DNA of 64,000 bases from an uncultured Clostridia bacterium (GCA_944360115.1 CALVTH010000003.1:6746-70745); one strand, 5' to 3'. Counted from the stretch's first letter, positions 1-64,000 are shown. Numbers and translations are program-made. Notes: generated from the letters alone by a model not told the origin.

Positions 1-121
1 CATCGTCAAAAAGGTGAAATAACGCTTTCCGCCGCGGTCATTCCGCGGCGGTTCGCGTTCGCGCGCGCAAAGGGCGTCCACTCTTTACGCGCGCCGTCGC
101 ATTTTCAAGGAGATTTCGGCA

Positions 122-1834
122 ATGGCATTAAAAGCGCCCTACCTCGATTTCAAAGACGCCAAGTGCAAGGACTGTTTCCGTTGCCTGAGAGAATGTCCCG
201 TCAAGGCGATACGCTACGAGAATCATCAGGCGAAAATCATCGAACAGAAGTGCATACTTTGCGGGCACTGCACGCTCGTCTGTCCTCAGAACGCCAAGCA
301 GGTGCACAGCGAAGCCGAAAAGGTGGAGCAACTGCTCGCCGAGCGCGACAAGCGCCCCGTCGTCGTCAGTCTCGCTCCCTCTTTCGTGTCGGGCTTCCCA
401 TCCGACGACCCCGAAAAGGTGAAAGCCGCTCTCGTCGGACTGGGCGTCTCCCTCGTCGAAGAAACGGCGATAGGAGCAAAGGCGGTGACGGAAGAATACG
501 CCCGACTGCTCGAGAGCGGCGAGTACAAGAACTTCATCACTTCGGCGTGCCCCGCCGTCAACAGGATGATACAGCTGTACTACCCCGAGGCGCTGCGCTA
601 TCTCGCGCCCGTGCCCTCTCCGATGATTGCCCACGCGAGGATGCTCCGCAAGCGTTATCCCGACGCGGCAATCGTTTTCGTGGGTCCGTGCATTGCCAAG
701 AAACGCGAAGCGGCGGAAAGCGGGCTGGTGGACGCTGTTCTCACATTCGAGGATTTAGCGGCGCTTTTTGCGCGCAAAAACATCGATTTGAGCAAAATCG
801 AACTTGCGGAAGACGGCGAAGCAGCCGCCAACCGCGCGCGCTATTATCCCATTCCCAGCGGCATAATCAAGTCCTTCGAGAAGCTGCCCGAGGGATACGA
901 ATATGTGGCGATTGACGGCGTCAAGCGTTGCGCCGATGTGCTTGCCGAAATAGATTCCCTCGACGGAATGTTCCTCGAAATGAACTGCTGCGAATTTGCC
1001 TGCATAGGCGGTCCCTGCCGCGTCGAAGGCAAGGGCGGCGCAATCAAGGGCAACGAACAGGTCAGTCGCTACGCGGTGGCGAAGGCGGGCGCGAAGCCCG
1101 TCGTCACCGAGGATGTCGACCTCATCGAGGAGCACCCGCGCCTTTCGACGGACGAATTCGTGCCCAGCGAACGCGACATCCGCGCGGTGCTCGCCAGGAC
1201 CGGCAAGACCAAGCCCGAGGACGAACTCAACTGCGGCGCGTGCGGCTACTCCACCTGCCGCGACAAGGCAATCGCCGTCCTCAACGGCTATGCCGACATC
1301 GAGATGTGCCTGCCCTATATGAGAAGCCGCGCCGAGTCGATGAGTTACGAAATCATCCAGAACACGCCCAACGGCATAGTGCTCATGGACAACGATTTCA
1401 AAATCCTCGACATCAACGCCAAGGCGATGCGCATACTCGGCGTCACCGAACACGACATCAAGGGCAAGAACGCCTTCGACTGCTTCGACTGCGAGGATTT
1501 CGTCGCCGCTCTCGCCCAGGGCAAGAATGTCAGCAAGAAAAAGGTGTTCGTGCGGCGCACCAAGAGGTATATGGAGCTGTCCGTCGTCCTGCTCGACGAC
1601 CACAAGGTCATGTTCGGCGTCATGAAGGACATCACCGACAGCGTGGAATACAACGAGAAACTCAACTCCGTCAAGATGGAGACCCTCGCCACCACCGACG
1701 AGGTCATCAAGAAACAGATGCGCGTTGCGCAGGAAATCGCTTCCCTGCTCGGCGAAACCACCGCCGAGACCAAGGTCGCGCTGCTCAAACTCAAACAAAC
1801 TTTGCAGGACGGTTCGGAGGACGACGAGGACTGA
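122..1834 (+). CDS. hydS: Sensory-type [FeFe]-hydrogenase homologue (HydS-like): ferredoxin-type FeS domain + H-cluster domain + extra Cys cluster + C-terminal PAS
   Basis: 570-aa ORF. AAGGAG lies 9 nt before the ATG. N-terminal CxxCxxCxxxCP motifs. H-domain motifs TSACP / GPCIAKKRE / CCEFACIGGPC, where the first Cys of the canonical TSCCP pair is Ala. CGACGYSTC motif followed by a PAS-like segment (IIQNTPNGIVLMDNDFKILDIN). Confidence 0.85.
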   Translation: MALKAPYLDFKDAKCKDCFRCLRECPVKAIRYENHQAKIIEQKCILCGHCTLVCPQNAKQVHSEAEKVEQLLAERDKRPVVVSLAPSFVSGFPSDDPEKVKAALVGLGVSLVEETAIGAKAVTEEYARLLESGEYKNFITSACPAVNRMIQLYYPEALRYLAPVPSPMIAHARMLRKRYPDAAIVFVGPCIAKKREAAESGLVDAVLTFEDLAALFARKNIDLSKIELAEDGEAAANRARYYPIPSGIIKSFEKLPEGYEYVAIDGVKRCADVLAEIDSLDGMFLEMNCCEFACIGGPCRVEGKGGAIKGNEQVSRYAVAKAGAKPVVTEDVDLIEEHPRLSTDEFVPSERDIRAVLARTGKTKPEDELNCGACGYSTCRDKAIAVLNGYADIEMCLPYMRSRAESMSYEIIQNTPNGIVLMDNDFKILDINAKAMRILGVTEHDIKGKNAFDCFDCEDFVAALAQGKNVSKKKVFVRRTKRYMELSVVLLDDHKVMFGVMKDITDSVEYNEKLNSVKMETLATTDEVIKKQMRVAQEIASLLGETTAETKVALLKLKQTLQDGSEDDED

Positions 1835-2994
1835 TGGAACTCTTTCTCGAGACGGGCTTCACTTCCCTCAACAAGAAGGGCGAGGAATTGTGCGGCGACA
1901 AGGTCGAACAGTTTTCCGACGGCGAGACCACCACTCTCGTGCTTGCCGACGGGCTGGGCAGCGGCGTCAAAGCCAACATTCTCGCCACTCTGACATCCAA
2001 AATCCTTTGCACCATGGTGTCCAACGGCGTGGGCATCGAGGAGTGCATCGAGACGGTGGTGCAGACATTGCCCGTATGCAAGGTGCGGCAGGTCGCCTAC
2101 GCCACCTTCTCCGTCGTGCACATCAACCGCGAGGGCAAAGGCTGGCTGTTCGAATTCGACAATCCCGAAGCCATATACATCCACAACGGCAAGTGCGGCA
2201 ACTTCGACAGAAAGGAGTACAACATCCTCGGCAAAAAGGTGTACGCCACCCGTCTCAGTCTGTCGCCCGACGACTATATCGTGCTGATGAGCGACGGCGT
2301 CATACACGCCGGCATAGGGATGTTGCTCAACTTCGGGTGGCTGCGCGACGATGTCATGGAGCACCTCGACAAGAATTTCTTCGAAGGAATGACGGCGCGC
2401 GGCGTGGCGTGTCTGCTGGCGGGCGCGTGCAACGACCTGTATGTCGGCGAGCCCGGCGACGACACCACCGTGGCGGCGCTCCGCATACGCAAGGTGTCCA
2501 AGGTGCGCCTTATGGTGGGTCCCCCCGTCGAGCGCGACCGCGACGATTTCTACATCTCCCGCTTCCTGGAGGGCGAGGGCAAGAAAATCGTGTGCGGCGG
2601 CACCAGCTCGCAGATTGTGGCGCGTCACCTCGGCGAAAAGGTCAGCGCGTCTTTCGAATTCCCCGACAAGGATGTGCCCCCGATAGGCTACATAAAGGGC
2701 ATCGACCTCACCACGGAAGGGGTGCTCACCCTGCGTAAACTGCTCGAACTGAGCGAGGCGTATCTCTCCTCTTCCGACCTCACGCCCAAGCGCTCCAAGA
2801 AGCGCGACGGGGCGTCGTTGCTTGCCAATATGCTCTTCGAGGAAGCCACTCATGTCACCTTCTTCGTGGGACAGAGCATCAACGCCGCGCACCAGGGACT
2901 GCCCATAGACATAACCATGAAACTCAAACTGGTGGAATCTCTCACCGACAACCTCAGAAAAATGGGGAAAGTGGTGGAAGTCAACTACGACTGA
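1834..2994 (+). CDS. PP2C/SpoIIE-family protein phosphatase with an uncharacterised C-terminal domain of about 150 aa
   Basis: The ATG overlaps the hydS stop (ATGA at 1832-1836). GDKVEQF..LVLADGLGSGVKANILA and MSDGVIHAG motifs are typical of SpoIIE-type PP2C. It lies in frame inside track ORF 928..2994. Confidence 0.8.
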   Translation: MELFLETGFTSLNKKGEELCGDKVEQFSDGETTTLVLADGLGSGVKANILATLTSKILCTMVSNGVGIEECIETVVQTLPVCKVRQVAYATFSVVHINREGKGWLFEFDNPEAIYIHNGKCGNFDRKEYNILGKKVYATRLSLSPDDYIVLMSDGVIHAGIGMLLNFGWLRDDVMEHLDKNFFEGMTARGVACLLAGACNDLYVGEPGDDTTVAALRIRKVSKVRLMVGPPVERDRDDFYISRFLEGEGKKIVCGGTSSQIVARHLGEKVSASFEFPDKDVPPIGYIKGIDLTTEGVLTLRKLLELSEAYLSSSDLTPKRSKKRDGASLLANMLFEEATHVTFFVGQSINAAHQGLPIDITMKLKLVESLTDNLRKMGKVVEVNYD

Positions 2995-3060
2995 CGGCGC
3001 GAAAACGCCCCGCCGCTCCGCCCTGAACATAAAACTCCGCCCCGGGACGGGACAAGGACT

Positions 3061-4554
3061 ATGACGACAAACAAAGACCAAAGGAAATTCGACACCAAAG
3101 TTCAGTATCTGCAATACAAAGTGTTGCGCGAAGTCGCGCGCGGCGCGCTCAACGACAATCTTCTGGAGAACATCACGGACATTCCCAAGACCATTATCCC
3201 CGGCAATGTCCCGACGATGCGCTGCTGCGTGTACAAGGAACGCGCAATCATCGCCGAGCGCGTCAAGCTCGCCATGGGCGGCGACCGCTCCAACCCCAAT
3301 GTCATCGAAGTCATCGAGATAGCCTGCGACGACTGCCCCACGGGCGGTTACGAGGTCACCAACGCCTGCCGCGGGTGTCTGGCGCACCGTTGCGAGGATG
3401 TGTGCCGCCGCAACGCCATATCCTTCGACCACCAGCAGAAGGCGCACATCGACAAGAACCTGTGCGTGGAGTGCGGTCAGTGCGCCAAGGTGTGCCCGTA
3501 CAGCGCGATAGTGTCCCGCCGCCGTCCCTGCGAGAATTCCTGCAAGGTCAAGGCGATTTCCATGACGGACGGCAAGGCAGCCTGCATAGACAACAACAAG
3601 TGCATTTCCTGCGGCGCCTGCGTCTATCAGTGCCCCTTCGGCGCAATCATCGACAAATCTTTCCTGCTCGATGTCATCGACATGATGAAAAAGAGCAAGA
3701 ACAACACGGCATACAAGATGTACGCCGTAGTCGCCCCGTCCATTGCCAGCCAGTTCACCTACGCCAAACTCGGTCAGGTCATCACCGGCATAAAGAAACT
3801 GGGATTCTTCAGCGTGGTCGAAGCCGCTCTCGGCGCGGATATGGTGGCGTACAAGGAATCCGCCGAACTCGTCGAAAAGGGCTTCCTCACCTCGTCGTGC
3901 TGCCCCGCTTTCGTCGATTACATCCGCAAACAGTTCCCCGACCTCTCCTCTCACATCTCGCACAACCTCTCGCCCATGGCGACCATTGCCAAATACATCA
4001 AGGAGACCTCCTCGCCCTGCAGAGTCGTTTTCATCGGACCGTGCACGGCGAAGAAAATGGAATTCCAGAAGCCCGAAGTGCGCCCCTACATCGACTCCGT
4101 CATCACCTTCGAGGAGTTGCAGGCGTTCTTCGACGCGGCGGGCGTGGACATCACCACCCTGCACGAGGGAGTGCTGGACAACGCATCCTACTTCGGCAGA
4201 ATATTCGCCAGAAGCGGCGGCATAACCGACGCAGTCGGTCAGGCGCTCAAGGAACAGGGTCTGGACAAGGATTTCGACTACAATCCCGTCACCTGCGACG
4301 GCATAGAGGCGTGCCGCACGGCATTGCTCAAGAAATCCAAAGGCGTGCTGCCCAACAATTTCATCGAAGGCATGGCGTGCGTCAACGGCTGTATCGGCGG
4401 CGCGGGTTGTCTCACCCACGGCGAGAAAAACAAGACCGAGGTGGACATCTACGGCAGGCAGGCTATGGAAAAGAGCATTTCCGACGCAATCAGCGTGCTG
4501 CACCTGTCCTCCGACGACAAAAAACCCGACTCTTCCCCCGCAAAAAACGGTTGA
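3061..4554 (+). CDS. Catalytic-type [FeFe]-hydrogenase with N-terminal ferredoxin-type clusters
   Basis: 497-aa ORF. Several CxxCxxCxxxCP motifs. H-cluster motifs TSSCCP, GPCTAKKME and MACVNGCIGGAGC retain both cysteines. Confidence 0.85.
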   Translation: MTTNKDQRKFDTKVQYLQYKVLREVARGALNDNLLENITDIPKTIIPGNVPTMRCCVYKERAIIAERVKLAMGGDRSNPNVIEVIEIACDDCPTGGYEVTNACRGCLAHRCEDVCRRNAISFDHQQKAHIDKNLCVECGQCAKVCPYSAIVSRRRPCENSCKVKAISMTDGKAACIDNNKCISCGACVYQCPFGAIIDKSFLLDVIDMMKKSKNNTAYKMYAVVAPSIASQFTYAKLGQVITGIKKLGFFSVVEAALGADMVAYKESAELVEKGFLTSSCCPAFVDYIRKQFPDLSSHISHNLSPMATIAKYIKETSSPCRVVFIGPCTAKKMEFQKPEVRPYIDSVITFEELQAFFDAAGVDITTLHEGVLDNASYFGRIFARSGGITDAVGQALKEQGLDKDFDYNPVTCDGIEACRTALLKKSKGVLPNNFIEGMACVNGCIGGAGCLTHGEKNKTEVDIYGRQAMEKSISDAISVLHLSSDDKKPDSSPAKNG

Positions 4555-4579
4555 CATAGCCGTCGGGCGGTTTTATATT
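4551..4579 (+). promoter_or_regulatory. Sigma-70-type promoter for the aro operon leader
   Basis: TTGACA (4551-4556), 17 nt spacer, TATATT (4574-4579). It overlaps the hydrogenase stop codon. Confidence 0.5.
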
Positions 4580-4594
4580 GATAGCGAGGCAAAT

Positions 4595-4678
4595 ATGAAG
4601 AACTTTTCTTTCGACGCGTACTACTTTTACTTTAAGGGCTTTTATCTCGAAAGCCCCGCTTTCGGTATGCGCGGATAA
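4595..4678 (+). CDS. Phe/Tyr-rich leader peptide (27 aa), MKNFSFDAYYFYFKGFYLESPAFGMRG
   Basis: Hand-translated; too short for the ORF track. GAGG lies 6 nt upstream of the ATG. 10 of 27 residues are F or Y, and 7 of the 9 residues 9-17. It sits between the promoter and an intrinsic terminator, upstream of the aroF-tyrA-...-pheA operon. Confidence 0.6.
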   Translation: MKNFSFDAYYFYFKGFYLESPAFGMRG

Positions 4679-4709
4679 GGAAGAAAGTTTTCTCCTTACG
4701 GAATAAGGA

Positions 4710-4741
4710 CCGCCGTACCGAAAGTACGGCGGTTTTGTTTT
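4710..4741 (+). terminator. Intrinsic terminator acting as the attenuator of the aro operon
   Basis: Stem CCGCCGTAC (4710-4718), loop CGAAA, stem GTACGGCGG (4724-4732), then TTTTGTTTT. The upstream segment CTTTCGGTA (4659-4667) is the exact complement of TACCGAAAG (4716-4724), which is a candidate antiterminator. Confidence 0.65.
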
Positions 4742-4819
4742 GGGCGGGCCGCGCTGTCCGCCCGCAGAACACGGGGCGGCTCCGCAAGCCGCGCAGGGGA
4801 CGGCGTCCCGAGAGGAATT

Positions 4820-5836
4820 ATGATTATAGTAGTCAAGAACAATCCCGACAAAAAACAAATGGACAACCTCGTCAAGTGGATAAAGGGACTGGGGCTGGAC
4901 ATCCACATGAGCCGCGGCGACAACACCACCATTATGGGACTTGTCGGCGACACTTCCGTCGTCGACGAGGATTTGCTGCGCTCCCTCGACATAGTCGAGT
5001 CCGTCAAGCGGATTCAGGAGCCTTTCAAGAACGCCAACCGCAAATTCCACCCCGAGGACACCGTCGTCGATGTGGGCGGGCACAAGTTCGGCGGCGGACA
5101 TTTCCAGTTCATCGCGGGTCCCTGCTCCGTTGAGAGCGAGGAACAGCTGATCACCGTCGCGAAAGCCGTCAAAGCGGCGGGCGCGACCATTCTCCGCGGC
5201 GGCGCGTACAAGCCCCGCACTTCGCCCTACGCTTTCCAGGGACTCAAGGAAGAGGGACTGAGACTGCTCTCCGTCGCCAAGAAGGAGACGGGTATGCCCG
5301 TCTGCACCGAAATCGTCGACATACGCTGCCTCGACCTGTACGAGGATGTCGACATCATTCAGGTGGGCGCGCGCAATATGCAGAACTTCGAATTGCTCAA
5401 GGAACTGGGCAGAACCAAAAAACCGATCCTGCTCAAGCGCGGGCTCGCCGCCACCATAGAGGAGTGGCTGATGAGCGCGGAGTACATCATGTCCGAGGGC
5501 AACACCGACATCATTCTGTGCGAGCGCGGCATACGCACCTTCGAGCCGTATACGCGCAACACCCTCGACCTGTCGGCAATCCCCGTTCTGAAGGAACTCA
5601 CTCACCTGCCCGTGCTGGTCGACCCCAGCCACGCTTCGGGACACGCGCGCCTCGTCCTGCCCCTTTCCCTCGCCGCCGTCGGCGCGGGCGCGGAAGGTCT
5701 GGAAATCGAAGTGCACAACGATCCCCCGCACGCTCTGTCGGACGGCGCGCAGTCCCTGCGTCCCGAGCAGTTCGACGACCTCGTGCGCAGAGTTGATGTG
5801 ATGTTGCCCGTCGTCGGCAAGGAGAGAGACAGATGA
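4820..5836 (+). CDS. aroF: 3-deoxy-7-phosphoheptulonate (DAHP) synthase, type I-beta with an N-terminal ferredoxin-like regulatory domain
   Basis: 338-aa ORF. GAGAGG RBS. Motifs of the Thermotoga-type DAHPS/KDO8PS family (GPCSVES, GAYKPRTSPY, VDPSH). Confidence 0.9.
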   Translation: MIIVVKNNPDKKQMDNLVKWIKGLGLDIHMSRGDNTTIMGLVGDTSVVDEDLLRSLDIVESVKRIQEPFKNANRKFHPEDTVVDVGGHKFGGGHFQFIAGPCSVESEEQLITVAKAVKAAGATILRGGAYKPRTSPYAFQGLKEEGLRLLSVAKKETGMPVCTEIVDIRCLDLYEDVDIIQVGARNMQNFELLKELGRTKKPILLKRGLAATIEEWLMSAEYIMSEGNTDIILCERGIRTFEPYTRNTLDLSAIPVLKELTHLPVLVDPSHASGHARLVLPLSLAAVGAGAEGLEIEVHNDPPHALSDGAQSLRPEQFDDLVRRVDVMLPVVGKERDR

Positions 5837-6714
5837 AAGAAACGCGCGTGGGCATAATAGGTCTCGGACTTATGGGCGGCTCGCTGGGGCGCGCTCTCGT
5901 GCGCGCAGGCGGCTATAAAGTGTATGCCGCGGACGCCGACGAGGAAGCCATGCTCAAAGGCGCCCTGCTGAACGCATACGACGAAAGGCTGACCGACGAC
6001 AACGCCCGCGGGCTGGACATACTCGTGCTCGCCGTGACGCCGTCGCAGATGAGAGGGCTTTTCGACCGCTTCCTGCCCCTTCTGAAAGAGGGCGCGCTCG
6101 TCAGCGATGTCGCGGGCGTCAAACGCCCCGTCGTCGCGCTCATGGAAGAATACTCCGCCAAATATCCCGCCCTGTCGTTCTGCGGAGCGCACCCCATGGC
6201 GGGCAGGGAATTCAGCGGCGTGGCGCACTCCACGGCTTCCCTGTACGAGAACGCTTCGGTGCTGCTCGTGCCCGTGCACACTCCCCTCGAAGAACTGTCC
6301 GCACTCAAGGCGATGTACCTCGCGGCTGGCGCGGAAGGCGTGCTCGTGACAACCGCCGAGGAACACGATATAATGATTGCGTACACCTCGCAGCTGGCGC
6401 ATGTCGTGTCGTCGGCTTATGTGCGCGCCGAAAGCGCGGAGAAGCATTACGGATACTCGGCGGGCAGTTTCCGCGACATGACGCGCGTCGCCCGCATGAA
6501 CTCCGCAATGTGGACGGAACTCATGGGCGAAAACGCCGACAATCTCTCCCGCGAAGTGCGCGCCCTTGCGGCGCGACTGCTCGAATACGCCGACGCCCTC
6601 GACAGCGGCGACTCCGCCGCGCTGTACGAGCTGCTGGACGCGGGCAACCGCACCAAGCTGTCGGTGGAGAAGGACAGGATAAAGAAAACCCGCAGCGTGT
6701 TCGACGGCGAATGA
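5833..6714 (+). CDS. tyrA: Prephenate dehydrogenase
   Basis: The ATG overlaps the aroF stop (ATGA). GIIGLGLMGGSLG Rossmann motif and a GAHPMAG motif. Confidence 0.85.
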   Translation: MKETRVGIIGLGLMGGSLGRALVRAGGYKVYAADADEEAMLKGALLNAYDERLTDDNARGLDILVLAVTPSQMRGLFDRFLPLLKEGALVSDVAGVKRPVVALMEEYSAKYPALSFCGAHPMAGREFSGVAHSTASLYENASVLLVPVHTPLEELSALKAMYLAAGAEGVLVTTAEEHDIMIAYTSQLAHVVSSAYVRAESAEKHYGYSAGSFRDMTRVARMNSAMWTELMGENADNLSREVRALAARLLEYADALDSGDSAALYELLDAGNRTKLSVEKDRIKKTRSVFDGE

Positions 6715-6834
6715 CCGCGACCGCTTCGCGTATACTCCGCAAAAGCGGTGTTTATGCGCAATAAACGACATATAAAACGCGTTTTGCGGCAATATGCTCG
6801 CCGCAAGACGCACCCGAAGCAAGGGGGAACGCAA

Positions 6835-7869
6835 ATGGAAATCACCGTGAAAGCAGGCACACGCACCTATCCCGTAATCGTCGAACGCGGCTTGACCGAC
6901 AGGCTCGCCGAGGCGCTGGCGCCTTACGCCGCGGGCAGAAAAGTTGCCGTCGTGACCGACGACAATGTGGCAAAACTGTGGCTGCCGCGGTTGCTTGCCG
7001 CATTGCCCGAGGGCACTCCCGTTTACACGCTGCCCCACGGCGAAAACAGCAAGAACTGGGAGACGGCGGGCAAAATCGTGGAATGGCTGGCGGCGAACAA
7101 ACTGACGCGCACGGACATCGTGGCGGCTTTCGGCGGCGGCGTGGTAGGCGACATAACCGGCTTTGCCGCAAGCGTGTATATGCGCGGCATAGATTATGTG
7201 CAGATTCCCACCACCCTGCTCGCGGGCATAGACTCGTCCGTGGGCGGCAAGACCGCCGTCGACCTGTCGGCGGGCAAAAACCTGGCGGGCAGAATCTATC
7301 CTCCCGCCGCCGTGCTTTTCGACCCCGACATACTGTCCACCCTGCCCCCCACCGAATGGAAGTGCGGCATAGGCGAGGCGGTCAAGTACGCCGTGCTCGC
7401 GGGCGGCGAAATCTTCGACATAATGGAAGACGACCTGAAAAAGGGAGACAACCTCGAAAGGCTGGTCGCCCTCTGCGTGGACTACAAGAGGCGCGTCGTG
7501 GAAGCCGACGAGAACGAAGCGGGCGAGCGTCGTCTCCTCAATCTCGGGCACACGATAGGCCACGCCATAGAAGCCGAAAGCGGGCTGGGATTCCCGCACG
7601 GCGTATGCGTGGCAATGGGCATTGCCGTCATAGCGCGCGCCTGCATAAGGGGCGGACTGCTGGGCAAGGACGATTATCTGCGCATAATGTCGCTGTTGCA
7701 GAAATACGGTTTCCCCGAATGTCCCTATTCCGTCCGCGCAATGCTCCCGCGGCTGGCGCACGACAAAAAACTGACGGACGGCACCCTGAAAGCCGTCGTC
7801 ATACGCTCGGTGGGCAACTGCGAAATCAAGGAGATGTCCCTCGACGAAGCGGAGAAATTTCTCGTATGA
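6835..7869 (+). CDS. aroB: 3-dehydroquinate synthase
   Basis: Internal ATG of track ORF 6748..7869, chosen because AAGGGGGA precedes it and the N-terminus MEITVKAG.. is typical. GGGVVGDITGFAA and LNLGHTIGHAIE motifs. Confidence 0.85.
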   Translation: MEITVKAGTRTYPVIVERGLTDRLAEALAPYAAGRKVAVVTDDNVAKLWLPRLLAALPEGTPVYTLPHGENSKNWETAGKIVEWLAANKLTRTDIVAAFGGGVVGDITGFAASVYMRGIDYVQIPTTLLAGIDSSVGGKTAVDLSAGKNLAGRIYPPAAVLFDPDILSTLPPTEWKCGIGEAVKYAVLAGGEIFDIMEDDLKKGDNLERLVALCVDYKRRVVEADENEAGERRLLNLGHTIGHAIEAESGLGFPHGVCVAMGIAVIARACIRGGLLGKDDYLRIMSLLQKYGFPECPYSVRAMLPRLAHDKKLTDGTLKAVVIRSVGNCEIKEMSLDEAEKFLV

Positions 7870-9128
7870 AGATACGCATCGAAGCAAGCACCCTGCACGG
7901 CACCGTGGCCGCGGTGCCGTCCAAATCCCACGCGCACCGCGTGCTGGTTGCGGCGGCGTTGTCCGACGCGCCGTGCAAGGTGATATGTCCCGCCGTGTCC
8001 GACGACATCGAAGCCACCGTGCGATGTCTCGTCGCCCTCGGCGCGGAGATAACCCGCACGACGGACGGCTTCTCGGTGAAGCCCGTGACGGAGGCGCGCA
8101 AAGGCGTCACCCTCGACTGCGGCGAAAGCGGCACCACCCTGCGTTTTATGTTGCCCGTGTCCTGCGCTCTCGGCGCGGACGCGCGCCTCGTCGGGCGCGG
8201 CAGGCTTCCCCTCCGTCCCATAGGCGGGCTAGCCGACACTCTCGCGGCGGCGGGCGTGGAATTTTCGGCAACTTCCCTGCCCCTCTCCGCTAAAGGCAGA
8301 CTGGCGGCGGGGGAATACGAGGTGGACGGCTCGGTGAGTTCGCAGTACATAAGCGGAATGTTGCTCGCTCTCGGCGCGCTCGGCGGTCGCTCCACCCTGC
8401 GCACGCAGGGCAAAGCCGTCTCCCGCGGGTATGTGGATATGACCCTGTCCGTGCTCGACGCTTTCGGAGTGAAAGTTGCCGTTTCGACGGCGGGAGACCT
8501 GTTCGAGATCCAAGGCGACGGTTTCCGCTCTCCCCGCGAAATCGCGGTGGAGGGCGACTGGTCGGGAGCGGCGTTTCCCATTGCGGCGGGCGTGCTTGCA
8601 GGCGACATCACAGTCACGGGACTCAACCCCGACAGCACCCAACGCGACAAGAAAATCGCCGATGCGGTGCGGCTTATGGGCGGCGACATCACCGTGACGG
8701 ACGACGGCGTGCGCGCAAAGAAAAGCGCGCTCCGCGCCGTTGCGACGGACATAGACGACACCCCCGACATCGCGCCCGTGCTGTCCGTGCTTATGGCGGC
8801 GGCGGAGGGCGACGGCGTAATGACGGGAGTCGGGCGACTGCGCGACAAGGAAAGCGACCGCCTTGCGGCAATAATAAGCAACCTTGCCGCAATGGGCGCG
8901 GGCGCAACCGCGGACGGCGATTCCCTGACCGTGCACGGCACGGGCGGCACGCTCGTTCGGAATTTCGTCGCCGAAGGTTTCGGCGACCACAGAATGGTAA
9001 TGTCCGCGGCGGTGGCGGCGTACGCGGTCGGCGGCGAAGTGACCGACGCCGAAGCCGTGGCGAAATCCTATCCCGCGTTTTTCGCGGATATGGCGACACT
9101 CGGAGGAAAGACAGATGAACCCGTTTGA
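7866..9128 (+). CDS. aroA: 3-phosphoshikimate 1-carboxyvinyltransferase (EPSP synthase)
   Basis: The ATG overlaps the aroB stop (ATGA). PSKSHAHRVL, GESGTTLRF and LRDKESDRL motifs. In frame within track ORF 6978..9128. Confidence 0.9.
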   Translation: MKIRIEASTLHGTVAAVPSKSHAHRVLVAAALSDAPCKVICPAVSDDIEATVRCLVALGAEITRTTDGFSVKPVTEARKGVTLDCGESGTTLRFMLPVSCALGADARLVGRGRLPLRPIGGLADTLAAAGVEFSATSLPLSAKGRLAAGEYEVDGSVSSQYISGMLLALGALGGRSTLRTQGKAVSRGYVDMTLSVLDAFGVKVAVSTAGDLFEIQGDGFRSPREIAVEGDWSGAAFPIAAGVLAGDITVTGLNPDSTQRDKKIADAVRLMGGDITVTDDGVRAKKSALRAVATDIDDTPDIAPVLSVLMAAAEGDGVMTGVGRLRDKESDRLAAIISNLAAMGAGATADGDSLTVHGTGGTLVRNFVAEGFGDHRMVMSAAVAAYAVGGEVTDAEAVAKSYPAFFADMATLGGKTDEPV

Positions 9129-10209
9129 TGTGCTCAGCGTGGAAATACGCGGCGAATCGCACTCCCCCTGCATTTCGGTGGAGATAGGCAATCTGCCGCT
9201 CGGGGAAAGTTTCGCGTTTGCCGAGACCGAGGAATGCCTGGCGCGCAGGAAGAGCGGAAAATATCTCTTCTCCACTCCCCGCCGCGAGGACGACTCGCCG
9301 GTGTGGGAGAGCGGCGTCGAAGCGCGCGGCGACGAAGGCGTGATTACCGGCACGGTGAAGGCGCGTATCGACAACAGAAACATCCGTCCCGCCGACTACA
9401 CCTACACGCGCACCCCCCGTCCGTCGCACGCCGATTACACCTCTTTCGTGAAAGACGGCGCGGACGCGGCGGCTTCGGGCGGCGGCAGATTCTCGGGCAG
9501 AATGACCGCGCCGCTCGTGATAGCGGGCGCGATAGCCAAGAGTCTGCTCCGCAAACGCGGCGTGGAAGTGGCGGCGTACATCTCGCGGCTGGCGGGCGTA
9601 TCGGGCAAAAAGTCCGACTGCGACATACCCTCCCCCGACGAAATCCGCGCCTGTCTGGACCTGCCCCTGCCCATGATAACGGGCGGCGAGGAAGCGGCGG
9701 CAAAAGTGGCGGAAATCGCAAAGCGCGGCGACAGCGCCGGCGGCGTGGTGGAATGTGTGGCATACGGTTTGCCCGCGGGTCTCGGCGACAATCTGTGGCA
9801 GGGACTGGAAAGCAAAATCTCCGCCGTGCTGTACGGCATACCCGCCGTCAAGGGCGTGGAATTCGGCGCGGGATTCGCAATCGCGGATATGACGGGCGCC
9901 GTCGCCAACGACGCTTTCGTGATAAAGGACGGCGCGGTGGCGACCGCGACCAACAACGCGGGCGGCATAAACGGCGGCATATCCAACGGTATGCCCCTGG
10001 TGGTGCGGGCGGCTTTCCGTCCCACGCCGTCGGTATCCCTGCCGCAACGCACCGTCGACCTGACCACGATGACGGAGACGGAGATAAGCGTGAAAGGACG
10101 GCACGACGCAACGGTGGTGCCGCGCGCGACCGTGGTGACGGAGTGTGCCGTCGCCCTGGCGCTGTATGACGAAATGCTGAAACGGGACCGTGAAAACAAG
10201 CGTCCTTAA
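9115..10209 (+). CDS. aroC: Chorismate synthase
   Basis: 364-aa ORF. GGAGGA RBS. GESHSP, RPSHADY and GGISNGMP motifs. Overlaps the aroA end by 14 nt. Confidence 0.9.
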   Translation: MNPFDVLSVEIRGESHSPCISVEIGNLPLGESFAFAETEECLARRKSGKYLFSTPRREDDSPVWESGVEARGDEGVITGTVKARIDNRNIRPADYTYTRTPRPSHADYTSFVKDGADAAASGGGRFSGRMTAPLVIAGAIAKSLLRKRGVEVAAYISRLAGVSGKKSDCDIPSPDEIRACLDLPLPMITGGEEAAAKVAEIAKRGDSAGGVVECVAYGLPAGLGDNLWQGLESKISAVLYGIPAVKGVEFGAGFAIADMTGAVANDAFVIKDGAVATATNNAGGINGGISNGMPLVVRAAFRPTPSVSLPQRTVDLTTMTETEISVKGRHDATVVPRATVVTECAVALALYDEMLKRDRENKRP

Positions 10210-10219
10210 GGAGTTGAAA

Positions 10220-11365
10220 ATGATTGAGGAACTGAGGAACAAAATCGACGCCATTGACGACAAAATCGCCGCGTTGTACCTCGAGCGACAAGCCGTCGTC
10301 AGGGAGATAGGCGAGGAAAAAGCTCTCAACCGCAAAGCCGTCGCCGACCCGTCCCGCGAAAAGAAAATCATTGCCCGCGTGACAAAACAGGCTGATGAAA
10401 GTCAAAAAATGTATCTTAAACGCGTGTTTGAGACGATTATGGAGACTTCGCGGTCGTATCAACGGCAGATTGTCACGCCCGTGACCCCCCTCACCGACAC
10501 CCTGCACCGAGTGCTTATGGAGGGCAAGAAATATTTCCCCGTCAGCAGCAGCGTGGCGTGTCAGGGCGTGGAGGGAAGTTATTCGTCCATTGCCGCGGAC
10601 AAGCTGTTCGAGATTGCCGACATCACCTATTTCAAGAATTTCGAAGGGGTGTTTCAGGCAGTCGAAAAGGGGCTGTGCGATTACGGCGTGCTGCCCATAG
10701 AGAACAGCGCCGCGGGCAGCGTGGGCGCGGTGTACGACCTGATGAAGAAACACAACTTCTACATCGTGCGCAGCATCAAACTCAAGGTGTGTCATCACCT
10801 GCTCGCAAAGAAAGGCGTGAAGCTGTCGCAGATACGCGAGGTGTATTCGCACGAGCAGGCGCTCGCGCAATGCTCGGAGTTCATAAGCAAACTCGGCGGC
10901 AATGTCAAGGTGTATCCCTGCGCCAACACCGCCGTCGCCGCCGAAACGGTGGCGGCGTCCGACCGCGACGACATAGCCTGCATTTCCTCGCGCAACTGCG
11001 CCGACCTCTACGACCTCGGGATACTCGCGGGCAACATACAGAACAACGATTCCAACTATACGCGGTTCATCTGTATAAGCAAGAACCTCGAGATTTTCGC
11101 TCCCGCCAACCGCATAAGCGTCATGATGACGCTGCCCCACGAGTCTGGCTCGCTCAATCGCGTGCTGAACAAATTCTCCACTCTCGGGCTCAACCTCACC
11201 AAACTGGAATCCCGTCCCCTGCCCGGCACCGACTTCGAATTCCTGTTCTACTTCGATTTCGAGGGGCGTATCGACGACGCCGACACCCTCGCGCTCATAG
11301 CCGAGCTCGACCAGGGCAGCGAACAGTTCACCTTCCTCGGCAGTTACTGCGAGGTGGCGCAATGA
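10220..11365 (+). CDS. pheA: Bifunctional chorismate mutase / prephenate dehydratase (P-protein)
   Basis: The ATG at 10220 has AAGGAG upstream. N-terminal CM helix (LRNKIDAIDDKIAALYLER), PDT domain (GVLPIENSAAGSV) and C-terminal ACT (ESRP..FEFLFYFDFEG). Confidence 0.85.
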   Translation: MIEELRNKIDAIDDKIAALYLERQAVVREIGEEKALNRKAVADPSREKKIIARVTKQADESQKMYLKRVFETIMETSRSYQRQIVTPVTPLTDTLHRVLMEGKKYFPVSSSVACQGVEGSYSSIAADKLFEIADITYFKNFEGVFQAVEKGLCDYGVLPIENSAAGSVGAVYDLMKKHNFYIVRSIKLKVCHHLLAKKGVKLSQIREVYSHEQALAQCSEFISKLGGNVKVYPCANTAVAAETVAASDRDDIACISSRNCADLYDLGILAGNIQNNDSNYTRFICISKNLEIFAPANRISVMMTLPHESGSLNRVLNKFSTLGLNLTKLESRPLPGTDFEFLFYFDFEGRIDDADTLALIAELDQGSEQFTFLGSYCEVAQ

Positions 11366-12615
11366 AGTACGGACTCATCGGCAATCCTCTCGGGCACAGC
11401 CGCTCCCCTTTTCTTCACGAGTTTTTCGGGACGGCTCCCTACGACCTCGTGCAGATTGCCGAAAGCGACCTCGACGCGTTCTTCGCGCGGCGCGATTTCG
11501 CGGCGATAAATGTCACCATACCCTACAAGCGCGCGGTGATGTCCTGTCTCAACGGCATATCCGCGGTCGCCGAGGAATGTGACGCCGTCAACACCGTCGT
11601 CAACCGCGACGGAAAACTGTACGGGTTCAACACCGACCTTTTCGGCATGGAATTCTCGCTCGCGCGGGCGGGGATAGCGCTCAAAGGCAAGAATGTCGTC
11701 ATACTCGGCAGCGGCGGCACCTCGCACACCGCGCAGGTGCTTGCCCGCCACGGCGGAGCGCAGTCCGTAAAAGTCGTCAGCAGGACGGGACAGTACAACT
11801 ACAGGAATCTCCTGCCCGTGCGCGACGCCGAAGTGCTGTTCAACACCACCCCCGTGGGTATGTTCCCCGACATGGCGGCGGCGCCCGTCGACCTCGACTG
11901 CTTCCCCGCTCTCGAAGGAATCTTCGACGCCGTTTACAATCCCCTGCGCACCCGACTTGTGCAACAGGCCGAAGCGAGAGGAATAAAACACGCCGACGGG
12001 CTGCTCATGCTCGCGGCGCAGGCGAAGGCGTCCTCCGACCTTTTCAGGGGCGCACCCATGCCCTCCTCCGACGACGCGGACGCGGCGCGGACAATTCTCG
12101 CCGCCCGCGACGCCCTGCGGCGCTCTTTGACCAACATAATTCTGGTGGGTATGCCCGGCTCGGGCAAGACCACCGTCGGCGCGGCGGTGGCAAGGCTGCT
12201 GGGACGCGACTTTTACGACGCCGACGCCGAAATCGTCAAGGCGACGGGCAAAAGCATACCGGACATTTTCGCCGAAGAGGGCGAAGAGGGCTTCCGCAGG
12301 CGCGAAAGCGAGACGGTGCGCGCGCTTTCCGAGAAGCAGGGCGCGGTGATTGCCACGGGCGGCGGCGCGCCGCTCCGCGACGAAAACAGGCTCAACCTGC
12401 GCGCAAACGGTTTCGTCGTCTACCTCGTGCGCGACCTGTCCGCTCTGCCCACCGAAGGCAGACCCCTGTCCCTCGGCGCCGACCTCGGCGCGATGTACCG
12501 CGACCGTCATCCCGTCTACTCGGCGTTTGCCGACATCACCGTGGACAACTCCGCCGCTCCCGAGGACGCGGCGCGCGAAATAACGGAGAAATTCAATGAA
12601 AGTTCTTGTGATTAA
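11362..12615 (+). CDS. Shikimate dehydrogenase fused to shikimate kinase (AroE-AroK)
   Basis: The ATG overlaps the pheA stop (ATGA). N-terminal GLIGNPLGHSRSP and NVTIPYK (AroE). C-terminal GMPGSGKTTVG Walker A plus RRRESE (AroK). One uninterrupted frame. Confidence 0.85.
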   Translation: MKYGLIGNPLGHSRSPFLHEFFGTAPYDLVQIAESDLDAFFARRDFAAINVTIPYKRAVMSCLNGISAVAEECDAVNTVVNRDGKLYGFNTDLFGMEFSLARAGIALKGKNVVILGSGGTSHTAQVLARHGGAQSVKVVSRTGQYNYRNLLPVRDAEVLFNTTPVGMFPDMAAAPVDLDCFPALEGIFDAVYNPLRTRLVQQAEARGIKHADGLLMLAAQAKASSDLFRGAPMPSSDDADAARTILAARDALRRSLTNIILVGMPGSGKTTVGAAVARLLGRDFYDADAEIVKATGKSIPDIFAEEGEEGFRRRESETVRALSEKQGAVIATGGGAPLRDENRLNLRANGFVVYLVRDLSALPTEGRPLSLGADLGAMYRDRHPVYSAFADITVDNSAAPEDAAREITEKFNESSCD

Positions 12616-13036
12616 CGGGCCCAACCTCAATATGCTCGGCGTGCGCGAGCCCGACCTGTACGGCAGGCGCGATTACGCCGCGCTCGTCGCGTTCATAGGC
12701 GAACAGGCGGCAAAGCGCGGCATCGTCGCCGACTGCTTCCAGTCCAATTCCGAGGGCGACATCGTCACCGCGATTCAGCAAGCCCTCGGCAAATACGACG
12801 GCATAGTCATCAACGCCGCCGCCTACACCCACACTTCCGTCGCCATTCTCGACGCCCTGAAGTCCGTCGCCCTGCCCGCCGTCGAGGTGCACCTCACCGA
12901 CATTTCGGCGCGCGAGGAATTCAGACGGTTCAGTTTCGTGTCGCTGTACGCGAGCAAGACGATATGCGGCAAGGGCTTCGACGGCTATGCCGAGGCTCTC
13001 GACGCGCTCGTCGGCATCGTCGGGAACAAAGCGTAA
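12596..13036 (+). CDS. aroQ: Type II 3-dehydroquinate dehydratase
   Basis: 146-aa ORF with INGPNLNMLGVREP, QSNSEG and NAAAYTHTSVA motifs. Confidence 0.9.
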   Translation: MKVLVINGPNLNMLGVREPDLYGRRDYAALVAFIGEQAAKRGIVADCFQSNSEGDIVTAIQQALGKYDGIVINAAAYTHTSVAILDALKSVALPAVEVHLTDISAREEFRRFSFVSLYASKTICGKGFDGYAEALDALVGIVGNKA

Positions 13037-13113
13037 CCCTCTCCCCGTCCCGTCTTCGCGGCGCGGCGGAATAAGTTCCGCCGCCGCGGGCATACTATCT
13101 CCGCGAGGTGGAT

Positions 13114-13272
13114 ATGAAAAAGAAGAAAACCGAACGGAGAGGAATCAGGGGCACGCTTGTCGACGGCAACCAGTCGGAAACGCAGGTTGCAAGCGCGGGC
13201 GAATGGGAAAACGCCGCTTTCCGCGGCGACCGCGACGGCAGACTGAAAGTGCCGCGCGAAAAGCGTGACTGA
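13114..13272 (+). CDS. Small basic hypothetical protein (52 aa)
   Basis: Hand-translated: MKKKKTERRGIRGTLVDGNQSETQVASAGEWENAAFRGDRDGRLKVPREKRD. GAGGTG sits just upstream and a terminator follows at 13320-13350. No recognised family. Confidence 0.35.
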   Translation: MKKKKTERRGIRGTLVDGNQSETQVASAGEWENAAFRGDRDGRLKVPREKRD

Positions 13273-13319
13273 CCGCCGCAGGCGGAAAAACGCATACTTA
13301 AAAAACATACCGAAAAACG

Positions 13320-13350
13320 AACGCGCCCGAAACGGGCGCGTTTTGTTGTT
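13320..13350. terminator. Bidirectional intrinsic terminator
   Basis: ACGCGCCCG-AAA-CGGGCGCGT, flanked by an A-run upstream and TTTGTTGTT downstream. It lies between the small ORF (+) and tetR (-). Confidence 0.6.
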
Positions 13351-13417
13351 GCGATTTCGTTTTTGCGGCGCGGAAGGCGCGGTGCGGACGCAATCTCCGC
13401 CGGAGCGCAACGCCTGC

Positions 13418-14008
13418 TCAGGCGCAGTATTCCGCCAGCGTCATCATGGCTATGGCGCTCAGTTGCTTGCGAATGTCCTCGAGGCTGTAATTCGGCTCAT
13501 CGAGCAACCACCATTTGATGAGGGAAATTATGCCGCCCGCGAAAAATTCCGCGAGGATGTCGGACGGAAGCGAGCCTCTGCCGTCGCGGGGACGGGCGTG
13601 ACTCAGGCGGTTGATGATGTTGTGCGTGAGGATTTCGTGCACCTTGTCGAACACCAGCGCGCTGTCCGCCTTGAGAATTATGGTGCGTATGCGCCTGCGG
13701 TTGTTGTCGAGGAAGCATATACCGAGGTCCATTACCTCGTTGTAGTATGTGATGAGGTCGCTCTCGCCGTGGGCGCGTTTGACCTGCTCGTGCAGACCGT
13801 ACATGATGTCGCTTATGCACTTGTCGAGCAGGCTGTATTTATCCTCGAAATGGGTATAGAAAGTGCCGCGGTTGATGAGAGCGCGGTCACAGATGTCTAT
13901 GACGGTGATTGCGCCGAACGATTTCTCGTCGAGCAGCTCGTAGAAGGCGTCGACGATTGCTTTCTGCGTGCGCTGTATGCGCAAATCGGTCTTGTTGCTG
14001 TTCTTCAT
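13418..14008 (-). CDS. TetR/AcrR-family transcriptional regulator
   Basis: 196-aa product starting MKNSNKTDLRIQRTQKAIVDAFYELL... with an HTH region (ITVIDICDRALINRGTFYTHF). The start overlaps the bioY stop by 4 nt. AGGAGG RBS. Confidence 0.85.
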   Translation of the reverse strand: MKNSNKTDLRIQRTQKAIVDAFYELLDEKSFGAITVIDICDRALINRGTFYTHFEDKYSLLDKCISDIMYGLHEQVKRAHGESDLITYYNEVMDLGICFLDNNRRRIRTIILKADSALVFDKVHEILTHNIINRLSHARPRDGRGSLPSDILAEFFAGGIISLIKWWLLDEPNYSLEDIRKQLSAIAMMTLAEYCA

Positions 14009-14616
14009 AATTTCCTCCTGTCCAACCCCGTGCTGTCGAGCGCACGGACGCGATTTCCCCCCGCGAGGGGATTGGCGAGCCTTTTGGACACCACTTCCGC
14101 CGCCTTGCAGGCGAGAATGACGGAGAGTATGTCCTTGGCGATATACGGCACGGAAACGGCAAGCGCCGAAGCGCCCCAACCGTTGCCCGTGACGAGAGCG
14201 TACTGCACTATGCCCGCAATGTGGCATATCACCAGTCCGAGCAAACCCGAGGCAATGCGGGTGACGGGATTGCGCCCGCCCCAGCTTGCGCCCGAGAAAG
14301 CGGCGAGGAAGAGAAATCCCCATATAAACCCGCCGGTGACTCCGACCAGCTTCTGTATGCCGCCCGTGAAATTAGCGAACACGGGCGCGCCCACCGCGCC
14401 GAGCAGAACATAAATGCCTATTGCCGCAAGCCCGTATTTCCACCCGAGGAAAAACCCCGCGAACGCAATAGCGAATGTCTGCAGAGTGAACGGCACTCCG
14501 GAGGGCATGGGAATGGCGATTTGCGACATACAGGCGGTTAAAGCGGCGAAAAGCGCAATATAAACCGTCTGTTTGGTGCGTTCTGCCGCGGTCAGTTTCT
14601 TGTCGTGCGTTCTCAT
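14005..14616 (-). CDS. bioY: Biotin transporter BioY (ECF S-component)
   Basis: 203-aa polytopic membrane ORF with BioY-like motifs (PFTLQTFAI, GAPVFANFTGG). The start overlaps the rocD stop (ATGA). Confidence 0.85.
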   Translation of the reverse strand: MRTHDKKLTAAERTKQTVYIALFAALTACMSQIAIPMPSGVPFTLQTFAIAFAGFFLGWKYGLAAIGIYVLLGAVGAPVFANFTGGIQKLVGVTGGFIWGFLFLAAFSGASWGGRNPVTRIASGLLGLVICHIAGIVQYALVTGNGWGASALAVSVPYIAKDILSVILACKAAEVVSKRLANPLAGGNRVRALDSTGLDRRKL

Positions 14617-15800
14617 GCCAAAGCCTTCTTTATCCTTTCGATTGCGTCGTCCAGCTCGTCGTCGGGAATGTTGACGGGCGGCGCAAACCTTATCGTGTTG
14701 CCGTGGGTGTCCTTTGCCAGCACACCGTTTGCAACCAGTTTCTTTATGTACGGCGCGGCGGACGAGAAGAACTCGACGGCGACCAGCAGCCCCCTGCCGC
14801 GCACCTCTTTTATGTCGGGATTGTCTATCGAGCGCAAGGCGTCGGACAGGATTTTGCCCTTCCTGCGCGCCTCGGCGGGATAGTCGTCGCGGACGAGGAT
14901 TTCCATTGCCTTGAGCGCCACGGCACAGGCAAGTGGATTGCCCCCGAAAGTGGAGCCGTGCGACCCCGGCTCGAATACGCCGAGTATTTCACGGGACGAC
15001 GCTATCGCGCTGACGGGCATTATTCCGCCGCCGAGCGCCTTGCCCAGCACATAGATGTCGGGACGGACATTCTCGTGCAGGCAGGAGAACATATCGCCCG
15101 TGCGCGCAAACCCCGTCTGCACTTCGTCGGCAATCATGAGAGCACCCTTCTCCGTGCACATCCTGCGCACTTCGGCAAGATAGCCGTCGGGCGGCACTAT
15201 CACTCCCGCTTCGCCCTGTATCGGCTCGAGAATGACGGCGACGGTGTACGGAGTGAACGCCCTTTCCATTGCTTCCGCGTCGCCGTACGGCACGGCGGTG
15301 AAGCCCTCGGTAAAGGGGGCGTAACCCGCCCTCGCCGTGGGATCGGTGCTCATGGAAATCACGGTCGTCGTCCTGCCGTGGAAATTGCCCTCGCAGCAGA
15401 TGATGTGCTGTTTGCCGTCGGGCACTCCTTTTACGAACGCCCCGTAACGACGCGCGGTTTTCAACGCCGTTTCGACGGCTTCCGCGCCCGTGTTCATGGG
15501 CAACACGGCCTGCATGCCCGTGAGTTCTGCGAGCCGCTTGCAGAATTCGCCCAGCAGTTCGTTGTGGAAGGCGCGGGAGGTCAGCGTGACTTTGTCCAGC
15601 TGCGCCTTTGCCGCCGCCACGATTTCGGGGTGCAGATGACCGAAATTGAGGGCGCTGTACGCCGAGAGCATATCGTAATATTCCCTGCCCTCGGGGTCGC
15701 GGACGCGCGCTCCGCGCGCCTCGGAGACCACCACCTCTTCGGGGTGGTAGTTGTGCGCGCAATACTCTTCTGTGACGGCTATTATTTTCTCGGAATCCAT
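14613..15800 (-). CDS. rocD: Ornithine--oxo-acid aminotransferase
   Basis: 395-aa product from the internal ATG at 15800 of track ORF 14613..16691. Collinear with B. subtilis RocD as I recall it (NYHP, DMLSAYSALN, LTSRAFHN, GNFHGRT, EPIQGEAG, DEVQTG, GSHGSTFGGNPLA). Confidence 0.85.
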   Translation of the reverse strand: MDSEKIIAVTEEYCAHNYHPEEVVVSEARGARVRDPEGREYYDMLSAYSALNFGHLHPEIVAAAKAQLDKVTLTSRAFHNELLGEFCKRLAELTGMQAVLPMNTGAEAVETALKTARRYGAFVKGVPDGKQHIICCEGNFHGRTTTVISMSTDPTARAGYAPFTEGFTAVPYGDAEAMERAFTPYTVAVILEPIQGEAGVIVPPDGYLAEVRRMCTEKGALMIADEVQTGFARTGDMFSCLHENVRPDIYVLGKALGGGIMPVSAIASSREILGVFEPGSHGSTFGGNPLACAVALKAMEILVRDDYPAEARRKGKILSDALRSIDNPDIKEVRGRGLLVAVEFFSSAAPYIKKLVANGVLAKDTHGNTIRFAPPVNIPDDELDDAIERIKKALA

Positions 15801-15856
15801 ACTTTTACCCGCAGTCGGCGCGCCCCGTATCGGAGACAAACCGCACCCGTCTGCCC

Positions 15857-15875
15857 GTGTCGCGTTATTCGACAC
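15857..15875. promoter_or_regulatory. Candidate operator palindrome in the rocD-bioY-tetR leader
   Basis: GTGTCG-N7-CGACAC inverted repeat, immediately downstream of the predicted minus-strand -10 box. Confidence 0.3.
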
Positions 15876-15887
15876 ATGTTTGCATAT

Positions 15888-15916
15888 ATGATAAACCAAT
15901 TCCCGCGCGCCGTCAA
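15888..15916 (-). promoter_or_regulatory. Promoter of rocD-bioY-tetR
   Basis: On the minus strand: TTGACG (15911-15916), 17 nt spacer, TATCAT (15888-15893). Confidence 0.45.
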
Positions 15917-15984
15917 TCAAGTGTGTGAAAAGGCGCATTTTCAAGGTTGTTCGCACGGCAAAGACGGCGGCAGTGGCGTTTTGT

Positions 15985-16013
15985 TTGCATAACTCGCCTT
16001 TCGGTTGTATAAT
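15985..16013 (+). promoter_or_regulatory. Promoter of the SDR gene
   Basis: TTGCAT, 17 nt spacer, TATAAT. Confidence 0.45.
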
Positions 16014-16070
16014 TAAGTTTAATGCTACGGCTGTCGGATTGACGGGAAAAGCCTGTGGAGGTGCGAGATT

Positions 16071-16868
16071 ATGTCTGGAAAGGCCGAAGGCAAAGTGGTC
16101 GTCATCACGGGTGCAAGCGCGGGGATAGGCGCGGCAACCGCCGCTCTGTTCAAGGAACGCGGCGCGACGGTGGTCGCCCTCAACCGCAGGGAAACGCCCG
16201 GTGTGGAATGTATAAGGACGGATGTCACGGATGCCGAAGCCGTGCGCGAAGCGTTTGCCGAGACGGTGCGCCGTCACGGAAGAATCGACATTCTGGTGTG
16301 CAACGCGGGCATGGGTATCTCCGGCGCGGCGGAAAGCACGCCCGACGACGCGGTGCGCAAAATTTTCGAACTCAATTTCTTCGGAGTGCTCAACTGCGTG
16401 AAAGCGGCGACGCCCTATATGCGCGAAGCGGGCGGCGGCACCATTGTCACCGTCAGTTCGGTGGCGGCGGAGCTGTCCATACCCTTCCAGTCCTTCTACT
16501 CGGCGACGAAGTCGGCGGTGTCCTCGCTGTCGGACGCCCTGAGAATCGAACTGGCGCCCTTCGGTATCAAGGTCACCTCGGTGTTGCCGGGCGATGTCAG
16601 GACGGATTTCACCGCTTCGCGTGAAAAGAATGTCGCGGACGACCCCGCGTACGGCGACAGAGTGGCGAGGTCGGTGGCGGTGATGGAGCACGACGAAAAG
16701 AACGGTATGTCCCCTTCCGTCATCGCGCGGGACATTTTCAGGGTCGCCACGATGAAAAATCCGCCCGTGCGCAGAATAGGCGGCGCCAAATACAGACTGC
16801 TCGTGGCAATCGCCGCAATGTTGCCCCGCCGCGCCGTATCCTCGCTGCTGGGCAAACTGTACGGCTGA
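16071..16868 (+). CDS. Short-chain dehydrogenase/reductase (SDR) family oxidoreductase
   Basis: 265-aa ORF. TGASAGIG cofactor motif, NAG, and the S...YSATK catalytic motif. GGAGGTG RBS. Confidence 0.85.
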   Translation: MSGKAEGKVVVITGASAGIGAATAALFKERGATVVALNRRETPGVECIRTDVTDAEAVREAFAETVRRHGRIDILVCNAGMGISGAAESTPDDAVRKIFELNFFGVLNCVKAATPYMREAGGGTIVTVSSVAAELSIPFQSFYSATKSAVSSLSDALRIELAPFGIKVTSVLPGDVRTDFTASREKNVADDPAYGDRVARSVAVMEHDEKNGMSPSVIARDIFRVATMKNPPVRRIGGAKYRLLVAIAAMLPRRAVSSLLGKLYG

Positions 16869-16974
16869 AAGTGAGCACCCGACCGCCGCGGAGCGGCGTT
16901 TAATGCTGTTTTAATCATAAAAACGGAAAATAAAACCGCAGACAGCACAAAATACACACGAAAAGGAGAAGATT

Positions 16975-17658
16975 ATGCGACTTCTGCTCGTTGAGGACGA
17001 AAAAGAACTGTCCCGCGCCCTCGCCAAAATGCTGGGCAAGGACGGATACGATGTCGATTGCGTTTACGACGGTCTCGACGGACTCAATTTTTCTTTGTCG
17101 GGTCTGTACGACCTCATCATCCTCGATGTCATAATGCCGAAGATGAACGGCTTCGAAGTGCTTGCGGAACTGCGCCGCAAAAAGGTGGAGACCCCCATAC
17201 TCATGCTCACCGCGCTCAGCGACGAGCACGACAAGGTGGCGGGACTGGACAGGGGCGCGGACGATTATGTCGCAAAGCCTTTCTCCGTGGAAGAACTGTC
17301 GGCACGCATACGCGCCCTGCTGCGCAGGCGCGGCAAACTGGTCACCGACAACAAACTGGAATACGCCGAGGCGACCCTCGACCTAATGACATACACCCTG
17401 TCCACCCCCAAGGGCGAAATCAACCTGACGGCAAAGGAATTCGAGCTGCTGCGTTATCTCTTCGAGTACCCCAATTTCGTCGCCGCCAAGGAAGATCTGA
17501 TACTGAAAGCGTGGGGTCTGGACAGCGATTTCGAGTCCAACAACCTCGAGGTGTATATGTCTTTCATACGCAAGAAACTCAATCATCTCGGCGCTTCGTT
17601 CACCATAGAAGCCGTGCGCGGCGTGGGCTACAGACTGGTGCCCGCCAACAGGAACTGA
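16975..17658 (+). CDS. OmpR/PhoB-family response regulator
   Basis: 227-aa ORF. Receiver domain (LLVEDE, DLIILDVIMPKMNG) plus a winged-helix C-terminus (RGVGYRL). AAGGAG RBS. Confidence 0.9.
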   Translation: MRLLLVEDEKELSRALAKMLGKDGYDVDCVYDGLDGLNFSLSGLYDLIILDVIMPKMNGFEVLAELRRKKVETPILMLTALSDEHDKVAGLDRGADDYVAKPFSVEELSARIRALLRRRGKLVTDNKLEYAEATLDLMTYTLSTPKGEINLTAKEFELLRYLFEYPNFVAAKEDLILKAWGLDSDFESNNLEVYMSFIRKKLNHLGASFTIEAVRGVGYRLVPANRN

Positions 17659-17663
17659 CAAAG

Positions 17664-17686
17664 AGAGCGCGACGCGCTCTTTTTTC
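17664..17686 (+). terminator. Weak intrinsic terminator or attenuator between the RR and HK genes
   Basis: AGAGCG-CGACG-CGCTCT followed by TTTTT, located 6 nt after the RR stop codon. Confidence 0.4.
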
Positions 17687-17738
17687 AACCGCCGCTTTAT
17701 GCGACAAAACAACGCGATAAAACCCGTTTTCTGACATT

Positions 17739-19223
17739 ATGGAAAAAACCCTGCAACAACTGAGAAGAAAATACACCCTGTCCACAACGATACTGTCGGG
17801 GGTCATTCTGCTCGTCTTGTTCGGGGCGTTCTTCGGAATGATTGTGGTGTCGATGAACCTCACCGTCAACTACACTCTCGACGAAATGCTGGAAAACCCG
17901 CTGTCGGGCGTGCCCGTGCGAGACGAAATGGGACGCAGATGCTTCGCGTTCACCTACAACGACGGCGCGGACGAGGTCGTCGCGCTCTCTTCCTATTCCC
18001 GCGAATTCAACAGTTACGGCACCCAGAAAGAAAAGATTGCCGTTGCGGCAATGCAGACGGTGGAGGGCGACTTCGAGAGCGACGGTATGTTGTTCTATGT
18101 GCGCACGGCGACACTCGGCAACGGCGAGCGTCTGTATGCCGTCGTCGACATCACTTCCGACGCCCGCTCGGTGGCGTCGATAGGTATGCTGACCGCCGTC
18201 GTGTACATAGCCGCCGTGGCGGTGAGCGCGCTGGCGTCCTATCTCTTTTCGTCCCGTGCCCTCGCGCCCGTGGGCGAAGCCTTCCACAAGCAACGCGACC
18301 TCATCGCCAACGCTTCTCACGAACTGAAAACCCCTCTCACCGTCATTGCCACCAACCTGTCCGTGATGAAATCGGAGCCGGACTCCACCATTGCCGAAAA
18401 CGCCAAGTGGATGGACGCCATTGAATCGCAGATACAGCGCATGGACGGACTCATCGTCAATATGCTGCAACTGTCCAAAATGGAGCACGGCGCGGTGGCG
18501 ATGTCCGAGGTCAATCTCAGCGAAATCACGGAAGGCGCGTGTCTGCTCTTCGACGCGGTATGCTTCGAGAAGAACATAGCCTTCATGCCGCACATACAGC
18601 CCGATGTACGCATAACGGGCGAAAAGGACTCCCTCGAAAGGCTGGTGGCGGGACTGCTGGACAACGCCACGAAATACTGCGGCGCGGAAGGCAAGATAGG
18701 ACTCAGTCTGACGGCGTCGGGCAAGAAAGCAAAACTCAGCGTCGCAAACACGGGCGAGGTTGTGTCCGAGGAGGACGCCAAGCACATCTTCGACCGCTTC
18801 TACCGCTCGGACGGCGCGCGCGCAAACGGCTCGGGCAACAGCTTCGGACTGGGATTGTCCATTGCGCAGGCGACCGTGCTGGCGCACGGCGGCACCATAA
18901 AATGCCGCGGTATCCCCGACAAGGGCACCGTGTTCGAAATCGAATTCCCGCTCCTGAAACAGGAAAAAAAGAAAAAGAGACCGACCGTCGCCGAGCCCGC
19001 GGCGGAGCGCAGAACCGCCGACCGCGAGACGGCGCAACTCACCGACGGAGCGGGAACGCAACTCCCCGACGGGAAAGACGCGCCGAATGACGGGGCGCGC
19101 GCGCAACTGCCCGACGGCAGCGGCGCGACGCCGAGCGACGGAGACAAAAGGGGCGCGTTGTCCGCACTTCCCTCTCCCGCCGTCACACCCGCGGACGACG
19201 GCGCGACGCACGACGAAGCGTAA
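17739..19223 (+). CDS. Sensor histidine kinase with a low-complexity C-terminal tail
   Basis: 494-aa ORF. Two TM segments, H-box (ASHELKTPLT), N/G boxes (LLDNATKY, FGLGLSIA). The tail of about 80 aa has QLPDG-type repeats. Confidence 0.85.
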   Translation: MEKTLQQLRRKYTLSTTILSGVILLVLFGAFFGMIVVSMNLTVNYTLDEMLENPLSGVPVRDEMGRRCFAFTYNDGADEVVALSSYSREFNSYGTQKEKIAVAAMQTVEGDFESDGMLFYVRTATLGNGERLYAVVDITSDARSVASIGMLTAVVYIAAVAVSALASYLFSSRALAPVGEAFHKQRDLIANASHELKTPLTVIATNLSVMKSEPDSTIAENAKWMDAIESQIQRMDGLIVNMLQLSKMEHGAVAMSEVNLSEITEGACLLFDAVCFEKNIAFMPHIQPDVRITGEKDSLERLVAGLLDNATKYCGAEGKIGLSLTASGKKAKLSVANTGEVVSEEDAKHIFDRFYRSDGARANGSGNSFGLGLSIAQATVLAHGGTIKCRGIPDKGTVFEIEFPLLKQEKKKKRPTVAEPAAERRTADRETAQLTDGAGTQLPDGKDAPNDGARAQLPDGSGATPSDGDKRGALSALPSPAVTPADDGATHDEA

Positions 19224-19230
19224 ACGCAGA

Positions 19231-19256
19231 CGCTCCCCGACGGGGGAGCGTTTTTT
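19231..19256 (+). terminator. Intrinsic terminator
   Basis: CGCTCCCC-GACG-GGGGAGCG followed by TTTTTT. Confidence 0.7.
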
Positions 19257-19300
19257 CGTAAACATCGCGGAAATTTGTTGGAAACGCACCCGCAAAACGG

Positions 19301-19328
19301 TTGACACAAAAAAATCTTTGGATATAAT
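19301..19328 (+). promoter_or_regulatory. Promoter of the orphan gene 19384..20028
   Basis: TTGACA, 16 nt spacer, TATAAT. Confidence 0.5.
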
Positions 19329-19383
19329 ATATAGAAAATCCGAGCGGTTAGAATCGAGAAAACCGCAAAAATGTGGGTAAACT

Positions 19384-20028
19384 ATGTCGATTGAAAGAGA
19401 ACTGCAACAAAAGATGGATGTCGAGAAGTGGCTGGAGTCCGAGACCCGTCATTTCGATATGTGCGGAAGCTACGATTACTGCGCGTTTTGCGACAAGTCC
19501 GAGGAGACTCCATGCGCCAACGCCTATCTCCGCATGACCGCGCAGAACGACGCGCAGGAAGCGGAGCCCGAGCCCTCTTACGACTACCCCGTCGAGGGCG
19601 ACACCGAGGAAGTGCTCGGCAGACATATCGACCCCGAAATCATTATGAAGAAGAAAGCCGCGCGCAAGAGCCTTTCTTTCGCGGAAAAATACTCCCTTCA
19701 GAGCGATATCGTCAAAGAGCGTTACGCCGCGCTCCGCGCCGCGCTCACCGCCGTGCCAAAGGGCGCGCCCCGTATCAAGGGACGCATAAGCCGCCAGTGC
19801 GACACCTACCGCAGAAGCGGCGTCATAGTGGCGAAAATCACCATAATCGGCAAGTCGCTCCGCATAAATCTGCCCCTTGACCCCGACGCTCCCGAATTCT
19901 GCGACGGCAAGACCCCGCACGAAAACACCGGGCACAAGAAAGTGTACGAGTGCGTGCCGTTCCAGTTCAAGGTCAACAGCAAACTCGCGCTCAAACGCGC
20001 CATACGCCTCATAGAACTGGTCAAGTGA
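19384..20028 (+). CDS. Hypothetical protein with an N-terminal Cys cluster
   Basis: 214-aa ORF with GC3-rich codon usage like its neighbours, and its own promoter and terminator. Motif CGSYDYCAFCDKSEETPC. No family recognised. Confidence 0.6.
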   Translation: MSIERELQQKMDVEKWLESETRHFDMCGSYDYCAFCDKSEETPCANAYLRMTAQNDAQEAEPEPSYDYPVEGDTEEVLGRHIDPEIIMKKKAARKSLSFAEKYSLQSDIVKERYAALRAALTAVPKGAPRIKGRISRQCDTYRRSGVIVAKITIIGKSLRINLPLDPDAPEFCDGKTPHENTGHKKVYECVPFQFKVNSKLALKRAIRLIELVK

Positions 20029-20053
20029 CCGCGACTCGAAGCGCAACCGACTG

Positions 20054-20080
20054 CCCCGCCCGCAAGGCGGGGTTTTCTTT
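20054..20080 (+). terminator. Intrinsic terminator
   Basis: CCCCGCC-CGCAA-GGCGGGG followed by TTTTCTTT. Confidence 0.7.
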
Positions 20081-20146
20081 GCGCCGTCGCGCCGTCGCCC
20101 GCACGGCGCGCACGCATTACGCTCGCATAAATTGTTTCTCCGTTGA

Positions 20147-23769
<3,623 letters not shown>

Positions 23770-23841
23770 TAAATCCTGCCCGACGGCGGCGTGACAGCCG
23801 CACGGCGACGGACGACAACACAATCCGAACGCAAAACAAAA

Positions 23842-23870
23842 AGGTGCGCCCGACGGCGCGCCTTTTTCTT
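23842..23870 (+). terminator. Intrinsic terminator
   Basis: AGGTGCGCC-CGAC-GGCGCGCCT followed by TTTTTCTTT. Confidence 0.6.
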
Positions 23871-23986
23871 TGCCATTTTCGCCGTCCGCGCGCCGTTTCC
23901 CCCTCTTTTTGAGACTAAACCGCAAAACTTGTTCCCTTGCGCCGCGCGGCGTGTTATACTTTCATTACGCTCACAGGAGAACGGAT

Positions 23987-24811
23987 ATGGCAACTTTCGG
24001 CATCGAACTCGTCGGCAAAATCGGCTCTATGGCGCTCATCGACCGCGAGTATCAGGAAATGAACTATAACATCATCGCGCGTCTTTCGCGCGAACTGCGC
24101 CCCGGATATATCTGGGTGACTTCGGGCGCGACGGAAATCGGCAGGCTGGATTTCGTCAAGCGCACGGGACGCGAACTGCTCGGCACCGACGAGGAAAACA
24201 AGACGGACTACTCCGCACAGGGTCAGTCCATTCTCATGCAGACCTACCGTCAGTTCATCGACAGCCGTTTCAGCGTCAGGCAGATTCTCGTCGAACACCA
24301 CCATTTCAACGACCCCGAAAAGCGCCGGCACCTGCTGGATATGTTGCTCCGCTGCCCGGGGCAGAACGCCATCCCCATCGTCAACTACAACGACCCCGTC
24401 AGCGACGAGGAAAACCGCAAACACGAGATTTTCAGCCTCCGCGAGAAACGCGGCAAAGCCATCGAGTGCGTGGACAACGACGAGACGGCAAGCCAGATTG
24501 CCTGCCTCGTCAAATGCAAGACCCTGCTCATCCTCACTACGACGGACGGTATATACCTCAACCCAGACGACAGCTCTTCCCTCGTGGAGCGCGTGTCGGG
24601 CAAGGATGTCTACGAACTCATCGCAAATGTTGAGGAACTGCAATCCCACTGCCGCGGCACTTCCCGCAAAGGCAGCGCGGGCGCGTGGGCGAAACTCGAG
24701 TATGTCAAGGAGCCTCTCCAGAACGGCACGACGGTCATCATAGCAAGCAGCCGCCACTCCATAAAGGACATTCTGAACGGCACCGTCAAAGCCACCCGCC
24801 TCGGTCTGTAA
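23987..24811 (+). CDS. Amino-acid-kinase-family protein, divergent glutamate-5-kinase-like
   Basis: The internal ATG at 23987 has GGAGAA upstream. Motifs parallel ProB (VGKIGS, TSGATEIG, GQSILM, PIVNYNDPV, DNDETAS, LILTTTDGIY), but the GTGGM loop is degenerate (GTSRKGSAG). Confidence 0.65.
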   Translation: MATFGIELVGKIGSMALIDREYQEMNYNIIARLSRELRPGYIWVTSGATEIGRLDFVKRTGRELLGTDEENKTDYSAQGQSILMQTYRQFIDSRFSVRQILVEHHHFNDPEKRRHLLDMLLRCPGQNAIPIVNYNDPVSDEENRKHEIFSLREKRGKAIECVDNDETASQIACLVKCKTLLILTTTDGIYLNPDDSSSLVERVSGKDVYELIANVEELQSHCRGTSRKGSAGAWAKLEYVKEPLQNGTTVIIASSRHSIKDILNGTVKATRLGL

Positions 24812-24961
24812 CACCACCGTCGCGGAGCGTAACGCCCCCCGTCTTGGACCGCAACGCCTTTCCTCTCCGCCGCCGCAACGCCCCTGCCCTTTCGCGCCGC
24901 AATCCGCCCCGCGATACAGTCGTAAATCGTATAAGCCGACACAAAAGACACTTTGCAATCA

Positions 24962-24988
24962 AAAAAGACGCGGTAAATGCGTCTTTTT
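24962..24988. terminator. Bidirectional intrinsic terminator
   Basis: AAAAAGACGC-GGTAAAT-GCGTCTTTTT, between convergent genes. Confidence 0.65.
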
Positions 24989-25039
24989 GTTGTTTTTGCG
25001 GCGAATTGGTTTGCCGCAAGGCGGGCGGTCGACGAGAGG

Positions 25040-25816
25040 TCAGCGCGCGGACATTCCTTCGCGGATGCGCAGCATTGTGGCGAGCGAAAACGACATACTT
25101 TTCAGCGGATTGGGCGAAAGGTCGAGCTCGGCGACGGCGTACTGCACGCCGATTGCTTCGCACTGTTTCGTCACCGCCGCGAAATCTATGTCTCCCTTGC
25201 CGACGGCGCGGAAAATCGGCAATACGAAAATTTTTCCGTAATCCTTGAAATGCACGGTTTCCACCCTGCCGTTCAACTTTGCCAGATACTCCGAAATGTC
25301 GCAGCCCGCCGCCTTTATCCAGAATGTGTCGGGAATGAATTTCACCGCGGGGGAAGTCTCGGCAATGAGTATGTCGTAGGGTTTGCCGTCGTCAGTCTCC
25401 CTGAACTCGAAGCCGTGATTGTGATAAGCGACGGTCATCCCGTAGGGGGCGAGTTTGTCCGCCGTGATATTCAGCAGGTCGACGAAACGCCTTATGTCCG
25501 CCGCTTTGCCCGTCCTGTATTCCTTGGGCATCATACCTATGCCTATGCTCCTGCACCCGAATTGCAGATGTTCCTCGGCAAGGCGGGGCAAATCGTCCTT
25601 TATGCGGGCGACGGGGGAATGGGTGACGCACACGGGCAGACCGTATTCGTCGGACAAGGAAGCAATCTGCGCCGCAGTCACGGCGAGATTGCCGCCGCCC
25701 GCGGACAGTTGCACCACCTCCGCGCCCATATCCCTGACGGCGGCGAACACGCGACGGTAGCCCGCCTCGTCCTTGAGATATTTGCGGAGAGAAAACAGTT
25801 GCGCGCCTATTTTCAT
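25040..25816 (-). CDS. Xylose-isomerase-like TIM-barrel protein (sugar phosphate isomerase/epimerase family)
   Basis: 258-aa ORF with the family-typical start MKIGAQLFSLR and an HNHGFEF metal-binding motif. Confidence 0.8.
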   Translation of the reverse strand: MKIGAQLFSLRKYLKDEAGYRRVFAAVRDMGAEVVQLSAGGGNLAVTAAQIASLSDEYGLPVCVTHSPVARIKDDLPRLAEEHLQFGCRSIGIGMMPKEYRTGKAADIRRFVDLLNITADKLAPYGMTVAYHNHGFEFRETDDGKPYDILIAETSPAVKFIPDTFWIKAAGCDISEYLAKLNGRVETVHFKDYGKIFVLPIFRAVGKGDIDFAAVTKQCEAIGVQYAVAELDLSPNPLKSMSFSLATMLRIREGMSAR

Positions 25817-25876
25817 AACGACCTCGCGGCGGGCTTGCGCCCGCCCGTCTTTTGTTGCGTTCGGAAAGGAAGCGGC

Positions 25877-27028
25877 TTACTTCTTGCTCGTCGCCTTTTC
25901 TTCCTCTTTGCGCTTCTCGAGTTCGGCGATGAATTCGTCCTCGTCGATGGGGAGTTTGACTTCCCTGCCCGTCCAGCCGGCAAGGTGAATGGCGTTGGAG
26001 AAGGTCAGACCTCTTATGCCCTCTCTGCCCGGCGCGATGAACTTGTCCGTCTTGCCGAGGAGATAGTCCGTATAGTTGCGGATTATGCCGAGGTGCTGGA
26101 AGGGGCGTTTGAATATGGCGAGATATTCGCCTATGCCACGATAAGTGTGTTTTCTGGTCTTGGGCTTGCCCATGAACACTTCGTTGACGCGGCTGAATTC
26201 CGGCTCGGGCGTCTTGTTCTCGATGAACACGAGTTTGCCCTTCTCGATGACGATTTTGCCGCCGTCGCCCGTGATTTCCAGACGGTTGGTGCCGGGGGCG
26301 TCGTGGGTGGAAGTGATGAACACGCCCGTCGCGCCGTTGGCGAACTTGCAGTACGCCGTGACATCGTTCTCGACATTGATGTCCCTGCCGCGGGTGGCGA
26401 GGGTCGCCGTCACGGACTCGGGAAGCCCCGCAAGCCATGTGAACAGGTCAAGCTGGTGAGGGCACTGATTGAGCAGCACGCCGCCACCCTCGCCCCACCA
26501 GGTGCCTCTCCAGCCGCCCTGCGCGTAATAGGCGCGCGGACGGTACCAGTTTGTTATAATCCACACTATGCGCTTGAGTTCGCCGAGTTTGCCGCTCTCG
26601 ATGATCTCTTTCGCCTTGATGTACTTGGGATTGGTGCGCTGGTTGAACATCATTCCGAACAGCAGGTCGGGATGCTTGTCCGCCTCGGCGTTCATCTCTC
26701 TCACCTGTTTGGTGTAGACCCCCGCGGGCTTGTCGCACAGCACATTGAGCCCCGCCTTGAACGCGGCGCAGGCGATTTCGGGATGGAAATAGTGCGGAGT
26801 GACCACCATCACCGCATCGATGAGCCCCGACGCGAACATCTCGTTGTAATCAGAGAACACCTTGACGCCTTTGAGATTCTTCTCGGCGTACGCCCTCCTG
26901 TCCTCGGAAATGTCGCACACCGCGGTGAGTTCCGCCCCCGGAAGCAGGAAGCTGAGTTTGGTGAACATCTTCGTGTAGAAGGTGCCCTGTTTGCCGATGC
27001 CTACGATACCGTATCTGACTTTTTTCAT
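25877..27028 (-). CDS. Gfo/Idh/MocA-family oxidoreductase
   Basis: The internal ATG at 27028 gives MKKVRYGIVGIGKQG (Rossmann start). EKP-type motif (CDKPAG). Confidence 0.8.
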   Translation of the reverse strand: MKKVRYGIVGIGKQGTFYTKMFTKLSFLLPGAELTAVCDISEDRRAYAEKNLKGVKVFSDYNEMFASGLIDAVMVVTPHYFHPEIACAAFKAGLNVLCDKPAGVYTKQVREMNAEADKHPDLLFGMMFNQRTNPKYIKAKEIIESGKLGELKRIVWIITNWYRPRAYYAQGGWRGTWWGEGGGVLLNQCPHQLDLFTWLAGLPESVTATLATRGRDINVENDVTAYCKFANGATGVFITSTHDAPGTNRLEITGDGGKIVIEKGKLVFIENKTPEPEFSRVNEVFMGKPKTRKHTYRGIGEYLAIFKRPFQHLGIIRNYTDYLLGKTDKFIAPGREGIRGLTFSNAIHLAGWTGREVKLPIDEDEFIAELEKRKEEEKATSKK

Positions 27029-27114
27029 TGTTACCCCCGTTTTTATCGAGTATTTTTTGTCTTCGTTGCAATGCGGTCGCCACGCGGAATGCTTGTCCGC
27101 GTAACGGCGCTTCG

Positions 27115-28251
27115 TCATCTGCCCGACCGCGCTTTCTCCTCCGCGCGTTTGCGGGCGAGGATTTCGTCATAGACCGCCTCGGGCACGGGTACGGACTGAC
27201 GCAGTCCGCTCCACCCCGAAAGATACATGGCGTTGATGAGTTCGACGGCGGCAAGCCCGTCGCCGACGGGCGAAATCAATTCCTCGCCGCGGAGTATCGC
27301 CCCCGCGAAATTGCGCACAATGTTCAGCTGCTGCCCGCCGCGCAGGAATCCGAACGCGAACCCCGCGACATGCGAATATCGCCTCACCTTGCGGGTGACG
27401 AAACCGTATCCCGACTTCGTCTCGGCGTTGACCTGTTGCTCGCTCTCGGGATAGGTGTACACCTTCATGCGCAGTCCGTCCACGAGGATACGCCCCTTCG
27501 TGCCCGCAATCTCCAATCTGTTTATGCCGCGCAGTTCGTGCGTGCTGGCGGCAAACGAAAGATAAACTCCGTCGCCGTAATCGAACAGCGCCGTGACATC
27601 GTTCTCGGTGGTGATGTCGCGATTTTTGATGAACATCTTCACCTCGACGGCGCGGGGAGACCCGAGTATCCACCCTATGAGGTCGAGCTGGTGTATGCAC
27701 TGGTTGATGAGCGTGCCGCCGCCCTCTCCGTCGAGAGTGGCGCGCCAGCCGCCCTGGTCGTAATACGCCTGCGAACGGTACCAGTCCGTGATGATGTAAC
27801 TTGCGCGCTGCACCTCGCCTATGCCGCCGCCTTGCACCAGCCGTCTGGCGCGCGCGTAAAGGGGGTTGGTGCGCTGATTGAACATCACCGCCACGGTGAG
27901 TTCGGGACGGGCTTTCGCCGCCGCTATTATCCTCTCCGCCTCGGACGCGGTGACGGCAAGGGGTTTTTCGACGAGAGTGTGCAATCCCGCGTTTATGCAG
28001 GCCACGGCGATGTCGGGGTGCGCGTAATGCGGCGTCGCCACGACGACGGCGTCGACGGCGCCCGAAGCCACCAGTTTTTCCGTGCTGTCGAATCTCTCGG
28101 CTTTGGGGAATCTCTTTGCGGCGTATTCAAGCACGGCGGGGTCGGTGTCGCACACGGCGGCAAGCCGCGCGCCGCGCACCTTGCCGTTATACAGGTTGCG
28201 CGCGTGCACGCGCCCCATTCTTCCCACTCCTATCACAGCGACTCTCAGCAT
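27115..28251 (-). CDS. Gfo/Idh/MocA-family oxidoreductase (paralogue)
   Basis: 378-aa ORF starting MLRVAVIGVGRMGRVHA, with a VEKPLA motif. GGAGG RBS. Confidence 0.85.
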   Translation of the reverse strand: MLRVAVIGVGRMGRVHARNLYNGKVRGARLAAVCDTDPAVLEYAAKRFPKAERFDSTEKLVASGAVDAVVVATPHYAHPDIAVACINAGLHTLVEKPLAVTASEAERIIAAAKARPELTVAVMFNQRTNPLYARARRLVQGGGIGEVQRASYIITDWYRSQAYYDQGGWRATLDGEGGGTLINQCIHQLDLIGWILGSPRAVEVKMFIKNRDITTENDVTALFDYGDGVYLSFAASTHELRGINRLEIAGTKGRILVDGLRMKVYTYPESEQQVNAETKSGYGFVTRKVRRYSHVAGFAFGFLRGGQQLNIVRNFAGAILRGEELISPVGDGLAAVELINAMYLSGWSGLRQSVPVPEAVYDEILARKRAEEKARSGR

Positions 28252-28282
28252 TTTGCCTCCGCGACGACGGAACGCGTCCGCG

Positions 28283-30550
28283 TCATTTCTTTTCTATTTT
28301 GTTGAGTTCCTTGTTGACATTGTACAGATACTCCGCGGGCACGCCTCCCGCCTTGGCGGCTATGCTCTCCACCGTCATGCCGCTGACGAGACGGAGCAGA
28401 CCCTTGCTGAGCTTGAAAGGCAGCTCCCTGCCGCGCGCTTTCATTTCGGCGACGGCTTTCTCGGCAAGACTCATTATGAGCGCCTCGCCCTCTTCGGTGG
28501 CGATGATATCGCCTATTTTGTCCTTGACGGAAAACCTACCCTCGGGATACTCGAACTCGTAGCGCACGCCGTCCTTCTCGAACCAGTTGACGACCTCGGT
28601 GCTCTCGGGCGGCAAAGCGTAATCCGCAACGGGCTTGCGCACGCGCCTGAACACCGCCTCGTCGCGGCACTCTCCCGCAACCGCCGTCACGCGGGTGGCG
28701 CCGAGAAGCCGCAGCGGCACGGCAAATTCGAACACTCTTTTGCCCGTCTTCCGCGCGAACTCCCTGCCGTCCACGAAGAGCACGACTTCGCTCTGATTTG
28801 AATAAACTTTGACTTTAGTGACCTTTTCCGCGCGTTTAACATAGCGTTTTGACGCAATGTGCACAAACGGCTCGTCCGACCACGCCGCCTTGTAGAGGTA
28901 GAAAGAGTCCTTCTTCGTCTTGCGGTCGTAGGTGACGAGACCTTTGTTGTTGCGCCCGCTGACGCCGCCTTCGCTCCTGCCGTCCACGGCGAAATCGAAC
29001 ATATTCCACAGGTGCGTCGCCCAGAGATAGGGACGCTCCTCGATTATCCTCAGGAGGTTTTCGTGATAGTACGCCTGGTACTCCTCGGAGTAGTCGCCCT
29101 GTTTCGGCGCGGAGGAATGAAGTCTGAGCACTGCCTCGCAACCGTATTCCGAAATGCCGACAGGGCGGTCGGGATATCTGGCGCGGAAGTCGTCGAACCA
29201 TTTGGCGTTGTCCTCCACCATGCCCATATACCAACCGAAATAGTGATTGTAGGACATGGTGTCGGTAATGCGGGTGAGTTCGGAGTCGGGGTCGAGCATG
29301 GTGACATTGGCGACCGTCGTCAGGCGCGTGGGGTCGAGCGAATGGGCAATGTCGTTGAGCCGCCTGTGCAGGGCGACGATTTCGGGCTTTTCGCCGCCTA
29401 TGGTTATTTCGTTGCTCAGCCCCCACACCGCTATGCTCGGGTGATTGAAATTCTGCACGATGAGTTCGCGCAGCTGGTTTTCGGCGTTGGCGTCGCCCCT
29501 TTCAAGGTGCGCCGAGATATAGGGTATCTCCGCCCATACCACCAGCCCCAGCCTGTCGCACAGCGAATAGAACCTTTCGTCCTGCTGATAATGGGCAAGT
29601 CGCACGGTGTTGGCGCCCACCTCGCAGATGAGCGCGGCGTCCTCCTCGTGCTCTTTCATGGTTATCGCCCAGCCCATATCCTGCCTGTCCTGATGACGGC
29701 ACACGCCGCGCAGGGGATAACGCCTGCCGTTGAGCACAAAACCGTCCTTGTCGACGGCAACCGTCCTTATGCCGAATTCCGTCGTTCTGTCGTCGACGGT
29801 TTCCCCGTCGGCGACGAGACTCACCTCCGCGGTGTAGAGGGCGGGATTCTTCCTGCCCTCCCAGAGGTGCGCGTCCCTGACGGTGAATGTAATCCCGCAC
29901 TTCTCGGCCGCGGCGACTTCTCCCGCCGCCACCTCTTCGCCCGCGAAAACAAGCCTGACGCGCACTTTCTGTCCCGCGCGGGGCGAGGTGACAAAAGCGC
30001 GCACGGCAACCTCCGCCGAGCCGTCCGCTTGCGGCACGGAAGTCACCGTAACGCCGCTGCCACCGTAATAGTCGAGGTCCAATCTGCTCTCTCCCGCTTC
30101 CAGGAGATAAACATCGCGGTATATGCCGCCGAAGAAAGTGAAGTCCGCGCTCTGCGGATACACATAATCGTTGGGCGAATTGTCGGCGACGACGGCAATC
30201 GTATTCTCGCCGTCGGCGAGCGCGGCGGTGACATCGGCACGGAATGCGCCGAAGCCGCCCTCGTGACGGACGACCCTGACGCCGTTGACATACGCCTCGG
30301 CAATGCTGCTTACGCCCTTGAATTCCAGATAATACGCCCTGCCCGCCGTTTTGCGGACGGTGAGCGGACGGGTGTAAAGGCAGGCGCAGCGGAGATAATC
30401 TCCACCGCCGTCCTGTCCGTCGAGATTGTTCCAGGTGTGCGGCAAATTTCTCTTTTCACCGACGGCGCCTTTGACCCCGTCGGGCGTGCCGACGCCTTTG
30501 TAAAATGTCCAACCGTCGTTGATAAGAGTCCTTTTCACTGCGTCCTCCAT
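28283..30550 (-). CDS. Glycoside hydrolase family 2, beta-glucuronidase-like, with an extra C-terminal domain
   Basis: GH2 motifs: WGLSNE (acid/base), ISEYGCEA (nucleophile). RNNKGLVTYDRKTKK resembles the glucuronidase N-x-K motif. The start is uncertain: ATG 30550 was chosen, while the track ORF extends to 30673 inside kdgK. Confidence 0.75.
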   Translation of the reverse strand: MEDAVKRTLINDGWTFYKGVGTPDGVKGAVGEKRNLPHTWNNLDGQDGGGDYLRCACLYTRPLTVRKTAGRAYYLEFKGVSSIAEAYVNGVRVVRHEGGFGAFRADVTAALADGENTIAVVADNSPNDYVYPQSADFTFFGGIYRDVYLLEAGESRLDLDYYGGSGVTVTSVPQADGSAEVAVRAFVTSPRAGQKVRVRLVFAGEEVAAGEVAAAEKCGITFTVRDAHLWEGRKNPALYTAEVSLVADGETVDDRTTEFGIRTVAVDKDGFVLNGRRYPLRGVCRHQDRQDMGWAITMKEHEEDAALICEVGANTVRLAHYQQDERFYSLCDRLGLVVWAEIPYISAHLERGDANAENQLRELIVQNFNHPSIAVWGLSNEITIGGEKPEIVALHRRLNDIAHSLDPTRLTTVANVTMLDPDSELTRITDTMSYNHYFGWYMGMVEDNAKWFDDFRARYPDRPVGISEYGCEAVLRLHSSAPKQGDYSEEYQAYYHENLLRIIEERPYLWATHLWNMFDFAVDGRSEGGVSGRNNKGLVTYDRKTKKDSFYLYKAAWSDEPFVHIASKRYVKRAEKVTKVKVYSNQSEVVLFVDGREFARKTGKRVFEFAVPLRLLGATRVTAVAGECRDEAVFRRVRKPVADYALPPESTEVVNWFEKDGVRYEFEYPEGRFSVKDKIGDIIATEEGEALIMSLAEKAVAEMKARGRELPFKLSKGLLRLVSGMTVESIAAKAGGVPAEYLYNVNKELNKIEKK

Positions 30551-30620
30551 GTCGCGCGGCGGCGCCTGGTGCCGCCCGCGACGACAAACCGTTTCCGCGT
30601 CGCGCACGACGCGGATTGCG

Positions 30621-31640
30621 TTATCTCTGCACTCTGCCGCTGGCGTCGCCGCCCGCGAGCCGCTTGACCTCATCGAGCGTCACTCTGTTGAAATCGCCCT
30701 CAACGGTGTGTTTGAGCGCGCTTGCCGCCACGGCGAATTCGAGCGCGGCTTTGTCCTCCATTCCCTCGCCGAGAGCGTATATCAGCCCCGCCGAGAAACT
30801 GTCGCCGCCGCCCACTCTGTCCACGATGTGGACGGGATAACTGCGGGAATAGTACGCCGCACCGTCCGAGTATATCATCGCGCCCCAGATGTTGTCAGAG
30901 GCGGATATGCTCTCACGGAGCGTGCAGGCGACTTTCTCGAAACCGAATTTATCGGTGAGACGCGCCGCAACCTGCTCGTAGCCCGCCTTATTGAGTTTGC
31001 CGCCCGTGACATTGTTGCCGTCGGGTTTGATGCCGAACACCTTTTCGGCGTCCTCTTCGTTGCCTATGCACACATCGACATAGGGCATGAGCGAGGTCAT
31101 GACCTCGCAGGCGCGAGCGGGGCTCCAGAGGTTTTTGCGATAATTGAGGTCGCAGGACACGGTGACGCGCGCGCGCTTTGCCGCCCGCACCGCGTCGAGG
31201 GTTATCTCCGCCGCGCTTTCGGACAGCGCGGGAGTTATGCCCGAGAAATGGAACCAGTCCGCGCCGTCGAACACGGCGTCCCAGTCGAAATCCTCGCGGG
31301 AAGCCTCGGCTATCGCGGAATGTGCTCTGTCGTAGATGACTTTGGACGGGCGCACGGACGCGCCTTTCTCGAGGTAATATATCCCCATTCTGCCGCCGCC
31401 GCGGACGATGCCCGCGGTATCGACGCCCAGCCCGCGAAGTTCGCGCACGCAGGCCTCGGCTATGTCGTTGGCGGGCAGTCTGGTGACGAACGCCGCGTCC
31501 GCGCCGAATGCCGCAAGCGACACCGCGACATTGGCTTCGCCGCCGCCGAAGGTCGCCTGAAAACGCGGCTCCTGCATAAACCTGAGGTATCCCTCGGGCG
31601 CAAGTCTCAACATTATTTCACCGAACGAAACGACTCTCAT
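30621..31640 (-). CDS. kdgK: 2-dehydro-3-deoxygluconokinase
   Basis: 339-aa product from the ATG at 31640 (MRVVSFGEIMLRL), with the PfkB motifs GGGEANV and VDRVGGGDSF. The start overlaps the eda stop. Confidence 0.85.
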   Translation of the reverse strand: MRVVSFGEIMLRLAPEGYLRFMQEPRFQATFGGGEANVAVSLAAFGADAAFVTRLPANDIAEACVRELRGLGVDTAGIVRGGGRMGIYYLEKGASVRPSKVIYDRAHSAIAEASREDFDWDAVFDGADWFHFSGITPALSESAAEITLDAVRAAKRARVTVSCDLNYRKNLWSPARACEVMTSLMPYVDVCIGNEEDAEKVFGIKPDGNNVTGGKLNKAGYEQVAARLTDKFGFEKVACTLRESISASDNIWGAMIYSDGAAYYSRSYPVHIVDRVGGGDSFSAGLIYALGEGMEDKAALEFAVAASALKHTVEGDFNRVTLDEVKRLAGGDASGRVQR

Positions 31641-32248
31641 TTTGCTGCCTCCGCAATTTCCACCGCCAGCCTCGACAGCCTTTCTATGCCGTCGACGCCC
31701 TCCTTGAACATAAAGCTGCCGCCCACCGCCGCAACGCACGGCAGGGCGAGAAATTCCGCGAGGTTTTTCTCGTCCACTCCGCCCGTCGGCACGAATTTGA
31801 GGTCGGGGAACGCCGCCGACAACGCTTTCAACGCCTTTACGCCGCCGTACACTCCCGCGGGAAAGAATTTGAGCACGGTGAGTCCGCACGCCTTCGCCGC
31901 CATAATCTCGGTGGGGGTGACGACGCCCGCGAGATACGGCAGACCGTATTTCCCGCACACCTCGGCGACCGCGGGAGAAAAGCCGGGCGAAACGATGAAC
32001 TTCGCTCCCGCCGCATACGCCCTCTCGCACTGGTCGGCGTCGGTGACGGTGCCCGCCCCTATCAGCATATCGGGAAACTCCTCGACGGCGAGCGCGATTG
32101 CTTCGGCGGCGCACGCCGTGCGGAAGGTTATCTCCGCGGCGAAAATGCCGCCGCGCTTCAGCGCGGACAATGTGGGGACGGTGTCCTCGGTTTTTTTCAG
32201 CACCACCACGGGCACCACTCTGTTGCTTTCGAGAAAGGAATAGTCCAT
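31637..32248 (-). CDS. eda: KDPG / KHG aldolase
   Basis: 203-aa ORF with EITFRT, GAGTV, KFFPA and PTGGV motifs. AAGGAGGA RBS. Confidence 0.9.
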   Translation of the reverse strand: MDYSFLESNRVVPVVVLKKTEDTVPTLSALKRGGIFAAEITFRTACAAEAIALAVEEFPDMLIGAGTVTDADQCERAYAAGAKFIVSPGFSPAVAEVCGKYGLPYLAGVVTPTEIMAAKACGLTVLKFFPAGVYGGVKALKALSAAFPDLKFVPTGGVDEKNLAEFLALPCVAAVGGSFMFKEGVDGIERLSRLAVEIAEAAK

Positions 32249-32266
32249 ATCTTCCTCCTTAATGCG

Positions 32267-33109
32267 TCACACTCCGCTGTACGCGTTGAAGCCGCCGTCG
32301 ATGGGGATGACGACACCCGTGATGAAAGAGGCTTCCTCGTCGTTGAGCAGCAGTTTGACCGCGCCCATAATCTCCTCCACTTCGCCGAAACGCCCCATGG
32401 GCGTGGCGCGGAGAATCTTGTCCGTGCGCGCGGTCGGCGAGCCGTCCTTGTCGAAGAGAAGCGCGCGGTTCTGGTTGGTGACGAAAAACCCGGGGGCGAT
32501 TGCGTTGACGCGTATGCCCGCGGGCGCGAAGTGCACGGCAAGCCATTCCGTGAAATTGCTGATTCCCGCCTTCGCCGCGCTGTACGCGGGAATTTTGGTG
32601 AGCGGGGTGTAGGCGTTCATCGAAGAGATGTTGAGCACCGAGCAACCCTGTCTCCCCACCATTTTTTCCACGAACACCTGCGTGGGCAGGAAAGTGCCGA
32701 TGAAATTGAGCTCGAACACAAAACGCACGCCGCCGTCCTCGAGAGCGAAGAAATCCTTGCCCACCTTGACATCGGGCAGACAGAATTCGTTGTCCGTGGT
32801 GGCGCGGGGGTTGTTGCCGCCCGCCCCGTTGATGAGGATGTCGCACAGCCCGAAATCCTTTTCCACGGCGTCGCGCACGGCGAGAAGGCTGGCTTTGTCC
32901 AGCACATTGCACTTGTAGGCGCGCGCCTTGCCGCCCGCGGCGTCGATGTCAGCCGCGACAGCCGCCGCCGCTTCTTCGTTGAGGTCGAGAAGAGCCAGAT
33001 TCGCGCCCGACGGAGCCAGCGCGCGCGCAATGGCGCCGCATATAACGCCGCCCGCGCCCGTTATGACGACCGTCTTGCCGCTGAGATCGATGTCGAATTT
33101 TTTGCCCAT
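32267..33109 (-). CDS. uxuB: SDR-type D-mannonate (fructuronate) oxidoreductase
   Basis: 280-aa SDR (TGAGGVICG, YSAAK), positioned between uxuA and eda as in other Firmicute uronate clusters. Confidence 0.7.
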   Translation of the reverse strand: MGKKFDIDLSGKTVVITGAGGVICGAIARALAPSGANLALLDLNEEAAAAVAADIDAAGGKARAYKCNVLDKASLLAVRDAVEKDFGLCDILINGAGGNNPRATTDNEFCLPDVKVGKDFFALEDGGVRFVFELNFIGTFLPTQVFVEKMVGRQGCSVLNISSMNAYTPLTKIPAYSAAKAGISNFTEWLAVHFAPAGIRVNAIAPGFFVTNQNRALLFDKDGSPTARTDKILRATPMGRFGEVEEIMGAVKLLLNDEEASFITGVVIPIDGGFNAYSGV

Positions 33110-33181
33110 ATACCGTCTCCTTCCGAACCGCGGCGCAAACCCGCTTCCGCGCGTCGCGCCGTCCCGTCCGTCAAGCCTGTT

Positions 33182-34231
33182 TTACTTTTTTTCTTTCATG
33201 CGGCGGAAGGTCTCCCAAACGCCGTTGATGTAACTGGCGCCCAGCGCGCGGTCGAAAAGTCCGTACCCGGGCTTGCCCGTCTCGCCCCATATCATTCTGC
33301 CGTGGTCGGGACGGACATATCCGTCGTAGTCGCAGTCGCTGAGGGCTTCGATTATGCCGATTATGTCGAGCGAGCCGCAATTCTGGTCGTGCGCCGTCTC
33401 CTCGAAACCGCCCTCGACGAGCCTGATGTTGCGGATGTGCATGAAATGTATCCTGCCCATGGCGGCGTATTTCCGCACGAGCGCGGCGACATCGGTATTC
33501 CTGTCCGCGCCGAGCGAGCCCGTGCAGAGGGTGAGTCCGTTGTAGGGGCTGTCGACGAGTTTGAGGAAGCGGTCGATGTTTTTCTCCGAGGTGATGATAC
33601 GCGGCAACCCGAAAATGCCCCACGGCGGGTCGTCGGGATGTATCGCCATTCTGACATCGCACTCCTCGGCGACGGGGATTATGCGAGAGAGGAAATAGCC
33701 GAGATTTTCGAACAATTTCTCGTCATCCACGGCTTTATACTGCTCAAACAGATGCTTCAAGTCCTCTTTGCGATAACTGCTGTCCCAGCCGGGGAGCGAC
33801 AGTTCGCCGTTGAGCGGGTCCATTTTCGCCAGCTGATCGGCATAGTACACCAGACTGTTGCTGCCGTCCGCCGCCACCTTGTCCAGCTGGGTGCGCGTCC
33901 AGTCGAACACGGGCATGAAGTTGTAGCAGATACATTTCACGCCCGCCCTGCCCAGTCGCCTTATGTTCTCGATGTAGGCGTCGATGTACTTGTCGCGGGT
34001 GGGCAACCCCAGTTTGATGTCCTCGTGCACGGGCACGCTTTCGATGACTTCCATTTTCAGCCCGTGAGACTCCGCGGCGTGTTTGAGCGCGAGTATGCTC
34101 TCGTTGCTCCACACCTCGCCGACGGGCACATCGTACACCGCTGTCACGACGCTGTACATATTGGGAATCTGCCTGATGTAGTCGAGGGGAATTCTGTCGC
34201 CCTCGCCGTACCAACGGAAGGTCATTTTCAT
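33182..34231 (-). CDS. uxuA: Mannonate dehydratase
   Basis: 349-aa ORF starting MKMTFRWYG, with a [13 protein letters not shown] motif. The start overlaps the uxaC stop (ATGA). Confidence 0.9.
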
Positions 34232-35628
34232 TTGACATTACCTCCTGCCGCAAAGAATTTTTCGGCGTTGAAATAGCATATATTGCGCGCAGTTTCGACG
34301 AGCGACCCGTCGTCGGGGCACTCGCCCGCTTCCGCCCACTCGCCCAGCACGGAACAGAGTATGCGACGGAAATAGTCGTGGCGGGCATAGGACACGAAAC
34401 TGCGGGAATCGGTCAGCATACCGTTGAAATATCCCAGCCCGCCCGTGGAAGCGAATATCTTCAGTTGCTCGCGTATGCCGTCGCGATGGTCCATGAACCA
34501 CCACGCCGCGCCCAGTTGCAGTTTGCCGCGGGTGTCTCCCGCGAAGTTGCCCAGCATCGTCGCAAGCGGATAATAGGACGGGGCGTTCAGGGTGTAGACG
34601 ATTGTCTTGGGCATGCCGCCGTCTCTCTCAATCGCGTCGAACAGCCTGCCCGCCGCCTCGATGTCGAGAGCGTCGCCCACGCTGTCTATGCCGCAATCGG
34701 CACCGATTGTCTCGAAGCGTTTGCCGTTCTGATTGCGGAGCACGCCCGTATGAATCTGCATAACTATACCGCGCTCGCGGAAAAGACGCGCCAGCGCCTC
34801 GGTGACCGCAAAGGCGTATTCGCCGCACTCGCGCCCGTCGGGAGTCTGCCCCGCGAGCCGTTTGGCAAACGCCGTTTCGGCGGCGGCGCGGTCTCCCCTG
34901 CCCGCGAAATTCTTGAACGACAAATCGGCGGCGGGCGCGCCGTGCGCCACGAAAAAGTCCAGCCTGTCGGCGAGCGCCGCAACGACATCGTCGACGCAAT
35001 TTATCTTTCTGCCGACCGCCTTGCCGAGCGCGGCGATGTATTCGGCGAAGCCGTCCTTCTCGATGTTTATCGCCTTGTCGGGACGGAAACAGGGAAGCAC
35101 GGAGAAAGACAGATTTTCAGCGGCCAGCTTCTCGTGGAAAGCGAGGTCGTCGACGGGGTCGTCGGTGGTGACCACGGCTCTGACGCCCGAACATTCGATG
35201 AGCCTGCGCGCCGAAAAAGAGCCGTCCGCCATTGCGCGCTCCGTCGCGTTCCAGATTTCGTCCGCCGTCGCGGGAGACAGCGGAAGGGTTATGCCGAAAT
35301 ATTTCTTGAGTTCGAGGTGCGCCCAGTGATAGACGGGATTGCCCACGAACTCGGGCAGCGCGGCGGCGAAAGCGTCGAACTTCTCGCGGGCGGGAGCGTC
35401 TCCCGTCACCAGTCTTTCGGGCACGCCCGCCTGCCGCATTACGCGCCACTTGTAATGGTCGGCGGCAAGCCACAGCTCCGTCAGGTTGAAAAACCTGCGG
35501 TCGGAGTGGATTTCTTCGGGCACGAGATGACAATGATAGTCGAAAATCGGAAGGTCTTTGACTGCGGAATAAAGCCGCTCCGCCGCGGGGTTGGTCAACA
35601 GATAACCGTCAGACATAAAAGCTTTCAT
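34228..35628 (-). CDS. uxaC: Glucuronate isomerase
   Basis: 466-aa ORF with PIFDYHCHL and ADHYKWR motifs. Confidence 0.9.
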
Positions 35629-35663
35629 AAATTCCCCTCTTGACGACTATTGTACACCTCAGT

Positions 35664-35707
35664 TTTTTGCAAGTAAATTGTCGTTTTTGACAAAATACTT
35701 GCAAAAA
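35664..35707. promoter_or_regulatory. 44-bp imperfect palindrome (candidate operator) in the uxaC/araC divergent region
   Basis: TTTTTGCAAGTAAATTGTC-GTTTTT-GACAAAATACTTGCAAAAA, with 17 of 19 arm positions complementary. Confidence 0.5.
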
Positions 35708-35770
35708 TTGACTTATTATTCTAACATAAGAGATGTAATAAAACGGGCGCGAAGGCGGAGGAGTGCGTAT

Positions 35771-36652
35771 ATGCGCGAGACGGGTGCCGTCTCGAAATGG
35801 AGTTCGTCGCAGTTGATGACGAACCGCAATTACGAGATAAACTACTACAGCGACAAGGATTTCTCGTCGGTGAGCCTGCACAGCCACGACTTCTTCGAGC
35901 TGTATTTTTTCATCGCGGGCGACGCCAGTTACATCATCGAGAACGGACATTACCGCCTGAGCACGGGCGACATTCTGCTCATCTCCCCCGACAATCTGCA
36001 CCAGCTCGACATCGACGACAGCCGCGCGACCTACGAGCGCATAGTGCTGTGGCTCAATCCCCGTTATGTCAAACGCCTGTCCACGGCGGCGACCGACCTT
36101 GCGGAATGTTTCGCCGCCTGTGCTCGCCGCAAGGATTTTCTACTGCGCGACAAAGAGGTGTCGGCGCGGGTGGAAGCCCTGCTCTTCGACCTGTACGACA
36201 GGCAGTCGCGTGTGGAATACGGCGACGATGTTGAATGCGAAATCATCATCCGCGAGGTGTTGCTCACGCTTGCCCGCCGGTTGCGCGGCGACTCCCCGAG
36301 GGAGAACGACGACCGCGGACGCGTGGGCGCCGACCGCACGGTGTCAGAGGTCATAGACTACATCGAAGCGCACATCACCGAGGACCTGTCCCTGGACAGC
36401 GTGGCGGAAAGGGTGTTCCTCAACAAATTTTATCTTGCCCGACTTTTCAAGAAAGAGACCAACACCACCCTGCACCGTTTCATCCTCAAGAAACGGTTGC
36501 TGCTCTCCAAAAAATTCATAGAAAACGAACTGCCCATAGTCGAGGTGTGCAGGCGCAGCGGCTTCAACGACTACTCCCACTTTTTCCGCGCTTTCAAGAA
36601 CGAATACGGCATAACTCCGAAACAGTATCACGCCCTCGTCACCGAGCGCTGA
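35771..36652 (+). CDS. AraC-family transcriptional regulator (cupin + HTH)
   Basis: The ATG at 35771 has GGAGGAG upstream. Cupin-like N-terminus (HSHDFFELYFF) and a C-terminal AraC HTH (GFNDYSHFFRAFK). Confidence 0.85.
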   Translation: MRETGAVSKWSSSQLMTNRNYEINYYSDKDFSSVSLHSHDFFELYFFIAGDASYIIENGHYRLSTGDILLISPDNLHQLDIDDSRATYERIVLWLNPRYVKRLSTAATDLAECFAACARRKDFLLRDKEVSARVEALLFDLYDRQSRVEYGDDVECEIIIREVLLTLARRLRGDSPRENDDRGRVGADRTVSEVIDYIEAHITEDLSLDSVAERVFLNKFYLARLFKKETNTTLHRFILKKRLLLSKKFIENELPIVEVCRRSGFNDYSHFFRAFKNEYGITPKQYHALVTER

Positions 36653-36683
36653 CGCGGCTCGGAACAGTTGCGACAAAATAACG

Positions 36684-36708
36684 AAAACCGCGCTTTAACC
36701 GCGGTTTT
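36684..36708. terminator. Bidirectional intrinsic terminator
   Basis: AAAACCGCG-CTTTAAC-CGCGGTTTT. Confidence 0.6.
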
Positions 36709-36933
36709 CAATGTTTTATCTCCCGTTTTTGCACATTGATCCCTGTCGTCGCCACACAGTCTTCTGCCCGAAGAAACGGCGGAAACCGAACGCGGAAGCG
36801 ACCGAAAACGGGCAATCCGTCGGGCGAAAAAAAGCGTGAAACAGGGACGCGGAAGCGGGCGTCCGAGACGCCCGCGAAAGACTTATTCAAGCCGTCATAC
36901 CGTACTTTGCGCCGCTCCGACGGGCGGCGTTTT

Positions 36934-38352
36934 TCACGCGGTCACCCTGCCCTGTTCGCTGTCTATGACATAGAGGATGTCGGCTTCCTCGCCCGTCATC
37001 GCGTCGATGTAGACATAGTAGGTGCCGCCGCTTTCGCACTCGAATTCGTAGGCGAGCACTTCCCTGGTTTCTTCGAGAGGAATGAGACACAGCTCGGCAC
37101 CCGACACCGTCGGCAACACCACCTTCGCCGCCGCTTCGCCCGCCGTAAGCGTCGGCGCGGGAAGCGCGCGCTCGGTGTGATTGAACACATAATGCGCCGC
37201 GTCCAGTCCCGTCACCGCACCGCGCTTTTCGTCCACCTTGACCTTGACGAGGTCGGGGTAAAGCACCACGCCGTCCTCGACGGGGGCGAGGTTGACATAC
37301 ACCGTGCCCTGCGAGAGCGAGCACCACACCACGCGCATATCGTCGTAGCCCGCGTTGGCGGCGAAACGGAGCGCGGCGGCGCAATGCTGAGGATAGCCGA
37401 CCTCCGTCGCCGCGACGGCGTAATCGACATTGCACGCGACGAGCAACCCGCCTCTTTCGGAGAGTTGCGCGAAGCCGCTGCCGCCGTCAACCGCGAATGT
37501 GTAGTTGAGGGTGACTATGTCCCCTTCCGTGCGGTCGTAAAAGGCTATGTCGCGCGCTTCGGGGATATAGTCGGCGAGCAGTTCCGCCCCGAGGGCTTTA
37601 TCTATGTCGTCCAGTCCGTCCAGCGCCTTGCAGTCCCTGTCTTCGAGAGCGTCCGAAAAGGGTCCGTCGTATATCATCTGAGGATATTCGAAGCTGGGCT
37701 CGGCGAACTCGTCGAAAGAGGACGCAAAGCCGTCGATAAGCCCGTTTTCGCCCGTGAACACCTTCCCGCTCATCATAGCGTCGCGGGTGTCGGAGAGGGC
37801 TTTCTTGAACGCGGCGGCGACATCGCGCATTTTGCCGAGGGTTTCGGCTTCTTCCGCCGTCAAAGGCTCGCCGTCGCCCATTTCCTCGGCAAGGCAGCGG
37901 GCGTAATCGCCCACCTGCCCCAGAAATTTGTTGGCTTTCATAATGCCTTCCGTGCCGCCTTCGAACGCCGCGAGACTGGCGGAAGCCGAGGTCGCCGTCT
38001 GCCACACGCCGTACAACAAATCGCGCTGGGCTTCCGCCGTCGAAGCCGCGCGCAGTTTGGCAAGGCGCAGGTCGAGATCGTTGGCGCTGTCGAGAAGGTC
38101 GTAATAACTCCTCGAATACACCGCCTCCATACTTCTGATATAACTCTCCTGCGTGGCGTTTCTGGTCTCGCTGTAGTACAGCGCGACGGACAGCGCCGCT
38201 ATCGCCGAAGCCGACAGCGCTATCACCGCGCTCATCAGCGCCGTGCGCACGCGGCGCTTGGTCTTTGCCTTCGCCTGCGCGCTCCTGCCGTTTTCGGCGG
38301 GCTCGCACTCGGGCGAATTGACTGCCGCTCTGGTGTCTTTTTTGCCGTTCAT
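36934..38352 (-). CDS. ypeB: Germination protein YpeB (PepSY domains)
   Basis: 472-aa ORF directly downstream of sleB, with an N-terminal TM segment and YpeB-like architecture. Confidence 0.8.
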   Translation of the reverse strand: MNGKKDTRAAVNSPECEPAENGRSAQAKAKTKRRVRTALMSAVIALSASAIAALSVALYYSETRNATQESYIRSMEAVYSRSYYDLLDSANDLDLRLAKLRAASTAEAQRDLLYGVWQTATSASASLAAFEGGTEGIMKANKFLGQVGDYARCLAEEMGDGEPLTAEEAETLGKMRDVAAAFKKALSDTRDAMMSGKVFTGENGLIDGFASSFDEFAEPSFEYPQMIYDGPFSDALEDRDCKALDGLDDIDKALGAELLADYIPEARDIAFYDRTEGDIVTLNYTFAVDGGSGFAQLSERGGLLVACNVDYAVAATEVGYPQHCAAALRFAANAGYDDMRVVWCSLSQGTVYVNLAPVEDGVVLYPDLVKVKVDEKRGAVTGLDAAHYVFNHTERALPAPTLTAGEAAAKVVLPTVSGAELCLIPLEETREVLAYEFECESGGTYYVYIDAMTGEEADILYVIDSEQGRVTA

Positions 38353-38366
38353 ATTCTTCCTCCTGT

Positions 38367-39311
38367 TCAGCAGAAATTATGGTCGCCTATCCTGAGTTTG
38401 ACGGGGCGGGACAACATCCACGCCGAGGTCGCGGTGGCGGGATTGTAGTAGAACAGACATCCGCATGTGGGATCCCAGCCGTTCATCGCGTCCTGCGCCG
38501 CCTGATATGCCGTATCGTTGGGAGTTAGGTTTATCTGACCGTCGGACACGCAGTCGAACGCGCCCGACTGATACACCACTCCGGCTATGGTGTTGGGGAA
38601 AGAAGAACTCTCCACGCGGTTGAGCACCACCGCCGCAACGGCAACCTGCCCCGTATAAGGCTCTCCCCTCGCCTCGCCGTACACCACGCGGGCGAGCAAC
38701 GCGAGGTCGGACGATGTGGAATTGCCGCCCGACGAAGCCGAAGACAGCGTCATTCCGAGAGCCGCCGCCGTGCGACTGCCCACGATGCCGTCCGCCGTCA
38801 GCCCGTTGTTGCGCTGGAACAGAGTGACCGCGCTCTCCGTGCCCGACCCGAAAACGCCGTCCACCGAGCCGCCGTAATATCCCCAGTTCTTGAGTTTCTG
38901 CTGCATTTCGCTGACCTTGCTTCCGCTGGATCCGCGCTTCAGCACCGACGAGGACGAGGATGTCGTCGTCGAGGACGACGAGGACAGCGTGACGCCTATC
39001 GCCGCCGCCGTGGCGGGGCCGACTATGCCGTCCGCGGTAAGTCCGTTCCTGCGTTGAAAGGACACCACCGCGCTCTTTGTGCCCGACCCGAAAATGCCGT
39101 CCACCGAGCCGCTGTAATATCCCCAGTTCTTGAGTCGCTGTTGGATTTCGCTGACCTTGCTTCCGCTGGACCCCTGTTGCAGGGTCGCGGCTTCGGCGAC
39201 TCCCGCCGTTGTCGGCGACGCCGAAAACGCCGCCGCGACCGCGGTGAGCATCAGCACGGCAAGCAACGAAACCGCCAGAATTCTGCGTATGGAATTGCCT
39301 TGCATATTCAC
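38367..39311 (-). CDS. sleB: Spore cortex-lytic enzyme SleB with two peptidoglycan-binding domains
   Basis: 314-aa ORF. Signal peptide, two PG_binding_1-like repeats (GSSGSKVSE.QQ.LKNWGYY) and a C-terminal hydrolase_2 domain (VYGEARGEPY...FYYNP). Confidence 0.9.
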   Translation of the reverse strand: MNMQGNSIRRILAVSLLAVLMLTAVAAAFSASPTTAGVAEAATLQQGSSGSKVSEIQQRLKNWGYYSGSVDGIFGSGTKSAVVSFQRRNGLTADGIVGPATAAAIGVTLSSSSSTTTSSSSSVLKRGSSGSKVSEMQQKLKNWGYYGGSVDGVFGSGTESAVTLFQRNNGLTADGIVGSRTAAALGMTLSSASSGGNSTSSDLALLARVVYGEARGEPYTGQVAVAAVVLNRVESSSFPNTIAGVVYQSGAFDCVSDGQINLTPNDTAYQAAQDAMNGWDPTCGCLFYYNPATATSAWMLSRPVKLRIGDHNFC

Positions 39312-39400
39312 CTCACGGGCATAGTGTGTTTATCCGCCGCGTTTTTATTCGGGAATGTCGCAGGGGTATAACGCGCGCCCTTTCGGGCAACAATCGGCGT

Positions 39401-39949
39401 GTGAAAAAGTACGCCGTCATAGTCTTTGTGTTTCTCCTGCTCGCCGCGGCGACCACCCTCGTCGCCTGCGATTTCCTCTCCGACGGGATTGTTCCCCGCT
39501 CCGACATCTCGGACGAAGTGCTGCGCATACATATCCGCGCCAACAGCAACGACGACAACGACCAGACCGTCAAACTCGCCGTGCGCGACGCGCTCACCGA
39601 CTATCTTTCCAACCTGCTGTCGTCCTGCCGCGACAAGTCCGAAGCGCAGAGCGTGTTGCAGGCTTCCCGCGACGAAATAGACGGCATTGCCGAAGCCGTG
39701 CTCGCCGAAAACGGCTTTGCCTACGGCGCGCGGGTGGTGCTCTCGCACGAACACTTCCCCGAAAAGACCTACGGCGAATACACCTTTCCCGAGGGCGACT
39801 ACGACGCAATGCTGGTGTTGCTCGGCGAAGGCACGGGCGACAACTGGTGGTGCGTGGCGTTCCCGCCGCTGTGCTTCGTGCCCGGCGACGGCGAGAATGT
39901 CTTGTACAAATCGTGGGTGAAAGAGAAACTGGAAGAGATTTTCGGCTGA
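39401..39949 (+). CDS. spoIIR: Stage II sporulation protein R
   Basis: LRIHIRANSNDDNDQTVKLAVRDAL and NWWCV motifs. The start is uncertain: GTG 39401 just before the signal/TM segment, or GTG 39326 as in the track. Confidence 0.8.
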   Translation: MKKYAVIVFVFLLLAAATTLVACDFLSDGIVPRSDISDEVLRIHIRANSNDDNDQTVKLAVRDALTDYLSNLLSSCRDKSEAQSVLQASRDEIDGIAEAVLAENGFAYGARVVLSHEHFPEKTYGEYTFPEGDYDAMLVLLGEGTGDNWWCVAFPPLCFVPGDGENVLYKSWVKEKLEEIFG

Positions 39950-40059
39950 CGCCGACGCGAAAAGCGCGGGAAAAGCGTCGCTTCCCCGCCGCCGTCTTTC
40001 CCCACCGTATAAGCCGCGCGCACCTGCGCATACTACATAAAACGCGACAAGGAGGCGTT

Positions 40060-40476
40060 ATGAAAATCTACAGAGAAATGGTGCGCGGCACATCCATGGG
40101 TATCCGCGCAATCGACAATGTCATGCCCTATGCGGAGGACGACGCCCTCGTGGGCACCATGCAGGAACAGAAAACGGCTCTCGAAAAGTATTGCGAGGAC
40201 GCCAGGTCCCGCCTTTCCGAAAAGGAAGCCGACGAAGCCGAAGGCAGCAAGTTCGCGCAGACCATGATCAAGGCGAGCTCGTCCATATCGGCTATGGTCA
40301 ACAGCGACAAATCGCACCTGTCGCGTATGCTCATCGAGGGATACGAAATGGGGATCGTCAGCCTGCAGAAGTGCATAAACGAAATGCAGAACAAGGAAAA
40401 GGAAGTCCCCGCCGCCGCAAAGGAACTCATCAAGTTCTACGACAAGAGCATAAAGGCACTCCGCGCATATCTGTGA
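40060..40476 (+). CDS. Hypothetical helical protein (138 aa)
   Basis: AAGGAGG RBS 6 nt before the ATG, and codon usage like the neighbours. No family recognised. Confidence 0.6.
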   Translation: MKIYREMVRGTSMGIRAIDNVMPYAEDDALVGTMQEQKTALEKYCEDARSRLSEKEADEAEGSKFAQTMIKASSSISAMVNSDKSHLSRMLIEGYEMGIVSLQKCINEMQNKEKEVPAAAKELIKFYDKSIKALRAYL

Positions 40477-40560
40477 CGGTATGCCGGCTATCGACGGCCG
40501 CGGCGCAGCATTTTGCCCGCGGCTGTTGTCATTTTCGGCGGGTTGTGATATATTCGGGCT

Positions 40561-40986
40561 ATGAAAAAGCCGCTCGCGGAGTTCTCTCTCCGTTCCCCGA
40601 TAACCGTGGCGGAAGCCGCATCGATGCACCCCATGGCGCTCGCCTTCGTGGGCGACGCCGTCCACACCCTTTTCGTGCGCACCCTCGTCACCGAAGAACA
40701 CGGAGCGGCACACACGGGCGAACTGCACCGTATGACGACGGGCGCGGTGGCGGCCGTGGCGCAGGCGGCGGCGAGCGACAGAATCGCGCCCCTGTTCGAC
40801 GAGACGGAAGCCGACATTTTCAGGCGCGCGCGCAACTGCCGCATACAGACATCGGCGAAACACGCCGAACCCGCCGAGTACCGCAGGGCGAGCGGGCTGG
40901 AAGCGGTGTTCGGCTTTCTTTATCTCACGGGACAGACGGAAAGGCTCAACAATTTCCTTGCGATGACCGCCGAGGAGGACAAATGA
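40561..40986 (+). CDS. mrnC: Mini-ribonuclease 3
   Basis: 141-aa ORF with LAFVGDAVHTLFVR and EAVFGFLYL motifs. Synteny with rlmB and sigH. Confidence 0.85.
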   Translation: MKKPLAEFSLRSPITVAEAASMHPMALAFVGDAVHTLFVRTLVTEEHGAAHTGELHRMTTGAVAAVAQAAASDRIAPLFDETEADIFRRARNCRIQTSAKHAEPAEYRRASGLEAVFGFLYLTGQTERLNNFLAMTAEEDK

Positions 40987-41705
40987 TAATCTACGGCAAA
41001 AACCCCGTGCGCGAAGCCGTGCGCGCGGGCAAGACGATCGACAAACTTTTTGTGGCGAAAGAAGAGCGCGACCCCTCTCTTTCGCAGATTATCTCCGCCG
41101 CAAAAGAGGCGGGGGCAACCGTAGTTTCTTCCGACAGGAGAGCGCTCGACAAACTTGCCGAGGGCGGCAATCATCAGGGAATCGCCGCGCAGGTGACGGA
41201 CTTTGTCTACTCCTCCCTCGACGACATCTTCGACGAAGCGGCGGCGCGCGGCGAGAAACTGCTCGTCGTGCTTCTCGACGGCATAACCGACCCGCACAAC
41301 CTCGGCGCTATAATCAGGAGCGCGGAGTGTCTCGGTGCGCACGGAGTGGTCATTCCCAGACACAGAAGCGTGTCCGTCAACGACACCGCAGTCAAGGCGG
41401 CAAGCGGCGCGACAGCCTATCTCAAAGTCGCCAAAGTCACCAACATCAACGACGCCATACGCGAGCTGAAAGAGCGCAATGTGTGGGTTTATGCGTGCGA
41501 TTTCGGCGGTGAAGCCCCGTTTAATGCGGATTTCAAGGACAACACCGCGCTCGTCGTCGGCAGCGAAGGCTCGGGCGTCAAGCGACTGACGAGGGAACTT
41601 TGCGACGCGGTCGTGACCATACCCGAGTGCGGCAAAATCAACAGCCTCAACGCTTCCGTCGCCGCGGGAATAATGCTGTACGAGGCGGCGAAACAAAGGT
41701 TATGA
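40983..41705 (+). CDS. rlmB: 23S rRNA (guanosine-2'-O)-methyltransferase, SpoU/TrmH family
   Basis: The ATG overlaps the mrnC stop. HQGIAA, DPHNLGAIIRSA, GSEGSG and SLNASVAAG motifs. Confidence 0.85.
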   Translation: MIIYGKNPVREAVRAGKTIDKLFVAKEERDPSLSQIISAAKEAGATVVSSDRRALDKLAEGGNHQGIAAQVTDFVYSSLDDIFDEAAARGEKLLVVLLDGITDPHNLGAIIRSAECLGAHGVVIPRHRSVSVNDTAVKAASGATAYLKVAKVTNINDAIRELKERNVWVYACDFGGEAPFNADFKDNTALVVGSEGSGVKRLTRELCDAVVTIPECGKINSLNASVAAGIMLYEAAKQRL

Positions 41706-42304
41706 TTTACGGTAACGGTGTCGACGACAGGACGCTCGCGGCAATGGCGCAGGCGGGCGACAGGCTTGCGGAGAGCGCGCTCGTCAAGAGATACGCTCCC
41801 CTCGCCGAGGGGTTGTCCCGCGGATATTTTCTCGCGGGCGGAGACGCCGACGACCTCAAACAGATTGCCATGATCGCCCTGCTCGAAGCCGTGCGTTCCT
41901 ACGACGCGGGACGGGGCGCGGAGTTCTCCACCTACGCTTCGGTGTGCGTGCGCAACAGATTGCTCGACGCCGTGCGCGCGGCGGGCGCGCTCAAGAACGC
42001 CGTGCTCAACGACAGCATACGGCTGGAGTCCGAGGACGGCGACGCCCTTTTCGATGTGGCGTCCGACGAACTGTCTCCCGAACAGCAGTACATACAGAAA
42101 GAAGCCGAACAGGCGTTCTTCGACGCGTTGGGCGAAGCCCTCGGAGAGCGCGACCGCGAAGTGCTCAGGCTGTATCTCGCCAGCGTGCCCTACAAGGAAA
42201 TCTCCGAAAAACTGGGCATTTCCGCAAAGCAGGTGGACAACACCCTTTACAACGCCAAGAAAAAACTCGCCCGCATAATCGGCGCGCTCAAACGGACGGA
42301 CTGA
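41702..42304 (+). CDS. sigH: Sporulation sigma factor SigH
   Basis: The ATG overlaps the rlmB stop. Sigma-70 regions 2 and 4 (DADDLKQIAMIALLEAV, YKEISEKLGISAKQVDNTLYNAKKKL). Bacillus-like mrnC-rlmB-sigH synteny. Confidence 0.8.
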   Translation: MIYGNGVDDRTLAAMAQAGDRLAESALVKRYAPLAEGLSRGYFLAGGDADDLKQIAMIALLEAVRSYDAGRGAEFSTYASVCVRNRLLDAVRAAGALKNAVLNDSIRLESEDGDALFDVASDELSPEQQYIQKEAEQAFFDALGEALGERDREVLRLYLASVPYKEISEKLGISAKQVDNTLYNAKKKLARIIGALKRTD

Positions 42305-42346
42305 ACGCCCGCGCCGCCCCCCGCTGCGGAAAATCGGCGAAAACGC

Positions 42347-42375
42347 TTTACATTTAATCTTTATTATTATATTAT
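42347..42375 (+). promoter_or_regulatory. Promoter of rpsF-ssb-rpsR
   Basis: TTTACA, 17 nt spacer, TATTAT in an AT-rich island. Confidence 0.4.
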
Positions 42376-42441
42376 AATCGAGCGCCAAAGGCGGCGCGTA
42401 TCCTTCCCCGCAAGGGGCATCAAGTCCAAAAGGAGGTCAAA

Positions 42442-42720
42442 ATGAATAATTACGAAATTCTGTACATTATTCGCTGCGACATCGACGATGAACTGAAAAG
42501 TCAGGTCGTCGGCAAGTACGAAGCTTTGGCTCGTGAGCTCGGCACCCTCGTTTCCATGGAAAACTGGGGCGTCAAGAAGTTCGCTTACGAGATCAACAAG
42601 CAGACGGAAGGCGTCTATGTTCTCATGAATGTGGAATGCGACTCCGCCGCACAAGCCGAAATCGACAGACAGATGGGCATCGACGACAATGTCGTGCGCA
42701 AGATGATTATCAAGAAGTGA
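42442..42720 (+). CDS. rpsF: 30S ribosomal protein S6
   Basis: 92-aa ORF starting MNNYEILYII, with WGVKKFAYEI. AAGGAGG RBS. Confidence 0.95.
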   Translation: MNNYEILYIIRCDIDDELKSQVVGKYEALARELGTLVSMENWGVKKFAYEINKQTEGVYVLMNVECDSAAQAEIDRQMGIDDNVVRKMIIKK

Positions 42721-42733
42721 GCAGGAGGATGTT

Positions 42734-43117
42734 ATGAACAAAGTTTTCCTTATCGGCAATCTCACCCGTGACCCCGAACTTTCCACCACCGGCAGCGGCG
42801 TCAGCTTCTGCAAGTTCACTCTCGCCATCTCCCGCTCCTACGCCAAGGACGGCAAACGCGAGACCGACTTCCTCCCCGTGGTCGTTTGGAGAGCACAGGC
42901 GGAAAATTGCGCCCGCTATCTCAAGAAAGGCAGCAAGGCGGCAGTCAGCGGTTCCGTGCAAACCAGAAATTACGAAGCCCCCGACGGCTCCCGCCGTTAT
43001 GTGACCGAAATCGCCGCGGACGAGGTTCAGTTCCTCTCCACCAAGAGCGAAGACGGCAGGGATGACGGCTCCGACTTCGACGGTCTCACCACCATCGACG
43101 AGGACCTCCCCTTCTAA
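42734..43117 (+). CDS. ssb: Single-stranded DNA-binding protein
   Basis: 127-aa ORF with MNKVFLIGNLTRDPEL and a C-terminal acidic tip DEDLPF. Confidence 0.95.
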   Translation: MNKVFLIGNLTRDPELSTTGSGVSFCKFTLAISRSYAKDGKRETDFLPVVVWRAQAENCARYLKKGSKAAVSGSVQTRNYEAPDGSRRYVTEIAADEVQFLSTKSEDGRDDGSDFDGLTTIDEDLPF

Positions 43118-43135
43118 TATCAGGAGTTTAAGAAT

Positions 43136-43384
43136 ATGAGTGAAGAAGTAAAAGCCCCCCGCCCTCCCAAGAGAGCGCCCAAGAAAAAAGTGTGCGTGTT
43201 CTGCGTTGAACACACCGACTATATCGACTACAAGGATGTTGCCAAACTCCGTCGTTTCATCACCGAGAAAGGCAAAATCCTGCCCCGCAGAATGAGCGGC
43301 GTGTGCGCCAAGCACCAGCGTCCTCTCGCCACCGCAATCAAGCGCGCGAGAGTCATGGCTCTCCTGCCCTACAAAGCCGACTGA
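43136..43384 (+). CDS. rpsR: 30S ribosomal protein S18
   Basis: 82-aa ORF with the motifs CVFCVEH..IDYKD and [15 protein letters not shown]. Confidence 0.95.
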
Positions 43385-43399
43385 CGGCAACAAACCCGA

Positions 43400-43434
43400 A
43401 AAAATCCCTGCCTTCGCGGCAGGGATTTTTGTTT
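43400..43434. terminator. Bidirectional intrinsic terminator
   Basis: AAAAATCCCTGCC-TTCGC-GGCAGGGATTTTT followed by GTTT. Confidence 0.75.
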
Positions 43435-43480
43435 GCCTTTCCGCAGGACTCCGCACGGGCGCGGCGTGCCGTCGGCGCAG

Positions 43481-44164
43481 TCATTCCTTTGCAATCCGCG
43501 CCGCTTCGCGCTTGCTCTCCGCCGACACGCGGAAGCTGTCCCGCATTTTCGCCGCGGCAATCCTCTTGACTTCGGGGGATATGCGGGCGGTTGCCATAAG
43601 CGCCAGCCCCGCGCCCGCGGTGTGACTTTCCACGGTCGCAATCAGCCACCCCACCGCCATATCGACATAATATCCCCGCGCGCGCACGCCGTTTATTGCC
43701 GCGCGCAAACCGTCTATGTGCTCGCCGTCGGCGTAGTTGCCGAGCAGCACGACAAGCCCCATACGCGCCAGCCACGCGTCATCGCTCGCCGCAAAACGGG
43801 TCATATCCCCGAACAGCCTTTCGTCCTTGCATTTCAGCGACGAGCAGGTTATGTCGCACACCGCCCAATCGTCCACAAAGCGGGAAAACCTCTCCAGCCT
43901 TTCTATCTTGTCCGCGTAGGGTTCTTTGACGCTTGCCGACACCACGCCCAGAAGCATTGCGTGTTCGTAAAGGCGCACGGGACGGGCGGCAAGGAACTCT
44001 CTCCACTCTCCAGACTTTATTATGTCCTTCGCCATCGAGCGCAGAACGGGCACGCGCACTCCCACCCTTTCGTAGGCGGTTTTTGTCAGCCCGCCGTGAA
44101 ATTCCCTGTACTTCTCGTCCGCGCGCTCGCGCAACATGTTCTCAATCGCCACAACATTCCACAT
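43481..44164 (-). CDS. DNA alkylation repair protein (AlkD-like HEAT-repeat)
   Basis: 227-aa ORF with family-like features (REFHGGL, GVRVPVLR, WAVCD). Confidence 0.75.
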   Translation of the reverse strand: MWNVVAIENMLRERADEKYREFHGGLTKTAYERVGVRVPVLRSMAKDIIKSGEWREFLAARPVRLYEHAMLLGVVSASVKEPYADKIERLERFSRFVDDWAVCDITCSSLKCKDERLFGDMTRFAASDDAWLARMGLVVLLGNYADGEHIDGLRAAINGVRARGYYVDMAVGWLIATVESHTAGAGLALMATARISPEVKRIAAAKMRDSFRVSAESKREAARIAKE

Positions 44165-44302
44165 ACGGGAATTATATCACACAACCTGCTACTGTTACAC
44201 CATACCGCGTTATTTCGGTGAAGAACGAGGAATAGCCTCCCGCAGACGGGAGTGTACTATGGCGTACATGACTGTTTACGGCGGGAAAAACGAATGTAAC
44301 GC

Positions 44303-44600
44303 ATAAAACCGCGATGTTCGGGCGGCAGACAAGGAAGCAAAACGCCCGCGTACTTTGCCCCACAAAATCACTTGCGTGATGTTTGCGGGGACCCCGAGAT
44401 TTGCCCCACAAAATCACTTGCGTGATGTTTGCGGGGACCCCGAAGAAACCCGTCTCATAGTTATTACACGATAAAACCGCGATATTCGGGCGACAGACAA
44501 GGAAGCAAAACGCTCGCGAGCAGTCACATACGACATAGTATGCTCCTGTCCGCGGGCGTTTGTGTTGACGCAGTATCACGCCGAATAGCGCGGTTTTATC
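44303..44600. repeat. Composite non-coding repeat cluster (A-B-B-A' plus an inverted A fragment)
   Basis: A = 48 nt at 44303-44350 and 44471-44518 (3 mismatches). B = 46-nt tandem at 44354-44399 and 44400-44445 (44-nt identical core). An inverted 22-nt copy of the A start lies at 44579-44600, overlapping the lysS stop. Confidence 0.8.
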
Positions 44601-46095
44601 TGGGTTTCATGGTCGGGAACAACAACACTTCCCTTATGGAATAGCTGTCGGTGAGGAACATCACGAGACGGTCGACGCCCATGCCGAGACCGCCGGTGGG
44701 GGGCATGCCGTATTCGAGCGCGGTGACGAAATCCTCGTCGTAGGGCTGGGCTTCCTCGTCGCCGTTCTGGCGGGCGAGCATTTGCGCGGCGAAGCGTTCG
44801 CGCTGGTCAATCGGGTCGTTGAGTTCGCTGAACGCGTTGGCAAGTTCCTTGCCCGTGACGAAGAGTTCGAAGCGTTCGGTGAGGCGGGGGTCGCTCTTCT
44901 TCTTTTTGGCAAGAGGACTGATTTCGACGGGATAATCGACGATGAACACGGGACCAGCGAGGTTTTCCTCGACGAATTTGTCGAACACCTCGGCAAGAGC
45001 CGTACCCCACGACGCGTTCCCTGCAAGTTTTAGCCCGCGGTCGGCGCCGCGTTTGTTTGCCTCGGCGATGAGTTCGTCGAGGGGCTGCGCGTCGAAGTCC
45101 ATACCCGTGTATTTTCTGACGGCGTCAACCATGCTCAGCCGCTGCCATGTGCCGCCGAAATTTATCTTTTCGCCCTGATATTCCACCTCGAGCGTGCCGC
45201 ACACTTTCATTGCGCAATGCTTGACCATACGCTCGGCGATGTCCATCATGTCGGCGTAATCGGCATAAGCCTGATACAATTCGATGAGCGTGAACTCGGG
45301 ATTGTGGCGGGGATCCATACCCTCGTTGCGGAACACCCTGCCTATCTCGAACACTTTGTCGAAGCCGCCGACTATGCAGCGCTTGAGATAAAGCTCGAGA
45401 GCAATGCGGAGATACATATCCACATCGAGAGTGTTGTGGTGCGTGATGAAAGGACGGGCGTTTGCGCCGCCCGCGAGCATATTGAGGACGGGGGTTTCCA
45501 CCTCGTAGAAGCCCTCTCCCTCGAGGAATTCGCGGAGAGCGGAAACGATTTTGCTGCGCTTGACGAACAGTTCCTTGACCTCGGGGTTGGCGATGAGGTC
45601 GACATAACGCTGACGGTAACGCAGTTCGGGGTCCTTTAGCCCGTGGAATTTCTCGGGCAGGGGCAACAGCGATTTGGTGAGAAGGGTGACTTCCTTGGCG
45701 TGCACGGTGATTTCGCCCGTCTTTGTGGTGAACACGGTGCCCGTCACGCCGATGATGTCGCCGACATCCAGTTTCTTGAACGCGGCGTACTCCTCCTGAC
45801 CGAGGTCGTCGCGGTTGAAATAAACCTGTATGTCGCCGTCGGCGTCGTTGATGTGACCGAAAGCCGCCTTGCCCATAATGCGCTTGGACATCATTCTGCC
45901 CGCGACGGACACGCTTTTGCCTTCGTAATCGGCGTAATTGCCTTTGATTGCGGCAGAAGTCGCCGTGCGGTCGAAGCGCACGATTTCAAAAGGATTTCTG
46001 CCCGCGGCGACGAGTTCGGAAAGTTTCTCTATGCGTCCTTTCCTCACCTCGTTGACATCCTGTTCGCGGATGTCGTTTCTGTTGTCCTGCTCCAT
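44596..46095 (-). CDS. lysS: Lysine--tRNA ligase (class II)
   Basis: 499-aa product from the ATG at 46095 (MEQDNRND..), with class II motifs ([14 protein letters not shown]). Confidence 0.95.
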
Positions 46096-46109
46096 AAAAC
46101 TCCTGAGCG

Positions 46110-46580
46110 TTACTTGATGTCGATGATTTTGTAGACGATTACTCCGCCGCTCGGCGTGGGAACTTCCACTCTCTCGCCCTTCTTTCTGCCGATGAGCGCG
46201 GCGCCGAGAGGAGACTCGTTGCTGATGCGGTTTTCGGCGGCGTTGGCTTCGGTGGTGCCGACGATGCGATAGCAAAGTTCCTCGTTATATTTCTCGTCGA
46301 GAAGACCCACGGTGCTGCCGAGAAAAACCTCGTGCGAGCCGAGTTCGCTGCTGTCGATGATGACGGCGTGCATAATCTTATCCTCGAGTTCCTTGATTTC
46401 GGACTCGACGAAACTCTGCTCTTCTTTGGCGGCGTCGTACTCGGCGTTTTCGCTGAGGTCGCCGAATTCACGGGCGATTTTGATTTTCTCGGCGACTTCT
46501 CTTCTCTTCACGGTGAGAAGATAGTCGAGTTTTTCTTTCAGTTCCTGCAACCCGTCCTGAGTGAGATAAACTTCTTTCAT
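46110..46580 (-). CDS. greA: Transcription elongation factor GreA
   Basis: 156-aa ORF with [16 protein letters not shown] and [14 protein letters not shown]. Confidence 0.95.
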
Positions 46581-47434
46581 TCCTCTTCCTCGCTTGCGCT
46601 GTCCGCGCCCGCTTCCTCCGTATCGTTATAGGTAACATCCGCGGCGTCTTCGTCGGCAGCGTCGTCTGCAACGGCTTCGGCGTCGTTATCTTCGGTTTCG
46701 TCGACGGCGGGGATTTCCTCGGCTTCGACCTCTTCCGCCGCGCTTTCGGCGGCGATTTCGTCGGCGTCGGCTTCAGCCGCGCTCTCGGCGGCTTCGGCGA
46801 CTTCTTCGCTCTCCGCCGCGGTCTCGGTCACCTGCTGCTCGACGGCGCCGGGCACGGAAGCGTAATTGGGAGTGTGCGCGGCGACTTTCTCCGCCACTTC
46901 CGCGTCGATTTTGGACTTGTCGGGCTTGAACTTGGCCTGGAATTCCACCACCTTGAACTCTATGGTGTGGAAGCGGAATCCGAGCGCGCCCTTGAACACT
47001 TCCTCAAGCAGAGTGCGCAGATAGGTCTCGGTCTCGAACACATCGCGATCGGTAATCTTGACGGTGACGCGGAGTTTGACCCCGTTCTCGTTGACAACGA
47101 GGGCGACCTTGCCGGTCTTGACGCCCTGCACATCGCGGAAGGACTCCTTGACGAGCTTGCGGATGACGCCGAGAGTGGCCTTGCAGCTGCCGCCCTGCTC
47201 GCTGCGGAGAGTGATTTCCTTGACTGCGTCGCTTGCGACGAAAAGCATGACCAGCAGTCCGCCCGCGGTCACGAAATAAAGCACGGCGAGCGTGATGAAC
47301 AGACCCTTGACGAGGTTGTTGTCGAAGTCCTGCTGTTCGATGCCGCCGAACACGGTCACCAAGAGGATGATGGTGAGCACGAACGCGATGACGATACTCG
47401 CGGATGCCAGAATCTTCTCGATGTTCTTTTTCAT
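46577..47434 (-). CDS. Asp23/AmaP-like membrane protein with an acidic C-terminal tail
   Basis: The ATG at 47434 has AAGGAG upstream. Two N-terminal TM helices, an Asp23-like core, and a tail of about 90 aa rich in E/A/D. Confidence 0.7.
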   Translation of the reverse strand: MKKNIEKILASASIVIAFVLTIILLVTVFGGIEQQDFDNNLVKGLFITLAVLYFVTAGGLLVMLFVASDAVKEITLRSEQGGSCKATLGVIRKLVKESFRDVQGVKTGKVALVVNENGVKLRVTVKITDRDVFETETYLRTLLEEVFKGALGFRFHTIEFKVVEFQAKFKPDKSKIDAEVAEKVAAHTPNYASVPGAVEQQVTETAAESEEVAEAAESAAEADADEIAAESAAEEVEAEEIPAVDETEDNDAEAVADDAADEDAADVTYNDTEEAGADSASEEEE

Positions 47435-47532
47435 AATGGCTCCTTCGCGGATGATTTCCGCACGGCGACGGGCAAACATTTAGGGCATTGCTGCCCCACG
47501 GTCATCCGCCACCACGCTATTATTTTTCATAT

Positions 47533-47561
47533 AATATAAACTATACCACCGAGATAGTCAA
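47533..47561 (-). promoter_or_regulatory. Promoter of the amaP-like-greA-lysS unit
   Basis: On the minus strand: TTGACT, 17 nt spacer, TATATT. Confidence 0.45.
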
Positions 47562-47667
47562 GCATAATATCCGCACACGCTCGCTCGCGCGGCGCGCATC
47601 CGCGCGGAGCGGCGACGACGGAAAGACAACTGCTCTTCCCGCCGATAAAGACGGAAAAAGAGTGATG

Positions 47668-47694
47668 AAAAGCGCGACAAACTGCCGCGCTTTT
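47668..47694. terminator. Bidirectional hairpin terminator downstream of the minus-strand transketolase pair
   Basis: AAAAGCGCG-N9-CGCGCTTTT. Confidence 0.55.
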
Positions 47695-47738
47695 GCGTCG
47701 TTATTCTGCGGTTTTCCGCTATCTGACCGCCCCGATTG

Positions 47739-48677
47739 TCACTTTCTGGCGATCGCTTTCTTCGCCGCCGCCACGATGTCCGCGACGGTCAGGCCGAATT
47801 TTTCGGACAGATAGGCTTCCTTGCCCACTTCGCCGAAGCTGTTCTTGACGCCGATGAGTTCCATGGGCGCGGGGCACTTCTCGACGACCACTTCGGCAAC
47901 GGCGCTGCCGAGTCCGCCGTAGGTGGAGTGGTTCTCGCAGGTGACGATTGCGCCCGTCGCCTTGACGGATTCGACTATGGCGTCCTCGTCGATTGGCTTC
48001 CAGGTGTGGATGTTGACCACTCTGGCCGAAATGCCCTCGGCAGCAAGTTCGTCCGCCGCTTTGAGCGCGCGTGCCACCATTATGCCCGAAGCAACCAGCG
48101 TGACATCCTTGCCCTCGCGGAGAGTGACGGCTTTGCCGAGTTTGAAATCGAGACCGTCGTCGTAAATCTTCTCCGCTTTCTTTCTGAACATACGGATGTA
48201 GACCGCGCCGGGATAGTCGATGATCTGCGGGAGCGCCTTTGCGAGCATCGTCGCGTCGGCGGGCTCAAAGCACACCATCTTGGGAATGGCGCGCATGATG
48301 CTCATGTCCTCGAAGGGCATGTGCGTGCCGCCGTTGGCTTCCGCCATGACGCCGGGGTCGGAGCCGACTATCTTGACGGGCAGTTTGCTGTAGGCGACGG
48401 AGATGAAAATCTGGTCGTAGCAACGCCTCGTCGCAAACGGCGCGAAAGAGAACGCGAACGGTATCTTGCCGAAAGCGGCCATGCCCGCGGCAACGCCGAT
48501 GAGGTTTGCCTCGGCGATACCGACATTGATGAACCTTTCGGGGAAGGCTTCGAGGAAGCACTTGGTGGAGTGGCAGCTCATGAGGTCGGCGTCGAGCACC
48601 ACGATTCTGTCGTCCTTACGGGCGGCTTCGACAAGACCTGCCGCCATTACTTGCCTGACTTCTTTTTCGTCTGTCAT
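47739..48677 (-). CDS. Transketolase, C-terminal (pyrimidine-binding) subunit
   Basis: 312-aa product from the ATG at 48677 (MTDEKEVRQV..), with the motifs FINVGIAEANL and GGTHMPFEDMSIMRAIP. Confidence 0.9.
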   Translation of the reverse strand: MTDEKEVRQVMAAGLVEAARKDDRIVVLDADLMSCHSTKCFLEAFPERFINVGIAEANLIGVAAGMAAFGKIPFAFSFAPFATRRCYDQIFISVAYSKLPVKIVGSDPGVMAEANGGTHMPFEDMSIMRAIPKMVCFEPADATMLAKALPQIIDYPGAVYIRMFRKKAEKIYDDGLDFKLGKAVTLREGKDVTLVASGIMVARALKAADELAAEGISARVVNIHTWKPIDEDAIVESVKATGAIVTCENHSTYGGLGSAVAEVVVEKCPAPMELIGVKNSFGEVGKEAYLSEKFGLTVADIVAAAKKAIARK

Positions 48678-49495
48678 TATTCGTACCTCCCCGTTTCTTT
48701 GCGCCACACCTCTTCGGGAATGGGCATGCTGTGGCAGTTGGCAACGCCTTCGGTGAAGGAAGCGCCCTTGCCCTTGACGGTGCGGAGCACTATCATCGAG
48801 GGTTTGCCCTTCTGAGCCTTGGCGGCGTCGATTGCGTCGGAAATGGCTTCGAGGTCGTGTCCGTCGATGTCCTGCACGAAGAAATTGAACGCCTTCCACT
48901 TGTCGACGATGGGCTCAAGCCCGTTTATGCTCTCGACGGGTCCGTCGAGCTGCATACGGTTGCTGTCGAGGAAGACGATGAGGTTGTCGAGCTTGCGGGA
49001 ACCCGCGAGCATACTCGCCTCCCAGATCTGCCCTTCCTGCGCCTCGCCGTCGCCGATGAAGCAGTAAATCGTCGCGGGATTCTTGTCGATTTTGGCGGCA
49101 ATCGCCATGCCTACCGCCGCCGAAAGTCCCTGCCCCAGCGAGCCCGCCGTCATATCGATGCCGGGGGTCTTGTTCATGTCGCAGTGAGAGGGAAGATTGG
49201 TCCCGTTGCGGTTGAGCGTGGTCTTCCATTCGGGGGGATAATACCCGAGGTCGCCGAGAACGGCGTACATGGCGGGACCCGCGTGTCCTTTGGACATGAT
49301 TACGCGGTCGCGGTCCTGCTTCTTCGGGTCTTTGGGGTCGATGTTTGCTTTGTCGTAATAGATGACGGTAAGCGCGTCCATGACGGACATGGTGCCGCCG
49401 ATGTGCCCCACCCCGAAGTGCCCGATAATCTCGATGGCGTCGTGGCGGAGTTTAAGCGCTTTGTCCTTCAAAAAGAGAAGTTTGTCTTTCTGCAT
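48677..49495 (-). CDS. Transketolase, N-terminal (TPP-binding) subunit
   Basis: 272-aa ORF with the motifs GHIGGTMS, SKGHAGPA and GDGEAQEG. Confidence 0.9.
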   Translation of the reverse strand: MQKDKLLFLKDKALKLRHDAIEIIGHFGVGHIGGTMSVMDALTVIYYDKANIDPKDPKKQDRDRVIMSKGHAGPAMYAVLGDLGYYPPEWKTTLNRNGTNLPSHCDMNKTPGIDMTAGSLGQGLSAAVGMAIAAKIDKNPATIYCFIGDGEAQEGQIWEASMLAGSRKLDNLIVFLDSNRMQLDGPVESINGLEPIVDKWKAFNFFVQDIDGHDLEAISDAIDAAKAQKGKPSMIVLRTVKGKGASFTEGVANCHSMPIPEEVWRKETGRYE

Positions 49496-49515
49496 AATTC
49501 CTCCTTATTGACAAG

Positions 49516-49544
49516 ATTATACCACCGCCGCACCCCCATTTCAA
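49516..49544 (-). promoter_or_regulatory. Promoter of the minus-strand transketolase pair
   Basis: On the minus strand: TTGAAA, 17 nt spacer, TATAAT, with a TGG extended -10. Confidence 0.5.
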
Positions 49545-49820
49545 TATCCCCCGCGAAAAAAGTTTACGAATTAACGATTTTCGGGAAAGGCGCGGCAGCA
49601 GCGGCGAGCGGAGCGCGACGCGCGGCACGCCTGACGCACGGAACAGAGGACGGGGCGCGAAAAAGAAAGCGCGGGAGAAACGAGTGAGGCGCGGCAAGGA
49701 ACGCGCGGGAGGAGCGAACGGAAGGAGCGGAAAAAGGCGGAATAAAAAGTAGCGGCGCGCGCAAAATACCTTAAACCGCACGGCGCGCGACGCGCGCACG
49801 GACGCGGCAAAGGAGGAAAC

Positions 49821-50324
49821 ATGAACATCCTGACAAAGACGGCGGTTGCGTTTGCCATGGCCGTGGCGGCAATCTCTTCCGCGGCGGGCGCGACGCCCCG
49901 TGCCGAGGCGCAATGCCCGTCGGCGTATTCCCAGACCGCGGAATGTTCCGCCCGCGAGGAAGCGGACAACGGAATCTTCGACCTGCTCTCCCCCGAACTC
50001 ATAAAGGTGTACGAGGACAATGTGGCGCACACTCCCGTGGTGTCCGACATTTCGCCCGCCAAACTGAAACGAATGGCGGAGAAATACGGGTGCGGCGAGA
50101 AGAAGATGTGCGCGCTCATAGTGGTGCGCGACATGGCGGCGCGCGTGGGCGGCAGCGTCACCCTCGCCGAACTTTCCGGAGAGAGCGACCTCGCCCTGAT
50201 AAAGCGTGCAAAACAGTATGCGGACATCTATTCCGCCACCCTGTCCGACGACGAAAAGCGCGACCTGGAGAACAAATTCAAGGGCGCTTTCAAGGGCAAC
50301 TCTTCCCTGCCGTTTCTGAAATGA
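49821..50324 (+). CDS. Hypothetical secreted protein (signal peptide)
   Basis: 167-aa ORF. AAGGAGGA RBS. N-terminal MNILTKTAVAFAMAVAAISSAAGA signal-like segment. A terminator follows. Confidence 0.6.
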   Translation: MNILTKTAVAFAMAVAAISSAAGATPRAEAQCPSAYSQTAECSAREEADNGIFDLLSPELIKVYEDNVAHTPVVSDISPAKLKRMAEKYGCGEKKMCALIVVRDMAARVGGSVTLAELSGESDLALIKRAKQYADIYSATLSDDEKRDLENKFKGAFKGNSSLPFLK

Positions 50325-50342
50325 AAACGCGACAGAGATGAC

Positions 50343-50370
50343 AAAAACCGCCGTTTACGCGGCGGTTTTT
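50343..50370. terminator. Bidirectional intrinsic terminator
   Basis: AAAAACCGCCG-TTTACG-CGGCGGTTTTT. Confidence 0.7.
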
Positions 50371-50501
50371 GCATATAAACTGCACATTTACGGCTGAACA
50401 CGCGCCGAGCGCGGTTGCGCGGGCGGGCGGCTCGGCGCCGCGTCACGCGGGCGTGCGCATGCCGTCGTGCGCGTTTTACGACATATCACAAAAATTGGCT
50501 A

Positions 50502-50530
50502 TTGACTAATGAAACCTTCTGGTCTACAAT
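50502..50530 (+). promoter_or_regulatory. Promoter of the plus-strand transketolase operon
   Basis: TTGACT, 17 nt spacer, TACAAT. Confidence 0.5.
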
Positions 50531-50591
50531 TTAATAGTAAACTATTTAACAAAATGGTTTCGACAAGGAAAATTATGCAGGAGGGCAAAAT

Positions 50592-51431
50592 ATGCCAAAC
50601 AATGTTTCCATCGACGAGCTTAAAGCAAAGGCGAAAGAACTGCGTCTCAACATCGTTCAGACGACATTCAACGCCACGTCGGGGCACATCGGCGGTTCTC
50701 TCTCGAGTGCCGATATGCTCATCGCGCTGTACTTCAAGTATTTGAAAGTCGACCCCGCAAATCCCGACTGGGACGAAAGAGACCGCTTCATCCTCTCCAA
50801 AGGTCACTGCGCTCTCTCCTATGTTCCCTGCCTTGCCATGAGGGGCTATCTCGATCTCGACGAAGTCATGAAGAACTTCAATAAGACCGAGTCCGCCTAC
50901 GGTATGCACCCCGACAGCAAGAAAATCAAGGGTTGCGACGCGTCCACGGGTTCGCTCGGACACGGCCTGCCCATCGGTGTGGGTATGTGCCTCGGTCTCC
51001 GTCTCAAGGGCATCGACAGCAAAGTGGTCGTCATGACCGGTGACGGCGAGTGTCAGGAAGGCTCCAACTGGGAAGCCGCAATGTCCGCCGCGCACTACAA
51101 ACTCAAGAACCTCATCTGGATCATCGACCGCAACCATTTCGAAATCGACGGCAACACCGAGAGCGTTATGAGCCTCGAGCCCCTCGACAAGAAGGTCGAA
51201 TCCTTCGGCTTCAAAGTCATCAAGTGCAACGGCAACAAGATGGAAGAAGTGGACGCCGCTCTCGCCAAGGCGTGGGCGACCGAAGGTCCCGTCTGCATCA
51301 TCTCCGACACCGTCAAGGGCTACGGCCTCAGCAAGTTCGAAGGCAAGGCAACCTGCCATTACGCGTCGTTCGGCGCCGACCCCGCCGAGGTCAAGGTTTA
51401 CCTCGACGAGATTAAGAACAGAGAGTTTTAA
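50592..51431 (+). CDS. Transketolase, N-terminal subunit (second paralogue)
   Basis: 279-aa ORF with the motifs GHIGGSLS, SKGHCA and GDGECQEG. Confidence 0.9.
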   Translation: MPNNVSIDELKAKAKELRLNIVQTTFNATSGHIGGSLSSADMLIALYFKYLKVDPANPDWDERDRFILSKGHCALSYVPCLAMRGYLDLDEVMKNFNKTESAYGMHPDSKKIKGCDASTGSLGHGLPIGVGMCLGLRLKGIDSKVVVMTGDGECQEGSNWEAAMSAAHYKLKNLIWIIDRNHFEIDGNTESVMSLEPLDKKVESFGFKVIKCNGNKMEEVDAALAKAWATEGPVCIISDTVKGYGLSKFEGKATCHYASFGADPAEVKVYLDEIKNREF

Positions 51432-51442
51432 GGAGGTACCCT

Positions 51443-52444
51443 ATGGGAACTGCATGGAATGTTTACGACGCGAATAAAATGTCGTCCGGCGCAATGTACG
51501 GCAAAACCCTCGCCGAACTCGCCGCAAAAGACCCCCGTATCGTCGGTGTGACCGCCGACCTTGCGAAATCCACCAACATCGGTCTGCTCGGCGAAGCCTT
51601 CCCCGACAGACTCTTCAATGTCGGTATCGCCGAACAGAACCTCTTCGGCGTGGCAGCAGGTCTTGCCAAAGTCGGCTTTATCCCCTTCGCCTCCACCTTC
51701 GCCATCTTCGCTTGCCTCCGCGGCGGCGAGCAGGTCAGGACGGACTGCGCTTATCAGAAGCTGCCCGTCAAGGTCATAGCCACCCACGGCGGCGTCTCCT
51801 TCGGCGCGGCGGGCTCCACCCACCACTGCATCGAGGACTTCGCCATCATGCGCGCCATCCCCAACATGACCGTCGTTATCCCCGCGGACGCGTGGGAAAC
51901 CGCAAGCGCAATCAAAGCCTGCATCGATGTCCCCGGCCCCTTCTATCTCCGCGTCGGCAGAGGTATGGAACCCCTGCTCCACGAGAGTGAGGAAGAATAC
52001 ACCTTCGAAATCGGCAAGGCGATGAAACTCAAAGACGGCAACGATGTCACCATCATCTCCTGCGGCGTGCCCACCCGTGACGCGCTCATCGCCGGTATGA
52101 TGCTCGAAGAACAGGGCGTCTCCGCTCAGGTCATCAATATGCACACCCTGAAGCCCATCGACGCCGACGCCATCATCGAAGCCGCCGTCAAGACCCGCCG
52201 TATCGTCACGGTCGAGGAACACAACATCATCGGTGGTCTCGGCGACGCGGTGGCTTCCGTCCTCGCCCAGAGCGGCAAGAGATGCATTCTCACCAAGATC
52301 GGTATCCCCGACGAGTTCGGCCCCATCGGCAAGCCCGAGGACCTCTACGCCATGTACAAGCTCTCCAGCCAGGGCATCATGGAAACCGTTATGGAATTGA
52401 TGGGCAAGGAAATCGAGGAAGACGATTGGTCCGACGAAGACTGA
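51443..52444 (+). CDS. Transketolase, C-terminal subunit (second paralogue)
   Basis: 333-aa ORF with the motifs FNVGIAEQNL and GSTHHCIEDFAIMRAIP. AAGGAGG RBS. Confidence 0.9.
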   Translation: MGTAWNVYDANKMSSGAMYGKTLAELAAKDPRIVGVTADLAKSTNIGLLGEAFPDRLFNVGIAEQNLFGVAAGLAKVGFIPFASTFAIFACLRGGEQVRTDCAYQKLPVKVIATHGGVSFGAAGSTHHCIEDFAIMRAIPNMTVVIPADAWETASAIKACIDVPGPFYLRVGRGMEPLLHESEEEYTFEIGKAMKLKDGNDVTIISCGVPTRDALIAGMMLEEQGVSAQVINMHTLKPIDADAIIEAAVKTRRIVTVEEHNIIGGLGDAVASVLAQSGKRCILTKIGIPDEFGPIGKPEDLYAMYKLSSQGIMETVMELMGKEIEEDDWSDED

Positions 52445-52455
52445 GGAGGTGCCCC

Positions 52456-53382
52456 ATGAAAGCTAATCCGCAAGATGTCTTGACCGCTAAAATCTATTTC
52501 AGCGCCGCCTTCCCCGCCCTGCGCGTTCCCCTCGAAGAGGACGAAAAACAGCGCAAGGCGTTCGAAAAGGTCAACGCGATAGTGGAATTCCGCGCCGCCG
52601 ACGACGAAAATCCCGTCGCCTGCTACATGGTTTTCCTCACCGAAGAGCTCGCCGCTCAGGCGGCCTCCGGCAAACGCTTCAAGGTGTACCAGGGCGAATA
52701 CCCCGGTTACATCGAAATGGCGGACGGCTCCAAGAAAGAAGACCTCAAAGTCGTGAAGATGTACTTCAAGTCCATTCCGAGTCTGCTCGGAGTGTTCAAG
52801 GGCAGCTCTCCCCTCGATATGCTCGGGATTCTCAGCCCCCTGTTCAAGAATATCTTCAATCCCGTGACGATGAAGTTCCTCTTCCTCATGCTCACGCTCA
52901 CAAAGACCATGCCGTCCTTCATCCCCGGCAAGGACCAGCCCTGGGAACAGTATCTCAAAGTCAAGCTGTCTCTCTTCCTCATCACCCGCGCCCTCTCCAC
53001 CGCCAACCGCGAAGGATGGCCCGATATGGCTGACTGGACGAAGAAACAGCCAGACAGAACCTATCAGTTCATCGTCGGCGAGACCAAAGACGCGGCGGGC
53101 AATGTGCTCTATCCCGAAATCAAAGCCTACCTTCGCGTCAAGATGGGCAAGAGCAAAGCGGGCAACGGCGAACGCCCCTTCCCCTTCGTGCTCTTCAAGT
53201 TCCCCGATCCCGACGGATGCCTCGCCGTCCTCACCAACCGCTACGACTTCGTCGAATCGGTGGCAAGAGGCTGCGTGACCATCATCGGCGCGGGCGACAG
53301 TTATGCCGTGCAGTTCAACGACATTATGACCAAATGCCAGGCAATGCTCGTTCCTCCTCCCAAAGAGGAAAAGAAGAAGTAA
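52456..53382 (+). CDS. Hypothetical protein co-transcribed with the second transketolase
   Basis: 308-aa product from the ATG at 52456, with GAGGAGG 6 nt upstream, 11 nt after the transketolase stop. No family recognised. Confidence 0.65.
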   Translation: MKANPQDVLTAKIYFSAAFPALRVPLEEDEKQRKAFEKVNAIVEFRAADDENPVACYMVFLTEELAAQAASGKRFKVYQGEYPGYIEMADGSKKEDLKVVKMYFKSIPSLLGVFKGSSPLDMLGILSPLFKNIFNPVTMKFLFLMLTLTKTMPSFIPGKDQPWEQYLKVKLSLFLITRALSTANREGWPDMADWTKKQPDRTYQFIVGETKDAAGNVLYPEIKAYLRVKMGKSKAGNGERPFPFVLFKFPDPDGCLAVLTNRYDFVESVARGCVTIIGAGDSYAVQFNDIMTKCQAMLVPPPKEEKKK

Positions 53383-53399
53383 CCTTCCTGCACACGACG

Positions 53400-53433
53400 A
53401 AAGCGCGGAGAGCAATCTCCGCGCTTTGTTTTT
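53400..53433 (+). terminator. Intrinsic terminator
   Basis: AAAGCGCGGAGA-GCAA-TCTCCGCGCTTT followed by GTTTTT. Confidence 0.75.
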
Positions 53434-53579
53434 ACCGCGTTGTCTTCCTTTGCCCGCGCCCCGTTGTTTGTCGGCTGCCGCACACTCCTTGGCGTCTGCC
53501 CGTGCGCCGCTTGTAATCTGCCGCGCGCTCCGTTTGCAACATACCCGCGCTCCGCGCCGCCCGCGCCGTATTTCCGAAA

Positions 53580-53610
53580 GGAAAAGACCGCCCTTCGGCG
53601 GTCCTTTCCG
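53580..53610 (-). terminator. Intrinsic terminator of the rubrerythrin-fusion gene
   Basis: On the minus strand: GACCGCC-GAAG-GGCGGTC followed by TTTTCCTTTC. Confidence 0.6.
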
Positions 53611-53631
53611 TAGCGTCGGCGTCATGCCGGG

Positions 53632-54843
53632 TTATTTCTTGAAGTAACGGTTGTACAGCCCTTCGAAAGCCTTGCCGTGACGCGCTTCGTCGCGGGCCAT
53701 TTCGTGGACGGTGTCGTGAATGGCGTCGAGGTTGAGTTCCTTGGCGCGCTTCGCCAGCTCGAATTTGCCCTGAGTGGCGCCGTTTTCGGCTTCTATCCTC
53801 TTCTCGAGGTTGACCTTGGTGGAGGGAGACACCACTTCGCCGAGCAGTTCGGCAAACTTCGCGGCGTGTTCGGCTTCCTCAAGCGCCGCCTTCTCCCAGT
53901 AAAGCCCGATTTCGGGATAGCCTTCGCGGTGCGCCGCGCGGCTCATTGCGAGATACATACCGACCTCGGTGCACTCGCCCTCGAAGTTGGCGCGCAGTCC
54001 GTCGATGATGTCCTGCGGAGCGCCGCTCGCCACGCCGATGACATGTTCCGCCGCCCACATTCTTTCGGTCTCCTCAACCTTCTTGAACTTGGACGCGGGA
54101 GCCTTGCAGAGAGGGCATTGAGCGGGAGGTTCGGGTCCTTCGTGAACATATCCGCACACAGTACAAATCCATTTAGCCATATTCGTTTCTCCTTTCTCGT
54201 TGTTTTGGTTTTCTATCTTTGCGGAATCTTTTCCGCTGTCGATTCTCTCGAAGTCCTGCGCTCCGTGCTTGCATATCGGGCACACGAAGTCGGCGGGAAG
54301 TTTGCCTTTATGCACATAGCCGCACACCTTGCACACCCACACTTCCTCGTTGTCGTCGGCAACGACGGGCTGAGGACGGGGCTTGACGAAACGCTGATAA
54401 TAGTCGTAGGTGAGCGCGTTGCCGTCGTCGACAAAGGTCTTGGTGGCGGTGGTGTGAGCGACGAACATGGTATGCGTGCCGAAATCTATGCTGTCGTCCA
54501 CCGTCATCTCGAAATATCCGAGGGCTCCGTCGGTGGGCACGGCGCAGCCGTTTTCGGCGGTCTCGTACGCCACTCCCTCGAACTTGTCCGCGTCCCTGCC
54601 GCTCCTCATTCCGAAGCCCTTTATGGTGTCGAAAGAGGTGCTCTCGCCCAACACCGCAACGGCGAACTTGCCGCTTTCGGCGATGAGCTCGTGGGTGTAG
54701 TTGGCTTTGTTGACGGTGACGGAAAACCTTTCGGGGGACGAGGTCTGTTGCGACAGCGTGTTTATCATGCACGCGCCCCTCTTGTCGCCCGACTTCGCCG
54801 ACAACACATAAAGCCCGTAACTTATCTTGAAGAGCAGGTTCAT
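53632..54843 (-). CDS. Fusion protein: flavin-reductase-like domain + rubredoxin + rubredoxin + diiron ferritin-like domain (Hrb-like fused to reverse rubrerythrin)
   Basis: 403-aa ORF. Four CxxC pairs ([14 protein letters not shown] and CTVCGY..CPLCKA). ExxH diiron motifs ([18 protein letters not shown]). An in-frame internal ATG at 54180 is preceded by AAGGAG. Confidence 0.85.
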
Positions 54844-55238
54844 TTGTTTTCCTCCTTACATTTTGGGCACACCCCGCGGAAAATGATGTCCGCTTCGGCG
54901 ATGTCCGCTTCGCCGCACCCGCGGCAAGCCGCTTTGACTATCTCGGCGGCGTCTATGCCGATGTCCTCCACCGCGCCGCACTTCTCGCAAACGAAATGCG
55001 CGTGGGTGCCCGTCGTCTTGTCGAATCTGGCGGGTGCGCCGGGCACGGCGATTTCCCGCACCCTGCCCTCTTCGGCAAGCCCTTTCAGCACCCTGTACAC
55101 CGTGCCGAGACTGACCGCGGGCAACGCTTCGCGCACTCTCCCGAACACCGTTTCCGCCGTGGGATGGTCGCAGGACGACAGCACGACGCGCTCTATTTCG
55201 CATTTCTGTCTGGTCTGTCTTTTGGCAGTCTCCCGCAT
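54840..55238 (-). CDS. perR: Fur-family peroxide-stress regulator (PerR-like)
   Basis: 132-aa product from the ATG at 55238 ([12 protein letters not shown]..), with HFVCEKCG and CPKC zinc motifs. The stop overlaps the start of the rubrerythrin fusion. Confidence 0.75.
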
Positions 55239-55394
55239 AGAATCTCCCGTGCGGAAATCGCTCGCGCTCCGTCCGCTTCCGATTGTCCCACTCCCCGCCC
55301 CGTTTGTCAACGGTCACTTTGTCTCCCGACGCTCTTCGCGCTTTTCCGCGCGACGGCGAACGGACAAACAAGATGGGGGACGCGCAATCGCTAT

Positions 55395-55409
55395 TGATAA
55401 TCATTACTA
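55395..55409. promoter_or_regulatory. Fur/PerR-box-like 7-1-7 site
   Basis: TGATAAT-C-ATTACTA, in the AT-rich island upstream of perR. Confidence 0.4.
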
Positions 55410-55656
55410 ATAATATAAACATGCTTTTGCGTTTTGTCAACGGAAAAAGGGCAACTTTTTTTCGACCGTTTCGGGAATGGCGGCGGCTTGCCTGTCGGTG
55501 CAGCGGGCGCAACCGCTCCCGCAACCTTCTCCATCCGCCCGCAACACCGGAGCGAAGACATCTTTTGCCGCACCGCTCCGCTTGCGCCGTCTCCCGTGCG
55601 CCCCCTCCGCAACGCCTGTACGCGTGCGCGCGTCATCGCGCGCGTTCAATATGTTG

Positions 55657-55685
55657 TTGAGATTGTGAAAAAACCGTGCTACAAT
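55657..55685 (+). promoter_or_regulatory. Promoter of tmk-holB-ricT
   Basis: TTGAGA, 17 nt spacer, TACAAT, with a TGC extended -10. Confidence 0.5.
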
Positions 55686-55731
55686 GTTACGGAATACGGA
55701 CGCTATGCGTCGGGAACAATCAGGGGTACAA

Positions 55732-56340
55732 ATGTTCGTCACATTCGAGGGTTGCGAAGGCGTGGGGAAATCCACTCAACTTTCCTTGCTGAGGGAATAT
55801 ATGCGCGAAACAGGACAGGAAGCCGTTTTCGTCCGCGAGCCGGGCGGCACGGAAATTTCGGAGCAGATACGCAAGATAATTCTCGACCCCGCCAACCGCG
55901 ATATGACGGCGGAGACGGAAGCCCTGCTCTACGCCGCCGCAAGAGCGCAACTCGTGCGCACGGTCATTCGCCCCGCCCTCGACGCGGGCAAGACGGTGAT
56001 ATGCGACAGATACATTGACTCTTCCGTCGCCTATCAGGGGTACGCGCGCGGACTGGGGCGCGAATTTGTGGAAAAGGTCAACGCCTATGCCGTCGAGACC
56101 GCCATGCCCGATGTCACCGTGTTCATAGACCTGCGCCCGTCGTCGTCGTTCAGGAGCGTGTCCCGCAACGACAGACTGGAGCAGGAAAACACCTCTTTTC
56201 ACGACAAGGTTTATGAGGGATATATTGCGCAATCTGCCGCTTCAAACGGTCGTTTCGTTATGATAAAACCCGAAAAAGAGCGTCTTGACACTCACCGCAA
56301 GATTCTGGACGCTCTGAGAAAAAGAGGCGCGGTCAAGTGA
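55732..56340 (+). CDS. tmk: Thymidylate kinase
   Basis: The ATG at 55732 gives MFVTFEGCEGVGKSTQ (P-loop). REPGGT and DRYIDSSVAYQG motifs. Confidence 0.9.
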   Translation: MFVTFEGCEGVGKSTQLSLLREYMRETGQEAVFVREPGGTEISEQIRKIILDPANRDMTAETEALLYAAARAQLVRTVIRPALDAGKTVICDRYIDSSVAYQGYARGLGREFVEKVNAYAVETAMPDVTVFIDLRPSSSFRSVSRNDRLEQENTSFHDKVYEGYIAQSAASNGRFVMIKPEKERLDTHRKILDALRKRGAVK

Positions 56341-57308
56341 AAGACATACTCTTCGAGAAGGCACTCAAGGAGAGCAAGGCTTACAAACTGGTGCTCGGCG
56401 ATTTGCGCGCGGGGCTGGGTCACGCCTACACCGTGGTGTCCTCCGACGACGAAATCGTCCTCGAATTTTTCTCGCTGGTCGCCGCCACTCTGTTCTGCGA
56501 CGAAAAGAGCGCGTGTCTGGAGTGCGCCGGGTGCCGCCGCGTCCTTGACGGCAACAATCCCGATGTCTCTGAGGTATTCCCCGAAAACGGAGTCATACGC
56601 GTGGCGCAAATCAAGGCGATGACGGCGAACGCGTATGTCAGCCCCGTCGGCGAACGCAAGGTGTTTTTCGTGCACCGCGCCGACCTTATGACCGCCGAGG
56701 CGCAGAACAAACTGCTCAAGACTCTCGAGGAGCCGCCCGAGAATGTCACTTTCTTTCTCGGCACGGCAAACGAATACAGACTGCTCGACACCGTGCGCTC
56801 GCGTTGCCGCGCCGTGTATATGGACATCTTCGACAGGCAGACGGTGTACGACGGATTGCTCGACGCGGGAATAGACGGCGAGACTGCCGCCGCCGCGGCG
56901 GCTTATTGCGAGGGACAGCCCGGGCGCGCCAAGGAATTCGCCGATTCGCCCAAACTTGCCGCAAGTTACGCCGAAGCGCTCAACCTGCTCTCCGAGATGA
57001 AACGCAGCACGGACATCCTCAGGTGCTCCGCCACGCCCTCTCTGTCAAACCCCAAGGATTTTCTGCCCGTGCTTGCCGCGGTGGTGCGCGATGTCATCGC
57101 CGTCAAAAGCGGACAGGCGCCGCCGCTCTCCCCTGAGACGGCGGAAAAGACGGAAGCCGTCGCGCGCGATTTTTCAATGCGTGCGCTCGCGCTGACCGAA
57201 CAACTCATCAGCAAAGCTCTCGAAGAACTGTTTTTCCGCGTGGACGCGCAGTCCGTGACGGACAATCTGCTCTTCTCCATACTGGAGGTCAAACATAAAT
57301 GCCGGTAA
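56337..57308 (+). CDS. holB: DNA polymerase III subunit delta'
   Basis: 323-aa ORF. The GTG start overlaps the tmk stop. A CxxCxxC zinc module and LLKTLEEPP motif. Confidence 0.85.
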   Translation: MKDILFEKALKESKAYKLVLGDLRAGLGHAYTVVSSDDEIVLEFFSLVAATLFCDEKSACLECAGCRRVLDGNNPDVSEVFPENGVIRVAQIKAMTANAYVSPVGERKVFFVHRADLMTAEAQNKLLKTLEEPPENVTFFLGTANEYRLLDTVRSRCRAVYMDIFDRQTVYDGLLDAGIDGETAAAAAAYCEGQPGRAKEFADSPKLAASYAEALNLLSEMKRSTDILRCSATPSLSNPKDFLPVLAAVVRDVIAVKSGQAPPLSPETAEKTEAVARDFSMRALALTEQLISKALEELFFRVDAQSVTDNLLFSILEVKHKCR

Positions 57309-58156
57309 TAGTTGGTATCAAATTCCGCGGCGGCTCGGGTAAAATCTACTACTTCGACCCCGCAGGCATAGAGTTCAGGGAAAACGACCACGCAATCGTT
57401 GAGACGGGGCGGGGGCTGGAATTCGCCACCGTCGTGCTCTCCAACCGCGAAGTGCCCGAAAAGGACATCGTGCAACCCTTGAAACCCGTGTTGCGCAAGG
57501 CTACCGCCGAGGACGAGGCGCAGGAGGAGAAAAATCTCGCCGACCGCGCCGACGCGCTCTCCGTCATACGCCGCAAAGCCGAGGATATGGGGCTGGATAT
57601 GAAGGTGGTGGACGCCGAATACACCTTCGACAGAAGCAAACTCATATTCTATTTCACCGCCGCGGGTAGAGTGGATTTCCGCGAACTGGTGCGCGCGCTT
57701 GCCGCCGTGTTCAGGGTGCGCATTGAACTCAGACAGATTTACGAACGCGACGACGCCAAAATGCGCGGCGCGCTTGCACCCTGCGGTCGTCCGTGCTGCT
57801 GCTCCACTCACCTGCCCGACTTCGAGAAAGTGTCCATAAAAATGGCTAAAATCCAGGGGCTTTCCCTCAACCCGCAAAAAATCAGCGGCGTTTGCGGCAG
57901 GCTGATGTGCTGTCTCAAGTACGAGAACGAATATTACAGCGAAGCCTTCAAGCAAATGCCCAAAGTGGGCAGCAAAGTGCGCACCAAGGACGGCGACGGC
58001 ACGGTGGAAAGCAACGACCTGCTGCGCAAGACCACGAGAGTGCGCATTATGGCAAAGGACGGCAGTTTCGAGGTCAAGACCTACGCCCTCGAGGAACTGA
58101 AGATAGGTCAACGCCAGTCCGCCGCGGAACTGGACGACGAGGACGACGGAGAATAA
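57299..58156 (+). CDS. ricT: PSP1-domain protein RicT (YaaT, stage 0 sporulation)
   Basis: 285-aa ORF with the motifs CGRPCCC and CGRLMCCLKYE. Confidence 0.9.
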   Translation: MPVIVGIKFRGGSGKIYYFDPAGIEFRENDHAIVETGRGLEFATVVLSNREVPEKDIVQPLKPVLRKATAEDEAQEEKNLADRADALSVIRRKAEDMGLDMKVVDAEYTFDRSKLIFYFTAAGRVDFRELVRALAAVFRVRIELRQIYERDDAKMRGALAPCGRPCCCSTHLPDFEKVSIKMAKIQGLSLNPQKISGVCGRLMCCLKYENEYYSEAFKQMPKVGSKVRTKDGDGTVESNDLLRKTTRVRIMAKDGSFEVKTYALEELKIGQRQSAAELDDEDDGE

Positions 58157-58452
58157 TTCCGTCCGCGTTTAGAGACCTATTTTGCGCGCCGCACCGCGGC
58201 GCGCTTTCATTTCCCGCCGACACGCAACGCCGAGCGCACTCCGCCCCGCGCCGCACGCCTGCGCCCGTCGCTCATCCCCGACGCCTGCCCGTTTCCCGCC
58301 CGCTCTTCCGTTCGCGCTCTTCCCGCCCCCTGTTTGCGCCCGCTCTTCCCTCGCCGTTCGACATCCGTTTCAGCCCCGCCCGCCGTCTGCCGAAGCCCGT
58401 TCCGCGCACGCGGTTCGGGTAGTCGAACTTTTAGTTTCGGGGGCTTTTCCTC

Positions 58453-58481
58453 TTGCGCGCCCCCGTCGCCCGTGTTACAAT
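58453..58481 (+). promoter_or_regulatory. Promoter of the ferredoxin gene
   Basis: TTGCGC, 17 nt spacer, TACAAT, with a TGT extended -10. Confidence 0.45.
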
Positions 58482-58524
58482 TCAATCGCCCGATGAGGGA
58501 AATACAGTCGAAAGGAGAACCAAG

Positions 58525-58695
58525 ATGGCAAGAGTTATCAGTGACGAATGCATTTCCTGCGGCGCTTGCGCGGACACCTGCCCCGTCGGAGCCATTTCCG
58601 AAGGCGACGGCAAGTTTGTCGTGAATGCAGCCGAGTGCATCGATTGCGGCGCTTGCGAAGACGGATGCCCCGTCGGAGCCATTTCCGAAGAGTAA
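58525..58695 (+). CDS. 2x[4Fe-4S] clostridial-type ferredoxin (56 aa)
   Basis: The ATG at 58525 has AAGGAGA upstream. Two CxxCxxCxxxCP motifs. Confidence 0.9.
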   Translation: MARVISDECISCGACADTCPVGAISEGDGKFVVNAAECIDCGACEDGCPVGAISEE

Positions 58696-58720
58696 CAAAC
58701 ATCGACCGTAAATATGGCGG

Positions 58721-58745
58721 AAAGAGCGGACACCCGCTCTTTTTC
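58721..58745 (+). terminator. Intrinsic terminator
   Basis: AAAGAGCGG-ACAC-CCGCTCTTT followed by TTCC. Confidence 0.6.
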
Positions 58746-58768
58746 CGTTGTTGCGGACTTTTCCGCGG

Positions 58769-58991
58769 CAAACCGCCGTGCGGGCACATAAATTTCACGC
58801 CGTCCATGCTGCCTGCGGCGCTGCCGCTACGGGTGGCTGTCGCCTGTGTCGCAGTTGTTGCTGTTCTGACAAACCGCCGTGCAGGCACATAAATTTCACG
58901 CTGTCCATGCTGCCTGCGGCGCTGCCGCTACGGGTGGCTGTCGACTGTGTCGCAGTTGTTGCCGTTCCATGCTGCCTGCGGCGCTGCCGCT
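58769..58991. repeat. 101-bp tandem repeat, about 2.2 copies, non-coding
   Basis: Copy 1 is 58769-58869. Copy 2 is 58870-58966, with 4 mismatches over 97 nt. A 25-nt fragment of the unit recurs at 58967-58991. Confidence 0.85.
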
Positions 58992-59051
58992 GCCGCCCTT
59001 TTGTAACAAATCCCTTTATATTTTCCGCGTTTTGTAATATAATTCCGAGGT

Positions 59052-59933
59052 ATGAAGCAAAAATTCCTCACCGCACTCAAGGAAAGCCTGAAAATGTTCG
59101 CCGTATTCTTCAAGATAGGGCTGTTTTCCTTTGGCGGCGGGTACGCCATGCTTTCCATGATAGAGCACGAAGTGGTGGACAAGCACAAGTGGCTCACGCA
59201 CGACGAACTGCTGGATGTTTTCGCCATTGCCGAAAGCACCCCGGGCGCGATTTCCATAAACATAGCCACATTCATAGGCACCAAACGGGCGGGAATCTTC
59301 GGCGGCATTTTCACCACCCTCGGCGTGGTGCTGCCCTCTTTCCTCGTCATCCTCGGGCTGTCCTACATCATCGACCTCGTGCGCGAAAACGAATGGGTGG
59401 GCTATCTCTTCCGCGGAATAAGGATAGGCGCGCTGGTGCTCATAGTACGCGGAGCGGTCAGCTTCGTCAAAAACACCAAACGCAAAATAATCGCCTATGT
59501 GCTCATGGCGGCGATGTTCTGTCTGGCGCTGTTCACGGAAATAAGCGTGGTCTACCTCATGCTCGGCGCAATCGGCATTTCGATAATCGAAGTGGCGGTC
59601 GCCCATTCCGTGCGATACAGACAATCCCTGACGCGGTGCGACAGACTGGCGGGCGAATATTCCCGCGGCGGCGAAAGCGCGCCCTGCCCCGCCGAACTGC
59701 TTGCCGTCAATATGCCTTCGCCCGACGAACAAACCGCAAACGACGGCGTTTCGCCCGATAATGCGCCCGACGCCGCCCCGACGGCGACCGCGGAAGACGA
59801 CGGCAACCGTGCAGTCGGGATAGGCGACGATACGCATAACGGCAACCCTGCCGATACCGACAACGGCGACTGCGACGATGCGGACGGCGGCGGAAACGGA
59901 AACGACGGACATCCGAAGGAGGACGAAGCATGA
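59052..59933 (+). CDS. chrA: Chromate transporter (ChrA short form) with a disordered acidic C-terminal extension of about 105 aa
   Basis: The FKIGLFSFGGGYAM motif is typical of ChrA. The start is ambiguous: ATG 59052, or ATG 59094 which has a better-spaced AAGGAA. Confidence 0.8.
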   Translation: MKQKFLTALKESLKMFAVFFKIGLFSFGGGYAMLSMIEHEVVDKHKWLTHDELLDVFAIAESTPGAISINIATFIGTKRAGIFGGIFTTLGVVLPSFLVILGLSYIIDLVRENEWVGYLFRGIRIGALVLIVRGAVSFVKNTKRKIIAYVLMAAMFCLALFTEISVVYLMLGAIGISIIEVAVAHSVRYRQSLTRCDRLAGEYSRGGESAPCPAELLAVNMPSPDEQTANDGVSPDNAPDAAPTATAEDDGNRAVGIGDDTHNGNPADTDNGDCDDADGGGNGNDGHPKEDEA

Positions 59934-60511
59934 TTTACCTCGAACTCCTCTGGACATTCTTCAAGATAGGGCTGTTCACAATAGGCGGCGGGCACGCAAT
60001 GATACCGCTCATCATGAGCGAAGTCTCGGCGCACGGCTGGCTCGACCAGCAGGTGCTCATAGATTTCATAGGCATTGCCGAGAGCACCCCGGGGCCCTTT
60101 GCCGTCAACATCGCGACTTACACGGGCGTGGAGAATGCAGGCGTGCTGGGCGCGGTGTGCGCCACTCTGGGCGTGGTGCTGCCCTCGCTCATCATAATAA
60201 TAATCGTCGCGAAGTTCTTCTCGCGCTATATGAATGTGCCCGTGGTGCAGGAGGTCTTCGACAATGTCAGCGGCGCGGTGAGCGGACTGTTGCTGTCCGT
60301 CGTCATCACGGTGGGCATACTGGTGCTGTTCGGAATGGAAAGCATTTTCGACGGCGCGGGCTTCGAATTCGACCCCATAGGACTGGGCCTTTTCGCGGCG
60401 ATGACGGTGCTCGCCTTCGTGAAATTCAAGGGCAAGCGTATTCCGCCCATACTGCTCATCGTCATATCGGCGGTGGCGGGCGTACTGCTGTACGGCTTTA
60501 TCCCCGTCTGA
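59930..60511 (+). CDS. chrA: Chromate transporter (ChrA short form, second half-size paralogue)
   Basis: 193-aa ORF with FKIGLFTIGGGHAM. The ATG overlaps the preceding stop (ATGA). Confidence 0.85.
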   Translation: MIYLELLWTFFKIGLFTIGGGHAMIPLIMSEVSAHGWLDQQVLIDFIGIAESTPGPFAVNIATYTGVENAGVLGAVCATLGVVLPSLIIIIIVAKFFSRYMNVPVVQEVFDNVSGAVSGLLLSVVITVGILVLFGMESIFDGAGFEFDPIGLGLFAAMTVLAFVKFKGKRIPPILLIVISAVAGVLLYGFIPV

Positions 60512-60558
60512 CCCGTCGACGGGGGTTTATTTATTTTTGTCGTCGGACATTTCGACCG

Positions 60559-60588
60559 AAACGGCGCTTCAGGCGCCGTTTTTGTTTT
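60559..60588 (+). terminator. Intrinsic terminator
   Basis: AACGGCGC-TTCAG-GCGCCGTT followed by TTTGTTTTG. Confidence 0.75.
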
Positions 60589-60660
60589 GTCATCGTGCCG
60601 TTGCGACTTTTATGCCGTTTTTCACGCCCGCCGGACACGCGCTCGCGCGCTCCTGCGCGC

Positions 60661-60689
60661 TTGATATCGGAGCGGGCTTGTGGTATCAT
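60661..60689 (+). promoter_or_regulatory. Promoter of the large helicase gene
   Basis: TTGATA, 17 nt spacer, TATCAT, with a TGG extended -10. Confidence 0.5.
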
Positions 60690-60712
60690 CTTCGGGTAAG
60701 GAAGGAGTCACT

Positions 60713-63700
60713 ATGGCACAAGATACAGTCAGCGAAAAAAGTTTTGCCGAAATCACCGCAAGTTGCGCTAAGGTCGTCGGCTATTTCCATTTGCAGAATA
60801 ACATCACGCCCGTCAAAAGGCTGTATGTCAAGAATTCGTCCGACGAGGACAAGGAGAACATCAAAATAAAAATCTCGTCCTCGCCGGCTTTTCTGCTGCC
60901 CACGGAAATAACCGACATACGACTGCCCCGCCGCACCACCGCGAAGTTCGAGACCGAGGTGCAGCTCTCTCCCCTTTTCCTCGTCGGTCTGGACAAAACC
61001 GAAGAGGGCGAAATCTGTATGCAGGTCACCGACGGCAACGACTCCGTCGTCGCCGAGCAGAAATTCCCCGTGCAGCTCCTGCCCTTCAACGCCTGCAATT
61101 TCGTGGAGGACCCGGGCTGTCTCGCCGCTTTCGTCAGGCGCACCGCCGAACTCAACAAACTGCTCAATCTCGCGGGGCGCAAGGTGGAAAGCTGGGGATT
61201 GTCGTCCTGCACGGGCTACTCGGGCACGCGCAACAATGTACGCAATTTCTTCGCCGCCTGCTACAGCGTGCTTGCCGACCAGAAATTCACCGCGGCGGAA
61301 ATCCGCAAGGACGCCGATGTGGCGATAATCGCCGACCACCGCGAGACTCTCATATCCAAAATCGCCTCTCCCCTCGAACTTGCCCTTATGCTCGCCGCGC
61401 TCGTCGAAGCCAACGGGCAAAACGCAATCATAGCGATGATGAACGGCAAGTGGTACGCGGGGTGCTTCCTCATAAACGAATGTCTGCCCAATCTGATAGG
61501 CGACGACGCGGATATGCTCCGCAAGAAATCCGAGCGCGGAGTGAGCGACCTCAGCCTGGTTATGGTGGACGACCTTTTCGGCGGGATAGCCTTCGAAAAG
61601 GCGGAAAAGAGCGCGCAGGCGTCCATAAAGAAGGACGCGGAAGTGGACTTCATCGTCGATGTCAAGCGCGCGCGCATAATGCACATCTTCCCCCTGCCCG
61701 AGCGCGTGCGCAAGGAAGGGGGCTACGACCTCAGACAAAGCAAGGACTATTACACCGACCTCGCCCCCAAGCAACTCAAGGAATACGGCGGCGAAATCGG
61801 CGGCGAAAAGGAAATCAGTCGCGTCACGCAATGGGAGCGCAGGTTGCTGGATATGGATATGCGCAACTCGCTGCTCAACTTCAAGGTGTCGCAGACCGCC
61901 GTCAAACTGCTCGTGCCATCGCTGGAGGATTTCATCGAGAATGTCGGCGAAATCAAGTCGTTCACACTCGAGAACAAACCGCGTGAAAACGCCGAAAGTC
62001 TGGAGAAGATATCCGACGGTTTCGAGCGCACGGCGTTTCTGAAACCTTTCGCCGACTACATACTGTACGAATACAAGAACAAACGCCTGCGCACGGTGTA
62101 CGATATGCGCGAACACGAGAGCACCCTGCTCCGCCTCTTCCGCAAGGAGAAGTCCATACGCGAGGAGACGGGCACGCTCACGCTATATCTCGCCGCGGGC
62201 TTCCTCAAGTGGTCGGAAAAGGATATGACCGAGGACAAATTCGCCCCGCTCTTCCTCTATCCCGTCACCATAACCAAGAAAGGCGTGGCTTCGCCCGTGT
62301 ACACCATAGATGTCAACACCGACGACCTGCGCGTCAACAGCACTCTGCTGGAATTTCTGTATCAGGAGTTCGACCTGGATATGCGCGGACTTGCCACCGT
62401 CGCGCTGGACACGCCGCAGGCAGTGCTTTCCGTGCTCGCCCGCATAAAGCGCGAGACGGTGCGCTTCAAGGGCTGGGATGTCTACAACAATGTCTTCCTC
62501 GCCAGCTTGTCCTTTGCCAACTATCTGCTGTGGCACGATGTGCGCTACAAATCCGACCGTTTCCGCGAACATCCCATAATCCGTTCGCTCATCAACAACC
62601 GTCTCGAGCTGTCGGGCGACGCCTTCGACCTCTCCGACAGGAGCAGCGACGAAGCCTATATCGGCGACAACAAGATGTATCTGCCCATATCCGCCGACTC
62701 GTCGCAGTATTCGGCGATATACGACAGCCTGTCCAAGAGTTTCGTGTTGCACGGACCTCCCGGCACGGGCAAGTCGCAGACCATAACCAACATCATAGCC
62801 AACAACATCGTGCGCGGCCGCAGGGTGTTGTTTGTCGCCGAAAAAATGGCGGCGCTGTCCGTCGTGCACAGACGGTTGCAGAACATAGGACTCGGCGATT
62901 TCTGTCTGGAACTGCACTCCAACAAAGCCAACAAAACCGTCGTGCTCAGCCACATCATCAACACGCTGTCGCTTGCCGACACGACGACGGAACAGGACCT
63001 CGAGGAAAAGGCGCAGGAAATTGCCGTTCCCCTCGAAAAACTGGCGAAGGAACTCGCCGCCCTGCACCGCAAGCGCTATCTCGGCTTCTCGCTGTACGAG
63101 GCAATCCTCAACTATTTCGACAACGAGGACGCCCCCGACTGTCTCAACATAGACAGCATTTTCTATGAGAAACTGACCGAAAGTTCGTTCAACAACTACC
63201 TCGAAGTGCTGACCGAACTCTCCCTGCGTGCAAAAGAGTGCGGCGACATCGAGAAATCGCCTTTCCGTCACATCGGAATGTTCGACTACAACGACCGCTG
63301 GCGCAGGGACGGCGAATCCATTCTCGAGATATATCTCATCGAACTGAGGCACCTCAGGCAGTACGCGCGCAATCTGTTGCCGCTGTTCAATATGCGCACC
63401 GTCGCGCTCACCCGCACCAAAATCGACGCGCTGTACAGGATATGCAACCTCTTCAAGGAGGACTGCGTGCGCGAATACTTCTCGCACTGCAAAATCGTGC
63501 AGAACGCCAAGGGTATGCTCGATTCCTTCCGCGAAGCGTACAAGAAGTTCGGCATACTCTCGCAGGAATACGCCTCCCGCTACGGCGCATATCCCTACGA
63601 AGTGCCCCTCGAAGAGGTGGAAGAGGCAATGCGGACGGGCAATTACAGCCGCGCGGTGAAGCGCTGTCTGCCCGCCTCTCTCGACAAAAAGGACCGCGGA

Positions 63701-64000
63701 TTCTTCCTCGAATTCCTCGCCAAGTGCGAAGAGACGCGCCGCACGCTGTTCCGCCGCCGCGACGAACTGGCGGGGTTGTTCGCCCTCACATCCAACGACA
63801 CCGAAGCCGTCAACGCCCGCGTGCTGGTAATGGAAGAACTGTTCGGTTGCGCGGAAAAACTGTACGCCGACTTCGACATCAACCTCTTCAACGAAAGCTG
63901 CATCGACCTCACCCGTTACGGCACGCACCGTTATGTGGAATTCTTCATCGCCGCCTACGACAATCTCGCGCGCGCGGCGAAGGATTTCGTGACCATATTC
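60713..64000 (+). CDS. Very large Upf1-like SF1 helicase with a DUF4011-like region (5' part only; open at the window end)
   Basis: Hand-translated. ATG 60713 has AAGGAAGGAG upstream, followed by 1096 codons without a stop to the window edge. WERRLLDMDMRNSLLNFK (DUF4011-like) and LHGPPGTGKSQTITNII Walker A followed by VLFVAEKMAAL. The ORF is absent from the track because it has no stop codon. Confidence 0.8.
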   Translation, partial: MAQDTVSEKSFAEITASCAKVVGYFHLQNNITPVKRLYVKNSSDEDKENIKIKISSSPAFLLPTEITDIRLPRRTTAKFETEVQLSPLFLVGLDKTEEGEICMQVTDGNDSVVAEQKFPVQLLPFNACNFVEDPGCLAAFVRRTAELNKLLNLAGRKVESWGLSSCTGYSGTRNNVRNFFAACYSVLADQKFTAAEIRKDADVAIIADHRETLISKIASPLELALMLAALVEANGQNAIIAMMNGKWYAGCFLINECLPNLIGDDADMLRKKSERGVSDLSLVMVDDLFGGIAFEKAEKSAQASIKKDAEVDFIVDVKRARIMHIFPLPERVRKEGGYDLRQSKDYYTDLAPKQLKEYGGEIGGEKEISRVTQWERRLLDMDMRNSLLNFKVSQTAVKLLVPSLEDFIENVGEIKSFTLENKPRENAESLEKISDGFERTAFLKPFADYILYEYKNKRLRTVYDMREHESTLLRLFRKEKSIREETGTLTLYLAAGFLKWSEKDMTEDKFAPLFLYPVTITKKGVASPVYTIDVNTDDLRVNSTLLEFLYQEFDLDMRGLATVALDTPQAVLSVLARIKRETVRFKGWDVYNNVFLASLSFANYLLWHDVRYKSDRFREHPIIRSLINNRLELSGDAFDLSDRSSDEAYIGDNKMYLPISADSSQYSAIYDSLSKSFVLHGPPGTGKSQTITNIIANNIVRGRRVLFVAEKMAALSVVHRRLQNIGLGDFCLELHSNKANKTVVLSHIINTLSLADTTTEQDLEEKAQEIAVPLEKLAKELAALHRKRYLGFSLYEAILNYFDNEDAPDCLNIDSIFYEKLTESSFNNYLEVLTELSLRAKECGDIEKSPFRHIGMFDYNDRWRRDGESILEIYLIELRHLRQYARNLLPLFNMRTVALTRTKIDALYRICNLFKEDCVREYFSHCKIVQNAKGMLDSFREAYKKFGILSQEYASRYGAYPYEVPLEEVEEAMRTGNYSRAVKRCLPASLDKKDRGFFLEFLAKCEETRRTLFRRRDELAGLFALTSNDTEAVNARVLVMEELFGCAEKLYADFDINLFNESCIDLTRYGTHRYVEFFIAAYDNLARAAKDFVTIF

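Follow-up and report, generated by a model that had tools for sequence, protein, structure and literature searches.

A probable Phe/Tyr leader-peptide attenuator upstream of the aroF operon in an uncultured Clostridia bacterium and its relatives

Leader-peptide attenuation is linked in textbooks mainly to Proteobacteria, and the T-box is the usual control of aromatic amino-acid genes in Firmicutes. The anti-anti-terminator, in which region 1 pairs with region 2, is part of the trp paradigm, but not all attenuators have one. In E. coli, pheL-pheA (and pheST) is subject to classical ribosome-mediated attenuation, with a run of Phe codons in a short ORF (PMC3082878, PMC11802643). In C. glutamicum, a Phe-Tyr-Phe leader in aroR-aroF controls aroF (Neshat 2014, as summarised in PMC11802643), and the same summary reports this leader to be responsive to Phe and not to Tyr (PMC11802643). 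A candidate uORF attenuator, uORFC-13-1, occurs exclusively upstream of aroF (Brewer et al. 2021, PMC8632094). It comprises -35/-10 boxes, an RBS, a start codon, one or more U-rich Phe codons and an adjacent intrinsic terminator, and it was proposed to sense the speed of Phe incorporation; its 24 representatives were reported from Acholeplasma and unassigned environmental sequences only (PMC8632094). Within the Firmicutes, leader-peptide attenuators have been proposed or shown for His, in the B. cereus group, Peptostreptococcaceae and Erysipelotrichales, and for branched-chain amino acids (BCAA), in Listeria and S. aureus (PMC2965389, PMC9413887, PMC5864092, PMC5794164). A targeted literature search turned up no account of an aroF leader with Phe/Tyr (F/Y) codons in Clostridia.

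The window considered here is the whole stretch of 64,000 nucleotides that was analysed (GCA_944360115.1 CALVTH010000003.1:6746-70745), from an uncultured Clostridia bacterium; the leader features and the operon described below lie on its plus strand. With high confidence, on the strength of sequence comparison and modelled folding, the element upstream of aroF is interpreted as a ribosome-mediated leader-peptide transcription attenuator that would sense charged tRNA-Phe and tRNA-Tyr and control the aroF-tyrA-aroB-aroA-aroC-pheA-aroEK-aroQ operon. The mechanism proposed for this leader is of the classical kind. A first-pass annotation of the window had already proposed F/Y-sensing attenuation, and it had set this against T-box or TRAP control as the usual arrangement in Firmicutes. 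The His and BCAA precedents mean that leader-peptide attenuation is not unprecedented in this phylum.

The leader, its hairpins and the operon

A sigma-70-type promoter, TTGACA-N17-TATATT, is present at 4551-4579 (11/12 match), with the -35 hexamer at 4551-4556, a 17-nt spacer and the -10 hexamer at 4574-4579, and is the best promoter-like site of the plus strand across 3000-16000. In the nearest relative, L081, alignment shows that TTGACA and the -10 hexamer are kept despite diverged flanks, and a promoter with at least 10 of 12 matches lies no more than 90 nt from the leader ATG in 79 of 102 family members, versus 2.4% of control windows. The -35 hexamer also contains the stop codon (TGA, 4552-4554) of the hydrogenase gene upstream, and a weak terminator-like site is found inside the promoter spacer at 4558-4572. 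Transcription is predicted to start near 4586, which would leave a very short 5' UTR. The Shine-Dalgarno (SD) motif of the leader ORF, GAGG, lies at 4586-4589 and is separated from the ATG at 4595 by 5 nt (4590-4594); of 102 family members, 85 have an SD-like motif no more than 20 nt from their ATG. Transcription from the predicted promoter would give a UTR of about 8-9 nt and put the SD right at the 5' end of the message; so unusual an arrangement counts against the attenuator reading.

The leader ORF (4595-4678), recognised in the sequence and by a covariance model of its relatives, consists of 27 codons, MKNFSFDAYYFYFKGFYLESPAFGMRG, and ends in TAA at 4676-4678. It encodes 6 Phe and 4 Tyr, and the binomial probability of at least 10 F/Y in 26 codons is 1.5e-6, given an F+Y frequency of 6.1% in the genes of this genome. 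The regulatory codon run, Y9 Y10 F11 Y12 F13 (K G) F16 Y17, occupies 4619-4645 and is the predicted stall site under scarcity of Phe-tRNA or Tyr-tRNA; F4 and F6 precede it at 4604-4612, and F23 falls within the 5' strand of the anti-terminator (region 2). A stall at F23 would promote termination, which is a further point against the attenuator reading. The leader favours the rare Phe codon TTT (4 TTT to 2 TTC, versus 15 to 92 in genes; Fisher p = 0.007). No Trp codon is present in the window leader, and Trp makes up 0.6% of residues family-wide; a leader with Phe and Tyr but no Trp codons fits an operon that makes Phe and Tyr and not Trp. Elsewhere in the 64 kb, on either strand, there is only one similar F/Y ORF (33090-33233), and it was rejected as a second leader because it sits within larger ORFs.

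Downstream of the ORF, folding and repeat analysis place an intrinsic terminator, the attenuator itself, at 4709-4741. It has a 10-bp stem whose arms (4709-4718 / 4724-4733) are 100% complementary, the loop CGAAA and the U-tract TTTTGTTTT, and its free energy is -19.5 kcal/mol (z = -5.9). A simple terminator scan missed this site, apparently because greedy G-T stem extension consumed the T-run. Region 2 (4658-4674), recognised as an inverted repeat and by duplex prediction, covers the last six leader codons, and region 3 (4709-4725), the terminator 5' arm plus loop, is common to the folded anti-terminator and terminator. The core of the competing pairing is CTTTCGGTA at 4659-4667, the exact reverse complement of TACCGAAAG at 4716-4724, and this pair was also recovered independently by the inverted-repeat search. 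According to RNAduplex, the anti-terminator extends to 14 bp with one bulge (approximately 4660-4674 with 4710-4723), at -21.4 kcal/mol (z = -3.45 versus shuffles), and the segment 4656-4725 folds at -29.3 kcal/mol (z = -4.7). Region 2 pairs better with its own terminator than with that of any of 50 other loci (rank 0, first of 51; z = -4.3); in this test of locus specificity, the match to the own terminator was in the top five for 19 of 51 loci. The promoter, SD, ORF, terminator and anti-terminator, read from the sequence and computed here, thus lie almost to the base where the first-pass annotation had put them; the corrections are a terminator start at 4709 instead of 4710 and an SD spacer of 5 instead of 6 nt.

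A chain of alternative pairings further upstream had also been suggested, and one of its two links holds. Hairpin A (GGGCUUUU / GAAAGCCC, 4636-4656), within the leader ORF, is part of the minimum free energy (MFE) fold; its arms GGGCTTTT (4636-4643) and GAAAGCCC (4649-4656) form at -9.8 kcal/mol (z = -3.7), and in L081 wobble changes (GAAAG to AAGAG) preserve it. In masked folding, it melts when the A-site arrives at codon 12; it may serve as a pause or synchronisation signal for RNA polymerase, melted by the advancing ribosome. The other link, GAAAGC with GCTTTC (hairpin B, 4648-4654:4658-4664), folds in isolation at -8.5 kcal/mol; it was rejected as an anti-anti-terminator, being populated with a probability of about 0 in every ribosome state and weakened in L081. 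Folding found no convincing anti-anti-terminator (region 1:2) in the window, and the element looks, in these models, like a three-strand switch that lacks one.

Between the terminator and aroF lies a GC-rich spacer (4742-4819) with the aroF SD (GAGAGGA, 4810-4816); in alignment, about 50 nt of it (4745-4795) are an insertion relative to L081. No structure beyond composition was detected in this spacer (z = -0.33), and no second copy of it occurs in the window. The regulated operon (4820-13036) contains eight genes, assigned by Pfam as aroF with an FXD regulatory domain (4820-5836), tyrA (5833-6714), aroB (6748-7869), aroA (7866-9128), aroC (9115-10209), pheA, encoding chorismate mutase-prephenate dehydratase (CM-PDT, 10190-11365), an aroE-aroK fusion (11365-12615) and aroQ (12596-13036). 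A terminator-like site at 13319-13343 is the likely operon terminator. These Pfam assignments bear out the described content of the operon: the seven shikimate steps are all encoded, along with tyrA and pheA, and trp genes are absent.

Ribosome position and folding of the nascent leader

In the proposed mechanism, synthesis of the RNA would begin from the promoter (4551-4579), with immediate translation of the 27-codon leader. If Phe or Tyr is scarce, the ribosome would stall within Y9-Y17 (4619-4645) and leave region 2 (4658-4674) free to pair with the terminator 5' arm and loop (4709-4725) as they emerge; the region 2:3 pairing would block the terminator, and RNA polymerase would continue into aroF. 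If both amino acids are plentiful, the ribosome would be at the last codons or at the stop (4676-4678) and cover region 2 during transcription of 4709-4741; with region 2 covered, the terminator hairpin would form and transcription would stop at the U-tract. The Phe/Tyr response of the leader, the actual stalling of the ribosome and its timing relative to RNA polymerase are what we infer here.

Folding of the RNA with and without a masked leader had been proposed as a check, and the fold flips between anti-terminator and terminator as predicted. With the ribosome footprint masked, the probability of the anti-terminator in the nascent window RNA is 0.97-0.99 while the A-site is anywhere from codon 1 to codon 18 and 0 from codon 20 to codon 28; for ribosome-free nascent RNA, it is 0.98. 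Since hairpin B is not populated and the anti-terminator forms on ribosome-free RNA, untranslated transcripts are predicted to read through, which speaks against the attenuator reading. For the window type of leader, readthrough would therefore be the default fold, and termination would require that the leader is actively translated. Full-length equilibrium folding gives the terminator in nearly all ribosome states, a point against the attenuator reading which means that the switch must be kinetic; because stable terminators dominate, the equilibrium fold does not discriminate, and nascent-transcript folding was used instead. Across 82 loci compared with equal-size footprints (a mask that blocks everything upstream favours the expected answer), sequestration of the terminator 5' arm was greater for a stalled ribosome than for a ribosome at the stop codon in 52 loci versus 6 (p = 5e-10), and greater than for ribosome-free RNA in 41 loci versus 3.

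The mechanism presupposes a lead ribosome that stays close to the polymerase. In B. subtilis, the lead ribosome falls behind RNA polymerase (Johnson 2020, as cited in PMC9226507), and by analogy ribosome-mediated attenuation would work poorly if the lineage of the window were uncoupled in the same way, another consideration against the attenuator reading.

Relatives of the leader and alternative explanations

A short ORF with an F/Y run was found upstream of aroF in approximately 105 of 153 loci from related Clostridia, including most of the 80 genome loci and 46 of the 73 metagenome loci, a rate about 100 times the background of 0.007 per 450 nt. The family would span Clostridia that include Oscillospiraceae, Acutalibacteraceae, Christensenellaceae, Ruminococcus, Lachnospiraceae and Anaerovoracaceae MAGs and the cultured Angelakisella massiliensis (L023). 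The YFYF-type run is the sole peptide feature conserved across these leaders (F 19.7%, Y 14.1%); peptide length ranges from 14 to 42 aa, the sequence outside the run varies freely, and the run stands at varying distances from the stop. In 85 of the 105 leaders, a terminator with a perfect stem and a T-run lies before aroF. The leader travels with aroF, and the upstream hydrogenase gene is common only to the window and L081.

A covariance model (R1) was built from the relatives with the window left out. Searched against the 64 kb, it gave a single match, at 4595-4742 (28.9 bits, model positions 1-171), with an E-value of 3.6e-4 that, like all E-values of this model, is rough; in the 80 species-level genome loci it gave 51 plus-strand matches, all directly upstream of aroF. 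Joint alignment of the window and the FGKA subfamily with MAFFT shifted the window terminator out of register, and pair counts for this subfamily were therefore made without the window. In this subfamily, the terminator has 94.6% of cells paired and 53 double-change cells (0 of 500 shuffles as high), and the anti-terminator 90.2%, a level matched by 0 to 1 of 500 shuffles, whereas slid controls give 33-56%. The region 1:2 helix is 79% paired, with weak covariation. Many relatives, those of the FGKA subfamily, thus appear from their sequences to have region 1 pairing with region 2, as in the classical four-strand design.

In the subfamily of the window, the complements themselves differ (CTTTCG:CGAAAG, AATACGG:CCGTATT, TTTTGG:CCAAAA, ATCGGT:ACCGAT). 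L081 has a 6-nt deletion and carries a G-to-A change in the terminator, yet both pairings persist there, and its region 2 is identical. Its counterpart peptide is MRNVDLTSYAYFYFKGFYFKSPVFGMRG; the C-terminal half is nearly identical to that of the window peptide, and all four differences in the conserved stretch are non-synonymous and preserve the RNA pairing. The comparative alignment suggested at the outset therefore turned out in favour of the attenuator: some two thirds of the 153 loci keep the aromatic run ahead of aroF, and terminator and anti-terminator are maintained in relatives by differing sequences. Together with the switching seen in masked folding, the conservation of the codon run and of both pairings argues for F/Y-sensing attenuation. 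On balance, though with considerable reserve, we favour the broader view that the window element belongs to a large uncurated family of Phe/Tyr attenuators across Clostridia, which would replace T-box control at aroF operons, depend on ribosomes that keep pace with RNA polymerase, and occur in two designs, one with four strands and one, in the lineage of the window, with three.

An attenuator could also be worked by nascent-peptide arrest, with the leader acting like TnaC or SecM as a sensor for free Phe/Tyr or another ligand. The strikingly conserved alternation of the YFYF pattern and the near identity of the C-terminal half between the window and L081 would suit such a peptide, against which stand the free variation in length and sequence outside the run, the variable distance from run to stop, and the four non-synonymous changes that nevertheless preserve RNA pairing. 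The conserved non-aromatic codons (FAAE, FGKA) are accounted for by the RNA pairings of regions 1 and 2, and induction by amino-acid excess would run counter to the logic of a biosynthetic operon. We consider arrest improbable.

Slightly less probable again is a switch under the control of a factor acting in trans (a tRNA contact as in a T-box, a protein like TRAP, or a small-molecule riboswitch), with the ORF incidental, even though T-box or TRAP regulation is the classical description for aromatic genes of Firmicutes (Panina 2003, as cited in PMC1262725). An Rfam 15 scan of the whole window found no family, T-box RF00230 included, that reached its gathering score; at E up to 10, no T-box, riboswitch or amino-acid leader family was found in 4480-4900, and no family matched the leaders of 20 relatives. 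Sub-threshold matches such as BSR0602 (26 bits versus a gathering score of 191) were set aside as chance terminator look-alikes. For TRAP, about 9-11 (G/U)AG triplets 2-3 nt apart are expected; 4580-4820 holds four, and the longest properly spaced chain is 1. A 5' UTR of about 9 nt and an element of 148 nt leave no room for a T-box, and an incidental ORF is at odds with an ATG, SD and F/Y run conserved about 100-fold above background.

A functional hydrophobic micropeptide co-expressed with the operon, with unrelated hairpins, is very hard to credit: conserved small aromatic-rich ORFs could in principle encode membrane-active peptides, but apart from the codon run neither length nor sequence is conserved, the conserved part has changed by non-synonymous substitutions, and the terminator that always follows the ORF would cut it off from aroF. 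Equally hard to credit, and effectively refuted by synteny, background rates and R1 matches, is the coincidence of a chance F/Y frame with a hydrogenase terminator or constitutive partial terminator; the hydrogenase stop does precede the hairpin by about 155 nt, with a weak terminator-like site in the promoter spacer, but a strong conserved promoter separates that stop from the ORF, the codon content is improbable by chance, R1 matches the window once, and ORF and terminator accompany aroF in more than 100 loci, whereas the hydrogenase is upstream in L081 alone.

Significance and comparison with known attenuators

The attenuator reading adds an aromatic amino-acid operon and an abundant class of gut anaerobes to the systems controlled by leader peptides. 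The Clostridial aroF leader family is large and has no entry in Rfam 15, and its cultured member, A. massiliensis, makes it directly testable. Because attenuation needs a lead ribosome close behind RNA polymerase, such leaders would be natural in vivo reporters of the coupling of transcription to translation in Clostridia. If the broader view is true, the breadth of the family would imply that ribosomes keep pace with RNA polymerase in these Clostridia closely enough for attenuation to function, in contrast to the runaway transcription described for B. subtilis. Annotation of the leaders would prevent their being mis-called as hypothetical small proteins and would improve predictions of Phe/Tyr prototrophy and regulation in models of the gut microbiome.

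Among known systems, E. coli pheL resembles the window element in its alternative anti-terminator and terminator hairpins and in that a ribosome at the stop favours termination (PMC3082878, PMC11802643). It differs in belonging to the Gammaproteobacteria, in having Phe codons only and a single terminal-branch gene, and in its four-strand design with termination as the default. T-box leaders likewise attenuate by competing terminator and anti-terminator structures and read out tRNA charging, but they bind uncharged tRNA directly and have about 200 nt with conserved motifs, which have no counterpart in the window. The His and BCAA leaders of Firmicutes share the mechanism and the phylum and also replace T-box control; they concern other operons and other amino acids, for the most part in Bacilli or Peptostreptococcaceae, and none is for aroF or mixed Phe/Tyr sensing. 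In C. glutamicum aroR-aroF, according to the summary cited above, ribosome stalling also raises operon transcription. This likeness is one of description, and the system differs in its phylum (Actinobacteria), in having only three regulatory codons and in its operon, whereas the window leader has 10 F/Y codons and is placed to control the whole pathway plus tyrA and pheA. uORFC-13-1, compared here by description only, is likewise found upstream of aroF with a promoter, an RBS, a uORF with Phe codons and a terminator; it differs from the window leader in its reported sources, Acholeplasma and environmental DNA, and in being described as coding "at least one" Phe (PMC8632094).

The leader and its aro operon

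The promoter claimed upstream of aroF, TTGACA-N17-TATATT (4551-4556 and 4574-4579, plus strand), is present with an 11/12 match and is the best-scoring site on its strand across 3000-16000. A Shine-Dalgarno GAGG (4586-4589, plus strand) precedes the ATG at 4595 by 5 nt, not by the 6 nt given in the first-pass annotation. The leader ORF, MKNFSFDAYYFYFKGFYLESPAFGMRG, runs on the plus strand to the TAA at 4676-4678 and has the six Phe and four Tyr codons reported earlier; with F+Y at 6.1% in the genome's own genes, the probability of at least 10 F/Y in its 26 codons is 1.5e-6. Its Phe codons are 4 TTT:2 TTC against 15:92 in genes (p = 0.007), TTT being the rare one in this genome. A bias of this kind is known from classical leaders, and RNA constraints could equally account for it. 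The sole other short ORF with an F/Y run in the window (33090-33233, plus strand, SLFYFFSF) is contained in larger ORFs of both strands, probably as an accidental out-of-frame reading.

An Fe-only hydrogenase gene adjoins upstream, its stop codon within the -35 box of the leader promoter. A weak terminator-like hairpin (4558-4572) follows this stop directly, within the promoter spacer, and may double as the hydrogenase terminator. Because of a direct repeat, GGCGGTTTTATATTG / GGCGGTTTTGTTTTG (4558-4580 and 4728-4742), the terminator 3' arm and U-tract look like the promoter from its spacer to its -10 region. The downstream genes are aroF, tyrA, aroB, aroA, aroC, pheA (chorismate mutase-prephenate dehydratase), an aroE-aroK fusion and aroQ, which cover all seven shikimate steps and both terminal branches; no trp genes were found in the operon, and its content is thus as first described. 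The fusion is one 416-aa ORF (11365-12615) with shikimate dehydrogenase (N-terminal domain) joined to shikimate kinase. The DAHP synthase encoded by aroF (4820-5836) carries an N-terminal FXD ferredoxin-like regulatory domain (PF18152, residues 1-67) and may therefore also be under allosteric feedback inhibition, which, if true, would be a second control layer atop the attenuator. A strong, apparently bidirectional terminator (13319-13343; GAACGCGCCCGAAACGGGCGCGTT, T-runs on both strands) separates the operon end from a convergent TetR-family gene (13418-14323, minus strand).

Competing structures and ribosome position

An unprompted inverted-repeat search recovered both the intrinsic terminator and the competing 9-nt complementarity that had been proposed. 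The terminator arms (4709-4718 / 4724-4733, plus strand) are 100% complementary around a 5-nt loop and are followed by TTTTGTTTT (-19.5 kcal/mol, z = -5.9); the anti-terminator pair is CTTTCGGTA / TACCGAAAG (4659-4667 / 4716-4724, plus strand). The anti-terminator duplex extends over 14 bp and contains a single bulge (-21.4 kcal/mol, z = -3.45), and the whole anti-terminator structure (4656-4725) reaches -29.3 kcal/mol (z = -4.7). The further chain of alternative pairings held only in part: hairpin A (4636-4656, -9.8 kcal/mol, z = -3.7) is kept in L081, the nearest relative, and hairpin B (GAAAGC:GCUUUC, 4648-4654:4658-4664) was not populated at any footprint position folded. Between attenuator and aroF lies a GC-rich insertion of ~50 nt (4745-4795), with structure no greater than its composition gives (z = -0.33) and no second copy in the window; it is missing from L081, in which aroF starts ~30 nt past the T-run.

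A 31-nt ribosome footprint was stepped codon by codon along the leader, and the nascent RNA was folded up to the terminator loop. When the A-site was on any of codons 1-18, a span that covers every F/Y of the run, the anti-terminator had a probability of 0.97-0.99; on codons 20-28, stop included, it had one of 0, in line with the proposal that a stalled ribosome frees the anti-terminator strand and one at the stop codon masks it. Hairpin A melted when the A-site arrived at codon 12. Ribosome-free nascent RNA gave 0.98 for the anti-terminator; once the 3' arm is included the terminator is favoured at equilibrium, which leaves a kinetic decision, a property common to all classical attenuators. 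On these models, a three-strand switch is the best description of the window's element, and termination would require a ribosome at the ORF end.

Leaders and their pairings in related Clostridia

An AroF protein scan of one genome per species gave 80 loci, nearly all Clostridia MAGs plus Angelakisella massiliensis (top AroF identity 76%), and a metagenome scan gave a further 80, L081 (88%) among them. Leaders were defined as short ORFs that begin with ATG, contain a stretch of 7 residues with 5 or more F/Y and lie no more than 450 nt upstream of aroF. This mechanical search found them in most genome loci and in 46 of the 73 metagenome loci with sufficient upstream DNA, about 105 together. Outside this position these loci carry 0.007 such ORFs per 450 nt and strand, an enrichment before aroF of roughly 100-fold; the aromatic run is conserved there, the outcome that the first-pass annotation had made a condition of its reading. 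The Bacteroidaceae loci had no leader in this search, nor had two of three Spirochaete-labelled loci; the third (L050) had a weak candidate only. The leaders are 14-42 aa long (Phe 19.7%, Tyr 14.1%, Trp 0.6%) and have no fixed sequence in common outside a YFYF-type run. A sigma-70 promoter (at least 10/12) lies within 90 nt in 79/102 (control 2.4%), a Shine-Dalgarno sequence is present in 85/102, and a perfect-stem hairpin with T-run stands ahead of aroF in 85/105.

A covariance model (R1), for which 24 members of a single subfamily were used and the window and L081 were left out, had a single match on both strands of the window (4595-4742, full model, 28.9 bits, E = 3.6e-4, a rough value) and 51 plus-strand matches in the 80 genome loci, each directly upstream of aroF. 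Among the relatives, the hydrogenase lies upstream in L081 only, and the leader element therefore travels with aroF, not with the upstream gene. A hydrogenase terminator beside a chance ORF is contradicted by this synteny, by the background rates and by the single R1 match in the window.

The Tyr share of the leader tracks gene order after aroF: across L001-L160, mean Y/(F+Y) is 0.45 if tyrA follows (n = 70) and 0.28 if aroB follows directly (n = 10), a statistic that ignores phylogeny. Near-pure Tyr runs (L016, L029, L038, L039, L046; e.g. MSSSRFGYYYYYVLCSLCRA) and nearly all-Phe leaders (L065, L076, L112) suggest that the amino acid sensed is retuned lineage by lineage.

The FGKA subfamily alignment (A3, window left out) brings four regions into register: region 1 (UUUGCAGC, the F-A-A codons directly ahead of the run), region 2 (GCUGCAAA, preceded by GUUU), region 3 (CGCAGUGAAA, terminator 5' arm plus loop) and region 4 (CACUGCGG). 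The terminator (3:4) is paired in 94.6% of cells, with 53 double-change cells (shuffles as high, 0/500; slid partners 34-49%), and the anti-terminator (2:3) in 90.2% (shuffled 85.6%, 0/500; slid partners 33-56%), with a covariation score of 0.312 against 0.238 (1/500). Support is weak for the anti-anti-terminator (1:2; 79.2%, 17/500). FGKA leaders (e.g. L030 2827-2985, L074 2779-2962) have conserved non-aromatic residues, F-A-A-E before the run and F-G-K-A after it; these coincide with RNA regions 1 and 2, so the apparent peptide conservation is probably RNA-structure conservation.

The core in the window's lineage (window, L081, L001-L004, L008) is ACCG/CGGT, unlike that of the FGKA subfamily, and its flanks vary by locus yet remain complementary: for region 2:3, CTTTCGGTA:TACCGAAAG in the window becomes AATACGGT:ACCGTATT in L001, TATCGG:CCGATA in L002, TTTTGG:CCAAAA in L003 and ATCGGT:ACCGAT in L004. 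Both pairings are kept through differing sequences among relatives, the comparison that the first-pass annotation had called for. In a cross-locus permutation, region 2 of the window pairs best with its own terminator, ahead of 50 others (z = -4.3), and in 19 of 51 loci the own terminator is among the five best partners (chance expectation about 5 loci). Between the window and L081, 4617-4678 is almost identical, and the N-terminal codons, stop-to-terminator spacer and post-terminator spacer have diverged. All four differences within 4617-4678 are non-synonymous, with hairpin A kept via wobble pairs; the L081 terminator has lost 6 nt and shows a G-to-A change that turns an anti-terminator U·G into U-A, and both alternative helices survive. 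This pattern indicates that selection acts on RNA and F/Y codons rather than on a peptide product. A functional micropeptide or arrest peptide is contradicted by these pairing-preserving non-synonymous changes and by the free variation in leader length and sequence.

Among 82 non-redundant loci folded with equal footprint size in both states, the terminator 5' arm was more sequestered with a stalled than with an at-stop ribosome in 52 loci versus 6 (p = 5e-10), and with a stalled ribosome than ribosome-free in 41 versus 3 (p = 9e-10). In these models the second contrast marks much of the family as having a region 1:2 anti-anti-terminator. Region 2 lies about -17 to +20 nt from the stop codon in every member of the window's subfamily, and thus inside or at the edge of the terminating-ribosome footprint.

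Other regulators and known systems

A T-box, riboswitch or other known RNA was rejected, since window, leader region and relatives all lacked an Rfam match; across the whole 64 kb (1-64000) nothing reached the Rfam gathering score, with no tRNA, riboswitch or T-box. TRAP control was rejected because the triplet array is absent. L068, a relative without an F/Y leader, has a bona fide T-box (5259-5503, 93.6 bits) on the downstream side of aroF, and both control systems therefore occur in the clade.

Sequence, folding and broad comparison support the predicted assignment of the window element as a leader-peptide attenuator of known kind, and the Clostridial aroF leaders are probably a large new family of this well-known kind of regulator. 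Their interest lies in their breadth in gut Clostridia and their absence from curated RNA families. They also bear on transcription-translation coupling in the phylum of B. subtilis, whose RNA polymerase has been reported to outrun the ribosome (Johnson 2020, cited in PMC9226507). An F/Y leader at Clostridial aroF operons was not found described in a literature search that covered few subscription-journal papers.

The mechanism proposed is that of E. coli trpL and pheL, the textbook cases of attenuation. In Firmicutes, His leader peptides have been proposed (PMC2965389, PMC9413887), and Listeria and S. aureus have leader peptides shown to act for branched-chain amino acids (PMC5864092, PMC5794164). 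Of the published candidates from related lineages, uORFC-13-1 comes nearest (PMC8632094). Its 24 representatives, found in Acholeplasma and in unassigned environmental sequences, all precede aroF and combine a promoter and RBS with a uORF containing Phe codon(s) and a terminator; the motif was compared with the Clostridial family by description only, and the two may overlap. The closest functional analogue is aroR of C. glutamicum, a Phe-Tyr-Phe leader upstream of aroF reported to respond to Phe limitation (Neshat 2014, summarised in PMC11802643).
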